Below, piece after piece: positions 1 through 64,000 of a stretch of 64,000 bases of DNA; positions within the stretch are counted from its first letter, which is position 1, and the number at the start of each line of letters is the position of its first letter. Below the pieces are notes generated by a model. It did not search any database and was not told where the DNA came from. It saw nothing but the letters and a program-made list of their open reading frames with translations. A program made the translations under genes and the position numbers. Source of the stretch: a virus (lineage: Duplodnaviria; Caudoviricetes); the IMG/VR virus record IMGVR_UViG_3300024322_000001. The stretch is one strand, 5' to 3'.

Positions 1-658
1 TGTTCATTGCTGCTGCAAGGTGTTGCCCAAATGAGTCCATAAGTACACGTTTCTTAGATAACCCTATTAATATAGCTATACTTCTATAACCATCCATAGC
101 TGCTAATGTATCAGGATATTCATACTGATCCTTTCTTTTTATATGAACAATTGAATAATCATTCTTATAATGCTGTACTAGGCTGTTTACTGTTATTTGT
201 GGAATATCTCTAGTCCAGGCGTATTTATATCCTTGTTGTTGTGGACCACCATTTGGCTGAATAACCATTACTGGTTTATCTGTTTTATAGAATGGAGAAT
301 AATATTCCTTTTCAGGTTCTGTTAAGTAGATTTGAGGCTGTTCGAAATTATAAGTAAGTCCGTAGATCCTACACCACGTCTTTAAGAGGTGTTCTTTTTC
401 AGTTAAAAATGAAGTATTACGGTACGGGTCTTCTACAAAAAGCTTACAGTCTTGATCTTTTACATACTTTAAGTACGCACCATTCATCTGCTCTATTCTG
501 TAACATTCATTAATAAGTGGATTATTAAGAAAGACATCAGGGTAAGCAGATACTACTACTATATGTGCGTTTTTATAGCGTTTTCTTATCACTTTAACTA
601 CTGCCGTAGCCATAATGCTTTTGCCTAGACCGCCGTCTATTTGAAATATGATATTCAT
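1..658 (-). CDS. GT9/heptosyltransferase-like glycosyltransferase (3'-truncated by window edge; not in ORF track)
   Basis: Hand translation from ATG at 658: MNIIFQIDGGLGKSIMATAVV...QPNGG...MDSFGQHLAAAMN. GGLG(D/K) start and DSxxxHLAAA are GT9-like motifs; frame stays open to base 1. Confidence 0.7.
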   Translation of the reverse strand, partial: MNIIFQIDGGLGKSIMATAVVKVIRKRYKNAHIVVVSAYPDVFLNNPLINECYRIEQMNGAYLKYVKDQDCKLFVEDPYRNTSFLTEKEHLLKTWCRIYGLTYNFEQPQIYLTEPEKEYYSPFYKTDKPVMVIQPNGGPQQQGYKYAWTRDIPQITVNSLVQHYKNDYSIVHIKRKDQYEYPDTLAAMDGYRSIAILIGLSKKRVLMDSFGQHLAAAMN

Positions 659-694
659 AAAACTTATTTAATTATAACTAATTTTAACTCTTTA

Positions 695-1003
695 CTACCA
701 AGGTGTACCGGTTGCTGTAGTTTCAGCTGCTATAAGTAGCTTATTGTTGTTGATAGATTCTACCAATTCAGCTTCAATTGCTGCTTTATCAACATTTGAG
801 TCTACCCAACCTAGTACATTACCCTCTGATAAGTCATCATAAGCAATAAATCCATCGTCAGATGCTGCACCTGTTAGTGTAAATTCTCCTATTTTTCTAG
901 CAGAGAAATCACCGTCGTTTGATTCGCATCCGTAAGTTACTTTAGTAACTACTCCATCTGCTTTGAGTCTTTCAAGATCGTATATTTTCCAAGTGTGTGT
1001 CAT
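695..1003 (-). CDS. Small tail-fibre-associated protein (paralog of 6547..6843)
   Basis: xWxIxxLxR...DG.V..V.Y...FI.[YF]xDLxxxxVLGW...xP[WF] pattern shared with 6547..6843; this type is common beside fibre genes of aquatic phages. Confidence 0.5.
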   Translation of the reverse strand: MTHTWKIYDLERLKADGVVTKVTYGCESNDGDFSARKIGEFTLTGAASDDGFIAYDDLSEGNVLGWVDSNVDKAAIEAELVESINNNKLLIAAETTATGTPW

Positions 1004-1024
1004 TGTAAGTGTGTTTTAATTTAT

Positions 1025-1032
1025 TATAAATA
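1025..1032 (-). promoter_or_regulatory. TATTTATA putative phage late-promoter motif
   Basis: One of 13 exact intergenic copies, always on the coding strand just upstream of a start codon. Confidence 0.6.
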
Positions 1033-1034
1033 TG

Positions 1035-1235
1035 CTATTTTTTTAATTTAGTTGATTTTACCCATAGTCTTTCAAATGAAAAGTAGCCTACTGTTTTTAT
1101 GACAGTATCTATGCTCCCAATAGCTAACCCGAATTTCCAATTACCGCTTACTATCCAGCCAGTAAGTATAGTTATCGATGTAGCTATAACTCTCCAAATT
1201 AAAGTCTTAACTATTGTTTCTTTATAACTTGCCAT
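1035..1235 (-). CDS. DUF2061-like small membrane protein
   Basis: KTLIWRVIAT...IDTVIKTVGYFSFERLW matches the DUF2061 pattern (KTxxWRxxxT ... YyxhERxW); the family is often linked to sulfate-activation genes. Confidence 0.7.
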   Translation of the reverse strand: MASYKETIVKTLIWRVIATSITILTGWIVSGNWKFGLAIGSIDTVIKTVGYFSFERLWVKSTKLKK

Positions 1236-1620
1236 CTTTTTTCATTTGTTCTCTAATCTTAGTAGCAGATATATTTTTTACTTCTTCAGGTGGGCAATGT
1301 TCTATAACGTCATATCCTACTCCTCTTCCTATATTGATTGATTCAATATCCGGTACGATAGTACATTTTACTCTACCTTGCTCTATCAAATCTTTTAATT
1401 CACGTTCTAAGTTAGTTAATACCTCCTCAGCAGTCCAAGGGTTTTTTTCGTCTGGTGGTATCTCTCTAATGGCTATCCATACGTTCTTACCTTCTTCTAA
1501 TCTTTGATCAATAAGCCATCTATGACCTGCATGCCAAGGTTGCCATCTTCCAATATACATTGAGTATTTATTCTCATTGAATGAGGACTGGAATGCTGCT
1601 TGTGCTAAATACTTTTTCAT
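1222..1620 (-). CDS. HUP-fold (cytidylyltransferase-like) nucleotidyltransferase; candidate minimal ATP sulfurylase
   Basis: GRWQPWHAGH (HxGH motif) and C-terminal ISATKIR; operonic with APS kinase. Confidence 0.7.
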   Translation of the reverse strand: MKKYLAQAAFQSSFNENKYSMYIGRWQPWHAGHRWLIDQRLEEGKNVWIAIREIPPDEKNPWTAEEVLTNLERELKDLIEQGRVKCTIVPDIESINIGRGVGYDVIEHCPPEEVKNISATKIREQMKKDGKL

Positions 1621-1955
1621 ATACCTTTATCTCTTTCTAAATTTATTGCAATAGCCCGTTCTCCAGGTTTCTTTGGATCCATATCATTGATTAAATAACG
1701 AGGGCCCCTTTCAATACCCATAATTAACCTATGGTACGGTACTTCATTTTCATATAATTCTATTTCAGTATGCATCCTAAGGTATTCAGGACGAGCTGTA
1801 GTTAAAATTATCATATGACCTTCAACTGAAGCTTTGTCTAAATATTCTATAGTAGATTTTATTCCTTCAGCTTTTGTTGTCTCATATGTTTCAAATTTAC
1901 GGTATTTGAATATAGTACCATCTATATCACAAAAGTATGTATTTTTTTTCTCCAT
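1617..1955 (-). CDS. Capless HAD-superfamily phosphatase
   Basis: FCDIDGTI motif I, LTTAR motif II, LIND motif IV. Confidence 0.75.
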   Translation of the reverse strand: MEKKNTYFCDIDGTIFKYRKFETYETTKAEGIKSTIEYLDKASVEGHMIILTTARPEYLRMHTEIELYENEVPYHRLIMGIERGPRYLINDMDPKKPGERAIAINLERDKGI

Positions 1956-1956
1956 A

Positions 1957-2454
1957 TTAGTTATCTAATTGATAATCTGAAGGTGGTAATTCATTTAGTA
2001 AAGACCCTTCAGGGTATTTTTTAGGTAAATTATTGATTATCTTTTGTAAAGATTCTTCAGGTGTATCGTCTGTAGTATCTATATCAATAAAATTACCTTG
2101 AGGGGCAATATACGCAATTGCTTTCCAATGGTCACGTTCTCTTGCTTCTGTTGTGTGAACATATATTTCTTTAATATTATCACCTAAAAGGGTTTTGAAA
2201 TCTTCTCTTTGATCCAAATAAGGTGCTACTAAAGAAACTATAACATCATTTCCTTGATTGTGTAGATAGTGAGCAATACGTTGAGCTGTACCTACATTTT
2301 CAACTCTACCTTTAATAGAGTAGTCTTTATTAGAGAATAATTCTCTCATATCATCTCCATCTATTCTAAAGGCATTAGGTGTGTAACGCTCTTGCAATAA
2401 ATCTCCTAAAATTGTTTTGCCAGCACATGGTTGGCCAGTTAACCAGTATATCAT
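1957..2454 (-). CDS. cysC: Adenylyl-sulfate (APS) kinase
   Basis: WLTGQPCAGKT P-loop, IDGDDMR, DYSxxGRxEN, VIVSLVAPY...R, EIYV: CysC signatures. Confidence 0.85.
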   Translation of the reverse strand: MIYWLTGQPCAGKTILGDLLQERYTPNAFRIDGDDMRELFSNKDYSIKGRVENVGTAQRIAHYLHNQGNDVIVSLVAPYLDQREDFKTLLGDNIKEIYVHTTEARERDHWKAIAYIAPQGNFIDIDTTDDTPEESLQKIINNLPKKYPEGSLLNELPPSDYQLDN

Positions 2455-2460
2455 ATTATC

Positions 2461-2491
2461 AATATAAGAATTATTTTTGAATTATACAACT
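2461..2491 (-). promoter_or_regulatory. Host-type (Bacteroidetes sigma70-like) promoter upstream of cysC
   Basis: Coding strand AGTTG-N20-TATATT; identical architecture at 6470, 46879 and 52063. Confidence 0.6.
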
Positions 2492-3807
2492 ATATCTCCT
2501 ACCTTAATTAACCAGCTCCCATCACAAAAAGTTTTGGTTGGTACTATATTAGTAGGACCATATCCTCCTATAAAGCCTTCTTTATTCATTGCAGGGAGAA
2601 TTGATTCAATTAATTTTTTAACATCTTGTCTTTTTCTATTATTAATATAGGTAAAGAATATATCTGAGAAGCTATCTATAATTTCTTCCGGAAGATTTGT
2701 AAGGTGGTTGACATTATTAAAACTACTTGTATTGTTGCTATAGGCAATTTTAATATCTTCCCAACTTAAATTATTCTTAATATTAAACTCGTCTTCACCT
2801 ACATACGAATCGACAGTGTATATGTTTTTAAACAGACCGCTACATCCGAAGAAAAAAGTTGACTCTCCGGTATGACTGTTTATTTCAATCATTTTAGAAT
2901 TTTCATCTGTAAAATTACCTATATGCTTTAGTAGATCTGATAGACCGAAGAAGCTATCTCTGTTAAATTTTTGTCGTCCGAAATTATACTTCTCTAATAC
3001 TATTTCAACATGCTGATCAATAATATCTTTTGGGTGTTTAATGTACTGAGCTATGCTCTTATTTATTACATTTCCTTCACTATCAAAAGAAATACCTATC
3101 TTACCGCCGCTTTCTCTATAATCGTTATAGTATGTATCAGAATCTGCATTTGCAGCATCTGCAATATCTGATTTTTGTCTTACTAGACTGTTAGAAAGGT
3201 TAATTATATTATGAGTATTGTAGAAAGTTTCTATATATACATCTGCAGCATACTTAACCGGTATACAGTTATCAGAAAGAGTCTTAATCATTTGCTTTGT
3301 AACTCCGTAGCAATGTGCACCGTTAAAATTAGTCCTGTATCTAGGAATTACAAAATTTTTAGATAGTATTATTCCATGTGATTGTTCAGTTTTTTTCCCG
3401 TACTGTACTATATCCCAGTCGATATCGTTCTGTTCTTTTAGTATTTCCTTGTATATAGGTGTTAGCTTGCTATTCTCTATAAAGGGAGTTACAAAGAAAA
3501 TATCGTCTTCTAGAAAAAGTGCATTTTCAACTCCATCCTTTAATGCTTGATCCCAAGCTTTTTTATGTGATAATGCGCAAGCGAAGATACCTGTAGTCAG
3601 CATACCAGTTGGATCAAAAAACGAACTCCCTACTAGACCTTGTTTTTGTAATTCTACTGTTGTTATTTCCTTACCGTCTACAGCTTCAATAAAAGTAAAA
3701 TCAATTTCAGGATTTTCCTTAATTAATATATCTCTTCTATCTTTTCTACGTTTTAAATTTATAACGTATATTTTATCAAATCCTAAAGTACTATTTTTTA
3801 AACTCAT
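2482..3807 (-). CDS. GT25-family glycosyltransferase fused to a degenerate class I SAM methyltransferase-like domain
   Basis: KIYVINLKRRKDRR, EAVDG, ACALSH..AW, LFLEDD are GT25 motifs. The C-terminal MIEINSHTGEST...TVDSY...GFIGG resembles Methyltransf_24. Confidence 0.75.
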   Translation of the reverse strand: MSLKNSTLGFDKIYVINLKRRKDRRDILIKENPEIDFTFIEAVDGKEITTVELQKQGLVGSSFFDPTGMLTTGIFACALSHKKAWDQALKDGVENALFLEDDIFFVTPFIENSKLTPIYKEILKEQNDIDWDIVQYGKKTEQSHGIILSKNFVIPRYRTNFNGAHCYGVTKQMIKTLSDNCIPVKYAADVYIETFYNTHNIINLSNSLVRQKSDIADAANADSDTYYNDYRESGGKIGISFDSEGNVINKSIAQYIKHPKDIIDQHVEIVLEKYNFGRQKFNRDSFFGLSDLLKHIGNFTDENSKMIEINSHTGESTFFFGCSGLFKNIYTVDSYVGEDEFNIKNNLSWEDIKIAYSNNTSSFNNVNHLTNLPEEIIDSFSDIFFTYINNRKRQDVKKLIESILPAMNKEGFIGGYGPTNIVPTKTFCDGSWLIKVGDIVV

Positions 3808-3808
3808 A

Positions 3809-4843
3809 TTATAACTCTCTAATTAGATTCTCATACTTAGAGTATATATTTTCATTACTTAACTCCTTTAAGTTACTTTCTTGGTCTGTAAGTAGTCTTT
3901 TCAGTATATCTAGTTTTGTTTTATGAAAAATATCTAAGGTATATTCTATTTGTTCAGGTTGATTAGAGATAACATATGGATAATTCTTTAAATACTCTAA
4001 TGCAGCGGAGTCTCTTCCTATTATAGGTACTAATCCGTTTAATAGACTCTTAAATGTATAGTAATCGAAGGTATCGTATACTGGGGTATATAGATATGCA
4101 GAATATTTCTTGAAATACTTATTTTCTGAACGTAGTCTTGCTTTAAAAGTAAATTTTGGTATAGTCTGTGTAACGTTGTTAATAAGAAATTGATTAAGAA
4201 AATCCGTTCTTCCGTGAATACCGTAATAGTCTAAACTTAAATTTTCATTCTTCCATATTGTATTTGCAGATATATGAATTCCATTAGCATATGACGGTAC
4301 TCCATTGAAAGTAAAATTTGTACCTTTAGTAACGTTGTCTAAATTTACTTTTAAACTTTTCTCACTACCTAGAGGCGGTGGTATAACTACTTTTTTAATT
4401 CCATCGGGAACTTTATAATAATCTTCAAATAGTTCCTTATCTCTCTTACTAAAGAATACAAATGCATCAGAATGTTTATAGTATAGGGTATTCTGCTTAT
4501 CATTAGATAGAGCTACAAATCCTTCCGAAAAAGAAGGTGCAAATTTCTCTAGACATTCAAGATTTAATTTTCTATGAACTTCTGGTATTGTGTCTATAAT
4601 AAATATTTTAGGAATCGTGACTTCCCTTAGAAACTCATGATACAGCCCTACACTACTAACTTTGTAATCAAAGCTAATAATTAAATGCGAGTAATTCTTA
4701 TTAATAGTATACTGAGCATTTACGTCCCTAAAGCTAAACGTATCTGCTTCAGTTATACCTATAGCTTTATAGATACTAGTAAAAATATTAGTTTCGTTTA
4801 TTAACCCTTTATTTTCATAATTTGTGACTACACATAACTTCAT
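3809..4843 (-). CDS. Divergent GT-B (GT4-like) glycosyltransferase
   Basis: SDAFVFFS, VVIPPP, YLYTPVYDTFDYYTFKSLLNGLVPII resemble the GT4 C-terminal motif region. Start MKLCVV at 4843 chosen to avoid overlap. Confidence 0.5.
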   Translation of the reverse strand: MKLCVVTNYENKGLINETNIFTSIYKAIGITEADTFSFRDVNAQYTINKNYSHLIISFDYKVSSVGLYHEFLREVTIPKIFIIDTIPEVHRKLNLECLEKFAPSFSEGFVALSNDKQNTLYYKHSDAFVFFSKRDKELFEDYYKVPDGIKKVVIPPPLGSEKSLKVNLDNVTKGTNFTFNGVPSYANGIHISANTIWKNENLSLDYYGIHGRTDFLNQFLINNVTQTIPKFTFKARLRSENKYFKKYSAYLYTPVYDTFDYYTFKSLLNGLVPIIGRDSAALEYLKNYPYVISNQPEQIEYTLDIFHKTKLDILKRLLTDQESNLKELSNENIYSKYENLIREL

Positions 4844-4856
4844 CTTACTTGCTGTA

Positions 4857-5600
4857 TTAAATTCCATCCCAGTTTTCATTTTCAGGTGATAGATGCACAC
4901 AGTAGCTATCTAAACATATAACCTGGTAGAATATTTTAGAAAATATCCAATCATCGTGGCCTGCATTTTTAGACATAGAAGGGTATAGGTGGTGTAAATC
5001 GGGGTATACATTTAATAGAGATGGCAAATGAAATAGTTGAAAATAACCATACCCTTTAAACTTCTGTACGATTTCGTCTGTTTTACTAAAATATTGCTGT
5101 GGTATGAATGGGTCAAAATCCTCTTCTTCGTTGACGTTGACTCTTCCCATCGTGTATAGGTTTAATGCTGAGAAGGGTTCGTCTAAATACTCTTCATATA
5201 AACGGTAATAACCTGTTCTTTCCATGTGTTCTGTTTCAACACATTTCAATTTTCTTAACCCTCTAATTTTTATTCTATTAGTCTCTTCATCAACAGGGAA
5301 AGCATCACTAAAGTTATCCGGTAGTAGTACGTCTGCGTCAATATGCAGATACCAATCGTTAGTGTACCCTAATAAATCAAATGCTTCGTTAATGGCTTCA
5401 CCTTTTGAAAATTGACGGTTATAAAGCTTTTCAGAAAATATATACTCTAGGTTATTATCTTCACACAGTTTTATAGTTTCAGTATCTTGCTCGGTAGTAA
5501 CTATAACCCAACGTTTAAAAAAACGATTATTTGCTATACAATACTTAAATAAATGTGCGTAGTTTACACACACAGTAACTGCGTATATATCTATATTCAT
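4857..5600 (-). CDS. GT-A (GT2-like) glycosyltransferase
   Basis: AVTVCVNY, FSKGEAINEAF, WYLHIDADVLLP (DxD), GYFQLF, DWIF. Confidence 0.7.
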   Translation of the reverse strand: MNIDIYAVTVCVNYAHLFKYCIANNRFFKRWVIVTTEQDTETIKLCEDNNLEYIFSEKLYNRQFSKGEAINEAFDLLGYTNDWYLHIDADVLLPDNFSDAFPVDEETNRIKIRGLRKLKCVETEHMERTGYYRLYEEYLDEPFSALNLYTMGRVNVNEEEDFDPFIPQQYFSKTDEIVQKFKGYGYFQLFHLPSLLNVYPDLHHLYPSMSKNAGHDDWIFSKIFYQVICLDSYCVHLSPENENWDGI

Positions 5601-5635
5601 AACTAATTTTTCAATAAACTTTTTTTACTGTACTA

Positions 5636-6463
5636 CTAGTACGTATTCCACTTAGAGTAGTCTAGATCAGGATAAAGTGCTTTGAGTTCATTAACACTAT
5701 CTTTAAAATAAGCCTTTAAAAATTGTTCAGAAGCTGTATCGATAGTTGTGTCGTAAGATGCAGAATGTATATCTCTATATTCTTTATCAAGTGCTAACTC
5801 ATCTACTCCTAAAAAGCTAAACATTTTATTATATTCAACTGCAGGATTAGCTTTGATTTCTTCCTGTATAGCTACATATACGTTTTCCGATCCAAAAGTT
5901 GCTCTATATTTCTTTAAGTTTTCTACGTATTTACTTCTAAGTAGAATAGAGTTTTTAGCTTTATCGTTAGAAACCTGTTCTGTACTTTCGTTGAAGGACT
6001 TTCCTTTAAATCTCAATGCAAAATTCGAATTTGGTCTTTGTATATGATTCCAATGGCTAAAACTTCTAGTGATAGGATCTCTAAGTATAACTATAATCTT
6101 AGGTGTTCCTAAAGTTAATGCCATGTTTTTAGCTGTGCTTTCTTGACCTTTTTCATGTAGGTAGAAATAATTTGGTGATGCTTCTCCTATTGCTTTGGTT
6201 GGTCTTGGAAAATAAGACTCGTATAAATCTCTACCTAAATTAAAATTATGTTCTTTATTAAAAAAGTCCATTTCTTTATTAGTCTCTTCACTTAAGCCTC
6301 CTACAAAGTCAGAAGGTTTATAATTATAATGTGCGTTTACTTTTTCCTTCCAGTAAGGCGTTACACAGAATACATCTTCGTGTAAATTTAAATTTATAGC
6401 AGCAGCAGAGGTGCTACCTTTCATTGCTCCTACTATTATAAAGTTTGGTGTGTTCTTTTTCAT
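5636..6463 (-). CDS. PAPS-dependent sulfotransferase (glycan sulfotransferase-like)
   Basis: PNFIIVGAMKGSTS (5'-phosphosulfate loop), KEMDFF, GEASPNY, IIVILRDPITRSFS (3'-phosphate motif), FLGV. Confidence 0.9.
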   Translation of the reverse strand: MKKNTPNFIIVGAMKGSTSAAAINLNLHEDVFCVTPYWKEKVNAHYNYKPSDFVGGLSEETNKEMDFFNKEHNFNLGRDLYESYFPRPTKAIGEASPNYFYLHEKGQESTAKNMALTLGTPKIIVILRDPITRSFSHWNHIQRPNSNFALRFKGKSFNESTEQVSNDKAKNSILLRSKYVENLKKYRATFGSENVYVAIQEEIKANPAVEYNKMFSFLGVDELALDKEYRDIHSASYDTTIDTASEQFLKAYFKDSVNELKALYPDLDYSKWNTY

Positions 6464-6469
6464 AATTAT

Positions 6470-6500
6470 AATATAATACTTTTCTTTTTAATAAACAACT
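6470..6500 (-). promoter_or_regulatory. Host-type promoter upstream of sulfotransferase
   Basis: AGTTG-N20-TATATT ending 6 nt before the ATG. Confidence 0.6.
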
Positions 6501-6525
6501 TTTAGAGTAATTTTTTTCTATATAA

Positions 6526-6533
6526 TATAAATA
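6526..6533 (-). promoter_or_regulatory. TATTTATA putative late-promoter motif
   Basis: Exact intergenic copy upstream of the sulfotransferase/GT operon. Confidence 0.6.
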
Positions 6534-6546
6534 GATAAAAATAACA

Positions 6547-6843
6547 TTAAAAAGGAGTTTCTTGAATTGATTGACTTGTTATTAATTTATTAATAGAAGA
6601 TGATAATTCTGTTTGGATAGAAGGAATATCAAAACTCCCTGTTATCCACCCTAAAACTATATCTTGAGTTAAATCTTCGAAAGGTATAAACCCGTCTTCA
6701 GATGCGGTCCCTGATATTTCTATGATGCCCCATTTTCGAGCTACAGATCCACTAACGATAGTATCATATGTGTATTCTACATCGTATACTAATCCGTCAG
6801 ATGCGTTTCTAGTTAAGTTATTTATGTGCCAGTTAAATTCCAT
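6547..6843 (-). CDS. Small tail-fibre-associated protein (paralog of 695..1003)
   Basis: MEFNWHINNLTR...GFIPFEDLTQDIVLGW...TPF; preceded by TATTTATA at 6848..6855. Confidence 0.5.
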   Translation of the reverse strand: MEFNWHINNLTRNASDGLVYDVEYTYDTIVSGSVARKWGIIEISGTASEDGFIPFEDLTQDIVLGWITGSFDIPSIQTELSSSINKLITSQSIQETPF

Positions 6844-6855
6844 ATTTTATAAATA

Positions 6856-7563
6856 TTATGATGTTACGTCGAGGTATACTTTAAATGTTCCTACGTTACT
6901 ACCGTAAGAAACAAAACTAAATTCTAAAGTATCAACTAATGCTGTGATTGGGCTTCGTAACCAGAAGTTATAGCCCAACATACTTCCTCCACTAGTTTCT
7001 GCATATACATGATAACCAGTTGATTCAACTGTTGTATCTACTGATGTACCTGTTCCTGAAGATGGAGGAATACTATTAGTTACATTCCACCTACCCCCAC
7101 TTGTACCTGTTCCTAACGAAGTCCAGCTTGCTCCACTATATGTACTGGTATTTGTTGTTGTTGTCTGCCATCCTGTTCTACTTTGAGATAAATCATAAGT
7201 AGTATTACCTAAATATATTGTTGCACCGATTTGAAAATCTCCTCGGTAAGAAGTACTCGCTGTACCGTTAGTATACTGTATTACTAATCTACCGTTTTTA
7301 CCATCGTAATCACTCAACGTAGAAATTTCACCATCACCTTGGAATATATCCCAAGAGGTAGTTGATGATAAATTTTGTGTATATAAAGCTGAGGATAATC
7401 CTAAAGGGATACTTGAGTACCCGTAAAATTCGGATACAGCATCTGGTGTTGATTTCCCAGCTGTACTGCTCATACTACGTAAAGATACGTTTGTACTCGC
7501 GGCACTTAGTTCTGTTCTAATTTGGCTAAAACTAAGCGGATTTCCTGCAGAGGGTAGAGCCAT
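6856..7563 (-). CDS. Fibre-tip adhesin with C-terminal MAM-like domain
   Basis: N-terminal MALPSAG.LSFSQIRTEL...SEFYG is typical of proteins following S74 fibres. C-terminal W...PSSGTG...GYHVYAETS...LRSP...LEF...YGSNVGTFKVY follows the MAM consensus. Confidence 0.55.
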   Translation of the reverse strand: MALPSAGNPLSFSQIRTELSAASTNVSLRSMSSTAGKSTPDAVSEFYGYSSIPLGLSSALYTQNLSSTTSWDIFQGDGEISTLSDYDGKNGRLVIQYTNGTASTSYRGDFQIGATIYLGNTTYDLSQSRTGWQTTTTNTSTYSGASWTSLGTGTSGGRWNVTNSIPPSSGTGTSVDTTVESTGYHVYAETSGGSMLGYNFWLRSPITALVDTLEFSFVSYGSNVGTFKVYLDVTS

Positions 7564-10500
7564 TATACTTTAGATTTAAGTTCGTCGATTTGTTTTTGCT
7601 GTTCTTTAATTGCTTCAATTAATAAAGGAACAATTTTTTCATAGTTAACAGCTTTATATCCATTATCTCTTGTAGTAACAGCTTCTGGTAATATTGATTC
7701 TATTTCTTGGGCTATAACACCTACATCTCTACCTGTATTACCATGTATTGTTTGTATTTCTTCTTTTGATAAAGATTTCCAGTCAAATGTATTACCTGAT
7801 ACTCCTATTACTTTACATAAAGCATTTTCAATAGGTTGAATATTTTCTTTTAATCTTCTATCGGAAGTAGCAAATGCTACAACATCGTTTGTCGCATCAA
7901 TTCTACCGGTTGTTGTATTAAGTGTTGTAGTACCCCCTACTTGTAAATGACATGCTACTGTGGCATTGTTCATGTAAGTAGTTTTTGTTGTAGTAGAAGC
8001 TAAACAACACCCTATAGCGTGAGAATAGTCGTGTTTAACACAGTTGCCTCGCCCGACTGTTGAAGCATAATCTGAGTGACATATATTGTTCATACAGCCT
8101 CCTAGAATAGAGGAATAATTAGAATTAAGGCAAACATTGTTGTACTCACCTCCTATTATGGAAGAAGCATATCCGGTGGCACGATTACAAAATCCTCCAC
8201 CGACAAAAGCAAGTGCTTGATCTTTAATTAAATTACATTTTCCGCCACCTATAGTACTAGCCAAGGCATTGCATATTCTGTTACAACATCCACCTGCAAT
8301 TGTAGCGCCACTGCAATTGCTTCCGCATATACAGTTTTGGATACCACCTCCTATTGTGTTCTGGGAACCATAGCTACAAGTATTTATAACGTTAGTAGAT
8401 CCTCCTGCTATTGTATTGCTAATATATCCGCATATTACATTACTATTTCCACCACCTATGGTATGGTAATTTCCAGCAGTAGAATTTTTAATTTGGTTAG
8501 CATTACCTCCCAGGATTGAACTCAAGTTTTGACATAATATACTATTACTACATCCTCCTGCTATGGTACCGGAATTAGACACTAAGATACAGTTAGATCC
8601 ACCTGAGCCTATAAATGCGAAGCAGGCTCCATCTATTTGATTTCGACAACCTGCTCCTATTATTGCATAGGCAGATCTTGACTCACTTTTAGGGTAATTG
8701 CAAGCTGTATCTAATATCTTGTTTTCATATCCTCCTACAATTGTTTGAATAGTTCCGAATTCCATTTTATTGTAACAACCTCCTCCTATAAAGTTTGCAC
8801 TACACATAGAACCGTTTCCTTTCACGCAGTTTAAAGTACCTCCTACAATTGTATTGTAGTAACCACCACCGGTGGAGATGCAGTTACAATTACCAGATGC
8901 GACTATACTTTGGTTACCGTTTATATAGTTTAAATTACCTCCGACTATGTTACATGAACCGAATGTTGAATTACCAGATGTTTTGTTAAGGAATACATTT
9001 TTATAATTAGCTACCACACAAATAGCAGAATCAAATGGTTCTGTACCTCCATATTCAAAGGTACATGAAGCAACTTTAACAGCTATTGTTTCATCATCAT
9101 CAGTCATTATCCCTAACTCCCCGCCGAAGTTATCATCACTGATATCGATTTTCCCTAAACCAGCATTATTGCATCCAAATTGACTACGATCTGCGAGAAA
9201 GTAGTTTCCTAGTGAATCTACACAGAAAGACTGACCGTCGTAAGTTAATCCTGATTCTCCTATAATACTAGTTGTCCCACCAGCAGTTAGTATCCTATTA
9301 TTAACTCCACCGGACATTGTAACTGTACCAGTACAAGTAGTAAACGCCGTTGAATTAAATGCATTTGAACCTAATTCTCTAGTTCCAACATCTCCACTAC
9401 TGTTAATCATTAATGAAGTTGCTTCTGAATTTTGTGCGGGTTGTAAGGCTATATTCAGCGCAGCAGTCACCAATTTCGTACCATCCCAAATTAATTTGTT
9501 GGTATTACCAAATGATGTAGTTCCGTTATAGAATGGAATATATGTAGATGTACCGTTACCAGTTAATGTACCGGTACAAGTAGTAAATCCGTAAGTGTTA
9601 TCCCAATTGGTATTACCATCTGTTATATACCCACATCCGTTAGCTATTTGATTGTTATTATTTGGTATATCAGAACTTATAGCAATTGTACCAGTTTGAT
9701 CAGGTAAAGTATATGTTCTATCTCCAGTTAATAGTCCTGCTAATAAAGTACCTTCGTATGCATCTGCGGCATTTCCTTCGAATACAACACCATTTGATGT
9801 CGATACAGTTTCTACATTATTAGTTGTTGTTGTTCCTGTTACAACTAAATCACCAGGTATAGTTACTGTATCGGTTGAATCACCAATTTGAACTGCGTTT
9901 GATCCAAAACCACCTGCTAAACGTATTTTTAAATTAGTAATAGAAACATCATCCACTTTCGTGTTACCTGCCAATGCTGTAGTAGATGTTGTACCTAATG
10001 TTAAGTTAGAAGTACCAGTACATGTAGTAAACGCTGTTGAATTAAATGCATTTGAACCTAATTCTCTAGTTCCAACTACATTTGAACCATTTATCATTAC
10101 AGCAGTTGATGCTGATGCTTGATTGGCTAGACCTGTAAGAGATAGAGTAGAGCTAATTGTATTAGTTTCTACATCTAAATTATTTACAAAAGTATAGTTA
10201 GATTTATCTGCTGTTATATCAGAACCTAAAATATGTACATTGGATTTGTCTGCACTAGAGTTATTAAAACCACCTGCTATACTACTAGAAGGGAGTATTA
10301 AACAGTTATTTTTACCTCCACCTATAAAGTTGTGGAGAGAACTTATATAGTTATCTTCACCTGTTACAATACCACTAAAACATGAGCTTAGGGTTATATT
10401 ATTACTACAACCACCTCCTATAAAACTACATGCTCCTGAGCCTGTGTTTAGCATACCGCCTACTATAGTAGCAAAATTACCGTTAGCACAGTTTTTACAC

Positions 10501-11534
10501 CCTCCTACAACAATTGTATGTCCACCATCGGTACCGCCGTTATAAGAAATATTGCAAGAACCTCCAGCTATAACATGCCCCTGATTAGTTGAAGAAACTA
10601 TACAGTTATTATACCCTCCTCCTATAACTGTATATCCTCCTGAGCCATGTATACTGTTATACCTACCGCCTCCAATAAAAGCATTAGTACTTGAGCATAT
10701 TTCGCTATCACGGCCTCCTGCTATTGAAGAAAAATCATCATATTGGATATTATGTCCTGAACCTATTTGTATATTTGTACTACCTGATATACCACCAGTT
10801 ACTGTTAAGCCTATACCTGGTGTGGTCATTGAATTAAATGAAGGGGGTAGAACATACAAACCGTGGGGAGAAAAGTTTGCAGTATCTATAAATACGTTAT
10901 TACATTCTTGTTTAAATGAAATATTACCTTTAGTTTGTCCTGAAGTAGCACAAGCTATTCTACCGTAAATAGCAGCATATAGTTTATTTGCAGCTGTACT
11001 TTTGCCCCAAAATTGAGCTGTTCCTAAAGTATCATTATCCGCTGGGGAAGCTGAATTTCTACAGAAAGTTAAATCTGGTGCAGAAGAAGCACCTGCGTCT
11101 GTAGAAGTTAATCTTAATAGATCGCCTGTACCTGTGTATGTTAAATCTAGGGTAGTACCATCATATGTAAAATTAGATGAACCATCTAAACTAGTAGTAC
11201 CGTTCCAAGTAGTTACTTGATTATTTACACCTGTGCCAGTTACAGTACCAGTACAAGTAGTAAACGCCGTTGAATTAAATGCGTTTGAACCTAAAGAATG
11301 ACGCTCTATCTGACCAGAAGTACTATTTCTTGTTAAAAAGTCTATGCTTGTATTAGCAGTCGAGTCTAGTGATGGTTCTGTACCTAAGGTAACTAGTCTC
11401 TCTAAATAGGTATCTCTTCCTAATTTTGATTCTCTTGAGTATATATCCTGAGCAGAATATATTCCTCCTGAAGATGTTATTTCGTTTAGTACCGCAGTAC
11501 TCCCTGAGGTAATTACTTTTTTCCAGTTTGGCAT
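7563..11534 (-). CDS. Long tail fibre with Cys-rich GG beta-helix repeats and C-terminal peptidase S74 chaperone
   Basis: SDRRLKENI...GVIAQE...AVNYEKIVPLLIEAIKE; many IGGGxxN repeats. Confidence 0.85.
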   Translation of the reverse strand: MPNWKKVITSGSTAVLNEITSSGGIYSAQDIYSRESKLGRDTYLERLVTLGTEPSLDSTANTSIDFLTRNSTSGQIERHSLGSNAFNSTAFTTCTGTVTGTGVNNQVTTWNGTTSLDGSSNFTYDGTTLDLTYTGTGDLLRLTSTDAGASSAPDLTFCRNSASPADNDTLGTAQFWGKSTAANKLYAAIYGRIACATSGQTKGNISFKQECNNVFIDTANFSPHGLYVLPPSFNSMTTPGIGLTVTGGISGSTNIQIGSGHNIQYDDFSSIAGGRDSEICSSTNAFIGGGRYNSIHGSGGYTVIGGGYNNCIVSSTNQGHVIAGGSCNISYNGGTDGGHTIVVGGCKNCANGNFATIVGGMLNTGSGACSFIGGGCSNNITLSSCFSGIVTGEDNYISSLHNFIGGGKNNCLILPSSSIAGGFNNSSADKSNVHILGSDITADKSNYTFVNNLDVETNTISSTLSLTGLANQASASTAVMINGSNVVGTRELGSNAFNSTAFTTCTGTSNLTLGTTSTTALAGNTKVDDVSITNLKIRLAGGFGSNAVQIGDSTDTVTIPGDLVVTGTTTTNNVETVSTSNGVVFEGNAADAYEGTLLAGLLTGDRTYTLPDQTGTIAISSDIPNNNNQIANGCGYITDGNTNWDNTYGFTTCTGTLTGNGTSTYIPFYNGTTSFGNTNKLIWDGTKLVTAALNIALQPAQNSEATSLMINSSGDVGTRELGSNAFNSTAFTTCTGTVTMSGGVNNRILTAGGTTSIIGESGLTYDGQSFCVDSLGNYFLADRSQFGCNNAGLGKIDISDDNFGGELGIMTDDDETIAVKVASCTFEYGGTEPFDSAICVVANYKNVFLNKTSGNSTFGSCNIVGGNLNYINGNQSIVASGNCNCISTGGGYYNTIVGGTLNCVKGNGSMCSANFIGGGCYNKMEFGTIQTIVGGYENKILDTACNYPKSESRSAYAIIGAGCRNQIDGACFAFIGSGGSNCILVSNSGTIAGGCSNSILCQNLSSILGGNANQIKNSTAGNYHTIGGGNSNVICGYISNTIAGGSTNVINTCSYGSQNTIGGGIQNCICGSNCSGATIAGGCCNRICNALASTIGGGKCNLIKDQALAFVGGGFCNRATGYASSIIGGEYNNVCLNSNYSSILGGCMNNICHSDYASTVGRGNCVKHDYSHAIGCCLASTTTKTTYMNNATVACHLQVGGTTTLNTTTGRIDATNDVVAFATSDRRLKENIQPIENALCKVIGVSGNTFDWKSLSKEEIQTIHGNTGRDVGVIAQEIESILPEAVTTRDNGYKAVNYEKIVPLLIEAIKEQQKQIDELKSKV
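9325..11294. repeat. Three near-identical 50-65 bp direct repeats (LGSNAFNSTAFTTCTGT) at about 9325-9389, 10012-10076 and 11245-11294
   Basis: gtaccagtaca(a/t)gtagtaaacgc(c/t)gttgaattaaatgc(a/g)tttgaacctaa seen three times. Confidence 0.9.
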
Positions 11535-11545
11535 ATCTTGTCTAT

Positions 11546-11594
11546 TTACGGTTGGCTACTGACTATTCAGTCCACTTCCCTTACGGGCCAATAA
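11546..11594 (-). ncRNA. Candidate structured cis-regulatory RNA (three-way junction) in the fibre-gene 5' UTR
   Basis: TTATTGG-[CCC GTAA GGG]-AAGTG-[GACT GAAT AGTC]-AGTAG-CCAACCGTAA; GC-rich island between TATTTATA (11604) and the ATG (11534). Confidence 0.5.
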
Positions 11595-11603
11595 TTAGTT
11601 TAA

Positions 11604-11611
11604 TATAAATA
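11604..11611 (-). promoter_or_regulatory. TATTTATA putative late-promoter motif
   Basis: Exact intergenic copy. Confidence 0.6.
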
Positions 11612-11634
11612 GGTAGTATAAGAGGAAAGTATTA

Positions 11635-11820
11635 TTACTTTTTTAACTGTTTAGACAGTTTTGTGAAGATAGAGTAAAACTGTTCAAATTCAGCTCCTGT
11701 AAATTGAGCTGTTTTCATTTTATCTAAAAGAAACTGGATTTCTTTCTTGGTTAGTTCATTATTAACGTTAGAAATAGTAGTTGTCTTTTTATGAATTAAT
11801 TTGTTGCTCTTGATTGGCAT
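11635..11820 (-). CDS. Small hypothetical protein
   Basis: 61-aa ORF filling the gap between fibre genes; LTKKEIQFLL...F.G.E.E helical pattern. Confidence 0.55.
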   Translation of the reverse strand: MPIKSNKLIHKKTTTISNVNNELTKKEIQFLLDKMKTAQFTGAEFEQFYSIFTKLSKQLKK

Positions 11821-11842
11821 AACTTATTCTCTAAGTTTAAGC

Positions 11843-11865
11843 AAGAAAAGGGGGCGTTAGCCCCC
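11843..11865 (-). terminator. Rho-independent terminator
   Basis: GGGGGC-TAAC-GCCCCC followed by TTTTCTT on the minus strand. Confidence 0.8.
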
Positions 11866-11911
11866 CGTTCCTGAATAAAAAATTATTTACTAGCAAAAAA
11901 ACTTGATAGTA

Positions 11912-13480
11912 TTACTCTGTGTAGATGTAAATCTCTCCACCATCTACTCTAATGTTACCATTCTTTCTATAAGCTGCAAGATCTGAAGTAACTACTGCTG
12001 AAGCATAAGCATCTGCTGTAATTGCTGTCTGTCCTTCAGTTGCTCCTGCTGCATCAAATGCCCATCTTTCTTCTGAGTTATCCCATCCGAAAGATACACC
12101 AGCTCCTTCTACAACTATACCACCATCGGCAGCAGAACCACCATCGTTCAAGTTGATGAATTGATCTGTTACATTTAAGTTAGTTACGTCAACAGTAGTA
12201 GTATCACCGCTTACTGTTAAATTACCAGTTACTACTAAATCGTTTCCGATAGTAATAGTATCGTTTGAATCTCCAATAGTTAGAGTACCTAAGTTAGCAT
12301 TAAGAGCGGCTTTTACGTTAGTAGTATCAGTAACGTCTGCATTATCTTCTACACCTGTTGCAGTTGAGTATGTACTGTTATCTACAGTATAAGTACCTGC
12401 ACCAGTTCTTTTCATAAATCCGTTGGATGTAAAATCTCCATCCATAATAGCACCTGCTGCTGCTACATTAGTTGCATCTGTTATATCTGCTAAGGCTTCA
12501 ATATTAGATAATTTGGATCTTTCTGTTGATGTGATAATTGCTCCTGAACCTACAGAACTAACATCTGATAAATCAGTTACACTCTCACCAGAAATATCTT
12601 GTAAAGCAGTATCTGCTCTACCACCTTGTGCTGCTGTTGCAAAAGTTGATTTATCTTCTATTGCTGCTGTTCCTAAACCTAAAGTAGCTCTAGCTGTTCC
12701 AGCATCTACATCATCAACTAAAGTTGCACCGAAAGTACTTACTTTAGATCCAGGAAAAGCATTATCTGCTTTAATTCCTTGTGCTGCAGTTGCATAGTCT
12801 GAAGAATCAAAAGATTTAACCTGTGCAAGGTTAGTTACTTCTGAATCCATTAATGCACCTGAAATATCTAAAGCTAAAGCTCCGGAAACTGCTGATAATT
12901 CTGCATCTGTTGCAAAGTTAGCATCTAATGAACCAGTGAAAGTATTTAATGCTCCAATCGAACCTCTTTCTGCTGCTGTGATTATTTGTCCTGAACCTGC
13001 AGAACTTACATCTGTTAAATCAGTTACACTCTCACCAGAAATATCCTGTAAAGCATTATCTGCTGTATTACCTTGTGCTGCTGTTGCAAAAGCTGATTTA
13101 TCTTCTAATGCTGCTGATCCTAAACCTAAAGTAGTTTGAGCTGCAGTAGCATTTGCATCATCAACTAAGCTAGCACCAAACGTCGATATTGTTGTGTTAG
13201 CTGGTAGAGATAATGTTTTAATATCTGCATCAACTTCTGTGTCCATTAATGCTCCAGCTGCTTGTACATTTGTAAAATCAGTTACGTCTGCGTTATTTTC
13301 AACACCTGTTGCTGTACTATAAGTACCGAAATCACTAATCTGTGATTCAGTAATAGTAATGTCACCTTCATGTGCGGTTACATCTCCTGATGTGACCGTA
13401 TAATCGGTTAAGTAATTTGCATCGTTAGCAAGCTGTGCAACGCCACTGCCTGAAACGATAATTTTTTTCCATTCTGCCAT
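11912..13480 (-). CDS. Fibre/whisker-like structural protein with internal duplications
   Basis: N-terminus MAEWKKIIVSGS resembles 7563..11534; duplicated ~70-aa TFGAxLVDD...ATAAQG...LQDISGESVTDL blocks; GNLTVSG...VTDQFINLN fibre motif. Confidence 0.7.
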   Translation of the reverse strand: MAEWKKIIVSGSGVAQLANDANYLTDYTVTSGDVTAHEGDITITESQISDFGTYSTATGVENNADVTDFTNVQAAGALMDTEVDADIKTLSLPANTTISTFGASLVDDANATAAQTTLGLGSAALEDKSAFATAAQGNTADNALQDISGESVTDLTDVSSAGSGQIITAAERGSIGALNTFTGSLDANFATDAELSAVSGALALDISGALMDSEVTNLAQVKSFDSSDYATAAQGIKADNAFPGSKVSTFGATLVDDVDAGTARATLGLGTAAIEDKSTFATAAQGGRADTALQDISGESVTDLSDVSSVGSGAIITSTERSKLSNIEALADITDATNVAAAGAIMDGDFTSNGFMKRTGAGTYTVDNSTYSTATGVEDNADVTDTTNVKAALNANLGTLTIGDSNDTITIGNDLVVTGNLTVSGDTTTVDVTNLNVTDQFINLNDGGSAADGGIVVEGAGVSFGWDNSEERWAFDAAGATEGQTAITADAYASAVVTSDLAAYRKNGNIRVDGGEIYIYTE

Positions 13481-13537
13481 GTTAAATAATTTTAAATTTT
13501 AATTGTTTTTTGTTACTATAATAAATATGTTATACTT

Positions 13538-14179
13538 CTAAATACCGAAATAAAAATTACCGTCAATATCTCTATACATCCCGCCATCTACCGGTGGTGG
13601 AGTTACTGATTGAGAAGTAAACACTAATACTCCATTTCCTTGAATTGAAAACATTTGTTTAGAACCTGAATTGATAGTTATCGGATCAGATGAACCGTTA
13701 TATTGGAATTCAATTGAACCGGTAACTTGTAAGTCGTTAGTTGTTGAATATGCTGAACCTGTTGCAGTAAATATACCGCTTGTAGCTAATCCATTAATTG
13801 CATTGATAAAGTGACTAGAGCCTGTGTCTAATGATAGAGTAGCAGCACCTGAATTTGCTCCTCCTGATAATCCGTCACCTGCAGTAACAGCAGTTATATC
13901 TCCTGATCCGTCGCCACCTCCTCCAGGCCATGCGAAACTTTCAAATGTATACGTACTAAATGGAAATGAACCGGCAATTACTAATTGGTATAATTCTTCT
14001 GTTCCATTAATATAGAAAATTTGACCATTCGTCAGCTTTCCTTTTAATGTAGCACTACCTGTATAAGCATTCATATCAGCTACAGTATCAACTGTCTGCC
14101 ATCCACCTTGTATTGCGGTAATGTCTGTTAACTTACCGCCTGTGGTTATCGCTATATCTGTACTAATGTTTATTGGCAT
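13538..14179 (-). CDS. Virion structural/fibre protein
   Basis: GDITAVTAGDGLSGG fibre repeat; G/S/T-rich; sits in the fibre cluster. Confidence 0.6.
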   Translation of the reverse strand: MPINISTDIAITTGGKLTDITAIQGGWQTVDTVADMNAYTGSATLKGKLTNGQIFYINGTEELYQLVIAGSFPFSTYTFESFAWPGGGGDGSGDITAVTAGDGLSGGANSGAATLSLDTGSSHFINAINGLATSGIFTATGSAYSTTNDLQVTGSIEFQYNGSSDPITINSGSKQMFSIQGNGVLVFTSQSVTPPPVDGGMYRDIDGNFYFGI

Positions 14180-14191
14180 ATTCTATAGGTA

Positions 14192-17100
14192 TTATTGTGT
14201 TGATGATGGAGCCGAACCACTCGACGCCATTAGAAAATAAGTTATATCAGATGTTGCATCTCCTTGTGTAAATAATACTCCAAATCGATCAATAGAAGTG
14301 TTAGGGTAAGTATTACCGCTGTCAAAGTCAAAATATCTTACATAAGCAGATTGTGGTGCATCATTAATTCCTGTTCCAACCCTATCTGCAAATAGAACAT
14401 ATTCTCCTGCTGTTGCTCCTCCTACACTATTTGCCATTGTTTTAGGTAGAGTAAAGTCTGAACCAGAAGGGAATACAATTACTAAACTTGAATTTCCTTG
14501 TGAACCTGTAGCTTGATTTAAATCACTAAGTAGAGCAGTTGTTCTATCTCCGCTTAATCCTAATCCGCTTCCAACTTCTATTGTCTTAGTAATACCTAGC
14601 CCACTATGTATTGTATGAGTTATGGTACCTTGACCTATATTACCTCCTGCAAAAGCAGCAAATGTACTGTTAGCATCTGTTGTTCCGTCATCGTTTGCAT
14701 CTCCTAACATTGTCAAAGCATTAGCTTCAGATGTAGCATAAACTCCACCTTCATACATATAAGCATACCAGCTCACTGCTGGTGCTGCAACTGTTATACT
14801 ATCACTATCTGTTCCAACTTTATCAAATGAATCAGTTGCATTTGCAGTAAACGAATAAGTGCCAGCTGTTAACGAACTATTTGCTGTAATATTCCAAAGA
14901 GTACCGTTTTCGTTTGCCGATGTTACAGTAAAGTCTGAAGCATCTGTTCCTGATAAAGTTAATGTTATAGGGTAGTCTGATTCAGTATCTCCAACTGAGA
15001 TAGTACCTACATTGGTTCCGTTGCTTATTTCTCCTTCTTTTAATCCGCTAGATAATGATATAGATACTGATGGGGCTAAATTAGCAAATACATTAGCTGT
15101 TACAGTACCAGAGCCTATATTACCAAATTGATCTTGATATGTTATAGTACTTACTATTGTATCACCCGAGCTTGTTGCAGAACCGCTTATATCAACTCCT
15201 AAACTTAAATTACCATTACTATTAATTACTATGGCTGCGTTAGAAGAAGTAAATGCTTGGACTGAAGGTGAACCGTATGACGTTGAATAGCTTACTCCTA
15301 CGTCTGCTGCATTACCGTTATTATATCCAGTTGCATCTCTAAATACGTCTCCTGATTCAGCTGACTCTATTACGTATATTGTTGTGTCACCATTTAAGGT
15401 ACCGTTGTCTGCTTGTGCTACTGTAAATGAATCTGATTCTGTACTAGTAGCAAATCCATGTTCATCTGTTATAGAGACAGAGTATGTATAAGTAGCTGCT
15501 GGTAAATTAGTATTAGGCTGTATAAGGTAACTATTTCCACTTTTTACTGCATTAAGTTTACCTGAAGCATCTGTTAATATAAATGAACCATAATCAATTC
15601 CGTCTCCTTCATTATCTGAGAATGAAACCGTAGTTAAAGTATTGCCTGGTCTTGCTAAGTTCGTATTATGATTGCCAGCAGTATCACTAAAGTATATAGT
15701 TGGTGCTGCATTATCAGTTATATTAACTGTAATTGATCCGCTTCCTATATTACCGTATTGATCTTGGAAATTAATAGTTGATGATATAGTACTACCTCCT
15801 ACATTTCCACTGCCGCTAATATCGTTTCCAACAGTTAAGTTACCATTAGAATTAACAGCAATTAGTGCGTTAGATGAAGTAAATGCTTGCACTGCTTGAC
15901 TACCATATGATGGTGAGTATGCTACGCTTAAATCTCCTTGGGTACCGCTTCTACCGCTTGTACCTAATACTATACTGTCTCCACTTTCTGCTGATTCAAT
16001 TACGTATAAAGTTCCGTTTACACTTAATGAACCAACTACTGCTTGTGCAATAGTAAAGTTGTGAGTAGATGTTCTAGTAGCAAATCCTTGTTGATCTGAT
16101 ATACTTGCTGTAATTTGGTAATTACCTGCTGCAAGCGTATCTGTAGCTCTAATTAAGTAGCTATCTCCTGATTTTACTGCGGTAAGATTAGCGCCTGCAA
16201 AAGTAGCAGAGAATGAGTCATGGTCTAAAGCATTTCCTTCTGGGTCAGAAAATGTAATAGTAACTAAGTTATTACTATTTGCTCTAGCTTTGTTTGTATT
16301 TAAATTAGCACTAGTATTACTAAACGTAATATTAGGTGCTTGATTATCTGTTACGTTAACAGAAAATGCTTGAGTAGAAAATGAACCAAATGAATTAGTT
16401 GCTGTTACTACTCCATCTATTTGGGATCCTCCTGCTGTGGCAGAACCTGAAATATCTCTACCTGCAAATAAGTAACCAGAAGAATCTATAGTAAAGTCGT
16501 TAGATGAGCTGACTGACCATGTTACTGATTGGTTAGATGAGAATATCGAGACAGTACCCGAGTATCCATTACTATTATCGTAAATATTATCTCCATTGAC
16601 TGCAGACTCTATTACATATAATGTTGTGTCTCCACTTATTGAAGGAGTGGTATCATCAGCAATCGGTATACTTATCAGACCTTTATCTGTACCTGTATTA
16701 TATGCGTCAGTTACCCTTACTTCATATATGTACTTATTAATTATATCAGAGTTTAATAGAACTCCAGCTTTCCTTGTTACTACTCCATTAGTAGATATAG
16801 AAAAGGCATCTTCATGTGGATCTGTTGCTGCTGAAGTACCAGAGTAGGAACCAGTTGCTACTGGGTTTCCATCTAGTTCTAAACTATGTAATCTAGCGTT
16901 TGCAAAAGTAATAGTATTTCCTTCTGGATCTGTTGCGGTGATGCTTCCTGCTGTTGTTCCATCGATACTACTTTCATTAACACCAGTAAGTGTTTGGTTA
17001 TTAACAGTTGGCTGTGCATTATCTACTACTGTGATACTTATAGGTAGCATTGTTACTGCATCAGCATCGTCTCCTGCAACTGCATGTTCATCAGAAGCAG

Positions 17101-18685
17101 TTATTGACATGTTGTACGATGTTATACTTTCATAATCTAAAGATGAAGTGACCTGTCTCAATTCTACGTAAGTAGCGTACTTAGTAAGACTAAAATGTCC
17201 TGATGCATCTGAGGCTGATGTGATAGTAATAGAATCGCTTTCTGAATCCGTAAAATATATTCTACTTACTAGCCCAGATACTGCACTTTCATTTCTAGAT
17301 GTGCTAAATGAACTAATTTGATTACCCGATATAGAAGTTTCTCTAAATATAGGGGCAGTGTTAGCAGTAACATTTAAATATATTGTTTTAGTACTAAATC
17401 CTCCAATTGTGTCTGTTGCTCTAATTACGACCGGGTGTGCTAGTGTTCCATCACCTCTATTGTCTGTATTAAAGTTTTCTGCTATCGGTAAAACATTTAG
17501 TTTTAACACTCCATTCTCTATAGTAGCAAAATTCTCTGTATAAGTAGGGTCTATTGTAAAAGTAATAGCTTGAGATTCAGCATCTGAACCTGCTAAAGTT
17601 ACTATTGAACTTCCAGAAGGAGTAAATTCTGCAATTGTTTGATTACCTGTTGTGATAGATGGTGCAGAGTTTGGATAAAACATTGCATCCAAGAAATCTG
17701 TTACTGTTCCTTCACTTCCAGGATTAAATGTATTGAATAAAGGATGAGCTGTGTTAGAAATTATTCTATTACCGTCATATGCAACATCTGAAGATGTTAT
17801 AAACCCAAATTCTTCAATTTGTGCTGATGAGGATACTGTTCCTGAGGGTATACTTGCTCCACTTCCAGCATTTGCTAATTCAACCCACTCTCCGTTATGA
17901 GCAAAGTATGCTTTACCTGTTGCATGTACATGAGCAAACATTCCGTGATATGTAGATGCATTAGGTAAATCTGCTAATTGAGAATATACATTTCCAAATA
18001 GGACTTTGTTACCCCCCATATCTAAATCACCAGAAGTTACTGCTGATAGTATCTGAGTTGAAGATGATACTGTGCCTTCGGGAGTGCTGTCTCCACCTGC
18101 ACCAAATCCTAAAGCAGATATTTGTGCTGAAGATGAAATAATACTTGAAGGTATACCTACTAAGTCATCATATGTACTTCCTGTTATAAATCCTAATTCA
18201 CTTATCTGTAAAGAAGATGATACTGTCCCACTTGGTACTTCTGCATCTACATCAAATCCTAAAGCAGTTATTTGTTCAGAAGATGATATAATAAGTGCTG
18301 GTAACTCATTTAAAAATCCTAATCCTGATATTTGAGCAGAAGAGGATATTACATTACTTAAATCAGAGTCAACTAAATAAGAAGAAGTTGCTGCATTAAG
18401 TCCAGATATAGAGTTATTTAAAGAAGAAGAAAGAACATCTACTTCGTTTGATATAGAACCTGTAAAGTTATTTAAAGGAAGTAAGGAAGTGGTACTGCCA
18501 CCGCCTGATTCTAATGCTTCAATACGATTTATTACATCAGTACCGTTGAAAGTTAATTTAGAACCCGTTATATTTAGAGAACCAGTTAAATGTAGGGATT
18601 CTATACCAGGGATAAGCTGGATAGGAGTTGAGCCGCTTCTTTCGAATGCTAACGAGCCTGATAATTTGCCGGTGAACTTAGTCAT
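14192..18685 (-). CDS. Large virion surface protein with SSSxQI repeats and tandem cadherin/Ig-like domains
   Basis: About seven SSS(A/E/L/T)QI repeats, then repeated D(N/T)xAPxI...DxEG...LDYE cadherin-like units. Confidence 0.7.
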   Translation of the reverse strand: MTKFTGKLSGSLAFERSGSTPIQLIPGIESLHLTGSLNITGSKLTFNGTDVINRIEALESGGGSTTSLLPLNNFTGSISNEVDVLSSSLNNSISGLNAATSSYLVDSDLSNVISSSAQISGLGFLNELPALIISSSEQITALGFDVDAEVPSGTVSSSLQISELGFITGSTYDDLVGIPSSIISSSAQISALGFGAGGDSTPEGTVSSSTQILSAVTSGDLDMGGNKVLFGNVYSQLADLPNASTYHGMFAHVHATGKAYFAHNGEWVELANAGSGASIPSGTVSSSAQIEEFGFITSSDVAYDGNRIISNTAHPLFNTFNPGSEGTVTDFLDAMFYPNSAPSITTGNQTIAEFTPSGSSIVTLAGSDAESQAITFTIDPTYTENFATIENGVLKLNVLPIAENFNTDNRGDGTLAHPVVIRATDTIGGFSTKTIYLNVTANTAPIFRETSISGNQISSFSTSRNESAVSGLVSRIYFTDSESDSITITSASDASGHFSLTKYATYVELRQVTSSLDYESITSYNMSITASDEHAVAGDDADAVTMLPISITVVDNAQPTVNNQTLTGVNESSIDGTTAGSITATDPEGNTITFANARLHSLELDGNPVATGSYSGTSAATDPHEDAFSISTNGVVTRKAGVLLNSDIINKYIYEVRVTDAYNTGTDKGLISIPIADDTTPSISGDTTLYVIESAVNGDNIYDNSNGYSGTVSIFSSNQSVTWSVSSSNDFTIDSSGYLFAGRDISGSATAGGSQIDGVVTATNSFGSFSTQAFSVNVTDNQAPNITFSNTSANLNTNKARANSNNLVTITFSDPEGNALDHDSFSATFAGANLTAVKSGDSYLIRATDTLAAGNYQITASISDQQGFATRTSTHNFTIAQAVVGSLSVNGTLYVIESAESGDSIVLGTSGRSGTQGDLSVAYSPSYGSQAVQAFTSSNALIAVNSNGNLTVGNDISGSGNVGGSTISSTINFQDQYGNIGSGSITVNITDNAAPTIYFSDTAGNHNTNLARPGNTLTTVSFSDNEGDGIDYGSFILTDASGKLNAVKSGNSYLIQPNTNLPAATYTYSVSITDEHGFATSTESDSFTVAQADNGTLNGDTTIYVIESAESGDVFRDATGYNNGNAADVGVSYSTSYGSPSVQAFTSSNAAIVINSNGNLSLGVDISGSATSSGDTIVSTITYQDQFGNIGSGTVTANVFANLAPSVSISLSSGLKEGEISNGTNVGTISVGDTESDYPITLTLSGTDASDFTVTSANENGTLWNITANSSLTAGTYSFTANATDSFDKVGTDSDSITVAAPAVSWYAYMYEGGVYATSEANALTMLGDANDDGTTDANSTFAAFAGGNIGQGTITHTIHSGLGITKTIEVGSGLGLSGDRTTALLSDLNQATGSQGNSSLVIVFPSGSDFTLPKTMANSVGGATAGEYVLFADRVGTGINDAPQSAYVRYFDFDSGNTYPNTSIDRFGVLFTQGDATSDITYFLMASSGSAPSSTQ

Positions 18686-18756
18686 CTACTTTTATTAATT
18701 TTATCTATAGGTATAACCGACGGAATTTCACCCTTTACAATAAATAGGACCTTTCT

Positions 18757-19614
18757 TTAAAGATCAGTCTCTGTTTCTGCACCAAATTTTAACTCAGATT
18801 TAGTATAGAATTTTCTATTATTATGCGGGTGTGCGTTAATTGCGTCAGTTATTATATGTCCTAATAGGTTTATTTGAAATTCTGTTTTTATTATTCTATC
18901 ATTACCTTGTACTATCTCTGCTGATGTAGTATAGTTGTTAATTTGTGCTCTAAATCTAAATTTACTTGGATCTCCCCAGTAGGAATCAGAAGCAAAGTTA
19001 ATACCTTCTATTATTTTGTTGTTTTGTTCAACATAATCGGTAAATATAATACAAGAATATACAATGTTTACATAATCAGGAATAGCAACTGCGTAATATT
19101 CCTCTACAGGCTTTCTACTATTAAGTACACCGAATCTATCGTAAATATTCTTCTTTGAAAATTCTTTTTTGAAGATGCCGAAGTTATTTGGATTATTACC
19201 ATCCATCTTATTACCTAACTGCCTGTTTTTTTCTAAACTATCCCTTCTAAACACAATTAACGGTGCTTGCATTTTACCGTTTTTATCTCTATAGTATCCA
19301 TCTTTCTGCATCGAAGCCCATCTTTCGGGAGATCCATATACAAGTGGTACGTTTATAGTTTTTCCGTTCTGTATTACTTGAGGTCTTAGTATTTCATTAA
19401 AATAAAAGTAAATAGATTCATCTATATCTTTTATCCCGACAGTTATGTTTTTAACTTTATCGTTTTTTCTACTTATTTGATTAGCCCTACTTTTAGTAGA
19501 ATCTACTTCATACTTTCCGTTGATTGGAGCGCCAGTATCTGGATTAACATAGTTTTTTAGGCTATCTTGTGATAACCTTGCTTGACTTTTCGGTGTTGGT
19601 TTATTTCCTGCCAT
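18757..19614 (-). CDS. Tail terminator/completion protein (T4 gp15-like)
   Basis: VPLVYGSPERW...PLIVF...PDYVNIVY...NKIIE pattern; follows the neck genes. Confidence 0.6.
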   Translation of the reverse strand: MAGNKPTPKSQARLSQDSLKNYVNPDTGAPINGKYEVDSTKSRANQISRKNDKVKNITVGIKDIDESIYFYFNEILRPQVIQNGKTINVPLVYGSPERWASMQKDGYYRDKNGKMQAPLIVFRRDSLEKNRQLGNKMDGNNPNNFGIFKKEFSKKNIYDRFGVLNSRKPVEEYYAVAIPDYVNIVYSCIIFTDYVEQNNKIIEGINFASDSYWGDPSKFRFRAQINNYTTSAEIVQGNDRIIKTEFQINLLGHIITDAINAHPHNNRKFYTKSELKFGAETETDL

Positions 19615-19615
19615 A

Positions 19616-20101
19616 TTATCTTACTTCTGTTAGTCCTACTCTATCTGCTCTTGTTAAATGGCAATCAACAGTTATAGAAACTGATGATCCAAATCCAGAA
19701 GCATAGTTAGATAGGTTATACGATTTATCTCTACCTAAGAATAGTTGATTTTCTCTTACTGAATCTACTTCATAGAAGTCATTATGCCATTGAATGATGT
19801 CTCCTACTTCCGGAACTACCTGAGAGTCTGCTAAATCCTGTCTAATAAATGCAAATGATGCTTCTCTACCTAAATCTACACCAAATTCCTGTACATCGTA
19901 TACTTGATCACCTCTGGTTATTAAGCAATACATCTTAATTGCATTCCAATATGTCTTTTCTAATGCTTCTCCGTATAAATTAACGTCTAAATCCTCTAAA
20001 CTGAGTTTATGGTATAGTACTTCCTGTTCAATTATGTCTTTTAAAAGCTCACGATTGATGTTTACAAGTAAATCAAAGTCTCTATTAGATCCAAATAGCA
20101 T
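19616..20101 (-). CDS. Head-closure/neck protein (T4 gp14-like)
   Basis: VNLYGEA, FG.D...F, PEVGDII.W...FYEV motifs; position after the gp13-like gene. Confidence 0.65.
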   Translation of the reverse strand: MLFGSNRDFDLLVNINRELLKDIIEQEVLYHKLSLEDLDVNLYGEALEKTYWNAIKMYCLITRGDQVYDVQEFGVDLGREASFAFIRQDLADSQVVPEVGDIIQWHNDFYEVDSVRENQLFLGRDKSYNLSNYASGFGSSVSITVDCHLTRADRVGLTEVR

Positions 20102-20400
20102 TATTTTTCTTCTATTGTTTGTTCACCTACTTCTATCACAGCTATATCACTGTATTTAGCTTTGGCATTAGTTTTTAAAGCGTCAAAAGCTTCTTTAGCT
20201 TCTTTTTGGCTTATTATCTTTACTTTATAGGTAGCTCTATTATTAGTACTGTCTTTAGAAGCTACAGTACAGGTAGTTACACCAGGTAAAGCACGAATAG
20301 CATCGTCATACCCTTCAGGGCCGTCTTCAGTAAAGGTAACTTGTACCATTGCCTCGTACGTTCTGTACTCTATTTCTAATATAATATCTAATAACTTCAT
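20101..20400 (-). CDS. Small protein with MKLxxIILE leader (putative head-internal)
   Basis: MKLLDIILE leader; DAIRALPGVTT alpha/beta core. Confidence 0.55.
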   Translation of the reverse strand: MKLLDIILEIEYRTYEAMVQVTFTEDGPEGYDDAIRALPGVTTCTVASKDSTNNRATYKVKIISQKEAKEAFDALKTNAKAKYSDIAVIEVGEQTIEEK

Positions 20401-21542
20401 TAACCTACGTATATTGTCATTGGAATTGATTTTAAGATGTTTTCTACATCTTCTGATTCTTTAGCTTGTGCATCCAACTGGGCTGACCTACCTGTTGAGG
20501 TTAAAGTTTCTCTTAATTGAGTTAAGAGTGCTGTTTTTTCTGCCCTAGCATCGGTTAATAAGTCGGCTTGATTGAGAGTCGCTTCAGAACCAGGTACTGG
20601 TACTGTTTGATACTTACCTCTTATATAACCTAGCACCTCTTTTGATAAAGCTAACGTGTAGTTGAATATCCATTGACGTCCTACGCTGTTTATACCTTTA
20701 TATTCTGGGTTAGAGTAAGGTACTTCTCCTATATTTGTTATAAGACCTGGGTCATTGTTAAAGTTTAGCTTAGATTTATCAACATTCTTATAGTATTCGA
20801 AGTGCATCTTACCATTTCGACTAGGTATAGGGAATAATCTAAGAGTATTATTTACTATTTCAAAGGAATAAGTAGATTTTCTTACTTGATCGTTAAATTC
20901 AATAGCTTGAGTCTTTAATATGTCATAAGATGTAGGCATCATTAAGAAATTGACACCGGGACTAAATGATCCGAAGTCAAAAGCTGTCATTAAAGACTGT
21001 ACTCCTGTACCTGTACCGGCATATGGGTCAAAATAACGTAATATTGCTGGTGGTGCTTCGTAATACACCTTTCTTATCTCTATACCACCTGTTATTCCTT
21101 CATTCTCTGCCCATTCATTTAAATCGTAATTCTGTTGATTACCTATAGTATCTATAGAACCTGTATACCTATTTACATTACCGCCAACTCCTGCTTCAGT
21201 CCCGTAATGTCTTGATATTTCAACTATTCTGCTGATGGTAGGATCTACTAATTGATTATTTACTTGACTCCCTGTTGAGACTCCTTCTAGGCTTAGATAA
21301 TTTTCTCTAATCTTATAAGTAAATACTTCATTACCGTAAGTTGTTATTGCTTCTTCAAAGCATGCAAACATTTGTTCTTGCTTTAACTCTACATCCATAA
21401 GAGGGTATCCTAAACGAGTACCCACAAATTTTGCTACTTTTACAGCATCAGATTGAAAAGCCTGATCACTATCGTAGAACCCGAAAGGAGTATCTCCTGG
21501 GGTAAACGTAGCAGTGCCGTCCCATATTTGTATATTTGCCAT
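20400..21542 (-). CDS. Neck/head-tail adaptor protein (T4 gp13-like)
   Basis: RLGYPLMDVEL..EQ...CFEEA; WIFNYTLALSKEVLGYIRGKY...TLN: gp13-like signature. Confidence 0.75.
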   Translation of the reverse strand: MANIQIWDGTATFTPGDTPFGFYDSDQAFQSDAVKVAKFVGTRLGYPLMDVELKQEQMFACFEEAITTYGNEVFTYKIRENYLSLEGVSTGSQVNNQLVDPTISRIVEISRHYGTEAGVGGNVNRYTGSIDTIGNQQNYDLNEWAENEGITGGIEIRKVYYEAPPAILRYFDPYAGTGTGVQSLMTAFDFGSFSPGVNFLMMPTSYDILKTQAIEFNDQVRKSTYSFEIVNNTLRLFPIPSRNGKMHFEYYKNVDKSKLNFNNDPGLITNIGEVPYSNPEYKGINSVGRQWIFNYTLALSKEVLGYIRGKYQTVPVPGSEATLNQADLLTDARAEKTALLTQLRETLTSTGRSAQLDAQAKESEDVENILKSIPMTIYVG

Positions 21543-21568
21543 TACTTAAAGTTTTATATAAATAGCGT

Positions 21569-22255
21569 TTAATCTCTAAAGGTTTTATATACGTTCAATA
21601 GAGGTGCAACTATATCATGTCTGTGGTTCTTAGCTAGTGAATGAGTCACAAAGCCCTCTACTTGTTCTTCTAACCTACTTAGGAAGCTAAATCCTGTATC
21701 TCTTTTGTCTCTTAAGTCGATTTGAGCTAAGTCTCCACATATAGCCATCTTAGAACCTTGCCCTAACCTGCCTATTACTGTTTCCATTTGAGAATGAGTA
21801 ACATTCTGTGCTTCATCTACGATTACAAAAGAATTTAGAAAAGTTCTACCTCTCATAAAAGCAAAAGGTACTATTTCTATATTACCATTATCCATTTCCT
21901 TACGTACCTTTGCCTCATTATACAGCATGAATAAATTATGATAGATTGGTGCTAACCATGGGTCCATTTTTTCACGTATATCTCCTGGTAGAAATCCTAT
22001 CTCTTCTTTAGCTACTGTTGGACGGGTTATTATTATCTTATCTATACGTTTGGTAAATAGTAAATCGAGAGCAACTTGTGTAGCTACTAGAGTTTTTCCG
22101 CTTCCGGCCATTCCTTTCAAAACTGTTACAGGATTTTCTAGTATTAATTTTTTTGCTTTCTTCTGCTCTTCATTAAGTTGGACTTTAAACTTTATTGGAT
22201 TCTTCGGTCTTCTCTTATTTGCGAAAACCTCGTCGTGGTAGTTGTTACTAGCCAT
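21569..22255 (-). CDS. phoH: PhoH-family ATPase
   Basis: GMAGSGKT, ITRP, GFLPGD, PFAFMRGRTF, VDEAQN, GDLAQID, RH. Confidence 0.95.
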   Translation of the reverse strand: MASNNYHDEVFANKRRPKNPIKFKVQLNEEQKKAKKLILENPVTVLKGMAGSGKTLVATQVALDLLFTKRIDKIIITRPTVAKEEIGFLPGDIREKMDPWLAPIYHNLFMLYNEAKVRKEMDNGNIEIVPFAFMRGRTFLNSFVIVDEAQNVTHSQMETVIGRLGQGSKMAICGDLAQIDLRDKRDTGFSFLSRLEEQVEGFVTHSLAKNHRHDIVAPLLNVYKTFRD

Positions 22256-22290
22256 ATATAAGTGTATTAAAACTATTACTGTTTCTTACT

Positions 22291-22298
22291 TATAAATA
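22291..22298 (-). promoter_or_regulatory. TATTTATA putative late-promoter motif re-initiating after the capsid terminator
   Basis: Immediately downstream of the terminator U-tract, upstream of phoH. Confidence 0.6.
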
Positions 22299-22301
22299 GA
22301 C

Positions 22302-22327
22302 AAAAAAAAAGAGGCCCGAAGGCCTCT
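22302..22327 (-). terminator. Rho-independent terminator with cUUCGg loop after the major capsid gene
   Basis: AGAGGCC-TTCG-GGCCTCT followed by 8 T. Confidence 0.9.
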
Positions 22328-22351
22328 CTTTATAAAAAATCTAAGTTTAGA

Positions 22352-23935
22352 TTATACCTGAGCTAAATCAGATACGTAAATCTTACCGTAGAATTCTGGA
22401 CGAATCATCTTCTTAGCATAACGAGTCATCAATCCTTTACGTGGAGTAAAGGTATCTGGATCGTATACTAGAGGAGTCATCATTAATGGTACGTAAGGAG
22501 CATATACTGCACCTGCTTCCAAGAACTGTCCACCTCTATAACCAGTTAAGATTACGTTTTCAGTCATGTAAGGGTTTTTGTATACTTGGAATCTGTTCGC
22601 TAAAGAACCGATTTTCTGTACGCCCATTGCAAATTGAGCTTTATCACCGTCAGTTTGTGCAGCATATCCAGGAATTGATTCTAGGATTGTTGCAACAGAA
22701 GGAGAACATACTACGAAATTTGCTCCACCTCTTAACGTTTTTTGGTGAATCTTGTTAGAAACTTTCTGTAGTTTAGTACCTAAAGTTTGGAACCACTGAC
22801 CTTGAGTGTTGTAGAAATCAGAAGTACCTGTAGACCAAGCTGATCCATCCCATACTTTATTGTTTTCTGCAGACCACTTTTCAGTTGTAGCAGCACCTTG
22901 GATTAACATATCAAGTAATTCAAGATCGATCTCCATAGAGATGTACTCAGATAACATTGAAGTCAATTCTGCTTCAGCGTCAATTGAATGATAAGCATTC
23001 AAATCTTGAGCGAATTCTGGAGTCCACTGTGCTTTTAACTTTCTAGTCTTAGCAACAATCGCCTCAGAAGCTAACTGTACGTCGATTTCTGGAATAGAAA
23101 CTGAAGGACTTACATTGTTACCGTCTGCTCCAGAAGCTTCAAAGTCACCTCTTGTGTTATCACCTGGTTGTACGTGGTATTTGATTTTCTTGTTACCTGA
23201 AGAACCAGCGTCTCCAGTTGCAACAACGAATACGATGTCTGAACCATCTACTCTTGTGTACTGTCCGTAAGAAGCAATACCGTCAAGTTGGAAAGCTCTT
23301 ACACCTTCTAAATCTGCATCAGCAGGAGCTGCTAATGTTACAGTATCGAAAGCAGTTAAGTCTAAACTTGCATCGTATCCTACATCTGCTAATGAAGCAG
23401 TTGCTTGTACAGTTGCAGAAATGTTTCCTGAAGTTTTCTCGTTAATAGAGTAACCGAACTGTCCAGCGCCGTAAAGACCACCAGCAACGTCAGTATCTAC
23501 TGCCATTTTAGATGATGCTTCAGTTACGTTACCGTACATGTTGTCTCCGTCACCTCTACCGTTTACAGCAGAACCATATTTAAAGTCTAGATAAAATACT
23601 AGACCTGAAGGTAGGTTCATTGGTTGTACACTTACAAAGTCTTGCGCTACGATTTGAGCGAATACTTTTCTTACAAGTGGTAAAGCAACACCAGCCCACT
23701 GCTCACCTGCACCAGCTGTAAAGCCAGCACCTGTTCCAGAAGCACCTGTGTTGTTTGCTTCAGCTACGATTTGTTTTGCTTGGTTTTCAAGTACCATTGC
23801 CATGTTGTTTTTGGCTTTTTCGTCTTGAATTCCTTCCAACAAACCAGAAGCTGACCACTTATCAGCCAAACGCGCTGCGTCTGCCTGTAGGCTCTTAAAA
23901 TTGTTAGAGCTTTCTAATAATTGGTTTAATTCCAT
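22352..23935 (-). CDS. gp23: Major capsid protein (T4 gp23-like)
   Basis: VQPMNLPSGLVF, AKTRKLKAQWTPEFAQDLNAYHSIDAEAEL, YAPYVPL, FTPRKGLMTRY. Confidence 0.95.
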   Translation of the reverse strand: MELNQLLESSNNFKSLQADAARLADKWSASGLLEGIQDEKAKNNMAMVLENQAKQIVAEANNTGASGTGAGFTAGAGEQWAGVALPLVRKVFAQIVAQDFVSVQPMNLPSGLVFYLDFKYGSAVNGRGDGDNMYGNVTEASSKMAVDTDVAGGLYGAGQFGYSINEKTSGNISATVQATASLADVGYDASLDLTAFDTVTLAAPADADLEGVRAFQLDGIASYGQYTRVDGSDIVFVVATGDAGSSGNKKIKYHVQPGDNTRGDFEASGADGNNVSPSVSIPEIDVQLASEAIVAKTRKLKAQWTPEFAQDLNAYHSIDAEAELTSMLSEYISMEIDLELLDMLIQGAATTEKWSAENNKVWDGSAWSTGTSDFYNTQGQWFQTLGTKLQKVSNKIHQKTLRGGANFVVCSPSVATILESIPGYAAQTDGDKAQFAMGVQKIGSLANRFQVYKNPYMTENVILTGYRGGQFLEAGAVYAPYVPLMMTPLVYDPDTFTPRKGLMTRYAKKMIRPEFYGKIYVSDLAQV

Positions 23936-23958
23936 GATTTAATTTTTTTTGGATAATG

Positions 23959-24984
23959 TTATTTAATAATTCCAGCTAATTTTTGCATTCTCTGAACTGC
24001 AGAGGAAACTTCGCTAATCACTTCTGGCTTACTTGCTGTAGTTCCAGTTGCTTTGCTTGCTCTTCCTTTGTGTTCTTTGATAGTAGTCTCTTTTTTAATA
24101 ACTACATTTTCGTTAACTGTTTCAAATACTAACTTAACTTCTTTAACTGTTTCAGCTTTATCGAAAGCAGCAATAATGTTTACTTTTTGTGCTTCGTTTA
24201 AGTTGTTAGCTTTGAAAATTTTGTTTACATAAAGTAACTTAGAGTTTAGTAAATTAACTTCGTTAAGTTCACTTCTCAAAGTTTCGATAGTTTCTAAAGC
24301 GCTTTTAAGTTCTTCTTTAGTTTCTTCATTAACAGGAGCTTCAATTGCAACTTCTTCCATTGCATCTTCTTCTTTCTTACCTTCTTCCATTTCTTCTTCG
24401 CTTTCGCCTTCTGAAATAGCATCAAGTTCTGCTAATAATTCGTCTAAGTCAATCTCTTCGTCACCTTCTTCGCCAGCCATAGGATCGCCCTCGCCTGGTT
24501 CTTCTAATTCTGCTCCAGCGTCTAAATCAGCTCCAACTTCAGCTCCCATATCTTCAGCACCTCCGCCCATTTCTTGTGCGATAATGTCTCTGATTAGGTC
24601 TTTGAAATCTTCAACTGAAAGATCTGATAGATCTTCGTCGTCTGCTGGCTCATCCTCAGATGCAACTTCTTCTTCTTCAGCCTCGTCTGCAGCTTCTTCT
24701 GCATCATCCTCAGCTTCTTCCATTGCTTCTTCTTCACTGTAAGATCCTTCTTCTACTTCTTCTTCGGCTACTTCAGTAGTTACTTCTTCTACATCATCTT
24801 CCATTTCGTTTACTACTTCTTCTTCAACAGATGAATCTTCCATCTCTTGTAGTTTAGCAGCTAACATATCTTTTAGATGAGGAGTCAAAGACTCTTCTAA
24901 AGCTTCCTTAGCGTTAGCAATAGCGGCTTCTCTTACAGACTTAGCTTCAGCAATAGCTTGCTTGAATAAATCTTTGTTTGCCAT
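23959..24984 (-). CDS. Prohead scaffold/core protein (gp22-like)
   Basis: Very acidic coiled-coil protein directly upstream of the capsid gene; many xxE protease-type sites; C-terminal RMQKLAGI. Confidence 0.75.
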   Translation of the reverse strand: MANKDLFKQAIAEAKSVREAAIANAKEALEESLTPHLKDMLAAKLQEMEDSSVEEEVVNEMEDDVEEVTTEVAEEEVEEGSYSEEEAMEEAEDDAEEAADEAEEEEVASEDEPADDEDLSDLSVEDFKDLIRDIIAQEMGGGAEDMGAEVGADLDAGAELEEPGEGDPMAGEEGDEEIDLDELLAELDAISEGESEEEMEEGKKEEDAMEEVAIEAPVNEETKEELKSALETIETLRSELNEVNLLNSKLLYVNKIFKANNLNEAQKVNIIAAFDKAETVKEVKLVFETVNENVVIKKETTIKEHKGRASKATGTTASKPEVISEVSSAVQRMQKLAGIIK

Positions 24985-25003
24985 TTTTTAAAATAATTGT
25001 TTG

Positions 25004-25071
25004 ATTTCTGTAGTTATTGAGAACTACAATAGGAAATTTAAATAAAATCGATACAGTATAAGAGACTGTAT
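25004..25071 (-). promoter_or_regulatory. Tandem hairpins in the scaffold/capsid operon 5' UTR
   Basis: ATACAGT-CTCTTAT-ACTGTAT and TGTAGTT-CTCAAT-AACTACA between TATTTATA (25079..25086) and the ATG at 24984. Confidence 0.5.
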
Positions 25072-25113
25072 ATTCTTATATAAATATATACTTTTTCAGA
25101 AAACTGAAAATAT

Positions 25114-25641
25114 TTATGCAGATGCTGCAACAGCACCAGCTATCTCTGCTCCGACTACTGCTATATCTCTTCCTTTTAGTGCTGCTTTTACTGCTCCTAT
25201 AGTAGCGGTTGCTACATTAGCACCTCTAAGAGCTTGCATTGCTCCTATACCTGCTTTGATACCTAATCCTGCTAACATAGCTATAAATAATCCTTTAGCA
25301 ACTAATTCTCTTTTCTTTTCATCTCTTACGAAAGGCTTAATAAAACCTGAGATAGCTTTAACTATGTTAACTTCATTATTATGTGCCCATTTATGAACTG
25401 CATCAGCTTTATCAGCTGCTTTATCTAAACCTAGTTTTTTAAGTCCTTTAGCAGCATACTTACCTAAAACGTCTAGTACTGTATTAGAAGCAAGTGCCCA
25501 TCCTAATATACCTACTACAGATATAACTTCATTAACTTGTCCTTCTTCTCCTTGTTTACCAAACTCGGCTTCCATAGCTTTTGCTAATTCTTGACCTAAT
25601 TGAGTTTCGTCGCTTTCTAATATTATGTGTGCTAATTTCAT
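25114..25641 (-). CDS. Leader-bearing protein with hydrophobic helices (putative ejected membrane-interacting protein)
   Basis: MKLAHIILE, QVNE, then VISVVGILGWALAS and GLFIAMLAGLGIKAGIGAM. Confidence 0.5.
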   Translation of the reverse strand: MKLAHIILESDETQLGQELAKAMEAEFGKQGEEGQVNEVISVVGILGWALASNTVLDVLGKYAAKGLKKLGLDKAADKADAVHKWAHNNEVNIVKAISGFIKPFVRDEKKRELVAKGLFIAMLAGLGIKAGIGAMQALRGANVATATIGAVKAALKGRDIAVVGAEIAGAVAASA

Positions 25642-26219
25642 TATGCTCTTAATATATCATTTATAATAGAATCTAAGTTTTGAAATTTAGATACTTTTAT
25701 TTTACCTTCTGATAATGCTACTGGGTTCATAAATGCACCGTGAGTAGAAGGATTTGAAACAAAATCCCAACATACTAGTTCGAAATCGTCTTGCACTTCT
25801 AATGCACCTTCATTTGTTTGCTGTACTGATCCTGTACCTCTAGATGAGATACCGATTGTATGGCCTGCTTTTATGATTTCTTTTACGATGTTTCCGGAAG
25901 GAGTATTTAATAACTCTACACGTCCCATAAGGTCGTTTCCTTTCCACCATAAGTCTTTTACTATGTGAGAGGCGTTCTTAAGAGAGACAATAGGAGACTC
26001 AGGGTGATCAAGTTCTCCGAATGCATTACCATTCTCTACAAACTCTTTTATGTACTTTGAGCATTCTCTCTCTAAAATAGGCTTACTATATGTACGTCCA
26101 TTTTGGTTTTTAGATACTGCTCTCTGCATAACCCCTTCGACTTCGTATACACCGGGTCTTTCCTTAGATTCTCTAAGAATTGATTTGAATGGTGTTACGT
26201 CTACTAATAATTGTGCCAT
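25641..26219 (-). CDS. gp21: Prohead maturation protease (T4 gp21-like)
   Basis: NQNGRTY, GELDHP, SHIV, TPSG, GISSRGTGS, DFVSNPS. Confidence 0.93.
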   Translation of the reverse strand: MAQLLVDVTPFKSILRESKERPGVYEVEGVMQRAVSKNQNGRTYSKPILERECSKYIKEFVENGNAFGELDHPESPIVSLKNASHIVKDLWWKGNDLMGRVELLNTPSGNIVKEIIKAGHTIGISSRGTGSVQQTNEGALEVQDDFELVCWDFVSNPSTHGAFMNPVALSEGKIKVSKFQNLDSIINDILRA

Positions 26220-26230
26220 GTTGTATTATT

Positions 26231-26641
26231 TTATTGAAAAATATCGTACGCTACTCCTTCGAATACTGAATATGTTAATTTATGTTCAGTTCCTTCTGGG
26301 GTATAGTCCCCATAGAATCCGTCTTCATAGGATACTGGGAATTCTCTGTCTGATTCTTCAGATTTATAATCAGCTACTGTTGATAGTCTGTGTTTCTCTA
26401 ATCGCTTAGCTACTACTGCTGCTGGTTCAGGTTCTCCGATATCTACTTGTCCTCCTCCGAGGCCTGCTGTTCCACCGTCCATTTCAGCTACTATAACATC
26501 TTTAGTTATATCGACACCAAATTTTCGAAAAGCTTGCTCAACAGAGTAATCTGCATCTTCCACTACTTCTTCGTTTAATTGTCTACTGTTAGTAGTTAAG
26601 TTGTTTTCTGTTAAGAACTTTCTTAGGTTAAAATTGTTCAT
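26231..26641 (-). CDS. MNNF-leader protein (putative capsid-internal cargo)
   Basis: MNNFNLRKFLTENNLTTNSRQLNE leader shared with four genes at 35112-37443. Confidence 0.65.
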   Translation of the reverse strand: MNNFNLRKFLTENNLTTNSRQLNEEVVEDADYSVEQAFRKFGVDITKDVIVAEMDGGTAGLGGGQVDIGEPEPAAVVAKRLEKHRLSTVADYKSEESDREFPVSYEDGFYGDYTPEGTEHKLTYSVFEGVAYDIFQ

Positions 26642-26658
26642 TGTGTTTGATTATTAAA

Positions 26659-28968
26659 TTATAATGCTCCGTTGATTGTAGGTGCTGAAAATACTGTTTG
26701 TTTTTCTTCTTCTCCTAAAGGCCTTTCGCCTGAGTTATGAGCATCGATATCTGCTTGAGATATTACTCTAACTTTAGGTTGATCTAATCCTTTAGTAAAC
26801 CCTCCTTTAACAGCAGGTCTTAAATCTTTATTGAATGCTTGTTCAATTGCGGGTGCTAGAAAGCCTCCTACTTTTAAACCTTCTTCATTTCTTATATCTC
26901 CTAGAGTGTTGTATACCTTTTGTATCTTACTTCTAGTTTTATCGTAATAAGATTCAATATCAGTTACAATATCCTGTAGAGCTATAATAGCTTGTTTCAT
27001 TCCTTCGTAGCCTCCGTATGTATCAGAGAATTCTGCTAATGCATTAGTTGCAGCTTCATTTATTACTCCTTCTTCTAATACTTTAAATATAATAGCTTTA
27101 ATATTCTCTTTAACAGCTTCATCTTTACCCATCGCTTTTTTGATAGCTTTGTCTTTAGCTGCCATATAATCATCTTTATCTACATCTCCATCTCCGTCAT
27201 GATCTTTACCTTTAGCTTCTTCTAGGTTCTCAACCATAAATTGAGTTTCTAAATATTCTAATACGTCTTTTTTAGCAAACTCTATCATTCCAGGTTCTGT
27301 CATTGGGCCCATTTTCCATTCTTCCCAAGCTTTAATTAACATATTAACACCTTTGTCAAATAAAGGTCCCATGCTCTCTACATACCCTCCAGTTTCGTAA
27401 TCGTTTTCAGTAACTACTTTACCTCCTTGAGATTTTCTGCGTCTACCTTCGTTTACTCCATTGTCGTCATCCCAAGGACCTTTCATAATATCAACACCAA
27501 TGTTGTAATGATCTCCTATGGCGTACATTACCTCTTCAGCTTCTTCTCTTTCTGAAGTATCGTTTTCTTCAGCTCTGTCTTGAATAAGAGCAATAAACTC
27601 CTGTAGGCTACCTACTCTTTCGTTGATTACTTCTTCAACATCTGCTAAACCTTCATCATCGTCTAAATCTGCTGTCATATCAGTATTAACTGGATCTGAA
27701 CCTTCAAGTTGTTTTCTAACTTTAGAAACACCTTCGTTGAAACTACTTAAAGTCTTTTTAATAGCCGCTCTGAATTTCTTTAAGTTATCTAATACTTCTG
27801 CTTTATTACCTTCTTTAGCAGCATCGATTGCATAAGATAGATGACTACCTTCTGTGTGGTAATTAACATCTTCGAATGAATCAAATAATGCTTGCATTTT
27901 ATCTATCGGTGTGTTTAATCTAACTTTTAATCCTGCTTTGAGCATTCCTTCGTAATCAAAATCACTAGAAAACATTTGACCAAGCTTGTATAACTTGTCA
28001 ATTGATTTCATATCTGTATCTTTACCGTATTTAGCAATTCTAGCCATTTCATCATCAGACATAGCTTCTTTAACAAACTTAGCTTTAGCAGCATCAAAAT
28101 CTCCTTTATGGAGACTATCAACTACTTTTCTACCTAAAGTTTCTAATTGATCTGCATCTAGTGAATGAGGCTTATTAAATCCTTTTAAGTACCCTTGGCC
28201 TATTGCTCCATAATCTGCTGGGTCAATAACATCTTCTGCAGACTTAGCAACTTTTTCTTGCATATAATCAGCTCCTGATTCGTAATTTACTGATAAAAAC
28301 TCTTGAAAGTTATCCATTACGGCTTGCATGCCTTCATCAGAACCATCTGCTTGTTCTTCCCATTCTGGGTGAGTTTTATAAAAGTCGTTAATGATTTCAT
28401 CATCAATTAAACTCTTACCGGTTTTAGGATTAGCATAATATTTTTTAATATAATCAGCTACTGAATCTGCTTGATCATATTCGTTTACTGGTTTAGTATG
28501 ATTTTCTTTTAAATCAGCTTTCTTAAGTCCATTATGAACATCTACTTCATTACCTTTTTTAGGCTCAACCATTTGGTCGTGTTTATCTACCTTAGAAGAT
28601 TCTCCTGCTATTAAGTTAATATAGTGATTAGCATCTTTCTGTAAATTAGCAATTACTTTAATTCTAGCTTTCATGTAATCTTCTTTAGATACATTCCCAG
28701 TAGAGTCTATACCCTGTGCTTCCAGTTCTGCATCAATTCCTCTTTCAACTACATTTATAGGAAATTGATCTGCTAATACATCAATATCTTTCTTAACTTC
28801 TTTCTTTTCAAAAATAAGACTCTTTTGTTTAAGAATAGATACGGAATCTTTATACCCGTTCCATTGAGTGATGAATTGCGGATATGCTTGTCTCATTTGA
28901 CGGACAAATTCTGCTTCTTGAAGTTTACCTTCTAATACCGCATGATATTTTTGTGTTGCTGTTTTCAT
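26659..28968 (-). CDS. Large modular prohead core/internal protein with many [ILVM]xE sites
   Basis: LKE, VNE, MQE, VKE, FNE, INE, VTE, LEE junctions; DHDGDGDVDKDD calcium-binding-type motif. Confidence 0.6.
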   Translation of the reverse strand: MKTATQKYHAVLEGKLQEAEFVRQMRQAYPQFITQWNGYKDSVSILKQKSLIFEKKEVKKDIDVLADQFPINVVERGIDAELEAQGIDSTGNVSKEDYMKARIKVIANLQKDANHYINLIAGESSKVDKHDQMVEPKKGNEVDVHNGLKKADLKENHTKPVNEYDQADSVADYIKKYYANPKTGKSLIDDEIINDFYKTHPEWEEQADGSDEGMQAVMDNFQEFLSVNYESGADYMQEKVAKSAEDVIDPADYGAIGQGYLKGFNKPHSLDADQLETLGRKVVDSLHKGDFDAAKAKFVKEAMSDDEMARIAKYGKDTDMKSIDKLYKLGQMFSSDFDYEGMLKAGLKVRLNTPIDKMQALFDSFEDVNYHTEGSHLSYAIDAAKEGNKAEVLDNLKKFRAAIKKTLSSFNEGVSKVRKQLEGSDPVNTDMTADLDDDEGLADVEEVINERVGSLQEFIALIQDRAEENDTSEREEAEEVMYAIGDHYNIGVDIMKGPWDDDNGVNEGRRRKSQGGKVVTENDYETGGYVESMGPLFDKGVNMLIKAWEEWKMGPMTEPGMIEFAKKDVLEYLETQFMVENLEEAKGKDHDGDGDVDKDDYMAAKDKAIKKAMGKDEAVKENIKAIIFKVLEEGVINEAATNALAEFSDTYGGYEGMKQAIIALQDIVTDIESYYDKTRSKIQKVYNTLGDIRNEEGLKVGGFLAPAIEQAFNKDLRPAVKGGFTKGLDQPKVRVISQADIDAHNSGERPLGEEEKQTVFSAPTINGAL

Positions 28969-29195
28969 AAGTAGTCAACTAATTTAGTATTTGATGGTCG
29001 TTTAGGACGACTAACCTTTTTATATCCTAACTTCTTTAATGCATTTTTAGCTCTATTACCTTTACCAAAAGCAAAGGGTGTAGCATAATTCATTCCCTGT
29101 CCAGGAGTAAATGTAGCTGACCCTCCGGTAACGTTAGCTTCGTCTAACTCAGTCATTACTTCTTTAACTAATGATGTAAGCTCTGATCTTTTCAT
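28965..29195 (-). CDS. Small head-associated protein
   Basis: MKRSELTSLVKEVMTELDE leader, then NYATPFAF and a basic tail; lies between portal and protease. Confidence 0.55.
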   Translation of the reverse strand: MKRSELTSLVKEVMTELDEANVTGGSATFTPGQGMNYATPFAFGKGNRAKNALKKLGYKKVSRPKRPSNTKLVDYL

Positions 29196-30049
29196 TACAG
29201 AGTTTTTAATTCATTAACTAAATCGTAAAATTGCATTAAATTAACCAAGTGGGTGTCGCCAATTTTTTCAGTCTTTTTTACAGGATTGATTGCTTTGGCT
29301 ACTTCCTCTAATTTTATTTTTATTACTTCATCTGTTACTTTAGATGAAAGCTCATTTACCTGAATTCTCAATTTAGTCAATTCTTCATTAACTATAGTGT
29401 GTAAACGTTTTTTTGAATTAACTGAGGTGATAAATTCTTTAAGTATGTTTTTCTGTTCTGGCAGTAAATCTTTATATGTACTGTTAAACTTCTCTAATAA
29501 AATTTTAAACGTTAGTAGTTTAAGATCTTTATCATATTTAGAATACTCTTCGATTAACGTATCTTTAACGTCATTTGTATCTTGAGTTTTATCTGTTAGG
29601 TGTTCTAAAATAGTAACTTTATTGTCTACTAAGTACTTAGGGTCAACTAGCTCTTCATTATTTTGAGCCTCTAATAAACAGTACATAGCAGCTAGTGCTT
29701 TGTAGTCTCTAACTTGGATACTAAAAAACTCATCTACATCATAGTGTTTTTTAATTTCTGATATTAGTTTGTATTTTTGACTTTTGAGAGCATCTTGATT
29801 TAGTTTTCTAGATACTTCAGTAATAGTTGAAACTATTGCTTCTGCTCTTCTCTGTGTTACTCCTTTAGACTTTGTTACTAAGTCGTATAGTTTATATTCT
29901 TTTGCAAGCGAAGTTTTACTTGCATAGAATTCTTTGAGAATACCGACAGCCGGCGATTCTGCTCCAGAGAGAGTATCAGCCGCAATCTGCTTAACTAACA
30001 ATTCAAATATTAGTCCAGTATTTCTATACTTAGAATGCTTTATTTTCAT
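29195..30049 (-). CDS. Prohead core-associated protein (hypothetical)
   Basis: Helical protein directly after portal; own TATTTATA at 30067..30074. Confidence 0.55.
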   Translation of the reverse strand: MKIKHSKYRNTGLIFELLVKQIAADTLSGAESPAVGILKEFYASKTSLAKEYKLYDLVTKSKGVTQRRAEAIVSTITEVSRKLNQDALKSQKYKLISEIKKHYDVDEFFSIQVRDYKALAAMYCLLEAQNNEELVDPKYLVDNKVTILEHLTDKTQDTNDVKDTLIEEYSKYDKDLKLLTFKILLEKFNSTYKDLLPEQKNILKEFITSVNSKKRLHTIVNEELTKLRIQVNELSSKVTDEVIKIKLEEVAKAINPVKKTEKIGDTHLVNLMQFYDLVNELKTL

Positions 30050-30078
30050 CTTATACGTTTACTATATATAAATATGCA

Positions 30079-31968
30079 CTACTTACCTAAATCCTTTATT
30101 TGATCTTCGTTTAATAGTCCCTCGTTGTCCTCACTCGTATCTTTAGTAAAAACAATTTTCTTTAAAAGATCTTCGTTTTTAGCTAAAATAGTCTTTGCTA
30201 CTGTGTTTTCATTGACATTATCGGCATCGCTAGGAAAACCACCTTTCATACCATGTTGACCTAAAGGATCACGTCCTCCTAGTCCTGCTGTAGTACCGTA
30301 TACAGAAGCTTTTTCTTTTGGTCTTCCGCCTTCTGGGCCTGGCTGTCCCCATTCGCTATACCCTGCTGGTAGATTAGCTTGTTCTCCACCTTTTGGTGTA
30401 GCTGTTGCTCTTCTACCGTACATAGAGGCTAAGTCGTGTGGTGTACCGTAAGTTACTCCAGATGAAGCTGGGTCGTTACCTTCTGCTTCTATCTGTGCTC
30501 TTCTAAATTTACGTTTTTCATCTTCTACCATTAGATCTCTCATTTCCATATAAGCATCTTCTGATAAGTCAAATATATTTTCGTAAATATAATCTGTAGA
30601 GAATAATTTAGAATCCTTCATTTGAGTAGCTAAATCTACTTTTTCTTTAAGTAGTGCAACTTTCTCTTGTTCAAATATAATAGAAGGAGTAGTTAACTTG
30701 ATTTCAAAGTTAGTAAGTGATTCACCTGAGAATCCTTGAGTGTATAAGTGAACTAGAGCTATCTTAGTAAGCTCTGATTCCATGATTCTTTGAATACGTT
30801 CTACTGTTCTTGCAAATCTAATATCTTCTGCAGCTAAAGTAGCTTTACCACTTAAGTCACCTTCGTAGCCAAAGTATGCTTTAGGTATCTTTAATGCTGC
30901 AAATAACTTAGATTGTAAGTATTGAACGTCATTAGTACCATCGTAATCTAATCCTTTGGTAGTTTCTATTTTAGTAGCTGTATCTCCTCCTCGTACAGGT
31001 AGATAGAAATCTTCCATCATATTCTGCATATTGAACTTCAAGTTATATTGACCTGTTTCTGGATCAACATAAGGAGTTTTCTTCATTCCATTGATAGTCT
31101 TTTGCATAAACTGCTCAACTTCATTTGGAGGAATAGAACCTACATTAATATAAAACATTCTCTTTTCTGGTGCTCTCATGATTCTATGAATCAACATTGC
31201 ATCTTCCATTAAAGAGGTTTGTTTAAATATTTTTCTAGCTGGCTCTAAATAAGATCTACCGTAAGGTAGGTAATGAGTATCAGATATTAATCTGAAGTGA
31301 GCCATTTCGTAATTATCAATCGTAATATTATTATTACGTTTTCTTCCTCCAGGCATATAGTTAGAATCAGTAGATGCTGCTATACCGTCAGGATCTAATT
31401 CAAATTCTACTTTTTGAGGATTTTCAGGATCGTTACCTTCATGTCTAGCGATGTGGTAAACTGTATAGGGTAAGACGTTATAAACACCGTACTTCTCTGC
31501 TATCTCTAGCTTTAAGAAAAAGTCTCCGTATTTAACCATATTTCTAGTCCAAGACCAGAGGTTAAACTCAATATTTAAAACGTCATAAAATAAGTTGTAA
31601 AGTACTCTTTGAATATTTTCATCAGAAGATTTAATTCCTAGTACTTCATTTTGATCATTCTTTACTGTTGCTTCATCTGCTATAATATCGAGTGCAGAAG
31701 CTATAATTGGATCAGTATCCATTGCCTCGTAATCAGAATATAATTGAATACGTAGAGTCTGATAATTAAGGTTTGGATTAAATATGTTTGCTTTGTTGTA
31801 AGTATATAAACGAGTAAACCTATCCATTAAAGAATTGGTTTGATACTTACCTGTCGTCTGTATATTATTTGTGTCTACAACTTTTAGTTGTGTTCCACCC
31901 ACATTACGTATTACTACGTCGGTAGAAAAAAGTCTTTGTAAACGTCCAAATAGCGATTTATCTGCCAT
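30079..31968 (-). CDS. gp20: Portal protein (T4 gp20-like)
   Basis: MEDAMLIHRIMRAPEKRMFYINVG, MMEDFYLPVRG, LFAALKIP, EDIRF. Confidence 0.93.
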   Translation of the reverse strand: MADKSLFGRLQRLFSTDVVIRNVGGTQLKVVDTNNIQTTGKYQTNSLMDRFTRLYTYNKANIFNPNLNYQTLRIQLYSDYEAMDTDPIIASALDIIADEATVKNDQNEVLGIKSSDENIQRVLYNLFYDVLNIEFNLWSWTRNMVKYGDFFLKLEIAEKYGVYNVLPYTVYHIARHEGNDPENPQKVEFELDPDGIAASTDSNYMPGGRKRNNNITIDNYEMAHFRLISDTHYLPYGRSYLEPARKIFKQTSLMEDAMLIHRIMRAPEKRMFYINVGSIPPNEVEQFMQKTINGMKKTPYVDPETGQYNLKFNMQNMMEDFYLPVRGGDTATKIETTKGLDYDGTNDVQYLQSKLFAALKIPKAYFGYEGDLSGKATLAAEDIRFARTVERIQRIMESELTKIALVHLYTQGFSGESLTNFEIKLTTPSIIFEQEKVALLKEKVDLATQMKDSKLFSTDYIYENIFDLSEDAYMEMRDLMVEDEKRKFRRAQIEAEGNDPASSGVTYGTPHDLASMYGRRATATPKGGEQANLPAGYSEWGQPGPEGGRPKEKASVYGTTAGLGGRDPLGQHGMKGGFPSDADNVNENTVAKTILAKNEDLLKKIVFTKDTSEDNEGLLNEDQIKDLGK

Positions 31969-31993
31969 TAATGTGTATTTTTATATAAATAGT

Positions 31994-33568
31994 CTATTTT
32001 AATAACCACGAAATATCTTCTGTGGTTCGTCCATTATCTATAATATAAGGATTATTTTGCGGACTTCCAACTGATTTTATTATAGCTTTATTCTTAGCAT
32101 TTAGATTAGTAAATGAAGATAATTGAGCTCTAGCTAGGTCCATCCCTTGTTGTCTTAATCTTAATGCAGTATCTCTAACATATAGAGCAGTTGCTGCAGA
32201 GATAAGTAAATCATCATTATAATTAGTTTGTGCTTGAGGTTTTCCGTTTTTCCATACAAATACTCTCATCTCTCCTAAAAGCCTTTTAGACTGTATAGTA
32301 ACGCCTCTTTCTCTAATATACTCAATCATCTTAGCAATTACTAAAGGTCTTGTTCTTACGGACATAGTAAAGCCTGGGACTAATTTATCTCTTTCATACT
32401 TGCTCATATAAGACTCTACAGTTTCCATTTGAGATGTAGAACTATAGTATAAATTACTATATTGACGTTCCATCACCTGTTCTATTGTAGCCCATCCTAT
32501 ATTTGCGTTTTCTATTACTAACAATGCTTGATTGTATTCTGTCGCTATTCCTACTAAGACATTTCCGTAATCCTTAGGAGATAATTTACCTTTATATTCT
32601 GCTACTTGAGTACAAGTTTCTACGTCAAATACGTGAAATGCAGAATAATCCGCAGAGTCTCCTCTAGCAACATCTGCTACTACCATATATGATTTTGTGT
32701 AGTCAACTCCTTCCCATATCCATAAATTACCATCTACACCTCTTCTCTCTAAAGGATCTTTTAAGTATGTTTGTTCATAAAACATCATGTCGTCTGGTTC
32801 AAATACTGTATCACCAGAAGCTAAGAAATCGCAATCACATTCCTGTCCTGCCATTCTAGGACCTAAATCTGAGTCTTGTTTTTCTCGCCATTCTTGGTCC
32901 CTTTCAGGATGTACTGTCCATGGTAATCTTATAGGTAAAAATGAATTCTCACCACTTTCTGCTTTATCCCAAGTCTGATGAAACCAGTTACCAATTCCGT
33001 TAGGAGTTGATAATGCCATACACTGTCCACCTGTTGCTAAGGTTTGTTGTGCTGCTGTAAACGTTTCTTGAATGTTATCAATAAAGGCTGCTTCATCGAT
33101 AAGCAGTAGTGATACTGCCTCTGACCTTGCGGCATCGGCGTTAGAAGATTTAGCTGTAATTTTCGATCCATTCTTTAGTCTAAGTGATAATTTATTTTTC
33201 TCTACTGCTGGTAATCTTAACCATTTAGGTAGTTGATCATACATAAACATAGTCTTAGATACTAAGTTTCTTGCAGTAGCTTGAGTTGTTGCTAGAGCAA
33301 GTACGTTCTTATCCTTATGAAACAACATAAGCCACAGAGAGTAACCTGCAGCTAAAGTGGATATACCTAACTGTCTTGACTTGAGAGTAATTAGATATTG
33401 ATGATCTCTAAATAAATGTAATACTTTATCCTGAAATGGATATAAATTAAATAATATACGTCCTCTTGTAGGATGCTGTATATAGCAATACTTCCTCATG
33501 AAGTAGGCCGGATCTTTAGCACACTTAAAGTACTCTTGTGCTATTATTTTTTTTATATCTTTTGCCAT
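31994..33568 (-). CDS. gp17: Terminase large subunit (T4 gp17-like)
   Basis: KSRQLGIST, LLIDEAAF, STPNG, ADVARG...DYSA, NDDL. Confidence 0.95.
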   Translation of the reverse strand: MAKDIKKIIAQEYFKCAKDPAYFMRKYCYIQHPTRGRILFNLYPFQDKVLHLFRDHQYLITLKSRQLGISTLAAGYSLWLMLFHKDKNVLALATTQATARNLVSKTMFMYDQLPKWLRLPAVEKNKLSLRLKNGSKITAKSSNADAARSEAVSLLLIDEAAFIDNIQETFTAAQQTLATGGQCMALSTPNGIGNWFHQTWDKAESGENSFLPIRLPWTVHPERDQEWREKQDSDLGPRMAGQECDCDFLASGDTVFEPDDMMFYEQTYLKDPLERRGVDGNLWIWEGVDYTKSYMVVADVARGDSADYSAFHVFDVETCTQVAEYKGKLSPKDYGNVLVGIATEYNQALLVIENANIGWATIEQVMERQYSNLYYSSTSQMETVESYMSKYERDKLVPGFTMSVRTRPLVIAKMIEYIRERGVTIQSKRLLGEMRVFVWKNGKPQAQTNYNDDLLISAATALYVRDTALRLRQQGMDLARAQLSSFTNLNAKNKAIIKSVGSPQNNPYIIDNGRTTEDISWLLK

Positions 33569-33575
33569 AACTATC

Positions 33576-35099
33576 CTATATTGGATTTATTTTTTCTATT
33601 TCTAAAGTGCCTTGAGTATTACCATTGTTCCTTGCACTTATCTGGACGAAGTGTGGTTTACCTCGTTTTAGTATGTGAAATAATATTCTTACTCCTCCGT
33701 AACTATCTGTATCTAATATCTTAATATCTTTATAATCCCCTTCTTTATTGTAGAGAACTATATTAGTACCTTGAGGGTATGATTCTACTGTAGCATTAGT
33801 TCCTGATGAGTTACCAATTATTTTAAAAAAACCAGGGTTAACATCAGTTAAAGACATTGCAAAGCCTGCTAATGCAACTACTGCGTCAGCTATTTTACCC
33901 GGTGGAAACTTCTTAAATAGGAATTCAATAGCTTTCAAAGCCGCATATTTTCCTCTAAGTTGATCTATATCAAAATCTTCTAAACTTATACTTTCTAAGC
34001 TGTACGACACATTATCTGCAGATCCAACTAAAGAGCTTATTTTACTCCTTAATGGTACGATTGCTTCTTTAAACTGATCTACATCGTACCCTTTTTCATC
34101 ATTAGTTAAATTATAATCTGATCTAACTTTAGAGTATTTAGCAAGAAGACCTTTTGCTTTTCCACCTTGTGCTTTTTGCTGTTTTAAAGAAACTGCTACT
34201 AAAGAAGCTTCTTCACCTGCTACGTTTGTAGTACCTCCCCATTCTTGCACAAAGAAATTATTAATTATTTCAATATTGTCTGCAGAATTAATATCGGGTA
34301 TACCTTTTAATTGTACGTATAAATCTCCGGGGCACCATTTGTCTTTATCATATCCGGTAAGTTGTTTGGCCTTACTTCTTATCTCATCAAATTTTCCTGA
34401 ACGTATAAGTTTAGCTTTAGGGTATTTTTCCTTAATAGCAAGAGCACTAGATAGAGGTTGGTTAACAAAGTTTACATGCGAGTTTTTAGGTTCAAGCGCT
34501 GATAAGTATGAAACAATTTTTTTGGTGCTAGTTGAATCTTCTCCAGGAATTTCTGCTGGCATTGTACTTATTAAACGTTCTGCTCTTTCTGAAATGTTTT
34601 CTACTGTAAATGGTGAAGTAATATCACTAACATAGAATAAAGAAACTAAACCTTCTTTTACATCTGTATCTGCACTATCTTCTGCTGCTGTTCCTTTTAC
34701 TATAATCGAATAATCATTTCCCCTAAACGTGAGTAATGATTGTCCTACTGAAGAACTCGATGATCTGGCTTTAGTGTAAGAGGTTATGTCTTCTTCTTGG
34801 TTAGCTAGTTTTTCTAATTCTGTAAATACCTCTCCTCTAAGTGTGCTTGAACTTGCTCCTCTAGATGGAATTTCAGAAAATTTTAAAACAATCTTAGATG
34901 TACCTGCAGTAGCTTCTATATCACCGTATCTGTTTATTTTACTCTTAATAAGGTTTACTAGATCTTTATTTTCATTTAATAAAGGAATAAAACCAAACAT
35001 AGATTCAAACAAAGCCATATCCTCTTGACTATTAATGTCAGGATATCCTTTTTTGGTCTTATATGACCATTCTAATATGACTCTATCGATAAGATTCAT
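33576..35099 (-). CDS. Putative PD-(D/E)XK nuclease-like protein with xILE leader
   Basis: DKWCPGDLY...VAVSLKQ resembles a PD...(S/E)xK catalytic core; N-terminal RVILE and PLLNE sites. Confidence 0.45.
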   Translation of the reverse strand: MNLIDRVILEWSYKTKKGYPDINSQEDMALFESMFGFIPLLNENKDLVNLIKSKINRYGDIEATAGTSKIVLKFSEIPSRGASSSTLRGEVFTELEKLANQEEDITSYTKARSSSSSVGQSLLTFRGNDYSIIVKGTAAEDSADTDVKEGLVSLFYVSDITSPFTVENISERAERLISTMPAEIPGEDSTSTKKIVSYLSALEPKNSHVNFVNQPLSSALAIKEKYPKAKLIRSGKFDEIRSKAKQLTGYDKDKWCPGDLYVQLKGIPDINSADNIEIINNFFVQEWGGTTNVAGEEASLVAVSLKQQKAQGGKAKGLLAKYSKVRSDYNLTNDEKGYDVDQFKEAIVPLRSKISSLVGSADNVSYSLESISLEDFDIDQLRGKYAALKAIEFLFKKFPPGKIADAVVALAGFAMSLTDVNPGFFKIIGNSSGTNATVESYPQGTNIVLYNKEGDYKDIKILDTDSYGGVRILFHILKRGKPHFVQISARNNGNTQGTLEIEKINPI

Positions 35100-35111
35100 T
35101 ATATTTACTTT

Positions 35112-36110
35112 TTAATGATCGTCTTCGTCTTCGTCTTCATCATCACTATAAAATTGGTCATAATCAGTTCCAAAACTCATAGCAAGATCTTGCATAAGCC
35201 AATTAGGTACCTCATCACCTTCGAATTTACCTCCTTTAGCATAAGATCTTAAATCATTTTGAAAAGATTCAACTGTATCATAATACTGTTCTATACTTTC
35301 ATACTCGTGTCCCTGTTCATCAGCAAGACCTAATAATTCTTGGGTAGCAGTAAGGTACTTATTATAATTAGGATCAAGTACATAATGTTCAAAGCTTTTA
35401 TCATTTTCAAAATCATATCCACTTACATAAAAAGCACCTTCTTGTGGTTTATCGCCTAATACTTTATATCCCTTACCGTGTGAAGGGCTAGAGGGATCAA
35501 ACCATTGTTCTTCTTCAAATAAGAGGCCTTCAGCTAAATAAGCTTTTTTCAATTGATGTTGCATAGCTTCTCTTTCTTCCCTGTCATACTGAAATGAATT
35601 GGGGATTATATGATCAAAATCGTATGCATTTTTTATTTTTCCAAATTGTCTAACGTAGCGTTCTAAATCTTCTTGTGTATCAGTAACACCGTAAGGGTTA
35701 AGGTAAACATCTACAAATTTATCAAAAGCTTTTTTTTGACCTTTATCTAACCCACTTAAATCAACATTAGATAAATCATGTCTTTTTCTTGGTGCTGATG
35801 GGTTACTGTCTCCAGCCATTTCATCGTTATAGTAATCAACTGCCATATCTACGATATCACCAGAAGGTACATCTTCTTCTTTTTCATCAGAGTAATATTC
35901 TACAGAACTATCTATGATTGCTTTTAAATCTTTATCAGAAATATCTGGTAATTGTCTTTTAATACCTGCTTCTACTTCTGCTTTATAAGCAGGATCATAG
36001 ATGGCATCATTAACCTCATCAAAATCGTAAGTTAATTCTTCTTTTAATAGCTTACTATTAGAAGTAAGTTTATTTTCTTTTAAAAATTTTCTTAGGTTAA
36101 AGTTATTCAT
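35112..36110 (-). CDS. MNNF-leader cassette gene 4 (acidic, probably multi-domain)
   Basis: MNNFNLRKFLKENKLTSNSKLLKE; internal YLAEGLLFEE site. Confidence 0.7.
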   Translation of the reverse strand: MNNFNLRKFLKENKLTSNSKLLKEELTYDFDEVNDAIYDPAYKAEVEAGIKRQLPDISDKDLKAIIDSSVEYYSDEKEEDVPSGDIVDMAVDYYNDEMAGDSNPSAPRKRHDLSNVDLSGLDKGQKKAFDKFVDVYLNPYGVTDTQEDLERYVRQFGKIKNAYDFDHIIPNSFQYDREEREAMQHQLKKAYLAEGLLFEEEQWFDPSSPSHGKGYKVLGDKPQEGAFYVSGYDFENDKSFEHYVLDPNYNKYLTATQELLGLADEQGHEYESIEQYYDTVESFQNDLRSYAKGGKFEGDEVPNWLMQDLAMSFGTDYDQFYSDDEDEDEDDH

Positions 36111-36129
36111 TGTATTTGCTTTAAATCTT

Positions 36130-36426
36130 TTAATATTCTACTTCTTTTCCTTCAGCGTTAAATTTATATATAACTGCATTATCTCCATCTCTCATTTCGA
36201 TAGCTACTACTTCATCCTCTTCTCTCTCATTTTCTGGGACTGGTGTGATAGTATCTATTCTCATACCGTCGTAGTTGGTGTATTCTCCTACTGTATATAC
36301 CTCTCCGGTTGGAAAAGTAACAGAATTAATAATTTCTTTTTTAGTAAATTTTACTTCACTTAAAAGTTTAGTAGAGTTAGTATCTCTATTTTCTATTAAA
36401 AATTTTCTTAAATCAAAGTTATTCAT
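36130..36426 (-). CDS. MNNF-leader cassette gene 3
   Basis: MNNFDLRKFLIENRDTNSTKLLSE. Confidence 0.7.
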   Translation of the reverse strand: MNNFDLRKFLIENRDTNSTKLLSEVKFTKKEIINSVTFPTGEVYTVGEYTNYDGMRIDTITPVPENEREEDEVVAIEMRDGDNAVIYKFNAEGKEVEY

Positions 36427-36462
36427 TGTATTTGTTTTTATATATTTAGACTACTAATTATC

Positions 36463-36726
36463 TTAATCCTCAGGACCTTCGATCTTATCTCCTTTTCTAA
36501 CTACAAGCCAATCTTTAATTCTATCATGGTACTTATCATCTACATCATCCAATGCAACTAATTTACCGTGTTTATCAGAATAGTATAGATCTGCAGGGGC
36601 AATTTCGCCAGGGAAATAAAGTGTTATTCCTGGGGTTTCATTAAGTTCATCTTCATTTTCTACTGCTCTACTATTAGAGGTAAGTTTATTTTCAGTTAAA
36701 AATTTTCTTAAATCAAAGTTATTCAT
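36463..36726 (-). CDS. MNNF-leader cassette gene 2
   Basis: MNNFDLRKFLTENKLTSNS...ELNE. Confidence 0.7.
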   Translation of the reverse strand: MNNFDLRKFLTENKLTSNSRAVENEDELNETPGITLYFPGEIAPADLYYSDKHGKLVALDDVDDKYHDRIKDWLVVRKGDKIEGPED

Positions 36727-36753
36727 TTTATTTATTTTTATTTGATGTTTATA

Positions 36754-37443
36754 CTAATCTAAATCTCCTAAAGAGTTGAGAAAGTAATTAGCTATTTCAA
36801 TTCCATCTTCATCGTCTCTCTCTTCAAAGTATTCTAAGTATTGATCTGCAGAAAGAATAAGAGCTTGGACATCATCAATACCGTCTTTTCTAAACGGCTT
36901 AGTTCCCATTATAATTTTTCTTCCTTGAGGTGTAGACTTATACATATCGGTTAACTTTTTAGCTACTTTCAAGTATTTCGGATCTCCAGTCTCTGGTTGA
37001 TGTACAGGTTTCACTGGTTTACTTGCTTTTTTCCAAACTTTAACAGCTCGTGTAATCCACAAACGATTACCATAGTTGTCTAATCCATCAAAATATTTTA
37101 CTTCTCCATTTTCATCTTTTACTAAATCCCTTGTTCCTGTGTGACCAATTTTTTTAGTATGTGATTCTTTCCTTTTATTTTTATAATAATCTCTTACTTC
37201 TTCTTCTGAATTCAACTTCATAATTTCATCAGCATAGAATTGATAATCATACTTAGAATTGTACGGAACTGGGAATGCACGGCCGTAACTTTCATCTTCC
37301 CACTTAATCAGCGCTATTTGTTGAGGTGTTGCTCCTGAGATATTTACTGTATAATCTGCAATACCACTAGACGTATATGTATCTGCACTATTAGAAGTAA
37401 GTCTATTTTCTGTTAAGAATTTTCTTAAATCAAAGTTATTCAT
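36754..37443 (-). CDS. MNNF-leader cassette gene 1
   Basis: MNNFDLRKFLTENRLTSNS. Confidence 0.7.
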   Translation of the reverse strand: MNNFDLRKFLTENRLTSNSADTYTSSGIADYTVNISGATPQQIALIKWEDESYGRAFPVPYNSKYDYQFYADEIMKLNSEEEVRDYYKNKRKESHTKKIGHTGTRDLVKDENGEVKYFDGLDNYGNRLWITRAVKVWKKASKPVKPVHQPETGDPKYLKVAKKLTDMYKSTPQGRKIIMGTKPFRKDGIDDVQALILSADQYLEYFEERDDEDGIEIANYFLNSLGDLD

Positions 37444-37458
37444 TTTATTAATTTTATA

Positions 37459-39747
37459 TTAAGCTTCTGGATCTTCTCCTGGTTCTTCAAAGTCTATTGG
37501 TTCTCCGCCTAAGTCTGCACCTCCGGCATCATCTGCTGGTGCTTCATCTCCTCCAGCGTCTCCACCAAGAGCATCAACTCCTGCATCATCTCCTCCGCCT
37601 CCTGCATCAGAACCAGGGAAGTCGCCTCCTCCACCTCCACCGGAACTTCCAGTATCGGTATCAGCAGCTTCTGCATCTCCAGACCCGCCCATTGGTCCTT
37701 CTTTGTAAAGCCTAGCCAACTTATCTAAAGCTTGTTGATAATCATCTATCTTATCGATGTAATAGCGTTTACCTAGTATCTGAGCTTCAAATGCTGTTCC
37801 AGTCCACTTAAGAATATAAGATTGACCGTTTTTAATGTTCACCCTAAATGATGATGGTCTAGGCGAAATCCAGTCAATACTGGTTACAAATTCTTTAAAC
37901 TGATCAGTTTGTAGCTTGATTATAGCTTTTTTTAATGTTGGGAACTTCCCTAGTATAATATCTGTTGCATCCTCTAATATAGTCTCTTTAGGAGCATCCA
38001 TATCAGGTTCTTCTTCTGGTACTGTTTCTTCTTTTATTACTCCTTCTTGATAATACTCATCATCGTCGTAATCATCATAGTCATCGTAATCATCTTCTTC
38101 TTCAAATTCAGGCTCATAATCAAATATACCTCCTAAAGTATTCTTGGTGTACTCTCCTTCTTTTGACTCTATATAGTCTAAGATAGAAATTAGCACATCT
38201 TTGATTGTTTTTTCGTAATCAGTACCTTCTTTAAATATTTTTGCTACTACAGCTCTTAATGGATGATTTGCGTTAACTAAAAATGAGTGAGCAGGTCCGG
38301 CAGTTTCAATACCATATCCTGTAAAATATTCATCACCGTCGTTATAGTATCTATAAATAATTCTATTGATAGCTCTTAACATTTCACCTTCTACTGTTTC
38401 TGCATCTCCGTTTCCAGGTACTAACTTATCGTATAAAGGTTCGTTTCTATCTTCTAATTCTTTACCTACAAATTCAGTAACTACATCTTCAGTAGTATAA
38501 GCATCGTATCTATCTTGATCACTTTGTGCTGCATTTAGCATATCGTTTAGGTCATGATCTTTTTGGAAAGCAGAATTTTTTAAAGTTACTGCGTTAGGTA
38601 AATCATCTCCTCTACCTATGTGGAGTTCAAAATCCTGTCCTTCTTTATAGTTAGATTGTAAATGATCAACTACATCCTGTATTCTATCTAAATCGTACCC
38701 AAAGGTAACTAATTCCTCATATGCTTCATTTATCTTTCCTACTGCTTGATCATACGACATATTCTTGTTATATACTGATGCTGCTTTTTCAATAGCATTA
38801 TCAATCTTATTTAATTGATCACCGTACATATCAGCTACTGGTCCTCCTGTTGGTTCGATTTCTGGATCGTTTTCCATATCGCTCATTACTTGAGCTCTTT
38901 TAATCTTTAACTTACGAACAATCTCTCTTGCTTTCTCTTCTTTTCTTTGTCCGCTAGCATATGCTCTTGCAGCTGCTTTGCCTTCAGGAGATTTTTTATA
39001 AGCGTCTAATTTTTTCATATCATCAGCTCTCATCTTAGCAACTCTTGCTCTCATAAGAACTGGATCGTTATAGTCTAATGCTTCTTGTACAGGTTTTACT
39101 CTGTCGCTAGGAAATCTTTTAACTGTGCTACCGTCGAATCGTACAAAGGTTTTGTCACCTTCTACTTTTTCAACAGAACCAGTACCGAACATTCTACCGT
39201 CTTTATCGTATACATGAACTAAGTCATAATGATCGTTGATACCTTCTTCTATTGAAGTAAAAGCTTTCTCAATACCTTCCATCATTCTCTGCATCTTAAG
39301 CAGATTATACTGTTCAGGTCTCTCTGTTCTTAAGTATCTTTGTAATTTTCTGAAATTAGTTCTGGTTAACTCGAAAAACTCTCTAGCTGCTTCATCTTTT
39401 CTAATATCATCAGACCCCATTAACTTTTTAATATCGCCTATAATATCTGAGAAATTTTTATAAAGAGAACCAAATGAAGGTAGTGTTATTACCTTATGTC
39501 CAATAGTACCTGTTGTAGTATTTTTCTCTGAAGCTTTAAAGTATGTTGACATATCACTACTAAAGAAATCGTGTTTACCATCAAACTTTGGTTCACCATA
39601 CCTTTTGACGATACCTGCTCTTTGCTTATCCGTAAGATCCTCCCATTGAGTAGTTCTGTTACCAGTCTCTTTTTCAATTTGAGCTTTTGACATTTCATCA
39701 ATGACTTCGCTGTACGATTCTAATATTAGTTTTTCAAGCTTATGCAT
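37459..39747 (-). CDS. Modular polyprotein-like head-internal protein
   Basis: MHKLEKLILE leader; IDE, IEE, VQE, INE, VTE, IKE, ILE junctions; Gly/Asp-rich tail. Confidence 0.6.
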   Translation of the reverse strand: MHKLEKLILESYSEVIDEMSKAQIEKETGNRTTQWEDLTDKQRAGIVKRYGEPKFDGKHDFFSSDMSTYFKASEKNTTTGTIGHKVITLPSFGSLYKNFSDIIGDIKKLMGSDDIRKDEAAREFFELTRTNFRKLQRYLRTERPEQYNLLKMQRMMEGIEKAFTSIEEGINDHYDLVHVYDKDGRMFGTGSVEKVEGDKTFVRFDGSTVKRFPSDRVKPVQEALDYNDPVLMRARVAKMRADDMKKLDAYKKSPEGKAAARAYASGQRKEEKAREIVRKLKIKRAQVMSDMENDPEIEPTGGPVADMYGDQLNKIDNAIEKAASVYNKNMSYDQAVGKINEAYEELVTFGYDLDRIQDVVDHLQSNYKEGQDFELHIGRGDDLPNAVTLKNSAFQKDHDLNDMLNAAQSDQDRYDAYTTEDVVTEFVGKELEDRNEPLYDKLVPGNGDAETVEGEMLRAINRIIYRYYNDGDEYFTGYGIETAGPAHSFLVNANHPLRAVVAKIFKEGTDYEKTIKDVLISILDYIESKEGEYTKNTLGGIFDYEPEFEEEDDYDDYDDYDDDEYYQEGVIKEETVPEEEPDMDAPKETILEDATDIILGKFPTLKKAIIKLQTDQFKEFVTSIDWISPRPSSFRVNIKNGQSYILKWTGTAFEAQILGKRYYIDKIDDYQQALDKLARLYKEGPMGGSGDAEAADTDTGSSGGGGGGDFPGSDAGGGGDDAGVDALGGDAGGDEAPADDAGGADLGGEPIDFEEPGEDPEA

Positions 39748-39750
39748 ATC

Positions 39751-42700
39751 TTATTTATTTCTACAGTGAGACTTTCCTTTTAAAAAAGGTCTTTTACAGT
39801 TTCCTTTAACATGTACTCTACCGCATTTACCGCAGCATGTTGCTCCTTCAGTTAATTCGTCCTTGTTTACTAAGGTTAATTTAAAAGAGTCATGTAAGCC
39901 AGTTTTCCTTTTACCTGGTTTGCCGTTAATAACTCTAACATAAGCATCATGTCTTCCAACTTTTCCATCTACTCTTTGATAAATATTACCGTGTTGATTT
40001 TTAACATAATCTCCAGGCATAATTTGACCTCCTTTAGCTTCGTTTATATCAGCATCTAATTCAAACTTCTTAAATTTATTTAAATCGTTTAAACTTTTCA
40101 ATTCAACTCTTTTGCCGTCATTATCTAATCCGTAAATATTACCATCATACTTACCCATTCCATCAGAACGTTTACCTGCTAATTTTTGTTTTAATTCAGC
40201 TCCTGCTCTACGTTTAGATACTGATGAAGTCATTCCTAGGTCTTGTCTAGTAGCTTCTTCCATATGCCTCTTTCCTAGTCCAGGTAAGTTTCTTAGATCT
40301 TGTACATATTGATCTGTTTTAACTAAAATAGTACCTAAATTATGACCCTCATCATTTTCATCTACTTTCATTAAGGTAATTTCTGATACGCCAGGATTAA
40401 AGTCTGGATCTTTATCTTTAAAGTTACTATTGTAGTATTGTTTTTGATGCATTCTATATTTTTGACCTTCATGCTCTAAATTATGATATTGCATGTGAAC
40501 AAACATTGGTGCGTATTGACCCATTCTAGCTTTGATACCACTCTTATCATGTTTCTTTAAAGCTTCAAATGCATCGTTTTCACTAGCTACCCCTTTAGGT
40601 AATAGATCTGCAAATAATTGTTTACCGAACATATCAGGCGCTCTTTTGTTAGCATCGTCGATTACTTCTGAACCTTTAAATCTATCATCAGTAAATTCTT
40701 TTAATACTGATTCGTTAGTATATACTTCTCCGTCTTCGATTTCATATCCTTCTTCTTCTAATCTGTCTACAAAGCCTCCTAGAGTGACATCGTATCTATT
40801 ACCTGAATACATGTTATTAAAAGCACCGTAAGCATCTAATCTTGATAGCTCGTTAGGAAATGTATGTCTAACTACTTCTCTTGCTTCTTCTCCTTTAGAC
40901 TCGATTTCATCGATTAAATCTCTTAACTCTCTAATTGCATCTTGAACTTCGTCTTCAGTAACTTCTGTTAGTTCCTGACTATGGTGTGTACCGGCTACTG
41001 CTCTTTCTAATTCAGCTTCTAGTTTCTTTTTAGTTATAGTAAGAGATCTAAGTTGGTCAACAACTGATTTATCACCTGCTTTGTATTTCTTAGCAAGATC
41101 TTTCATTATACTAATTACCTTACCGTAAGCTGTTTGAATCTTAGCAGCGGATGCTTCGTCCATATTTTTACGTCTAGGTATTTGAGTTGACATATCCTTT
41201 AAGTCACCTTGTACCGATTGCATTGCTCTAGCTAATGTTGAAAACTCTTCTGCAGGAACATGAATATAATCCCCACCGTAAGTAATCTGTACCATTAATC
41301 CTCTTTTACCGCCAGAGAATCTTTTTATATTGATACCATTTTTATCATATAATTCAGTACCTTCATTCATTGCATGCTCTAAAGCTAGTTTATCAATAAG
41401 AGGTTGTTTTTCTTCTGAATCTAAATAATGGTAAGCTGCAGACATATAGTCTCTAGCTAAGATTAATTTCTTTTGCCACCAGTTAGGAAAATCTACTTCT
41501 CCATCTACTTGATCATATTGAGCTAATTTCTTTGCTAATTTAGCAGCATAAGTAGCTGTTTCAAAAGCAGATGACTTTAACATACTAGGCTCATCATCTT
41601 GATGTCCTATGTCTAAATCTTCTCCTAAAGGTCTTCCGTCATCATCATATGCTACTCCATGATCTTCTTCATCATCTTTCTGTTCTTGATCAGGATCGTA
41701 GTTTTCATCCATATCAGCAGATGAATCTACTACTGTGATATCGTTAGCTCGTAAATCCATTACTACATCGTACATAAATGCACTTGGATCTTCATCTGGT
41801 TCTTGGTAGAATTCTGGGTTTTCTTTTCCTTCTGGATCGTCGTACATATCGTCAAATCCATATTCGTGTCTAAATACAAAGTATATAATTACATTTCCAG
41901 CTCCGTCATTGTCAACAACCTCCATTTTAACATAAGTTGGATCTACATTTTGATCTAAGATAGACATAGCTTTCTTATAATCTCCTCTAGATACTTTTAA
42001 GTAGTGGTGATCGTCTCCTTCTCCTTCTTTAACTCCTACTTTATCTCTTTTGGCAAATACCTTTTCTTTATCTTTATCAGATAATTTACTGAAGCTTACA
42101 CCATCGAATTCACGATGTGCAATTAAATCTAATCTATCTTCTTCTTCGTGGCTTAATTTTCTGCCTTTGAAATTATACTCTTCAGATAATGATTTAAAGT
42201 GTTTTAATAGTTCATTTGCTAGTACATCCCTGTTAATGATTGCCTCTCCCGAAGGTTTAACACCTACCTCTACTAATTCTTTATCGAAGGAAAAATCTAC
42301 TAAATGTAATGCATCATCTATAATATAGAAAGAGAATTCATCCATATTACCTTCTGCTTTATACTCTACGTGTATATCAAAGCTGTTTGGCTCTATATGA
42401 TGAGCTTTCATTGATTCTAACTCATCTCCACCTTTCTTTAACGCTATAGCTAAAGATTTACCTACTTCTTTTGCTATCTTCTTAGTTTCGTTTTGATCAA
42501 ACTCTACTCCGTTATTTTTCTTAAAAAGACTATTTTCTTTAACTTCTTCTCCTGCTGCTGTCTTTATCTTATCGACATCATCGGAAGATTTAAGTGCAGT
42601 AACTTCGTCATCTGATAGTTTAGCTAATGTAGGTTTACCTCCTTTTGGTGTGAGTAGGTAGGATTCTTCTTCTTTAAGTATTTTTTTATATTTCTTGATG

Positions 42701-42837
42701 CTTTCTTTAAGTACTTTAATTACTTTGTTTACATCTTTAGAATCGCCTTTGTCCTTAGTAGACACTCCTTTGGTTTGTATTAACTCTAAAGTCACTTGAC
42801 ATTTGTTAAGGCGCTTTTTTATTTCCTCGTAGTTCAT
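39751..42837 (-). CDS. Modular polyprotein-like head-internal protein with C-terminal Cys/His cluster
   Basis: About 12 [ILVM]xE junctions; ends CCGKCGRVH...C...HC; TATTTATA at 42867..42874. Confidence 0.6.
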   Translation of the reverse strand: MNYEEIKKRLNKCQVTLELIQTKGVSTKDKGDSKDVNKVIKVLKESIKKYKKILKEEESYLLTPKGGKPTLAKLSDDEVTALKSSDDVDKIKTAAGEEVKENSLFKKNNGVEFDQNETKKIAKEVGKSLAIALKKGGDELESMKAHHIEPNSFDIHVEYKAEGNMDEFSFYIIDDALHLVDFSFDKELVEVGVKPSGEAIINRDVLANELLKHFKSLSEEYNFKGRKLSHEEEDRLDLIAHREFDGVSFSKLSDKDKEKVFAKRDKVGVKEGEGDDHHYLKVSRGDYKKAMSILDQNVDPTYVKMEVVDNDGAGNVIIYFVFRHEYGFDDMYDDPEGKENPEFYQEPDEDPSAFMYDVVMDLRANDITVVDSSADMDENYDPDQEQKDDEEDHGVAYDDDGRPLGEDLDIGHQDDEPSMLKSSAFETATYAAKLAKKLAQYDQVDGEVDFPNWWQKKLILARDYMSAAYHYLDSEEKQPLIDKLALEHAMNEGTELYDKNGINIKRFSGGKRGLMVQITYGGDYIHVPAEEFSTLARAMQSVQGDLKDMSTQIPRRKNMDEASAAKIQTAYGKVISIMKDLAKKYKAGDKSVVDQLRSLTITKKKLEAELERAVAGTHHSQELTEVTEDEVQDAIRELRDLIDEIESKGEEAREVVRHTFPNELSRLDAYGAFNNMYSGNRYDVTLGGFVDRLEEEGYEIEDGEVYTNESVLKEFTDDRFKGSEVIDDANKRAPDMFGKQLFADLLPKGVASENDAFEALKKHDKSGIKARMGQYAPMFVHMQYHNLEHEGQKYRMHQKQYYNSNFKDKDPDFNPGVSEITLMKVDENDEGHNLGTILVKTDQYVQDLRNLPGLGKRHMEEATRQDLGMTSSVSKRRAGAELKQKLAGKRSDGMGKYDGNIYGLDNDGKRVELKSLNDLNKFKKFELDADINEAKGGQIMPGDYVKNQHGNIYQRVDGKVGRHDAYVRVINGKPGKRKTGLHDSFKLTLVNKDELTEGATCCGKCGRVHVKGNCKRPFLKGKSHCRNK

Positions 42838-42876
42838 ATAATATAAATTTTATATACGTATATAATTATAAATAGA

Positions 42877-43506
42877 TCAATTACTCCAAATAACGTTTTT
42901 GAATTTCTCAGGAGAGAGACCAAAATAGTTAGTTCTCCATTGAGTCTGTTCAAAAAAATCTAAGTCGTACCACTGGTCACGTATACTCCATAAAGACTTT
43001 GCTACATCGTCCCAATCTAATTTAAGAATAAATTCTTCAATTTCCAACTTTTTTTCAATAACTGCATCATAGTCAAAGCTATCCCATTCATAATGGAATA
43101 CTTCAAATACTGCATCTTTAGAAACATAATCTATTGATATATCGATTCCCCATTTAGGTTTCATTTTCACAAGTTTATATAACATCGGATTATATTCCTG
43201 AGCAATTGCTTCGATTTGTTCTTTAGCTACAGATTTAAATCCTTTTCTTTCAAATAAATCAGAATGATTAATATGAGCACCGTCTTTCTTATCCCAGGTA
43301 AACCAATCGTACCTCATACAATCTTCATGGCGACGTTCGAATTGTTTATAACCATTACAAACCAAAAAAGCCTGTTCGGCTTTTGTTAAGTGGTAACCAT
43401 TTTGGTCAAATAAATCTACAGAGTTAGTATTTTTTAAAACGTCTATGTCTTCTGTTGGGTCTAAAAAATAAGCTTCCTTATGTAGTTTATTATCTGATAA
43501 TATCAT
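42877..43506 (-). CDS. Hypothetical protein
   Basis: 209-aa ORF in operon; FDQNGY and PKWGIDISIDY look like conserved motifs but were not assigned. Confidence 0.6.
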   Translation of the reverse strand: MILSDNKLHKEAYFLDPTEDIDVLKNTNSVDLFDQNGYHLTKAEQAFLVCNGYKQFERRHEDCMRYDWFTWDKKDGAHINHSDLFERKGFKSVAKEQIEAIAQEYNPMLYKLVKMKPKWGIDISIDYVSKDAVFEVFHYEWDSFDYDAVIEKKLEIEEFILKLDWDDVAKSLWSIRDQWYDLDFFEQTQWRTNYFGLSPEKFKNVIWSN

Positions 43507-43724
43507 TTTTTACCTGATTTCATATTAGCGCACCAGTGATACATCTTACCTTTTTCTCCTCCGTACTTTTTTGCTTTCGCTCTTAACGAAGTAACTGAAC
43601 CTTTACAGGAGGCTCCTGATTTTTTAACTCTACCGGGTTTAGACTTACCTTTAACTTTACCGTCTTTAAAGTTTTCTACGGTAAGTACTTCTCTTATTAA
43701 TTCTGTAAGTTGAGTTCTAGTCAT
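43503..43724 (-). CDS. Small basic leader-bearing protein
   Basis: MTRTQLTELIREVLTVE then a Lys-rich domain ending HWCANM. Confidence 0.6.
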   Translation of the reverse strand: MTRTQLTELIREVLTVENFKDGKVKGKSKPGRVKKSGASCKGSVTSLRAKAKKYGGEKGKMYHWCANMKSGKK

Positions 43725-44130
43725 TTCTTTCTTGCCAATCCAGTGATACTTCGTTCTTTGTAATCGGTCCTCCTTTAGCCCATGTTCTACAACTACGAGC
43801 AGAGTGACATTTAAAATGATGCATCCAGCAGTACCCTAATCTACCTTCATCATCAGAAGTAACTCCTGGCATACAATCGTCCATTCTAGGAGAAATGTCA
43901 AAAGCAACACAGTTACTACAATTAGTTCCTTTTGCTGCTTCTTCAGTTGTATTCCAGTATTTAGCTATATCTTTCCAATAACTACCAGGTTCAGATACAT
44001 TTAAAGGACCATATTGAATATGCTCTGCTTTGATAGCTGAATCTCTATTTTTAGTATTGAGTTCGAGATCTTGAGTGGCTGCTGGGCATGCTTCTCTTTT
44101 CATCTCTTTTAAAATTCTACTAAGTTTCAT
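43717..44130 (-). CDS. Cys-rich metal-binding (HiPIP-like pattern) protein with leader
   Basis: Likely start MKLSRILKE at 44130; CSNC...GYC...FKC...CRTW. Confidence 0.5.
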   Translation of the reverse strand: MKLSRILKEMKREACPAATQDLELNTKNRDSAIKAEHIQYGPLNVSEPGSYWKDIAKYWNTTEEAAKGTNCSNCVAFDISPRMDDCMPGVTSDDEGRLGYCWMHHFKCHSARSCRTWAKGGPITKNEVSLDWQERND

Positions 44131-44131
44131 A

Positions 44132-44974
44132 TTACTTCTTTTTCCAGATTTCACCTCTTCTACATCTAACTACTGCTCCTGAAGCATAAGCTGATGGCCA
44201 TGTATCGTATTTACTTTTAGCTAATCTAGTACATCTATCGTCTTTCTCCATTAGTACCTCGTTAGTCCCAATGAACTTTATAATATCATCATTCTGATCT
44301 GCCCAAGCTAGTGCTCTTTCAGGGTCTTCATAGTACATGTCCTCAAAAACATCTAAAAGCTCGTTTGCAGTTTTGTAAACTGCTAAGTTGTCTGGGCTGC
44401 GCTGTAATCCGTGGTGTCCTAATTGATTTAAATCAGTAAATAAATCATCTGATGGAAGGTACCTATAATAAGGTCCTTTTTTTAATACCTTAAAGTTAGT
44501 ATTTTGCATTTCATGTACCATTCCAACCACTAAGTTTTGAATATCTTCTTTTGTCTGTTTCTTCCAATCAAAACCTGTGCCTTTAATTGTAGAACCAGCT
44601 TTAGGATCTGAACCGGCAAATTTGTCCGCTTCTTTTCTATCTTTTGTCGCTTGTGACATTGGCCATTTATAATTACTGCCTTGATGTTTACCTTTATACT
44701 CTTCTTTTTTTACTGTTGCTTTTTTTGTATTTTTCACGACTGTCTTTCCTTTTTTACCTGCCTTCTTTTTCTTAGCTGCGGTTGCTGCTCTTTCACCTTT
44801 AGTTAAACTTTGTGCTTTTGCTTTCGGTAAGCATCTATCAGGATTCTTCTTATTTTTAGAAGTACCGCATGGGCCAGCTATATTACCAGAAGAAGAGATG
44901 CGTACCCACTTCTCTTTCTTAAACCAGTCTCTTAAAGACTCTGATACTATATTTGCTATCTCCTTATTTGTCAT
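44132..44974 (-). CDS. Basic multi-module head-internal protein
   Basis: IVSE|SLRDWFKKEKWV...CLP module and LME|KDDRC...WPSAYASGAVVRC module, both types seen in aquatic T4-like phages. Confidence 0.55.
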   Translation of the reverse strand: MTNKEIANIVSESLRDWFKKEKWVRISSSGNIAGPCGTSKNKKNPDRCLPKAKAQSLTKGERAATAAKKKKAGKKGKTVVKNTKKATVKKEEYKGKHQGSNYKWPMSQATKDRKEADKFAGSDPKAGSTIKGTGFDWKKQTKEDIQNLVVGMVHEMQNTNFKVLKKGPYYRYLPSDDLFTDLNQLGHHGLQRSPDNLAVYKTANELLDVFEDMYYEDPERALAWADQNDDIIKFIGTNEVLMEKDDRCTRLAKSKYDTWPSAYASGAVVRCRRGEIWKKK

Positions 44975-45327
44975 TGCTGTTTTAATACTTCGGAAAGTAA
45001 TTTAATTATTACTCCTGCTAATCCTGTAAATAATATCCAAAGAGCTTTAGTTACACCTTCCTTCCATCTTTTAAGCTCTTCTACCTCTATCATCTTAGTA
45101 ACAAAGTCTTTATCACCTTGCTGCATTTTGCGTCTAAAAGCTGTGTTTTGATTAGTCTTTACTATAACACCATCTTCTGGGTTGAGTAGCGTATATTTGA
45201 GATCGGAGAGATCTTCTTTAAGACCTTCCATATCCTTTTGCATTTGGATAAGTTCTCCATTGGGCATGCTCTTCTTAATAGAGCTAAGTTCTTTGAGTAC
45301 TGACTCAAGTAGTTGCTTCTGTGTCAT
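44971..45327 (-). CDS. Coiled-coil protein with C-terminal transmembrane helix
   Basis: KALWILFTGLAGVIIKLL; TATTTATA at 45343..45350. Confidence 0.55.
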   Translation of the reverse strand: MTQKQLLESVLKELSSIKKSMPNGELIQMQKDMEGLKEDLSDLKYTLLNPEDGVIVKTNQNTAFRRKMQQGDKDFVTKMIEVEELKRWKEGVTKALWILFTGLAGVIIKLLSEVLKQQ

Positions 45328-45359
45328 CGATAAGACTTTAACTATAAATAGAGCTAATT

Positions 45360-45938
45360 TTACTTAGTATGGTCTTTAAGTAGGCTAATATAGTTTCTTA
45401 AGTCTTCAGTAATTCTACTTTTGTAATCTTTAGATACATCACCCCAATCTTCCTTGTCACCTGCTTCTGTAACCATTGAAATGTTATCCTGTAGGCTTTC
45501 TGTAACCCATGCTTCTAGGTTTACAATAAATGCTTCAATATTTCCTTTGGTCATTTGCTTTTCATACTCATCATAAAGACCTGCATGTTTCAAGCTTGTT
45601 TCATATACCACTACACAGTCTAAACAAAATCCATGTATCTTATACATTTTTTCATCTAAACGTTTTTTCATTCTAGTACCACACTTAGGGCAGCATAACG
45701 GCATTCTTATAGCTTTTTTGGCTTTATCTAACTTTGTAATATTCTGCTTAATGCCATTTTTTATAGTCCATTGCTTACCGCCTTCTTCCCAAATGTCACC
45801 TTCTTTGTAATGAGAGTATTTTTTTTGATATCCGGTTTGAGATTTAGTTTTTGCAGAGAAGTCTTTATTTACTATATTTCTAACTCTTTGTACATCTGCT
45901 TGCTTAAACTCTTTTTTAAGTAGAGATTCTTTACTCAT
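45360..45938 (-). CDS. Zn-finger-containing hypothetical protein
   Basis: CPKC...CLDC. Confidence 0.6.
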   Translation of the reverse strand: MSKESLLKKEFKQADVQRVRNIVNKDFSAKTKSQTGYQKKYSHYKEGDIWEEGGKQWTIKNGIKQNITKLDKAKKAIRMPLCCPKCGTRMKKRLDEKMYKIHGFCLDCVVVYETSLKHAGLYDEYEKQMTKGNIEAFIVNLEAWVTESLQDNISMVTEAGDKEDWGDVSKDYKSRITEDLRNYISLLKDHTK

Positions 45939-46476
45939 ATCCTAATTCTTTTAATCCTTCGATTGCAGGACCGATATCACCGCCTTTTACTCTAAAAGCT
46001 ATTCCACCAGAAGCAATCCATTCTTTTATATTTGATTTTTTATCGTCTATTAATATACTGTTAGGATTAGCGTACCTTTGTTTATCTGCTGAGTATGCAA
46101 ATATAACTTTAGGGTTAGGAGATAGATTGTCCTTAGCCCACATATTTTTACCCAGCCTAGATCCATTATCTCTAGAAGGGGAGGTAAGTAGTGATGGATT
46201 ATACTTAGAAATAAAGCTCCATAACTCTTGACCTCTTGGCATCCATGGCATTTTACTCCAAAACTTGATACCTACTTTTACGTCTATAAGATTCCAGAAT
46301 CCAGTGGTACCGTATTTATTTTCATACTCTTTAGGAGTCATTCCAGTGTAATGATCAAATCTACTTTCGAAGTCAGTTAATACTCCGTCCATATCGCAGT
46401 ATATTTTATACTTCGGTAATTCTTTTTTTTCCGGTATTGGATAAGCTTCCAATAAGTCTACTATACTATTTTTCAT
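45931..46476 (-). CDS. HAD 5'(3')-nucleotidase-like phosphatase
   Basis: IYCDMDGVLTDF, LLTSP, GKNMW, LIDD..NI..W...GG; leader MKNSIVDLLE. Confidence 0.8.
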   Translation of the reverse strand: MKNSIVDLLEAYPIPEKKELPKYKIYCDMDGVLTDFESRFDHYTGMTPKEYENKYGTTGFWNLIDVKVGIKFWSKMPWMPRGQELWSFISKYNPSLLTSPSRDNGSRLGKNMWAKDNLSPNPKVIFAYSADKQRYANPNSILIDDKKSNIKEWIASGGIAFRVKGGDIGPAIEGLKELGYE

Positions 46477-46859
46477 GCAAATATTTTATAATTTTTTTCT
46501 TCGTTATAAGCAGCTACTTCATACGGGTGATTATTATAATCATAACCCATAGAGTAGTACCTTTTCATCCATAACGGAGACTGTAAATAATGTTGGTATT
46601 CATGAATAAGAGTTTCGATAATATGTTTTCTACTCTTCATATTAGGATAGTATACAACTATACTATTATCAGTATTATCAAACTCAGCATGACAACCATC
46701 TTCATCTCCTTGAGCATCTTCTTCTCCGCTATATCTAGCATAAATGTTATGATGTAACTCTACATAAGGAGTACAGTCGTAGAACTTAGAATACCCATAG
46801 TACTTTTCAATCTTAGGATAAACTTCTTTAATAATACTGTTTACTTGTTCTCTAGTCAT
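46473..46859 (-). CDS. Zincin-like HExxH metallopeptidase
   Basis: TLIHEYQHYLQ...YNNHPYEVAA. Confidence 0.75.
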   Translation of the reverse strand: MTREQVNSIIKEVYPKIEKYYGYSKFYDCTPYVELHHNIYARYSGEEDAQGDEDGCHAEFDNTDNSIVVYYPNMKSRKHIIETLIHEYQHYLQSPLWMKRYYSMGYDYNNHPYEVAAYNEEKNYKIFA

Positions 46860-46878
46860 AACCTTTATTTTATATATA

Positions 46879-46909
46879 AATATACGAAAAAATTAGGTAG
46901 TCTCCAACT
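46879..46909 (-). promoter_or_regulatory. Host-type promoter overlapping a TATTTATA motif (46875..46882)
   Basis: AGTTG-N20-TATATTTATA. Confidence 0.6.
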
Positions 46910-47465
46910 TTTCCAGTATGTCTTTTGAATTTATTTTTACTTTATATTGAATTTGAAGCTGCTTTATAACTGCTTCTTTTGCCCTATTGTTACCTTTAAA
47001 AAAACTAAATACTAATGAAGATTGTAATTTATTTACTTTTCCTTCTATTGCAGAACAGCTATCTTCTAATAGTTTAGAATCCTCTTCTGTAATATCTACT
47101 TCTATATCGTTTTGAGTAGCATAGTTAATCAATCCCAAGTAATCATTATCTTCATAGTAAGTTTTAACAGTATTAAATTCATCTACATTACCTCCTTTAT
47201 CTGGATGTGCTTTTACTGATACTTTCCTGTATAATTTTTTTATTCTTTCTGGAGTTTTAGGTTTCGTAACTACTTCCTCGGGTTTATCTTGTCTTATTTC
47301 TCCAGTTTCTTCGTTTCTCCAAAACTCTTTTTGAATATTATTAAAGTACTTACCAAATATATCTGTCCATTCTGTATGGTAATTATCAAATTCTTTTTGT
47401 AAGTCTTCTAACTCTAACTTTAAAAATTCGTACTTATAGGAGTATTTCTTGAGTATACGAGACAT
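46893..47465 (-). CDS. J-domain (DnaJ-like) protein
   Basis: IKKLYRKVSVKAHPDKGGNVDEF, with an intact HPD motif. Confidence 0.75.
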   Translation of the reverse strand: MSRILKKYSYKYEFLKLELEDLQKEFDNYHTEWTDIFGKYFNNIQKEFWRNEETGEIRQDKPEEVVTKPKTPERIKKLYRKVSVKAHPDKGGNVDEFNTVKTYYEDNDYLGLINYATQNDIEVDITEEDSKLLEDSCSAIEGKVNKLQSSLVFSFFKGNNRAKEAVIKQLQIQYKVKINSKDILEKLETT

Positions 47466-47470
47466 ACATC

Positions 47471-48799
47471 TTAATTAATATGTCCGTTAATTAACTTAGC
47501 AAGACCTTCTGCTAATAACTTAGCTTCATCCTGGAGTGGGTATATAGGGGTAGGTGTTTTTAGGGCTTCTTTAGGTTTGGTGGTATTTTCATTTAAAGCA
47601 TCATCTCCGTTTTTTAAACTATCTTCCCAATTTCTAAAGGTAATATTTCCGATTAGGTATGCTTCTTTTTCTATTTCAAGCAAGCTATCATCCTCGTTGG
47701 TATTTGTTGTACCGTACGTCTTTAGCCTACCTTCTATGTTTTGCATATGATGAACCATTTCATGTGAAAAGGATCTTACTATATCTTTATTATGTCTACC
47801 TTTAACGTATAAAACGATTTCCTTATTATTCGGATCATAATATGCTGTTTTACCAAAAAAGTTATTTGCAGCTACATCATCTTTTCTAAGCTTAACTTCA
47901 GGTAGAGGAACTATATTCATTTTCTGATCAAGCATATACTCTAATAAAGATGCTATATACTCTTTAAGTTTTGGAGCTCTCAACTCATCATCATTGTTAG
48001 ATTCTGTAATTGGTACGTCAAACTTAACTACTATATTATCACTGTTAAGGTTTATATTAGTACCGCTAGGAATTAATCGAGATATATAATCATAAAGAAA
48101 GTTAAGTTTCTTTTTATCTACTGAACGAGTTATTTCTTCTATAGAGGTATCTTCTTTTTCAAAGTAACCTTCTACAAATCCAGATAAATTACTACTTAAT
48201 ATTTCTGCAACTATTTTATCTTTTAAATCTGATAGTATGTTTAGGATTTCTTCTCTAGATAAAACTTCAGGAAAAAAATCTATAATATTATCTAAATCAC
48301 CGGCTAAAATACTTTTTCTAAAATCTGTTGCTCTTACTCCTGATCCGGGTGCTGCTGCTAATGCTAATCCTTGTACGTTAGGTGCATTTTTAAAAGTTGT
48401 TACTCTTCTTAAGTCAACAAAATCTTTATCTCCTCTAATACCGGTTACAGATACAAACTCTTGATCAGGGTTAGCTTGTGCATAATCTTTTGCAGCAAAC
48501 ATTGGATTAGATTCTCCATCGCGTATTTCAACATTACCTAAGTACTTAGAGTATACCTCCCATATAGACATTGATTCTTCCTTACTTATACCGTTTCTCT
48601 CACCTGCTCCAACAAATACTATAACTTTATCTATCTTAGGTTTTTCACTACTTCTGCCTTTAAGAAGTTCTGCACCTGTTTCTTTGTAATTATCTTTATT
48701 GTATACAGAACCATTATAAGATCCATCTAGTAAAGATTTCACTACATTGAAATGACCTCTGTGAGGTGGTTTATATGCTCCTGGATATAATGCTATCAT
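47471..48799 (-). CDS. HxGH nucleotidyltransferase fused to an HExxH metallopeptidase-like domain
   Basis: ALYPGAYKPPHRGH...VRATDFR; C-terminal TAYYDP...DIVRSFSHEMVHH...EKEAY. Confidence 0.7.
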   Translation of the reverse strand: MIALYPGAYKPPHRGHFNVVKSLLDGSYNGSVYNKDNYKETGAELLKGRSSEKPKIDKVIVFVGAGERNGISKEESMSIWEVYSKYLGNVEIRDGESNPMFAAKDYAQANPDQEFVSVTGIRGDKDFVDLRRVTTFKNAPNVQGLALAAAPGSGVRATDFRKSILAGDLDNIIDFFPEVLSREEILNILSDLKDKIVAEILSSNLSGFVEGYFEKEDTSIEEITRSVDKKKLNFLYDYISRLIPSGTNINLNSDNIVVKFDVPITESNNDDELRAPKLKEYIASLLEYMLDQKMNIVPLPEVKLRKDDVAANNFFGKTAYYDPNNKEIVLYVKGRHNKDIVRSFSHEMVHHMQNIEGRLKTYGTTNTNEDDSLLEIEKEAYLIGNITFRNWEDSLKNGDDALNENTTKPKEALKTPTPIYPLQDEAKLLAEGLAKLINGHIN

Positions 48800-49737
48800 G
48801 CTAAAAATGCTTGTACTTTTGTATTTATTTCTGCTACTGAGGAATGTTTTAATTTTTCTTGAAATGTTGGGTTATAAATCATTTCTACAATATTATCTAG
48901 TACTTGATCTGCTTTTTCTTTTCTTTTTTTACTACTCTCTCTGTACTTATCAACTGTAGCTTTGAGTTTATCTTGCCCTGGGCCTACTCCGTTTTTTCTG
49001 TAAGCTTTTAAAAATGCTATTTTTATAGCTTTATCTTCTGATCTGTTCTCTTTATCCCAACTTATACTACCTACATGTTTTATAAATTCTTGTTCTTCCT
49101 CAGGTGTCATTTCTACTGGTACAAAGAATGAAGATCCTCCAACGTTATTATCTTCGTTAAATTTTTCTAAGTAATCTTTTACTCCACTTAAGCCGGTTTT
49201 AGCAGCTTTGTCAAATCCTTCAACTTCTTTTTTGTACTTTCCTCCTCTATCACTAACGAATATAGATAAATTACCTTTTAATTGTCCATTAAAATCTTCT
49301 ATTTTAGCATACACGTTTCTCCAGGTTGCAAAAACAGAGTCTCCAGGTATATTTCTTTCTCTAGCCATAAAGTTAGATACGTATGAGATCATAGGATGAG
49401 CATACACCATAACCATATAGACTTCATACCCTAAAGCAAGTAGTTTATCTAAGTTTTTTTGGAAACCTGCTCCTGATGCGGTAGTGTCCCAAACAAAGCT
49501 AATTTTTTCTTCTGCTGCTGCCATTGCGTCTTTGGACGTTTGGTTGGCTGCTGGTCCTAGTTTGTTGTAGTACGGGTGATCTTTGTCCTCCACGTACTTG
49601 TCTGGGTTGAATTGTATTAGGCTGTCTAGGGACAGTTGGTTTAATAAGTATGTTTTCCCTGACCCTGCTCCTCCTGCCATTATTACTGCCTTCGGGGACG
49701 ACTTGTCTTCTAGTATTAGTGTTGATAGCTTTATCAT
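48796..49737 (-). CDS. Zeta-toxin-like P-loop kinase with MIKLSTLILE leader
   Basis: MAGGAGSGKT, NPD, VWDTT, GYEVYMVMV, RERNIP. Confidence 0.7.
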   Translation of the reverse strand: MIKLSTLILEDKSSPKAVIMAGGAGSGKTYLLNQLSLDSLIQFNPDKYVEDKDHPYYNKLGPAANQTSKDAMAAAEEKISFVWDTTASGAGFQKNLDKLLALGYEVYMVMVYAHPMISYVSNFMARERNIPGDSVFATWRNVYAKIEDFNGQLKGNLSIFVSDRGGKYKKEVEGFDKAAKTGLSGVKDYLEKFNEDNNVGGSSFFVPVEMTPEEEQEFIKHVGSISWDKENRSEDKAIKIAFLKAYRKNGVGPGQDKLKATVDKYRESSKKRKEKADQVLDNIVEMIYNPTFQEKLKHSSVAEINTKVQAFLA

Positions 49738-50329
49738 TGTTATTAAGTATTACTCTTTTATTATAATTAGTTCTTCTATTAGTATTACTACTACTATTAC
49801 GGCTAGTTGATAATCTAGAAGTTCTATATCCGTTAATATATGAAATATTTTCTCTTCTACTGTTATTCCATATTACATTATATCCTGGGTTGTTCCAAGG
49901 GCTTTGGTACCAATTCCTATAACCACTCCACCAATAGCTATTACTTCTCCAATAAGGTCTATTCCAACTATGCCAATTATTATAAGGGTACCCCCATACC
50001 CAATCATTCCACATTTGTGTTCTATCCCAATAGTAACTATAACCCCAATAGGGTCTATTCCAGTTATATCTATTACCTAGTAAACGATTATTCCAATCAA
50101 ATGAAGCTGGTTGGGATAAAGCATATTGTGCAAAATCGTATCTAAAATTAAAATCAGTTCTTAATTTATTCCGAACTTGAAATTCATTTAGAGTATCTAC
50201 TGTATAGTCTCCAGAAGAATAAATACCGTCTATATGACCAGCATGGTTTAATGCTGTATATTTAAATTGAACACCACAGCTAGTTAGTACTGATGTAATA
50301 AATAATGCTAATAGTATTCCTTTTTTCAT
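49499..50329 (-). CDS. Lipoprotein with Trp/Tyr/Asn-rich core and Arg-rich tail overlapping the kinase gene
   Basis: MKKGILLALFITSVLTSC lipobox; codon bias in the overlap supports the full-length frame. Confidence 0.7.
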   Translation of the reverse strand: MKKGILLALFITSVLTSCGVQFKYTALNHAGHIDGIYSSGDYTVDTLNEFQVRNKLRTDFNFRYDFAQYALSQPASFDWNNRLLGNRYNWNRPYWGYSYYWDRTQMWNDWVWGYPYNNWHSWNRPYWRSNSYWWSGYRNWYQSPWNNPGYNVIWNNSRRENISYINGYRTSRLSTSRNSSSNTNRRTNYNKRVILNNNDKAINTNTRRQVVPEGSNNGRRSRVRENILIKPTVPRQPNTIQPRQVRGGQRSPVLQQTRTSSQPNVQRRNGSSRRKN

Positions 50330-50332
50330 ATA

Positions 50333-51115
50333 TTATAATTTTAGAGTTGTAGGGTAACTATTATAAATAGGTTCAACAACAGGATGTTCTAAACTATATA
50401 ATTTATATATCATTTTAAATAGTTCAAAATTCTTTTCAATTTCATCTATTTGAAGTACTTTCCATCCTTTTCCTTGGATAACATTTTTCTGTTTAGAAGG
50501 TCCTCTAGAATGAGCTTTTAACCATACGATACCTGTTCTTTCTATCTTTACTCCTTTTGATTCTTCTAACGCTTTAGCATAAGATGCTAACTGTAAATCA
50601 TAAGACTTATGAATAGAATTAGAAGTTTTAATATCTAGTAGCCAAACTTCTCCGTCAATCTTACATACTATATCTGCAGTTCCTGCATACTTATGTTCGT
50701 CAGACCATACAAATTCTTCTGCTGATATAAGTTCAGGTTTATATGTAGTCCAGAAATCATGAAACTTTAAAATCATTTCCCATACTATTTGAGAGTATTT
50801 AGCATTTCCGTAATCATCCATCCAAGATACCTCTTCTCCTAGTATAAGTTTTTCACAAGCTTCATGTACTTGAGTTCCTTGTTTTCCTGCTCTTCGCATA
50901 ATAAGATCGGCGTTATGCCCAACGTCTTTAAGCCAAGACTCAAAAAACTTATTTTTGGGCATATACTGGAGTATAGTGGTTACGGAAGGATAGTATACTC
51001 CTTCGCCTCTCTTATAAACTCTTCTATCTAAGAAATTAATCTGTTTAAGTTGTGGATTAAAATCTAATCTTTTCTTCTCATTTTGTTCAAGAATATTCAT
51101 TCCTTGTTTTATCAT
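50333..51115 (-). CDS. PD-(D/E)XK exonuclease (Cas4/lambda-exo superfamily)
   Basis: YPSVTTIL, GTQVH, YAGTADIV, LLDIKTS, QLASY. Confidence 0.8.
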   Translation of the reverse strand: MIKQGMNILEQNEKKRLDFNPQLKQINFLDRRVYKRGEGVYYPSVTTILQYMPKNKFFESWLKDVGHNADLIMRRAGKQGTQVHEACEKLILGEEVSWMDDYGNAKYSQIVWEMILKFHDFWTTYKPELISAEEFVWSDEHKYAGTADIVCKIDGEVWLLDIKTSNSIHKSYDLQLASYAKALEESKGVKIERTGIVWLKAHSRGPSKQKNVIQGKGWKVLQIDEIEKNFELFKMIYKLYSLEHPVVEPIYNSYPTTLKL

Positions 51116-52035
51116 AGGTCTAGTTTTTGCAACATTATTTTAGTAAAATCTAATTCTGTTGCATGCTGTACTAATTCGGTGAAGGCTTTAAAACCCATAT
51201 CGGACGGGTCCTTACCGTTTAGCTCAATTAAAAATACTCTAAATCCTGCTGCTATAAGTTTTTCAGCTATCTCTAAAGCTTGGGTTTGTGCATCAGTATC
51301 CAATGCAATGTAAATATCTGTTAATTTTCCTGTAAGTAGTTTTTTCCATAACGATTTAGATAAGCTTTTACCTAAAATAGGTATAGCATTTCTCTTTATT
51401 GCCATAGCATCAAATGCACCTTCACAGAGTATAATAGGTGCATCCCAGTTAATAAAGTTTTCAAAAAAGATTATGTCTTTGGAAGCTTCCGGGTTTTTAT
51501 ATTTATAGTAGTTGCCGTCATAACTTCTTCCAACAAAATAGTTGAGGTGATTGGATGAAGAATAACTTGGGATAATAACTCGTCCTCCATACTCTCCACT
51601 TGTGCAATATCCAATACTATATTTAATAAAATCATTGTCGCAAAGTCCTCTCTCATATAAGTATTTTTTTACTAAGTTTGCAACTACAGATGTAGTAGAA
51701 GCTGAGTGTAGTAGTTGGAACTCTTTTGGTAGTTCTACTATAGATAGTTGTTTATACCCTATATTCGTCCCTTTCGGTAGGTACTTTAGTATTTCATTAG
51801 CTTGATCTCGAGGTGTTTTTAACTGCTTAAGGAGAGAGCGTATTGTTCGTCCTCTAGTTTGACACACCCAACATTCCCAAGGGTTATGCCCTTCTTCATT
51901 GGTTGCCATATTAATCTCCAACTTAGGCTTTCTATGATTGCAGAAAGGACAGTGGAAGGCGTGATTTTCTCTAGCTTTTTTATGAGATTTACCTAGTAAA
52001 TTTTCAATAGAGCCTAGTAAGAATGTATAATCCAT
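51112..52035 (-). CDS. DNA primase-like protein (Zn finger + TOPRIM)
   Basis: CPFCNH...CWVC, YLYERG, GRVIIP, KYKNP, CEGAFDA, LDTDA, KDPSD. Confidence 0.85.
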   Translation of the reverse strand: MDYTFLLGSIENLLGKSHKKARENHAFHCPFCNHRKPKLEINMATNEEGHNPWECWVCQTRGRTIRSLLKQLKTPRDQANEILKYLPKGTNIGYKQLSIVELPKEFQLLHSASTTSVVANLVKKYLYERGLCDNDFIKYSIGYCTSGEYGGRVIIPSYSSSNHLNYFVGRSYDGNYYKYKNPEASKDIIFFENFINWDAPIILCEGAFDAMAIKRNAIPILGKSLSKSLWKKLLTGKLTDIYIALDTDAQTQALEIAEKLIAAGFRVFLIELNGKDPSDMGFKAFTELVQHATELDFTKIMLQKLDL

Positions 52036-52062
52036 ACAGTTATTCCGTAACTATTAATTAAT

Positions 52063-52093
52063 AATATACGAAAAATAATTCTAAATATCAACT
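52063..52093 (-). promoter_or_regulatory. Host-type promoter upstream of primase
   Basis: AGTTG-N20-TATATT; the -33 element lies in the last codons of the upstream kinase gene. Confidence 0.6.
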
Positions 52094-52509
52094 AATTTAA
52101 GGTTATTTTTTTGATTTACCATAATGTTAGAAGGTCTAATATCAAGCTCGTCAGGATCTATACCGTGCTGTTCTGCTTCTCTATTGACATTTTCTACCCA
52201 TTCATCTGGTATCTCGCCTCTAAACTCTCCTAAAACCTCCATTTGTATAATTCCTAATTTAGGATTAATAACTTCTACTTCGTATATTCTAGCAAAGTTA
52301 TTTGTTTTTTTACCTTTAAGTATTTCAGCATGTTCTAACTCGATTTCGTCAGTAGTGACTTTATAAACTCTTCCATTAAGTAGGTAAGCTGATCCGTAAT
52401 CTCCAGAGCCTAAATGTTTACCTCCTAGATCTACTATCTTATCTACCTCTTTTTCAAATTCTGGATCGTAGTAAAGAATCTCTCCTAATATGACGTGTGA
52501 AAGTCTCAT
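52081..52509 (-). CDS. Minimal protein-kinase-like (PKL fold) protein with leader
   Basis: LGSGDYGSAY, VYKVT, IIQMEVL, DIRPSNIM, KLVDI; leader MRLSHVILGE. Confidence 0.75.
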   Translation of the reverse strand: MRLSHVILGEILYYDPEFEKEVDKIVDLGGKHLGSGDYGSAYLLNGRVYKVTTDEIELEHAEILKGKKTNNFARIYEVEVINPKLGIIQMEVLGEFRGEIPDEWVENVNREAEQHGIDPDELDIRPSNIMVNQKNNLKLVDI

Positions 52510-52515
52510 ACATGA

Positions 52516-52860
52516 TTAATTAGAAGGTCTTTTGAAATGGAACTTTATTTTTGGGTAGTAGTACCTCTCACCTGGGTCCTCTTCAAAGTAGTTAGAATCA
52601 GATTGAATATCGTAGCCTAATGATTTTACATAGTCGAGTATTTTATTCCACACTCCTTTTTCAAAATCAGAATTAACTAAGAAAGTAATGCTACCGAAAC
52701 TCATATCTTTTAATGGGTCATCATCAGAACGTCCACCAGCATAATCTCCTAGAGAAACCATAACTCTATCGATATTAAACTTATTGCTTATATCTTTCTC
52801 TAGAGCTTTTTCCTCTGCTTTGTACTCTCCAACTTCTAATATGATACTTGTTAATTTCAT
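52516..52860 (-). CDS. Leader-bearing hypothetical protein
   Basis: MKLTSIILE leader. Confidence 0.6.
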   Translation of the reverse strand: MKLTSIILEVGEYKAEEKALEKDISNKFNIDRVMVSLGDYAGGRSDDDPLKDMSFGSITFLVNSDFEKGVWNKILDYVKSLGYDIQSDSNYFEEDPGERYYYPKIKFHFKRPSN

Positions 52861-52994
52861 CTTCCTTGTCCTCTATACGCTTTTACGTAGTGTTTAGAAC
52901 CTTTAGAGCTTGAGTTCTTTGTTTTAGCATGAACGCCTGGTCTCTTCTTTTTTGATTCTCCTTTATAATTACCTAAGTTTAATACTTTTGCCAT
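52857..52994 (-). CDS. 45-aa basic peptide ending YRGQGR (not in ORF track)
   Basis: Hand translation MAKVLNLGNYKGESKKKRPGVHAKTKNSSSKGSKHYVKAYRGQGR; fills the gap exactly, with ATGA coupling to the next gene. Confidence 0.75.
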   Translation of the reverse strand: MAKVLNLGNYKGESKKKRPGVHAKTKNSSSKGSKHYVKAYRGQGR

Positions 52995-53242
52995 ATCTTT
53001 ACAACTAAATCACCTGTTCCTTTTATTAATCGGTGATATGTTCCTTTGGATATAAATAGCTTAGATTCATATAAAGATACAGGTAATTGATTGTCTAATT
53101 GAAATTTCCAGTCTGTAGTGTTAATTGCTTCAATCCATCTATCTTCTCTATCCCTATGCCAAACAAATTCATCTTCAGGCGTATCTTGACTAAACTCCCT
53201 AATTAAATAACCATCTTTTGTTTCCTGTGTATAGGGTCGCAT
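52979..53242 (-). CDS. Small cupin-fold protein
   Basis: WHRDRE...WKFQLD...I.KG.YHRLIKG...L.VKI. Confidence 0.65.
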   Translation of the reverse strand: MRPYTQETKDGYLIREFSQDTPEDEFVWHRDREDRWIEAINTTDWKFQLDNQLPVSLYESKLFISKGTYHRLIKGTGDLVVKIWQKY

Positions 53243-53769
53243 TATGCTTTAGTTTGTATACGAATCCACCTAGTACCGTCAGACCATACCATGATACCTT
53301 CGTGTGCTTTATCTAAGGTATACCCGTCTGGGTATTCATCGTTATCTAAAAACTGTCCCGGTGGTGCCATTAGTACTGCCTTAGTATTGGCTTCAAATTG
53401 ACTCCCCATAACAAATCTTATAGAACGGTAAGTACTAGTTTCTGATGTTGCATCAGGTAGTACTATATGTGCTTCGCCATTACCTCCAGACCAATTTACA
53501 TCTATCATTGAAGTATTTTCGTAGGTAGAGCCTGTAACGTAGTATTCCGGGTAGGGAGATGAACTCGACCCAGCTACTGTAATGAAGACTGGTACTAAGT
53601 AAGTATTTCCTGTGTTGGTTTGATTATAGTTATTTATAGAACTAGTTACGTAGTTATTAACTTGATCTAAAGTAGTATACTTAGTTACCCCATTCTGAAC
53701 ATCGACAAACAGTTCGTCACCTTGAAGTTCGGTAGATTGAGGTAGCCTTGAAATAGGTAGATTAGGCAT
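53242..53769 (-). CDS. Virion structural protein
   Basis: PISRLP...GDE...VQNGVT N-terminal anchor-like motif; IVLPDA...WSDGTRW C-terminal fibre-like domain. Confidence 0.5.
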   Translation of the reverse strand: MPNLPISRLPQSTELQGDELFVDVQNGVTKYTTLDQVNNYVTSSINNYNQTNTGNTYLVPVFITVAGSSSSPYPEYYVTGSTYENTSMIDVNWSGGNGEAHIVLPDATSETSTYRSIRFVMGSQFEANTKAVLMAPPGQFLDNDEYPDGYTLDKAHEGIMVWSDGTRWIRIQTKA

Positions 53770-53983
53770 GTCGAGTAGTTATATATATTCCTGAGTTATT
53801 TTCTTGTAAAATAGTAAATAGGTCTTCCTGTAGAAGGAATCCATCTATTCTTGGTCCTTTATTCTGTCTTATCAATTCATTTGACAGAGCATCGAGATAA
53901 AATCTATAATGTCGTATCTGTTCACTTTCATTTAAGATACGAATATGATTTTGATTTCGAAACTGTTTCCAAGTTAATTCCAT
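53762..53983 (-). CDS. Small hypothetical protein
   Basis: WKQF...ILNE leader-like region; FLLQED..ILQE motif. Confidence 0.5.
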   Translation of the reverse strand: MELTWKQFRNQNHIRILNESEQIRHYRFYLDALSNELIRQNKGPRIDGFLLQEDLFTILQENNSGIYITTRHA

Positions 53984-53986
53984 GTT

Positions 53987-54550
53987 TTACCAATACCCTG
54001 AAAAGTTTTTAGAGCCTCCTAAGGACTTCCAATAGCGTCCTATATTACAAGACCAGTATCCTGGTTTAGTTTTATCCTTCTTAGTAGAACATTTATGTCT
54101 AGCTGCAAATGAAGCTCTAGCTCCTGGTTCTTTTATTTTAACTGATAAGTTACCGCTATCGCCAAAATTTACTTTCTTTACATTTCCTGTTTTAGGGTTC
54201 TTAACATATACAAAGAATTTTTTAGGTCCGCCTCTTTTAGGTTTATTTAAGGGTACTTCTCTTCCTTTATATTCAGCTTCATCAATGTCTTCTTCAGCTA
54301 CCATGGGTAAATCTAATGGTACTTTTTCTCCTTCAAATACTCCGTACTCTCCTATATCTGTAGATTCTAGTAAATTTATGTCTTGTTCGTTTAGTTCTAT
54401 GAGACCGTCTCTCCAAGCGTCTCTCGCTTCAGCAAATAATTGTATAAAGTTATCACTAGAGTAACGGTAGACATTCTCATATAAAGAGAGACTGTTATCT
54501 ACATGGTACTGTAGAGATGGTAATCCGACTAAGTCTTTAATTTTTATCAT
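53987..54550 (-). CDS. Two-module protein with basic C-terminal domain common in aquatic T4-like phages
   Basis: IDE|AEYKGREVPLNKP...KKFFVYV...VKKVNFGD...SFAARHKC...GYWSC. Confidence 0.6.
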   Translation of the reverse strand: MIKIKDLVGLPSLQYHVDNSLSLYENVYRYSSDNFIQLFAEARDAWRDGLIELNEQDINLLESTDIGEYGVFEGEKVPLDLPMVAEEDIDEAEYKGREVPLNKPKRGGPKKFFVYVKNPKTGNVKKVNFGDSGNLSVKIKEPGARASFAARHKCSTKKDKTKPGYWSCNIGRYWKSLGGSKNFSGYW

Positions 54551-55016
54551 TTATAAAATCTTTTTTATAGAACTTACCTAAAATATTATCGTTTATAAAG
54601 TTATTTCTATCTTCTAATACTTCGTTTATAAATAGGTACTTGCATTCATAATATGTTAGTAGCTTTTTATTAGGTACGAAGCTGAGAATTTTTCTTGAAA
54701 ATTCAAATTGGTTGCCAGACTTTATTATGTCTAATATTTCCTTATGAGAACCATAGTAATCTTTCCAATCAGATTCCTTAACAACTTTCTTCTTTAGCGG
54801 TACTCTGCCTCCGATTCCTTTAGCTTTTCTCTCTTCTTTTAACAATTGAGATTCTTTTTTACCAATCTTAACATTACGTTCAAAAAAGAGTACTTTCTTA
54901 CCGATATACTTTCTACCAGTAGGGGTATGAGTAGTCTGGTATATAAATCCGTAAGTGCCATCAGGCATGTCGGAAATATCTGTTACAATTTTTCCGTCAT
55001 ACCACCATGAAGGCAT
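54537..55016 (-). CDS. GIY-YIG-family endonuclease
   Basis: GFIY...GRKYIGKK...ESDWKDYYGS...E...N; ATG at 55016 (the track uses GTG 55025). Confidence 0.7.
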   Translation of the reverse strand: MPSWWYDGKIVTDISDMPDGTYGFIYQTTHTPTGRKYIGKKVLFFERNVKIGKKESQLLKEERKAKGIGGRVPLKKKVVKESDWKDYYGSHKEILDIIKSGNQFEFSRKILSFVPNKKLLTYYECKYLFINEVLEDRNNFINDNILGKFYKKDFINDKN

Positions 55017-55033
55017 AGTTACCACTGGCTCTT

Positions 55034-58000
55034 CTATTTTTGTTTGAGTATCGATATTTCTGCTTTTAATGCTTCTACTTCTAATTTCAATTCTTTAATT
55101 GCATTTACTGTAGATGCCCAAACTGCGTCTTTATCAAATTGAAGAACTGGATCACCGTCAACTGTTTGTGTAGGGTGAGTAGATACCAACTCTGGCATTA
55201 CTTCCTGTACACATTGAGCTATGAATCCATATTTAGTTTGCTTACTCTCATCATCTTTGAAAGTAAAACTTACAGGATCTAATTGAGATACCTGCGATAA
55301 ACCGTAAGGTATATTTACTACATTCTCTTTAAGCCTAGAATCGGAAACACCTCCGCCAACATTACATAAGTTATTTACAAATGTGTAGTTATCAGCTGTT
55401 GTAGTTAACCCGTTACCTATTACGAAAGAGCAGGTATGGGCTACTGTGTTATTTTGACCTCCAAGAATTCCTGAGTAGTATGTGTTAATTGTGTTATTAC
55501 ATCCTCCAACAATGGCAGACGCTTGACCTGTTATACAGTTGTTACATCCACCTCCTACAAAAGAAAAGCAAGCTGCTTCGTTAAACTTTCCACCTGTTAT
55601 TACACTAAAGTGGCCAGGATTTATAGCTATGTTATTAGAACCTCCTCCTATAAAGCTACAGTTCGCAGTGCTTACAGAGTTACTAGCACCTCCTCCTATT
55701 ACACTACCTTGTGAATTTGTCGTAGTATTGCTTATTCCACCTCCTATAATAGAGTAGTCACTGCATTTTACACAACTGTTAGTACCTGCTACGATACCAC
55801 TATACCTAGAACCTGTTATTCTATTGTATGATCCATTTACTATAGTATTCCTAGAATCAAATTGTTCGTTTTGTATAACGTTAAAACATCCTCCTAAAAT
55901 AGAATCGTTACACCCTTGCGTTATTCTATTGCCTTGTCCTCCTAGTATAGAAGCTGCACAAGTAGAACCATATATTTTGTTACAAGCGCCTCCGCCTATA
56001 TTACCGTAATTTCCTGAACCAGAAATCACATTTTCGAAACCTCCTAAAATAGAAGTACTGGATACTCCATTGATACAGTTAAAAGCCCCACCGGCAATAT
56101 TGCTACAGATAGCTTTAACTGTATTTGAACGCCCGCCGTTTACTGAAGAAAGCTGGTAGCATGATGTATTACTTGATCCTCCGCTTATAGTAGAGCAGCT
56201 ACCAACTGTAAGGTTATTAGCACCTCCTGCTATAACCGAGTAGCTACCAAGTGAACGGTTATTATTACCCCCTACTACCGTAGAGTGATCACATGAACTT
56301 GAGTTGTAACTACCTCCTAATACAGAAGCATATGGGGCTGATGTTACGTTAAGAGCTCCTCCTCCAATAAACTGGCCTAGACAACTGCTACCGCCATCTA
56401 TTTTGTTTCTATAACCTCCAGTTAGTGTGTTATATGAAGAGCCTAATGTACCTGTAATAGTGTTAAAACACCCTCCTCCGATAAATGAATTACAGTGTTT
56501 ACCGGTTATCGAATTTCCACAACCTCCAACAATTGAAGAACAGGCTGAATAGTCAGATATTGAGTTGCAAGATCCTCCAACTATTGCTCCATAGTAGGCG
56601 AATACACAGTTGCCTGCTCCACCTCCAACAACACCGGCGTAACTTCCATTTGTGCAGTTAATGAGACCTCCTAGTATAGAAGACCATGGTGAATAATTAT
56701 AATTACCTTGACCTGATACTATAGATGAGAAGCTACCGTAATTTTTATTATCTTTTCCTGCTCCGATGATAGAGAAGGCGCCTTGTTGAATATTTTCTGC
56801 TCCACCTGCAATAGAAGAAGAGAAGTTATTCATATAATTTTCATTGGTACTATTACCAATAGTAAGTGAGTCAGCAAATATATCTCCGTTTACTGTTAGT
56901 TTAGAGTTACTACCAGAATTGATTGGATCTAATCTCATTGACTCATATGTGCCTCCTGCTGTTGTATGAGTCCATTTAAAGTATTCGTTATTATTATCTC
57001 TAGTATTAAACTCTAATCTAGAATCTGTATCTCCATCTTCTGAATTATAGAATCTAATAGAAGCACCGTCTGTGTTCATTGACCATACTATCCCACAAGC
57101 AGTGGTTGAAAATGTTGTACTGCCGGCTTGAGATAAATTACCCCCTATAAGAACATCTGAGTTAAATTTAGATGTACCGACTACGTTAAGTTTATATCCT
57201 GTATCAGTATCAGTAGCAGCTGTTCCTCCTATCTGCCAGTTGTTACTTCCGCTATGTATTACTCCTGCAAAACCTGTTGCATTGCTGGTATCCATATTAG
57301 AACCTGCGAAGAAAGCGAGATCACCAGTAGTTAGTATTTCTGAAGATGTTGTGCCTGCTACCATTCCGATGGCATGAGTACCTAAATCTGTTGCTCCATC
57401 TACAATTTTTACTCTGGAAATAATACCGCCTGCACCTTGAGAAGGAGGATATTCTGATACATCTACATATCCGTATGCAGCTAAAGTATAATCTGTTGTT
57501 GTATTTTCTGTTCTATCATCATAAACTTCAAATTGAGAACCTAGTACTTTATCGTAATGGTCGTTAGGGTGTCCGAATAAACCTTTACCGTCACCTCTAA
57601 TCATGAATCTAGCAATAGCGTTATCCCATCCATCAACTTGTGCAGTACCAAAAGTAATACCGCTTTCGCCTACGTTATCATCCATGGCATTAACAATCCA
57701 GAATCTGTTTCCAGTACCTGCAATAGTTCCGTTTGATGTGTCATCAATTATATTGAAACCAACTGCTGCATTTTTAGCACCTCCATCTTGTTTAAATAAT
57801 ATAGATGGATTATCATTCTCACCCGTAATCTCTGTGTTCTTAGTATCTGCCTCTAATGTTAAAGTTGCGTCTCCTCCTGATATGTTTCTTATCTCTAAAG
57901 CTTCATTGAAGACTGATTTACTACTACCTATAGTTAATGCTTGAGTAGCACCAAACATAAAAGAAAATTCATCTCCATGATTCCTTAAATATGCTCCATC

Positions 58001-58657
58001 GCCTATATTATTTACATCACCTATAGAAAAAGCACCTTCATCATTTATGTTAAAAAGAGTAGCGTTACCGTTTGTAAATCTAACAAATTCTTTGCTGCCA
58101 TCAAAGCTATTAACAGCAACATGAAAAGAACCAGATGGGGATTCGGTTCCTATACCAACACGATTATTACTATCTGTCGTTAAAGTAATCTTTCGATCAT
58201 TCTTTATTTTTATAGTAGAAGAATTGCCGATGATTTGAGCAGAATCACCTAAGCCTTGGGTATCCCCTATTGTAAAAGTACCATTTAATGGATTTGCAAT
58301 CAATACATCTTCACCTGCATTTGTAACTTTAAATTCACCGCCTTGAACACCTAATGAGCCTGTAAATCCGTGATTATCATCTGAAGTATCTCCAAACTTA
58401 GTAGAGCCGTCTTCAAATACTACTGAGGCATTATCGAACTCTGTGCGAACTTCTTGTGCTGTTAATGTTCCTCCTACAGTTAGATCTCCCTCTACTGTTG
58501 TTGCTCCTTTAAATACTGTGCTGCCACTTAGAATATTGGTACCTGATAAGGTAGTATGTCCGTTATGTACAAGTGAACCAGTAATAGTAGTATTCCCATC
58601 AATGCTTATATGGTTACTAGAGTTAGGTTGTATTTTGTTTACTTTTAATGTGCTCAT
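55034..58657 (-). CDS. Tail fibre with Cys-rich GG repeats and peptidase S74 chaperone
   Basis: SDSRLKENV...YGFIAQ...PELV; many IxGGxxN repeats. Confidence 0.85.
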   Translation of the reverse strand: MSTLKVNKIQPNSSNHISIDGNTTITGSLVHNGHTTLSGTNILSGSTVFKGATTVEGDLTVGGTLTAQEVRTEFDNASVVFEDGSTKFGDTSDDNHGFTGSLGVQGGEFKVTNAGEDVLIANPLNGTFTIGDTQGLGDSAQIIGNSSTIKIKNDRKITLTTDSNNRVGIGTESPSGSFHVAVNSFDGSKEFVRFTNGNATLFNINDEGAFSIGDVNNIGDGAYLRNHGDEFSFMFGATQALTIGSSKSVFNEALEIRNISGGDATLTLEADTKNTEITGENDNPSILFKQDGGAKNAAVGFNIIDDTSNGTIAGTGNRFWIVNAMDDNVGESGITFGTAQVDGWDNAIARFMIRGDGKGLFGHPNDHYDKVLGSQFEVYDDRTENTTTDYTLAAYGYVDVSEYPPSQGAGGIISRVKIVDGATDLGTHAIGMVAGTTSSEILTTGDLAFFAGSNMDTSNATGFAGVIHSGSNNWQIGGTAATDTDTGYKLNVVGTSKFNSDVLIGGNLSQAGSTTFSTTACGIVWSMNTDGASIRFYNSEDGDTDSRLEFNTRDNNNEYFKWTHTTAGGTYESMRLDPINSGSNSKLTVNGDIFADSLTIGNSTNENYMNNFSSSIAGGAENIQQGAFSIIGAGKDNKNYGSFSSIVSGQGNYNYSPWSSILGGLINCTNGSYAGVVGGGAGNCVFAYYGAIVGGSCNSISDYSACSSIVGGCGNSITGKHCNSFIGGGCFNTITGTLGSSYNTLTGGYRNKIDGGSSCLGQFIGGGALNVTSAPYASVLGGSYNSSSCDHSTVVGGNNNRSLGSYSVIAGGANNLTVGSCSTISGGSSNTSCYQLSSVNGGRSNTVKAICSNIAGGAFNCINGVSSTSILGGFENVISGSGNYGNIGGGACNKIYGSTCAASILGGQGNRITQGCNDSILGGCFNVIQNEQFDSRNTIVNGSYNRITGSRYSGIVAGTNSCVKCSDYSIIGGGISNTTTNSQGSVIGGGASNSVSTANCSFIGGGSNNIAINPGHFSVITGGKFNEAACFSFVGGGCNNCITGQASAIVGGCNNTINTYYSGILGGQNNTVAHTCSFVIGNGLTTTADNYTFVNNLCNVGGGVSDSRLKENVVNIPYGLSQVSQLDPVSFTFKDDESKQTKYGFIAQCVQEVMPELVSTHPTQTVDGDPVLQFDKDAVWASTVNAIKELKLEVEALKAEISILKQK

Positions 58658-58962
58658 TTTAAATAATTGTTAGTGTTGCGTTATCGTCTACTTCGATTAA
58701 TGATGAATTAGTTATTGGTCCGAAAAGTCCTGCATTATAATTAGACGGGACTTTAAAATGTTTTGTTACTGTGTCTGGGTTCATAAATGCACCCTCTATA
58801 ACTGTTAGGTTACCTGTTACTGATTGGCTACCTGTAACTTCTAAACTACCTGTAAAGGTATGTCTATCTTCTAATGTATCTCCAAATTTTGTAGAACCTG
58901 ATTCAAATATTACTGCGGCGTTTTGAAATTCTGTGCGAACTTCTTGTGCAGTTAATGTTCCT
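58441..58962. repeat. 32-bp direct repeat shared by adjacent fibre genes (58441-58472 and 58931-58962)
   Basis: ctgtgcgaacttcttgtgc(t/a)gttaatgttcct, encoding GTLTAQEVRT. Confidence 0.85.
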
Positions 58963-59465
58963 GTAACGGTTAAGTCTCCGTCTACATTCATATCCCCAGC
59001 AGTATTAACTGTACCTGTAAACTTGTGAGTATCATCTGGGGTATCTCCAAATTGTGTTGAACCTGATTGATATACAACAGATGAAGATACTAATTGAGTA
59101 TGAAATTCTTTACCTGTAATTGTTCCTGTAACTGTAACATTACCGTCAACATGGTGATCACCTATAGTAATTAGAGAACCGGTTAACTTAAGTTTATTCT
59201 GTCTATAGTCAAATATAAAGTTTGGGGTAGAGCCAAATAAAGCGTTTGAACCAGAATCTGCATTTCCTACCTTATATTGAATATTGTAATCACTTCCCGA
59301 GGGTGCGCCTCCGGGGAATTGTAATTCATTACAGAGAGATGCGGTTGTAAAGAGACTAATAGCAGTACCGGAAATAGATGACGAATAGACAAACTGTCTA
59401 AAGTTATTATCTAGTTCTTGATGGCTTAATGCCGAGCCTTTATCTCCTCTTAATATAATTGCCAT
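58659..59465 (-). CDS. Short fibre/baseplate-attached protein
   Basis: KGSALSHQELDNNF anchor; two SGST.FGD..DD.H.FTG repeats. Confidence 0.65.
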   Translation of the reverse strand: MAIILRGDKGSALSHQELDNNFRQFVYSSSISGTAISLFTTASLCNELQFPGGAPSGSDYNIQYKVGNADSGSNALFGSTPNFIFDYRQNKLKLTGSLITIGDHHVDGNVTVTGTITGKEFHTQLVSSSVVYQSGSTQFGDTPDDTHKFTGTVNTAGDMNVDGDLTVTGTLTAQEVRTEFQNAAVIFESGSTKFGDTLEDRHTFTGSLEVTGSQSVTGNLTVIEGAFMNPDTVTKHFKVPSNYNAGLFGPITNSSLIEVDDNATLTII

Positions 59466-59466
59466 T

Positions 59467-60108
59467 TTATTCTTCTAGTTTAGCGATTCTTTTTTCAAGC
59501 TCTCCTATAATACTACTCTGTTCATTAACTGCTTCAATCAAAAGAGGAACAAGTTTAGAGTAGTCTACAGAAAGATATGAATTTATATCTTCAGAAACAA
59601 CTTCCGGAAGAACTTCTTTTACCTGTTGAGCTATTACTCCAACTTGACTCTCTTCTTTATCTTTCCAGTTAAAGTAAACTCCTTCTATTTGATTAACTCT
59701 CGAGAGAGCATTGTCTATAGGATAAATATTCTCCTTTAGCCTTTTGTCGGAATTAGATAGTAGTCCTTCTGATGCTCTAATACTACCTGAAACTTCTAGA
59801 TTATATGTTAAATTATCTGCTAAAGTATTGATCCCGACTTTTGATGCAGAGTATACTAAGCCTTCAGCTCCTGCTAGGTTACCGTTATTGTTATATTGAA
59901 CTTGTGTATTATCTCCCTGAACTGTTCCTGTTGTCAGAGGAATAACATGAGATTCTCTGTTGATTGGAACTTCAAGACTTCCCGTGTAATGTAGTATTAA
60001 TTCATTTGCATTAGATATAGAACTAGAATAGAAAAATGAACCTAAGTTCTGATCCATCTCTTTATACGATAGTGCTTTTTTCTTTTGTGCTCTAAACTGT
60101 ATTTGCAT
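59467..60108 (-). CDS. Short fibre with peptidase S74 chaperone
   Basis: KKKALSYKEMDQN anchor; SDKRLKENI...GVIAQ...SVDYSKLVPLLIEAV. Confidence 0.8.
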   Translation of the reverse strand: MQIQFRAQKKKALSYKEMDQNLGSFFYSSSISNANELILHYTGSLEVPINRESHVIPLTTGTVQGDNTQVQYNNNGNLAGAEGLVYSASKVGINTLADNLTYNLEVSGSIRASEGLLSNSDKRLKENIYPIDNALSRVNQIEGVYFNWKDKEESQVGVIAQQVKEVLPEVVSEDINSYLSVDYSKLVPLLIEAVNEQSSIIGELEKRIAKLEE

Positions 60109-61142
60109 TATATGTCTATTTTTACTACGAAAGTCATATCTGTATGATGTGTCTTTTGTATTGGTCTATTTGTTTTTGCTACTGCTAATAATTCATTTGC
60201 AGCATTATAAAGTCCAACTGTTGTTATATAGGGAGTAAAATTACTACCTGTTATATTGTTTCTCCTATTACCTAAAGAACCTGAAAGAGCTGAACGATTG
60301 TATGTATAGTTATATTCAGAATCCTTAACAGTACAGTGTACATTATATGTATAAATAGGTTGGTTTGATTTCCATCGCAATTTATGTCTAGAATAAGTAC
60401 TAAAGTACCTTGCTGCTACTTCATCTGTTATTATAGCTAGGCCTTTATTATAAATAATATCACCTACAACTTTCTTAGGCTCCGTCCATAGGTGGTGAGA
60501 ACCTGAGTGTATTAATGATCCTTCACCGTCATCTATAATTGTTAGGCTTTGTTGTTTCCTATTTATATCAACGTATTGGTAATCTTCTCCCGGTGATATT
60601 GATTCAGTTACAAAATCACTTTCATTTTCTACATAATCATCGTCATCTAAAGGATTAGAACCGTACCAGTATTCTAAGTTCTCGATAAATTGATTCTCAC
60701 CGCTTATACAATCCACCATATAATCATCTGCAATATATAGATCTTCCTGTTCAACGAGTGGTCTAAGAGAGAATGTGTTAGGTTCAATATGTGTACCTGT
60801 TACTCCTCTAGGTATAGATATTACTGCTACTTCTGATTTTAAATCTCTAGATCCACTTAATGTTAATGTGGATTGAAGAGATAAGTCACTAGAGCCAGAT
60901 GTTAGTCCGTTACCGATTCCGTCTCTATAGAAATTTTGATTTACACTATCCCAAGTTAATTTCTCATATCTATTGTTACGAAAATCTAAAGGGTAAGGGT
61001 AAAATGGTGTAGAACCAGAAAAACCTCTTAATGTAGAAATATCATAGGTCTCAATTAAGCTACCTGATGCTTCCCATTGTTTACGTGCTGAGTAATCAGA
61101 TACGTATACGTTTTGTCTGTTCAGTTTTTTGTAAGCACTCAT
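60108..61142 (-). CDS. Baseplate/tail structural protein
   Basis: C-terminal PYITTVGLYN..NELLAVAK...P..K domain, paralogous to 61146..62222. Confidence 0.6.
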   Translation of the reverse strand: MSAYKKLNRQNVYVSDYSARKQWEASGSLIETYDISTLRGFSGSTPFYPYPLDFRNNRYEKLTWDSVNQNFYRDGIGNGLTSGSSDLSLQSTLTLSGSRDLKSEVAVISIPRGVTGTHIEPNTFSLRPLVEQEDLYIADDYMVDCISGENQFIENLEYWYGSNPLDDDDYVENESDFVTESISPGEDYQYVDINRKQQSLTIIDDGEGSLIHSGSHHLWTEPKKVVGDIIYNKGLAIITDEVAARYFSTYSRHKLRWKSNQPIYTYNVHCTVKDSEYNYTYNRSALSGSLGNRRNNITGSNFTPYITTVGLYNAANELLAVAKTNRPIQKTHHTDMTFVVKIDI

Positions 61143-61145
61143 TCA

Positions 61146-62222
61146 TTAATAATCAAGCTTAACGCGGATTAGCGATTCCTTTGTAAAATCTTTTAATAGA
61201 GGTCTAGATAATTTTGCGATTGCTAATAAGTCGTTATTATCGTTATATAGCCCCACAGAAGTTACATATGACTGTGGAGAGTTAATCATAACATTATGTC
61301 TAATTTCTCCAGAACCAGTTATTAGAGACGGGTTACTAGAGTAATTAAATTCATTATTTCTAGCTCTAACAAATACAAAGTTAGATGATACTGTTTCTTC
61401 TGATTGTATTCTGAAAGAATTACCTTTTTCAAATAGATCATACCCTAACTGTATATTAGTGGTTATTCCATCGGGATGAAGAACAGACGAACCTGTGTTT
61501 ATATCCATTTCCATTCCTCCATCATTAACAGGTGCTTCTAGTGCATTAGCATTTAATAGTAAAATTCCGATATCCGGGTATAGCTTTCCGTAGGAACCGT
61601 TATTTAAGGTATATCCATTTACATTGTTGCCTGTATATACCTTACCTAGAGAACCGGAAACTAATTCATACTCCCTTCCTGCATCAGTAAAAGTAACTGT
61701 TGACGCTACTTGGCTATTATCTGTAAGTCTAATGTCAATATAATCTTTAGTACCTGAACCATCTAAAGGAATTGCTAATCCTGAACGTTGGTACTTTAGT
61801 TTTAAATCTAAAGTTCCTGGTAGTAGTTTTTCTTTATACCTTGCTCTATCTATGGCTATAGCATAGAAGTGATCAGAAGGTATATTACCGAAACTAAAAT
61901 CAGTATCTTCGTCTCCTAATACTAAAGACCTGTATTGTCCGTATATGGTAGAAGATGGAGATTTTCCGGGTACTATAGGGTTGTAAGGTAAACTACCGTA
62001 ACCGCTTTTATTTCCGTATGTTAAGGAAAATTGAACTCTAGCTGACTCTGCTGAGGCAGATGCTTGATATACATTGTAATAATACTCTCCAGAAGGACCA
62101 CCTATTTGAGTTGAAGAAGTAACAAAGTTATCTAATGTTGTTACGTTTCCTGACCATACCGGTGTTGAAATTGATTCAGCACTTATTACTACGTCTTGTG
62201 GATCGAATCTTTTAAATGACAT
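61146..62222 (-). CDS. Baseplate/tail structural protein
   Basis: EFNYSSNPS...YVTSVGLYND.NDLLAIAKLSRP..K...VKLDY. Confidence 0.6.
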   Translation of the reverse strand: MSFKRFDPQDVVISAESISTPVWSGNVTTLDNFVTSSTQIGGPSGEYYYNVYQASASAESARVQFSLTYGNKSGYGSLPYNPIVPGKSPSSTIYGQYRSLVLGDEDTDFSFGNIPSDHFYAIAIDRARYKEKLLPGTLDLKLKYQRSGLAIPLDGSGTKDYIDIRLTDNSQVASTVTFTDAGREYELVSGSLGKVYTGNNVNGYTLNNGSYGKLYPDIGILLLNANALEAPVNDGGMEMDINTGSSVLHPDGITTNIQLGYDLFEKGNSFRIQSEETVSSNFVFVRARNNEFNYSSNPSLITGSGEIRHNVMINSPQSYVTSVGLYNDNNDLLAIAKLSRPLLKDFTKESLIRVKLDY

Positions 62223-62224
62223 AA

Positions 62225-62881
62225 TTAATTAGTTTTTGTTATGGTTACAGGAATAGTTAATCTTGCTCCAGAATCTCTACCTATTACTGTTAATGTAGTT
62301 TGTAGTTTTGTTCTTGAACCAAATAACGTGTTGATTGTTGTTGATGTTAAGTTGATAGTTGTACCAATTACATTTTTAGATACATTGGTACCTAATGTAG
62401 TAGTAGAATTTAACTGCTCGGCTTCTTCTGTGTTTACTCCAACTCCTGAAAAGGAATTTAGTACCCTAACATCTGCTATGGTAGCTGTATAACCAGAAGC
62501 TTCGAATGTAGATGTTGCTCCTTGGAAGTTTAAAGTCTGAGGTGTTATTGCTACAGATGCTCCTTGTTTTAAAGTAATTGCACTAAATCCTAAATCTAAT
62601 ATCGGTAATTTAGAAGTACCTCTTGGAAGGGTTACTAGCTTGTACTTCATGATTTGTGTCTCATCCGGAAAGGCTTCTAACAATGGCATGTTTTCTATAG
62701 CTTCACCGTAGAGTGCAGAACCTGAGGGATGTTGTGGATTATACAAGGTGTAGTCAATTTCGTCATCTGCTAATGCAAATTGAGTAATTTTGAAAGAACC
62801 GTCCCCTCTAGCTAACAGCTCTCTTCCTTTTTTTGTTAAAATCGCATCCACTGTTACGATCGAATTATCTAAATATCCCAT
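62225..62881 (-). CDS. Conserved-looking virion structural (baseplate-region) protein
   Basis: MGYLDN...VDAILTKKGRELLA...FKITQFALADDEIDY; TATTTATA at 62901..62908. Confidence 0.6.
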   Translation of the reverse strand: MGYLDNSIVTVDAILTKKGRELLARGDGSFKITQFALADDEIDYTLYNPQHPSGSALYGEAIENMPLLEAFPDETQIMKYKLVTLPRGTSKLPILDLGFSAITLKQGASVAITPQTLNFQGATSTFEASGYTATIADVRVLNSFSGVGVNTEEAEQLNSTTTLGTNVSKNVIGTTINLTSTTINTLFGSRTKLQTTLTVIGRDSGARLTIPVTITKTN

Positions 62882-62939
62882 TTTGTTTTATTGTGTTTTA
62901 TATAAATATGTAATAATCTTATTTTATTTAACTTCTAGT

Positions 62940-64000
62940 TTAAGCATCTGATGATGCTGTTACTTCATTTACTGCTATACCAAATTCATCTGTGGTATAT
63001 ACTGATCCCTTGTCTATCGCATGTATTTTACTAGATACAACTCTTACAAGTTTATTTCCTTCTTCCCTGTAGATTACACTACCTGCATATAATGCGGTAG
63101 TACCTGAGTATATAACGCTAGTGTCTATTTCAATTAAATCTGCTTCAAAATCTGTACTTTTTGCAATGGGTGTTCCTTTAACTATAGGAAATGTTGAGTC
63201 AATTAATAGGTTAGATCCTGAAGGTATAAGATCGGTAGGTCTAGATTCTATGTTAAAGTATAGCTTAGATTTATCTGGATCTCCTGCTCCGAGAGCTTGT
63301 AGTGTTGTTGTATTAGCATCCACTGGGTGAATTGCTCCTTCGAACATTATGTATGACTGTGCAGGTAAATCTCTTTCCTGTATTGGGGTGTTAAGACTTC
63401 CTTCGTACCTAGCATTAGTCCAGCCTGAGGTAGTATAGTTACTGTATTGAACTTCTGCTGGGGAAGCTGTTTCTGTAATGATTGCTGATAAATTTGACGG
63501 GGATGCAGCATCTGTATTTCTATCAACTTGAATTGCACCTTTACTAGTTTTTAATCTTAGTGCGTTACCTAGTAGTACATCGAATTCACTATTAGTAAAA
63601 TTTCCAGAGAGGTAATCTATAAAGTTTACTTCTACGTTAAAATCTATGGGTACTCCAGAGGAATCTGTTGAGCCTGGCATCGAAGTAAACACTGTAGGTT
63701 CTACCTGTAAGTAGTAGTAGCCTGTTAGTTTTGATATAGCTAGAACTTTAACTTTTATTCTATCGGAACCTACTGAAAATGTTAAGAATTTAATCTGTTT
63801 TATTGTATCTTCTAATTTAACACTATTTAAACTATTATACGATATAGTCACCCCTATAACTGAGTATGGTGGGAAAAATGCATTTTCTAACTCATAGAAG
63901 TACTCATGTGTATCTATTTCAGGATTGTATTTAAGGTTACGTGTTACGTTATCGTATATACCGCCATCTGCACTACTGCTAGGAATACTAGGATCTGGTA
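62940..64000 (-). CDS. Structural protein, 5'-truncated by the window edge
   Basis: The frame stays open upstream of the track's GTG (63851) to base 64000 (PDPSIPSSSADGGIYDN...); WTNARYEGS motif. Confidence 0.6.
   Translation of the reverse strand, partial: PDPSIPSSSADGGIYDNVTRNLKYNPEIDTHEYFYELENAFFPPYSVIGVTISYNSLNSVKLEDTIKQIKFLTFSVGSDRIKVKVLAISKLTGYYYLQVEPTVFTSMPGSTDSSGVPIDFNVEVNFIDYLSGNFTNSEFDVLLGNALRLKTSKGAIQVDRNTDAASPSNLSAIITETASPAEVQYSNYTTSGWTNARYEGSLNTPIQERDLPAQSYIMFEGAIHPVDANTTTLQALGAGDPDKSKLYFNIESRPTDLIPSGSNLLIDSTFPIVKGTPIAKSTDFEADLIEIDTSVIYSGTTALYAGSVIYREEGNKLVRVVSSKIHAIDKGSVYTTDEFGIAVNEVTASSDA

What the first reader, a model, noticed from the sequence alone, without database searches (positions are those of the whole stretch)
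26231..37443. Cassette array of unrelated genes sharing a conserved MNNF[DN]LRKFLxEN(K/R)LTSNS leader
Seen: four tandem genes (35112-37443; 87-332 aa) and a fifth beside the prohead protease (26231-26641) share a ~19-aa leader, usually followed by a second LxE site, then completely unrelated and mostly acidic bodies. The fifth copy differs mainly at synonymous sites, indicating peptide-level selection. The tandem copies are near-identical DNA and mosaic: 36426 has the upstream CAAATACA of 36110 but the FDLRK codons of 36726/37443. Established: KFLTE mirrors the T4 gp23 cleavage site (SFLTE|A) and the T4 internal-protein targeting sequence (MKTYQEFIAE); the T4 IPI locus is a variable cassette of injected anti-restriction proteins. 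Inference: a plug-and-play array where recombination at the leader captures new cargo that is packaged, matured by the protease and injected. The acidic bodies are candidate anti-defence proteins or DNA mimics.
Basis: partly seen in the sequence, partly recalled or inferred. Interest (0 to 1): 0.9.

Follow-up and report, generated by a model that had tools for sequence, protein, structure and literature searches.

The report
Shared capsid-loading tag on phage cargo genes
A T4-like phage of marine Flavobacteriia puts the same 24-residue tag, bounded by the cutting motif of its own head protease, on five unrelated small genes. This tag is probably an undescribed equivalent of the T4 peptide that loads proteins into the capsid, but no packaging or cutting has been measured.

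Summary
Five minus-strand genes start with MNNF[DN]LRKFLxEN, and their bodies show no detectable similarity to one another. Four bodies are strongly acidic.

The genes lie in a T4-type head module. It contains a Peptidase_S77 prohead protease, a gp23-like capsid protein, a portal and TerL.

The tag is about 24 residues long and has two [LIV]xE sites, FLxE|N and a second one 12 residues later. A profile of the tag finds 1,495 protein clusters in public metagenomes. Among cultured phages it occurs only in Flavobacterium phage immuto.

Close relatives (TerL 95-96% identical) carry different sets, numbers and orders of tagged genes. The same body occurs behind two different tag variants. The 332-aa gene is a fusion that keeps a truncated second tag at its junction. 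Half of the best database hits carry a second, internal or C-terminal copy, usually preceded by LxE-G.

The best reading is a modular prohead-targeting propeptide, analogous but not homologous to the T4 capsid-targeting sequence, on fast-exchanging cargo cassettes.

Packaging, cleavage, injection and any anti-defence role remain untested. Two body folds matched nothing known.

The scan has noted analogous tags in other T4-like phages, but not this one. I class it as a new variant of a known kind.

The parts
36754..37443 (-). Tagged cargo gene 1 of the tandem array (229 aa). The tag is residues 1-19 and has no second LxE site. The body is near neutral (pI 5.75).
   Evidence: Only 6 homologous clusters were found, and one of them (P0202) is fused to a further tag plus cargo.
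36463..36726 (-). Tagged cargo gene 2 (87 aa, body pI 4.4).
   Evidence: Homologues of 76 aa are the only array member in L018 and L087.
36130..36426 (-). Tagged cargo gene 3 (98 aa, body pI 4.3).
   Evidence: Homologues 92-96% identical are in L029, L046 and L062.
35112..36110 (-). Tagged cargo gene 4 (332 aa, body pI 4.2). It is a fusion of tag, module A (about aa 25-192), a truncated second tag and module B.
   Evidence: Most homologues are 193-199 aa and cover module A only. Others carry module B alone or in the order B-A.
35505..35546 (-). Remnant of a short-type tag inside the 332-aa gene (KKAYLAEGLLFEEE, aa 189-202). It retains LAE|G and FEE sites.
   Evidence: BLASTP aligns query residues 189-322 with residues 7-116 of proteins that start MDNFDLKKYLAEGKLFEQE.
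26231..26641 (-). Fifth tagged cargo gene (136 aa, body pI 4.25). It lies between the 769-aa head-module protein and the prohead protease.
   Evidence: This slot holds homologues in L015, L058 and L060, other bodies in L045, L003 and L044, nothing in L080, and a tag scar fused to the upstream gene in L050, L068, L085 and L091.
25641..26219 (-). Prohead protease of the T4 gp21 family (Peptidase_S77), the presumed processing enzyme.
   Evidence: Pfam PF03420 at 1.3e-35. PDB 5jbl at 1.3e-24, with His and Ser present where the solved chain has Ala.
22352..23935 (-). Major capsid protein, gp23-like. The candidate maturation site MVLE50|NQ has the same Asn after the Glu as the tag's FLxE|N.
   Evidence: T4 gp23 at 9e-32. 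Query residue 63 aligns with gp23 residue 74.
23959..24984 (-). Scaffold-like acidic protein with conserved ends and a hypervariable middle. Its N-terminus is MANKDLFKQAIAE|A.
   Evidence: Alignment A6; position between the protease and the capsid gene.
33576..35099 (-). Conserved anchor gene on the downstream side of the array (507 aa, starts MNLIDRVILE|W).
   Evidence: 97-99% identical in L029 and L084, while the array beside it differs.
37459..39747 (-). Anchor gene on the upstream side of the array (762 aa, starts MHKLEKLILE|S). Its C-terminal ~190 aa are conserved in relatives.
30079..33568 (-). Portal (30079-31968) and large terminase (31994-33568). They give the context and a yardstick of relatedness.
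   Evidence: Immuto annotation; Portal_T4 and Terminase_6N hits on the homologues in L098.

Best explanation
The shared peptide is a modular propeptide that targets proteins to the prohead. It has a docking core (F-D/N-L-R/K-K-F/Y-L) that ends in a first protease site, FLxE|N. A spacer (KLTxNS[KR]x) follows, and then a second site, [LIV]xE|.

Proposed mechanism: proteins carrying the tag are built into the prohead core during assembly. The gp21-type S77 protease then cuts the tag off, using either of two redundant sites. The freed body stays in the head and leaves with the DNA, or is expelled.

Because the tag is the only common part, recombination in or next to it swaps, stacks and fuses cargo cassettes. 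This produces variable arrays at fixed slots (beside TerL, beside the protease, before the primase) and polyprotein-like forms in which internal tags are preceded by LxE|G.

What is shown: the tag, its sites, the protease family, peptide-level selection, cassette turnover and fusion junctions. What is inferred by analogy with the T4 capsid-targeting sequence: targeting, cleavage and delivery. The role of the cargo (anti-defence or take-over) is a guess.
For: 1. Context. The genes lie in a T4-type head operon with gaps of 7-36 nt, next to an S77 protease, a gp23-like capsid protein, a portal and TerL.

2. Cleavage motif. T4 gp21 cuts after L/I-x-E, and the 10-residue T4 capsid-targeting sequence MKTYQEFIAE ends in such a site. 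In T4, residues 4 and 7 matter for targeting and residues 8 and 10 for processing (PMC9026906; bioRxiv 10.1101/2021.01.19.427310). Aligned on the Glu, the tag core D-L-R-K-F-L-T-E puts L, F, L and E at those four positions.

3. Second site. It is present 4-16 residues downstream in 197 of 202 copies, and at +12 in 160 of them. The background is 29%.

4. Internal copies. 48 of 81 are preceded by an LxE within 4 residues (EALQEG-FDLRKFL, KAELKEG-FDLRNFL). 27 of 81 lie within 25 residues of a C-terminus. This matches the C-terminal propeptide of T4 Alt (PMC9026906).

5. Leader-cargo boundary. The same body (72-89% identical) follows a long tag in the window and a short tag (MDNFDLKKYLAEGRLFKE) elsewhere. 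Both are joined at the same point, KE|ELTYDFDE.

6. Peptide-level selection. There are 77 distinct DNA versions of the 11-codon core. Entropy at codon positions 1, 2 and 3 is 0.26, 0.08 and 0.70 bits.

7. Turnover. Relatives with TerL 95-96% and p507 97-99% identical carry different arrays. The 115 tagged proteins fall into 37 body families. A profile search finds 1,495 clusters at E<=1e-3.

8. Restricted to phages. The pattern hit 94 viral-contig loci, against one true hit in 185,579 prokaryote genomes.

9. Shared site form. The capsid protein's likely maturation site (VLE|N) has the same Asn after the Glu as the tag.

10. Wider habit of this phage. [LIV]xE ends at residue 8-13 in 16 of the 58 other ORFs, against 9% expected (p = 4e-5).
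Against: - No proteomic or biochemical datum exists for this phage clade. Every functional step rests on analogy.
- There is no sequence homology to the T4 capsid-targeting sequence. The tag is 2.4 times longer.
- Most cargo is strongly acidic, whereas the T4 internal proteins are basic. Acidic proteins fit poorly next to packaged DNA.
- In relatives, tagged genes also lie among replication genes (immuto_3, immuto_179), in a lysis cassette with a membrane-like segment (L009, L048) and beside clamp and clamp-loader genes (L079).
- [LIV]xE is a short motif in Glu- and Leu-rich proteins.
- Part of the statistics is circular. Loci were selected by the core pattern, and database hits by a profile that already contains the second Glu.
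Confidence: 0.6

Rival explanations
1. The tagged proteins are sacrificial prohead-core or filler components. They are loaded through the tag, cut by the protease and expelled before or during DNA packaging, like scaffold fragments. They are not delivered effectors, and their variability reflects weak constraint rather than an arms race.
For: Bodies are acidic, like the scaffold's hypervariable acidic middle. T4 core proteins gp22, gp67 and gp68 are cut into fragments that leave the head (PMC9026906). Many bodies are small, lineage-restricted and lack any known domain.
Against: Several bodies are well conserved over their whole length among relatives; the 229-aa body has long invariant stretches. 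Module A of the 332-aa gene folds with pLDDT 75-90. Some bodies are basic or carry membrane-like segments. Maintaining 1-4 such genes at three or more slots suggests selected functions.
Confidence: 0.15
2. The peptide is a docking motif for some other conserved machine and has nothing to do with capsids. One candidate is a sliding-clamp (PIP-box-like) binding peptide, N-x-x-L-x-x-F-L. Others are a tag for a chaperonin, RNA polymerase or a cytoplasmic protease.
For: The spacing N-F-D-L-R-K-F-L resembles the PIP-box Q-x-x-[LIM]-x-x-[FY]-[FY] (from my own knowledge). It occurs at extreme N- or C-termini, as clamp-binding motifs do. Tagged genes sit next to polymerase/SSB, primase and clamp/clamp-loader/GroEL genes in relatives.
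Against: Position 1 is Asn and position 8 is Leu, so the canonical consensus is not met. In the window, only the five small unknown genes carry the motif; in immuto, only four genes annotated as hypothetical or evidently misnamed carry it, not its annotated polymerase, SSB, primase or helicase genes. This rival does not explain the conserved flanking [LIV]xE sites, the +12 second site or the LxE-G before internal copies. Hundreds of unrelated acidic proteins all binding one replisome part has no precedent.
Confidence: 0.12
3. The conservation is at the DNA or RNA level, as a translation-initiation region, promoter or recombination site comparable to the promoter-stem-loop shuffling elements of T4-like phages. 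The peptide would be a by-product.
For: The tandem copies are nearly identical in DNA (1-3 synonymous differences). Leaders within a locus differ less than leaders between loci (0.258 versus 0.318 synonymous differences per codon; 3 of 2000 resamples reached this). The region is A/T-rich and unstructured, which favours initiation.
Against: There are 77 DNA versions with variation concentrated at third codon positions. In-frame internal copies without a start codon and C-terminal copies exist. Rfam gives no match. The near-identity of the tandem copies is largely what strong A/T codon bias plus local gene conversion would give.
Confidence: 0.03

Closest known systems
Phage T4 capsid-targeting sequence (CTS) on internal proteins IPI, IPII, IPIII and Alt, removed by the gp21 prohead protease, together with the hypervariable internal-protein loci of T-even phages
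   Same: A short peptide is shared by otherwise unrelated proteins. It ends in hydrophobic-x-Glu. The phage encodes a gp21-family (S77) protease. Cargo genes vary between close relatives. Hydrophobic or aromatic residues sit at the positions that matter for targeting and processing in T4. T4 Alt also has a C-terminal propeptide (PMC9026906, PMC3012670).
   Different: There is no sequence homology. The tag is 24 residues with two sites, not 10 residues with one. It also occurs internally and at C-termini, preceded by LxE-G. Cargo is mostly acidic rather than basic. Tandem arrays lie inside the head operon. The clade is different (Immutovirus-like phages of Flavobacteriia). Nothing has been tested experimentally.
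Propeptides of inner-body and ejection proteins of giant phages (phiKZ gp175, SPN3US), cut after S/A/G-x-E
   Same: Many head-internal proteins are processed by a diverged gp21-type protease. Propeptides carry redundant cleavage sites (PMC9026906, PMC7411985).
   Different: Those propeptides are long and family-specific. They are not one portable short tag shared by unrelated cargo.
Encapsulin cargo-loading peptides
   Same: A short portable peptide at either end of diverse cargo proteins docks them inside an HK97-fold shell (from my own knowledge).
   Different: The encapsulin peptide is not removed by a protease, there is no DNA packaging or delivery, and the sequence is unrelated.
Phage P1 Dar anti-restriction proteins packaged into the head
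   Same: These are head-internal proteins co-injected to protect incoming DNA. P1 is discussed together with capsid-targeting sequences in PMC9024508, a paper I listed but did not read.
   Different: P1 has a fixed small set of large proteins with ordered incorporation. It has no shared cleavable tag and no cassette array.

Membership tests
T4-type capsid-targeting sequence / internal-protein system | The phage encodes a gp21-family (Peptidase_S77) prohead protease | tested here: met
   PF03420 at 1.3e-35. 5jbl at 1.3e-24, with His and Ser at the positions that are Ala in the solved chain.
T4-type capsid-targeting sequence / internal-protein system | The shared terminal peptide ends in an L/I-x-E protease site | tested here: met
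   FLxE is invariant in 85 leaders. A second [LIVM]xE is present in 197 of 202 copies. Only the motif was tested, not cleavage.
T4-type capsid-targeting sequence / internal-protein system | Sequence homology of the peptide to the T4 CTS (MKTYQEFIAE) | tested here: not met
   Comparing the two by eye shows only a pattern-level match (hydrophobic-x-x-aromatic-aliphatic-small-Glu). The lengths are 24 versus 10 residues. The T4 sequence is from bioRxiv 10.1101/2021.01.19.427310.
T4-type capsid-targeting sequence / internal-protein system | The peptide is necessary and sufficient for encapsidation and is removed in the prohead | not testable with these tools
   This needs virion proteomics and reporter fusions.
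T4-type capsid-targeting sequence / internal-protein system | Unrelated cargo proteins whose genes vary between close relatives | tested here: met
   The five window bodies are unrelated. Arrays differ in L029, L046, L062, L084, L080, L018 and immuto.
T4-type capsid-targeting sequence / internal-protein system | Cargo consists of small basic DNA-associated proteins | tested here: not met
   96 of 115 bodies have pI below 5.5. The window bodies have pI 4.2-5.75.
PIP-box / sliding-clamp-binding motif | Consensus Q-x-x-[LIM]-x-x-[FY]-[FY] (consensus from my own knowledge) | tested here: not met
   The core is N-F-[DN]-L-R-K-F-L. Position 1 is Asn in 74 of 77 versions and position 8 is Leu in 77 of 77.
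Known RNA element or known protein domain covering the leader | A match in Rfam, Pfam or PHROGs | tested here: not met
   Rfam gave none. Pfam and PHROGs gave none for the five proteins.

The most novel reading that the evidence does not exclude
The tag is a position-independent cargo-loading peptide. With it, a large clade of marine Flavobacteriia phages packs an open-ended, rapidly exchanged repertoire of mostly acidic proteins (more than a thousand clusters) into the capsid. The phages then inject these proteins with the DNA as ready-made counter-defence or take-over factors. Recombination at the tag itself would be the engine that captures, stacks and fuses new cargo.
Probability: 0.3. Interest if true: 0.8.

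Novelty: new variant of a known kind. Interest (0 to 1): 0.62.

Why it matters
If the tag really loads proteins into the head, three things follow.

- It gives a sequence handle for listing the injected proteome of an abundant, mostly uncultured group of ocean phages. At least 1,495 protein clusters carry it, and nearly all lack annotation.
- It points to a pool of candidate anti-defence proteins of Bacteroidota phages.
- It offers a portable tag for loading foreign proteins into such capsids, as the T4 capsid-targeting sequence is already used.

The fusion junctions and leader swaps also show directly how such cargo sets evolve.

A cultured phage, immuto on Flavobacterium sp. LMO8, carries four tagged genes. 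The key tests are therefore ordinary bench work.

Tried and rejected
- **Complex prediction.** Leader alignment against scaffold alignment gave score 0.00 and no verdict. This is neither support nor evidence against.
- **Fold of the 332-aa protein.** Mean pLDDT was 62.7, with module A at 75-90 and module B below 50. Foldseek against PDB found nothing at E<=0.001. VIA-align gave a best Z of 6.5 on residues 36-96. Ten of the 50 rows were phage head-to-tail adaptor proteins, but this is below the level that is meaningful for helical bundles.
- **Fold of the 229-aa protein.** Mean pLDDT was 63.4, with no significant PDB match; the best Z was 6.1.
- **ESM Atlas** gave no usable hit for the 229-aa protein.
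- **Pfam** on 128 database hits gave only scattered single hits: WYL_2 twice, and TIM, OmpA and YfdX once each. A second scan of 10 hits found nothing.
- **PHROGs** found no family for any of the five proteins.
- **Literature search** for the motif strings returned no paper. No virion proteome of immuto turned up.
- **Whole genome of the window** is not held, so copies outside the 64 kb could not be counted.
- **Signal peptide or lipoprotein leader** was rejected, because the tag is charged and hydrophilic.
- **Chance recurrence** was rejected: there are five identical 11-residue cores, and the window has no copy in any other frame.


Full report
**1. What is in the window**

All long ORFs of the window are on the minus strand. 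Between 22.3 and 39.8 kb they form a T4-type head module:
- a major capsid protein, 22352-23935 (T4 gp23 at 9e-32)
- an acidic scaffold-like protein, 23959-24984
- a 175-aa Gly/Ala-rich protein
- a Peptidase_S77 prohead protease, 25641-26219 (Pfam 1.3e-35; T4 gp21 structure 5jbl at 1.3e-24, with His and Ser at the two positions that are Ala in the solved chain)
- a 769-aa protein, then two small conserved proteins
- the portal, 30079-31968
- TerL, 31994-33568
- a 507-aa protein, the four-gene array, and a 762-aa protein

Gaps between the genes from the 762-aa gene through the array to TerL are 7-36 nt. I infer that they are transcribed with the head genes.

The nearest cultured phage is Flavobacterium phage vB_FspM_immuto (160 kb, genus Immutovirus). 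Its portal gene is 76% identical in DNA.

**2. The observation**

Five ORFs start with MNNF[DN]LRKFLxEN, and there is no other copy in any frame.

- The bodies have no pairwise similarity; the best E-value is 0.1.
- Body pI is 4.2-4.4 for four of them and 5.75 for the fifth.
- The four tandem leaders differ from each other by 1-3 synonymous codons. The fifth differs from them by 5-8 of 10-12 comparable codons.

The 'mosaic' of upstream bases and FD/FN codons is visible but rests on few characters.

**3. The tag is widespread and selected as a peptide**

A degenerate DNA pattern for the 11-residue core found 94 loci in IMG/VR. In nearly all of them the motif lies at the N-terminus of an ORF.

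Among 121 tagged ORFs there are 77 different DNA versions of the core. Variation is concentrated at third codon positions: entropy is 0.26, 0.08 and 0.70 bits at positions 1, 2 and 3. The pattern allowed only synonymous change in the fixed codons, so this shows that synonymous change is frequent. It does not show that amino-acid change is rare.

A less biased view comes from a 31-position profile of 85 leaders, searched against 1.84 billion representative proteins. It gave 1,495 clusters at E<=1e-3 and 81 at E<=1e-10.

The tag is essentially confined to phages:
- Among 50,697 cultured phage records, only the immuto phages carry it. Immuto has four copies.
- In 185,579 prokaryote genomes the pattern hit seven places. 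Only one is a real leader, on a MAG contig.
- No paper in the library contains the motif.
- Pfam, PHROGs and Rfam have nothing for it.

**4. Anatomy of the tag**

The consensus is M-(x)-N-F-D/N-L-R/K-K-F/Y-L-x-E-N-K-L-T-x-N-S-K/R-x-L/I-x-E.

- **Second site.** A second [LIVM]xE lies 4-16 residues after the first Glu in 197 of 202 copies, and exactly at +12 in 160. In random windows of the same proteins the figure is 29%. This number is inflated because the profile contains that Glu. However, in the alignment of leaders chosen by the core alone, the majority consensus already shows a Glu at +12.
- **Short variant.** A short form (MDNFDLKKYLAEGRLFKE) has the second site at +6.
- **Structure.** In both folded proteins, residues 6-12 form a short helix.
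- **Comparison with T4.** gp21 cuts after L/I-x-E. The T4 capsid-targeting sequence is the first 10 residues of IPIII, MKTYQEFIAE. Residues 4 and 7 matter for targeting and 8 and 10 for processing (PMC9026906; bioRxiv 10.1101/2021.01.19.427310). Aligned on the Glu, D-L-R-K-F-L-T-E puts Leu, Phe, Leu and Glu at those four positions. This is a resemblance, not homology.
- **Capsid protein site.** Query residue 63 aligns with gp23 residue 74. From my own knowledge of T4, gp23 is matured by a cut between E65 and A66. That cut therefore corresponds to about residue 54 of the window protein. The conserved MVLE50|NQ lies next to it, with the same Asn after the Glu as the tag's FLxE|N.

**5. The tag is a module, not only a leader**

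Of the 150 best representatives, 78 carry two copies. Of the 81 internal copies:
- 48 are preceded within four residues by an LxE, typically EALQEG-FDLRKFL or KAELKEG-FDLRNFL.
- 30 are preceded by a Met, which indicates in-frame fusion of two neighbouring genes.
- 27 lie within 25 residues of the C-terminus, for example ...FDLRKFLAENRK-stop.

In every context the docking core is therefore bracketed by protease-type sites. T4 Alt likewise loses propeptides at both ends (PMC9026906). Many of the internal copies come from one large family, the immuto_194-like proteins. They are not all independent events.

**6. Cassette turnover and fusion at the tag**

Array content between the same two anchor genes differs among relatives whose TerL is 95-96% and whose 507-aa protein is 97-99% identical to the window's:

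| Genome | Tagged genes in the array |
|---|---|
| window | 229, 87, 98, 332 aa |
| L029 | 98, 226, 115, 73 aa |
| L046 | 98, 226, 157, 105 aa |
| L084 | (332-like), 73, 104 aa |

More distant relatives (TerL 88-93% identical) differ further:

| Genome | Tagged genes in the array |
|---|---|
| L062 | 98, 73 aa |
| L080 | one gene of 386 aa |
| L018, L087 | one gene of 76 aa |

Immuto has two tagged genes, on the other side of the 507-aa homologue.

The slot beside the protease holds homologues of the 136-aa gene, other bodies, nothing, or a 14-residue tag scar fused to the end of the upstream gene. A third slot, before the primase, is occupied in immuto and in about ten loci but is empty in the window.

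The 115 tagged proteins fall into 37 body families.

The 332-aa gene is itself a fusion:
- Most homologues are 193-199 aa and cover module A only. Many of them carry the short tag, joined to the body at the same point as the window's long tag (KE|ELTYDFDE).
- Other homologues carry module B alone, or carry both modules in the order B-A.
- The window's junction KKAYLAEGLLFEEE aligns with residues 7 onward of an N-terminal short tag.

Two further cases point the same way. One homologue of the 229-aa body continues into another tag plus cargo. In L098 (TerL 60% identical) a tagged protein has a body homologous to a segment of the window's 1028-aa multi-module ORF.

Leaders within a locus are slightly more alike in synonymous positions than leaders between loci: 0.258 versus 0.318 differences per codon, and 3 of 2000 resamples reached this. 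That is compatible with local duplication or gene conversion. It is modest evidence.

**7. What does not fit neatly**

- In relatives, tagged genes also lie elsewhere:
  - between the polymerase and SSB genes
  - before the primase
  - after the tail sheath and tube genes
  - in a lysis cassette, where the protein has a membrane-like segment
  - next to clamp, clamp-loader and GroEL genes
- T4's own internal-protein and alt genes are also scattered (from my own knowledge), so scattering is no contradiction. It does keep alive the idea of a docking motif for another machine.
- The core has PIP-box-like spacing (N-x-x-L-x-x-F-L) but fails the canonical consensus. In the window, only the five small unknown genes carry it.
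- The acidity of the cargo contrasts with the basic T4 internal proteins. It leaves open that these proteins are expelled core components rather than injected effectors.

**8. Cargo function**

Nothing could be learned about it:
- There are no Pfam or PHROGs families.
- The 229-aa family is narrow, with 6 clusters.
- The models are of medium quality, and no fold match is significant.
- The anti-defence or DNA-mimic idea remains a guess. Its only motivation is hypervariability, acidity and the T4 IPI*/GmrSD precedent (PMC3012670).

A complex prediction of the leader with the scaffold gave no verdict.

**9. Verdict**

The best explanation is a modular, protease-bracketed prohead-targeting propeptide on exchangeable cargo cassettes, with confidence about 0.6. 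It works like the T4 capsid-targeting system but is not a sequence relative of it.

It differs from T4 in five ways: length, two sites, position independence, acidic cargo and arrays inside the head operon.

The scan has reported analogous tags and protease-punctuated polyproteins in other T4-like phages.

I rate it a new variant of a known kind, with interest 0.62.

Noticed in passing
window 20101-20400, 25114-25641, 33576-35099, 37459-39747, 45931-46476, 48796-49737, 50333-51115, 52081-52509, 52516-52860: A second recurrent N-terminal motif, M(K)Lxx[IV][IL]LE ending at residue 9-10, sits on otherwise unrelated proteins, including a P-loop protein. [LIV]xE ends at residue 8-13 in 16 of the 58 ORFs that lack the main tag, against 9% expected (p = 4e-5). 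It resembles the 10-residue T4 capsid-targeting sequence more closely than the main tag does.
   Followed up: partly
window 23959-23990 (scaffold C-terminus); L001 24039-24503 (immuto_188); L098 11800-12450: The scaffold's conserved C-terminal motif RMQKLAGII(K) recurs at the N-terminus of other proteins, as MKKQ..E..R.QKLAGIITE|S followed by unrelated bodies. This may be a third class of head-targeting tag that copies the scaffold's own end.
   Followed up: partly
window 33576-35099 and its homologues in L046, L062, L069, L003, L044: Only the first ~37 residues of the 507-aa protein upstream of TerL (MNLIDRVILEWSYKTKKGYPDINSQEDM...) are conserved (70-97% identity). The remaining 340-470 residues are replaced in several relatives. 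It lies where a small terminase would be expected.
   Followed up: no
window 26659-28968 (about aa 520-580); L001 10710-10937 (immuto_202); body family 2 of the tagged proteins: A domain GGYVE.MGP.FD...L...W.EWK.GP.TEP occurs inside the 769-aa head-module protein. In relatives it forms the body of tagged genes placed before the primase.
   Followed up: partly
L009 1001-1603; L048 794-1285; L075 35-127: These tagged proteins have a Gly/Ala-rich hydrophobic segment right after the tag. They lie between a lysozyme-like gene and holin- or spanin-like genes. They could be ejection or membrane proteins, or a link between the tag and lysis.
   Followed up: no
window 37444-37458, 36727-36753, 36427-36462: The short spacers in the array begin with or contain TATAAA-type strings (TATAAAAT, TATAAACA, ATATATAAAAA) directly after the preceding stop codon. 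This is reminiscent of the T4 late-promoter box TATAAATA. I did not test it.
   Followed up: no
L001 17546-18547 (immuto26A_194) and other immuto features: The 333-aa tagged protein of immuto is annotated in GenBank as 'cob(I)alamin adenosyltransferase'. The scaffold homologue is annotated 'DNA polymerase phi-like protein'. Both names look spurious given the sequences.
   Followed up: no
window 35112-36110, model residues 36-102: The helical bundle at the start of module A gave ten phage head-to-tail adaptor proteins among the top 50 structural rows, with best Z 6.5. This is below significance for helical bundles and is only a lead.
   Followed up: no

What the first reader, a model, noticed from the sequence alone, without database searches (positions are those of the whole stretch)
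37459..42837. Two giant polyprotein-like ORFs: strings of small domains separated by prohead-protease-type sites
Seen: the 1028-aa ORF is punctuated by ILKE|E, EVKE|N, SLSE|E, GVKE|G, DMDE|N, PLGE|D, AMNE|G, NMDE|A, ELTE|V, VLKE|F, HMEE|A, DINE|A and ELTE|G. The 762-aa ORF has LILE|S, VIDE|M, SIEE|G, PVQE|A, KINE|A, VVTE|F, VIKE|E and TILE|D. Segments of 30-150 aa differ sharply in character (beta-rich SH3-like, helical, acidic, Cys/His metal-binding). Both lie in one operon with the leader cassette array. Inference: polyproteins cut inside the prohead into around 20 separate mini-proteins, a way of packaging many effectors with one targeting signal.
Basis: partly seen in the sequence, partly recalled or inferred. 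Interest (0 to 1): 0.8.

Follow-up and report, generated by a model that had tools for sequence, protein, structure and literature searches.

The report
Shuffled head-cargo polyproteins, flavobacterial T4-like phage
Two giant late genes of an uncultured T4-like phage are strings of small, swappable protein modules joined by flexible linkers that carry the cutting motif of the phage's own head protease. One gene therefore probably loads many small proteins into the capsid, but no cutting or packaging has been measured.

Summary
The number of [LIVM]-x-E motifs is at chance (22 vs 19.9 expected; 10 vs 14.1). Their placement is not.

- **Breakpoints:** homology breakpoints against about 270 relatives fall on the motifs (0 of 10,000 random placements fit as well for the 1028-aa ORF).
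- **Junctions:** where only the downstream module is shared, the residue before it is Glu in 83 of 84 distinct contexts, with L/I/V/M two residues earlier.
- **Structure:** AlphaFold2 puts 12 of 22 and 8 of 10 motifs in disordered linkers. Folded parts are depleted of the motif.
- **Stand-alone forms:** the same modules occur elsewhere as separate genes with short leaders ending in the same motif.
- **Protease:** a gp21-type prohead protease (Peptidase_S77) lies 11 kb downstream in the same head-gene block.

Best reading (about 0.6): these are prohead-targeted precursors cut into roughly 20 pieces. Module functions are unknown, and the "effector" role is inference only. The family is large (1365 clusters at 50% identity) and I found no description of it in the papers searched. 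This scan has noted similar polyproteins in other T4-like phage genomes. I class it as a new variant of T4-type head cargo.

The parts
39751..42837 (-). Polyprotein 1 (P0001, 1028 aa): 14 segments delimited by junction sites after residues 101, 219, 271, 378, 406, 492, 561, 625, 695, 714, 861, 933 and 997
42181..42837 (-). P0001 residues 1-219: constant N-terminal module and candidate prohead-targeting or propeptide part. It is always at the N-terminus of relatives (83 of 83).
41620..42180 (-). P0001 modules 220-271 and 272-378, plus the acidic disordered linker 379-406
40696..41619 (-). P0001 modules 407-492 (helical hairpin, the commonest module, in 104 of 149 representatives), 493-561 (beta plus helix), 562-625, 626-695, and the short acidic linker 696-714
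40255..40695 (-). P0001 module 715-861. Elsewhere it is a complete stand-alone 156-aa gene with a 10-residue leader ending in I-L-K-E (P0116, locus L032).
39847..40254 (-). P0001 modules 862-933 and 934-997 (basic, beta-rich)
39754..39846 (-). P0001 residues 998-1028: Cys/His-rich, strongly basic tail (net +9). It is always C-terminal in relatives (30 of 30).
37459..39747 (-). Polyprotein 2 (P0002, 762 aa): a conserved core (residues 1-157 plus 593-762, a ~365-aa protein in most relatives) with variable modules inserted between residues 158 and 592
39718..39747 (-). P0002 residues 1-10: nearly invariant leader ending I-L-E, the same length as the T4 capsid targeting sequence
   Evidence: T4 facts from PMC9026906
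39082..39243 (-). P0002 module 169-222: small SH3/Tudor-like beta-barrel whose fold limits coincide with the sites after residues 168 and 222
37972..39081 (-). P0002 modules 223-341 (helical hairpin; sits in polyprotein-1-type ORFs of relatives), 342-425, and 426-592 (helical domain plus acidic linker). Module 426-536 is a stand-alone 131-aa gene in an unrelated 595-kb phage.
37462..37971 (-). P0002 residues 593-762: constant C-terminal module with a Gly/Asp-rich acidic tail. In phage immuto it is fused to the end of the polyprotein-1 homologue.
25641..26219 (-). Prohead protease (Peptidase_S77, gp21 type), the presumed processing enzyme
   Evidence: E = 1.3e-35
35112..37443 (-). Four leader-tagged cassette genes directly downstream in the same gene string. 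The body of the 87-aa cassette occurs inside polyproteins of relatives.
42867..42874 (-). Promoter-like octamer 30 nt upstream of the P0001 start. The same octamer also precedes the portal, scaffold and other late genes.

Best explanation
P0001 and P0002 are late, prohead-targeted precursor proteins of an immuto-like (Flavobacteriia-type) T4-like myovirus. Each is a chain of independently folding modules of 50-170 residues joined by disordered linkers. Each linker ends in [L/V/I/M]-x-Glu, the specificity class of the phage's own gp21-type (S77) prohead protease.

Proposed mechanism:
1. The constant N-terminal part (the 219-residue module of P0001; the 10-residue leader plus N-domain of P2) takes the whole chain into the scaffolding core.
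2. After shell assembly the protease cuts after the junction Glu residues and releases about 14 + 8 pieces.
3. Acidic linker peptides probably leave the head.
4. Folded modules, including the basic Cys/His tail, probably stay with the DNA and may be ejected into the host, as T4 internal proteins are.

Because each module is autonomous after cutting, modules can be swapped freely. They move between the two polyproteins and between polyproteins and single leader-tagged cassette genes.

Shown here: the architecture, the junction rule, the linker location, the shuffling, the stand-alone equivalents and the presence of the protease. Inferred: targeting, cutting, retention, ejection and any function in the host.
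For: **Protease and head-gene context**
- S77 protease, gp23-type capsid protein and gp20-type portal lie in the same minus-strand block. TerL and portal follow the two ORFs. The order is the same in phage immuto.
- T4 gp21 cuts after L/I-x-E (PMC9026906).

**Breakpoints against relatives**
- Breakpoints cluster at 219, 378, 404-406, 484-493, 558-565, 623-626, 694-696, 707-712, 859-866, 933-937 and 995-999.
- Permutation test: 0 of 10,000 random placements fit as well.
- Family-wide, 540 of 3184 alignment ends stop exactly on the motif Glu.

**Junction conservation**
- Where only the downstream module is shared, the residue before it is Glu in 16/16, 22/22, 29/30, 9/9 and 7/7 distinct upstream contexts. 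P3 is L/I/V/M in 75-97% (89% pooled). Background is Glu 8.7% and LIVM 21.8%.

**Structure**
- AlphaFold2 low-confidence segments coincide with the sites.
- The motif is enriched in linkers (P = 1.6e-4 and 0.008). It is depleted in the folded parts of P0002 (2 vs 8.3 expected, P = 0.005) and lower, though not significantly, in those of P0001 (10 vs 15.5, P = 0.06).

**Stand-alone equivalents**
- The body of the 87-aa cassette lies inside giant ORFs of relatives at 77% identity.
- Module 715-861 is a complete 156-aa gene with a 10-residue leader ending in the motif. It sits in a tandem array of genes that share that leader.
- Module 426-536 of P0002 is a 131-aa gene that starts at the same residue in an unrelated huge phage.

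**Architecture rules**
- The N-module is always N-terminal (83/83) and the Cys/His tail always C-terminal (30/30).
- There are 193 distinct architectures among 268 proteins.

**DNA level**
- No shared linker DNA beyond the GAA codon, so the constraint acts on the protein.
Against: - No experimental evidence of packaging or cleavage exists for this phage or for immuto.
- The motif carries little information, and its overall count is at chance.
- Some junctions in relatives lack it. The 407-492 module is preceded by Gly-Gly in 30 of 76 contexts, and the 87-aa cassette body is preceded by a non-motif sequence in one relative.
- Site 219 lies at the end of a confident helix rather than in a disordered linker.
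- P0001 has no short cleavable leader.
- Many modules are acidic, unlike the basic T4 internal proteins.
- No module matches a known effector or any characterised family.
Confidence: 0.6

Rival explanations
1. These are prohead core or scaffold-type proteins, like T4 gp22, gp67 and gp68. They are cut at many sites only so that the fragments can leave the capsid and free its volume for DNA. The modules act before cutting, in assembly or size determination, and are not delivered cargo.
For: - T4 core proteins are cut into many fragments that mostly exit the head (PMC9026906).
- Many modules and all linkers are acidic.
- The genes sit in the head morphogenesis block.
- The P2 core is conserved in every relative, as an essential assembly protein would be.
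Against: - The middle modules vary and shuffle greatly (193 architectures in 268 proteins). That is unusual for an assembly scaffold.
- The modules are conserved folded domains that also exist as separate leader-tagged genes, and one exists in an unrelated huge phage.
- The motif is depleted inside folded parts, which suggests the modules are protected from cutting.
- A separate acidic scaffold gene already lies next to the capsid gene.
Confidence: 0.2
2. These are ordinary uncleaved multidomain proteins, structural or not. The hydrophobic-x-Glu at domain ends would then be a structural end-cap or a by-product of how modules recombine, not a protease site.
For: - The motif is short and common, and its total count is at chance.
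- Some junctions lack it.
- Phage N4 virion RNA polymerase is an example of a large protein packaged unprocessed (PMC5512222).
Against: - The junction Glu is kept in about 99% of unrelated upstream contexts, while the codons around it differ. This excludes recombination microhomology.
- The same motif closes the N-terminal leaders of stand-alone versions of the same modules.
- It fits the specificity of the protease family encoded in the same block.
- The sites lie in disordered linkers, not at helix caps, except site 219.
Confidence: 0.15

Closest known systems
Phage T4 internal proteins IPI, IPII, IPIII and Alt (capsid targeting sequence removed by gp21)
   Same: - A T4-type head module with an S77 protease.
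- P0002 and the stand-alone module genes carry a ~10-residue N-terminal leader ending in I/L-x-E.
- The cargo set is hypervariable between related phages.
- Leader-tagged small genes lie next door.
   Different: - Here many cargo units are translated as one chain and would be released by internal cuts. T4 internal proteins are single genes with one N-terminal cut (Alt also has a C-terminal one).
- There is no sequence similarity.
- Many modules are acidic rather than basic.
- P0001 lacks a short leader.
T4 prohead core proteins gp22, gp67 and gp68, cut into several fragments by gp21
   Same: Multiple L/I-x-E type sites in one head-module protein, and acidic segments.
   Different: Those proteins are conserved assembly factors whose fragments are mostly expelled. 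They are not mosaics of shuffled folded domains with stand-alone equivalents.
Inner-body and ejection proteins of phiKZ, 201phi2-1 and SPN3US, with long propeptides cut several times by gp175/gp245 (S/A-x-E, A-x-E)
   Same: - A diverged gp21-type protease that cuts after Glu.
- Long N-terminal propeptides (111-254 residues in SPN3US), comparable to the constant 219-residue N-module.
- Multiple cuts per precursor.
   Different: - In those phages the multiple cuts clear a propeptide from one mature protein (PMC10052503).
- Here each inter-site segment is its own conserved, exchangeable module.
- The P3 preference differs (L/V/I/M instead of Ala/Ser).
Polyvalent proteins of phages and conjugative elements (Iyer et al. 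2017, PMC5512222)
   Same: - Large multi-domain proteins predicted to travel with the DNA.
- The analogy to viral polyproteins.
- Domain release by proteolysis was proposed.
   Different: - Polyvalent proteins are defined by known conflict domains (zincin-like peptidase, ADP-ribosyltransferase, ParB-like DNase and others) and mostly by embedded peptidases.
- None of those domains was detected here.
- Here release would be by the separate prohead protease at a fixed junction motif.

Membership tests
T4-type CTS-targeted internal head proteins | N-terminal leader of about 10 residues ending in L/I-x-E | tested here: met
   P0002 has a 10-residue leader ending I-L-E. Residues 1, 3 and 6-10 are at least 90% conserved in 50 homologues. 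P0001 has no such leader; its first motif is at residue 45, inside a helix.
T4-type CTS-targeted internal head proteins | A gp21-type (Peptidase_S77) prohead protease encoded by the same phage | tested here: met
   window 25641-26219, PF03420, E = 1.3e-35
T4-type CTS-targeted internal head proteins | Physically packaged in the head, processed by the protease, and ejected with the DNA | not testable with these tools
   This needs virion proteomics or in vitro digestion. No proteomic study of immuto-like phages turned up.
T4-type CTS-targeted internal head proteins | Sequence or fold similarity to IPI, IPII, IPIII or Alt | tested here: inconclusive
   No PHROG, Pfam, PDB-sequence or fold match to them. 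The internal proteins are themselves unrelated to one another, and whole-chain fold searches test single domains poorly.
Polyvalent proteins (Iyer et al. 2017) | Contains known conflict domains (zincin-like metallopeptidase, ART, ParB-like DNase, PBECR and others) in one polypeptide | tested here: not met
   Pfam-A and PHROGs scans of both proteins give no such domain above threshold.
Viral polyprotein in the general sense (one translation product cut into several functional proteins) | Independently folding units separated by protease recognition sites | tested here: met
   AlphaFold2 domains and linkers, junction motif conservation and stand-alone equivalents.
Viral polyprotein in the general sense (one translation product cut into several functional proteins) | Demonstrated cleavage into the units | not testable with these tools
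   No experimental data exist.

The most novel reading that the evidence does not exclude
The junction motif is a general plug-and-play rule. Any small protein flanked by [LIVM]-x-Glu can move between polyproteins and leader-tagged single genes and still be loaded into the capsid. After cutting, the modules would be ejected with the DNA as a fast-evolving combinatorial set of host-takeover or anti-defence proteins. On this reading, the family of more than 1000 clusters is a large untapped reservoir of injected phage effectors of unknown function.
Probability: 0.35. Interest if true: 0.85.

Novelty: new variant of a known kind. Interest (0 to 1): 0.72.

Why it matters
T4 internal proteins are the textbook case of proteins injected with phage DNA to disarm host defences, but only a handful are known and each is a single gene. 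A polyprotein format with a simple junction rule would explain three things:

- how marine T4-like phages carry and exchange many such proteins at once;
- how mature protein boundaries could be predicted from sequence alone for hundreds of uncharacterised modules;
- where natural sites for loading foreign proteins into capsids might lie.

It is directly testable, because a cultured relative exists (Flavobacterium phage immuto, which has homologues of both genes).

Tried and rejected
- **Overall motif enrichment:** rejected. Counts are at chance in both ORFs; only the positions are non-random.
- **Family assignment:**
  - Pfam-A and PHROGs give nothing except an unknown-function PHROG on residues 350-407 of P0002.
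  - PDB sequence profiles give nothing.
  - Foldseek against the PDB gives no hit at E <= 0.001.
  - BFVD returns only uncharacterised phage proteins.
  - VIA-align returns only generic helical hairpins, plus an SH3/Tudor-like match for residues 169-222 of P0002 at Z 7.4.
  - The protein atlas has no usable hit.
Most modules therefore remain untested one by one.
- **A DNA-level fixed linker**, as noted by this scan in other phages, was looked for and not found.
- **Whole-genome search for the protease:** not possible, because no genome is held for this window. It was found in the window instead.
- **Close DNA relatives among cultured phages:** none. Only distant protein matches to immuto were found.
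- **Complex prediction of protease with substrate:** not run. It is an enzyme-substrate case that the tool rarely resolves.
- **Literature:** no paper describing such shuffled polyproteins turned up in the open library. The library is incomplete.
Full report
**Observation**

The window is one minus-strand gene string at about 34% G+C. The two ORFs are exactly as described: 39751-42837 encodes 1028 aa (P0001) and 37459-39747 encodes 762 aa (P0002), three bases apart.

**Context**

There is no close DNA relative among 50,697 phage records. The only cultured relatives are the Flavobacterium phages of genus Immutovirus, with about 43% identity over part of P0001. Their gene order is the same: giant ORF, smaller ORF, terminase, gp20-type portal, gp21-type protease, acidic scaffold-like protein, gp23-type capsid protein.

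In the window the order downstream of the two ORFs is:
- four small genes sharing an N-terminal leader
- a 507-aa ORF
- TerL (31994-33568)
- portal (30079-31968)
- a 284-aa, a 76-aa and a 769-aa ORF
- a fifth leader gene
- the protease at 25641-26219 (Peptidase_S77, E = 1.3e-35)
- an acidic scaffold-like protein
- the Gp23-family capsid protein

A promoter-like octamer sits 30 nt before the P0001 start. The same octamer precedes the portal, scaffold and other genes (26 copies vs 14.7 expected, 0 of 100 shuffles reach that number). No terminator-like site lies on the coding strand between P0001 and TerL. The two ORFs therefore open the head-gene string.

**Is the motif more than chance?**

By count it is not. 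P0001 has 22 [LIVM]-x-E vs 19.9 expected from composition, and P0002 has 10 vs 14.1. T4 gp21 cuts after L/I-x-E with few other determinants (PMC9026906), so a count says little. Placement is the real test.

**Module boundaries from relatives**

P0001 has 1365 representative clusters (50% identity) at E <= 0.001 in a 1.8-billion-protein library, mostly as several separate matched stretches. P0002 has 455 hits. Twenty-nine IMG/VR loci were fetched.

Alignments to these relatives break at recurrent positions:
- P0001: 219-222, 378-381, 404-406, 484-493, 558-565, 623-626, 694-696, 707-712, 859-866, 933-937, 995-999
- P0002: 157, 215-224, 336-342, 418-423

These positions coincide with motif sites. 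In P0001 the 13 breakpoint peaks lie a mean 3.8 aa from a motif. None of 10,000 random placements of 22 sites does as well, and seven control motifs of similar frequency give 12-76 aa. For P0002, 115 of 10,000 random placements do as well. In an all-against-all comparison of 268 family proteins, 540 of 3184 internal alignment ends stop exactly on the motif Glu, against about 20-30 per neighbouring offset far from it. Alignment starts pile up one to three residues before the cut.

**The junction rule is independent of the neighbours**

I looked at eight module-start signatures in distinct upstream contexts, that is, where the upstream module differs. For five of them the residue immediately before the module is Glu in 16/16, 22/22, 29/30, 9/9 and 7/7 contexts. 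The residue two before that is L/I/V/M in 75-97% (89% pooled). Background is 8.7% Glu and 21.8% LIVM. Two further signatures show the motif one or two residues upstream. One module, 407-492, has Glu in 34 and Gly-Gly in 30 of 76 contexts, so not every joint obeys the rule.

The DNA at the 20 junctions of the window shares only the GAA codon, and no linker-length DNA repeat exists. The constraint therefore acts on the protein, not on recombination homology.

**Structure**

AlphaFold2 with family alignments gave mean pLDDT 73 for P0001 and 58 for P0002. P0001 is a chain of confident small domains separated by segments with pLDDT<50: 101-107, 268-274, 377-413, 480-493, 548-561, 618-629, 696-712, 855-870, 932-938 and 996-1023. 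These are the candidate sites, apart from 219, which ends a confident helix.

| ORF | Scissile bonds in pLDDT<50 segments | Share of residues in such segments | P | Motifs in folded parts (observed vs expected) |
|---|---|---|---|---|
| P0001 | 12 of 22 | 18% | 1.6e-4 | 10 vs 15.5 (P = 0.06) |
| P0002 | 8 of 10 | 37% | 0.008 | 2 vs 8.3 (P = 0.005) |

One module can be named at the fold level. Residues 167-224 of P0002 align to SH3/Tudor-like barrels (Z 7.4, 53 residues, rmsd 2.7-4.2 Å), with limits at the proposed cuts after 168 and 222.

**Modules as autonomous units**

- The body of the neighbouring 87-aa leader cassette (36463-36726, residues 31-87, starting right after a motif) lies inside giant ORFs of relatives at 77% identity.
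- Module 715-861 of P0001 is a complete 156-aa gene (P0116) on TARA contigs. A 10-residue leader ending I-L-K-E is followed by the module, and the protein ends where the module ends. Its neighbours in a tandem array carry the same leader.
- Module 426-536 of P0002 is a 131-aa stand-alone gene in an unrelated 595-kb uncultured phage, and it starts at the same residue.
- Modules of P0002 (223-421) sit inside P0001-type ORFs in several relatives. Module 272-378 is duplicated in some. In immuto the P0002 C-terminal module is fused to the P0001 homologue.

**Architecture rules**

- The 219-residue N-module of P0001 is N-terminal in 83 of 83 relatives that have it. The basic Cys/His tail is C-terminal in 30 of 30.
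- In most relatives P0002 is a ~365-aa protein made of its residues 1-157 plus 585-762. The window's copy carries about 430 extra residues of modules inserted at a junction.
- A rough clustering gives about 50 recurrent segment clusters and 193 distinct architectures among 268 proteins. Single linkage over-merges, so these numbers are approximate.

**Mechanism**

The most economical reading has four steps.
1. The constant N-terminal part carries the chain into the prohead core. For P0002 this is a leader of the same length as the 10-residue T4 targeting sequence, whose residues 8 and 10 govern processing (PMC9026906). For P0001 it is a long N-module, comparable to the 111-254-residue propeptides of SPN3US head proteins (PMC10052503).
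2. The S77 protease then cuts after the junction Glu residues.
3. Acidic linkers leave the head.
4. Folded modules remain and may be ejected.

All four steps are inference. No cleavage, packaging or ejection data exist, and no module function could be assigned.

**Comparison and novelty**

Multi-site cutting by gp21-type proteases is known: the T4 core proteins, and the phiKZ and SPN3US propeptides. Leader-targeted, hypervariable head cargo is also known: the T4 internal proteins. Iyer et al. drew an analogy between polyvalent proteins and viral polyproteins (PMC5512222), but those proteins are defined by known conflict domains that are absent here.

What is new is the combination. Exchangeable autonomous modules are strung together by a conserved protease-site rule, are interconvertible with leader-tagged single genes, and form a very large metagenomic family. 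I found no description of this in the open literature searched.

Earlier notes of this scan report similar shuffled head-cargo polyproteins in other T4-like phage genomes. One of them describes a linker fixed at the DNA level, which I tested here and did not find. I class the finding as a new variant of a known kind.

Noticed in passing
window 26659-28968 (-): A 769-aa ORF between portal and protease has more [LIVM]-x-E than expected (25 vs 16, z 2.65). It aligns to relatives in separate blocks (about 1-503 and 581-766). It may be a third polyprotein-like head protein.
   Followed up: partly
window 29195-30049 (-): A 284-aa ORF directly after the portal gene has 16 [LIVM]-x-E vs 7.1 expected (z 3.9). 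It is 67-77% identical across related loci. It is a candidate prohead core protein and heavy protease substrate, with no family match.
   Followed up: no
window 42867-42874, 31984-31991, 30067-30074, 25079-25086, 22291-22298 and others: The octamer TATAAATA on the plus strand (its reverse complement on the coding strand) occurs 26 times vs 14.7 expected. It mostly lies in short gaps just upstream of minus-strand late genes, so it is a candidate late promoter element.
   Followed up: partly
L032 132-1302 (TARA metagenome contig): A tandem array of at least three genes that all start with the same 10-residue leader ending in I-L-x-E. One gene is the stand-alone form of P0001 module 715-861. This is a second type of leader cassette array.
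   Followed up: partly
L031 3001-3396 (LR756511.1, 595-kb uncultured phage): A stand-alone 131-aa homologue (53% identity) of P0002 module 426-536 in an unrelated huge phage. The module family reaches beyond the immuto-like clade.
   Followed up: partly
window 53987-54550 (-): A 187-aa ORF with 9 [LIVM]-x-E vs 2.8 expected (z 4.1). It lies outside the head block and was not examined.
   Followed up: no
window 42877-43506 (-): A 209-aa ORF immediately upstream of P0001 is 70-80% identical in 15 related loci and sits in the same position in those with upstream sequence. It has no Pfam or PHROG match. This conserved partner has no known role.
   Followed up: no
window 33576-35099 (-): A 507-aa ORF before TerL. 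Its first 37 residues, including a 10-residue leader ending I-L-E, are 92-100% identical in relatives whose remaining sequence is unrelated. This is another leader plus variable body case.
   Followed up: partly
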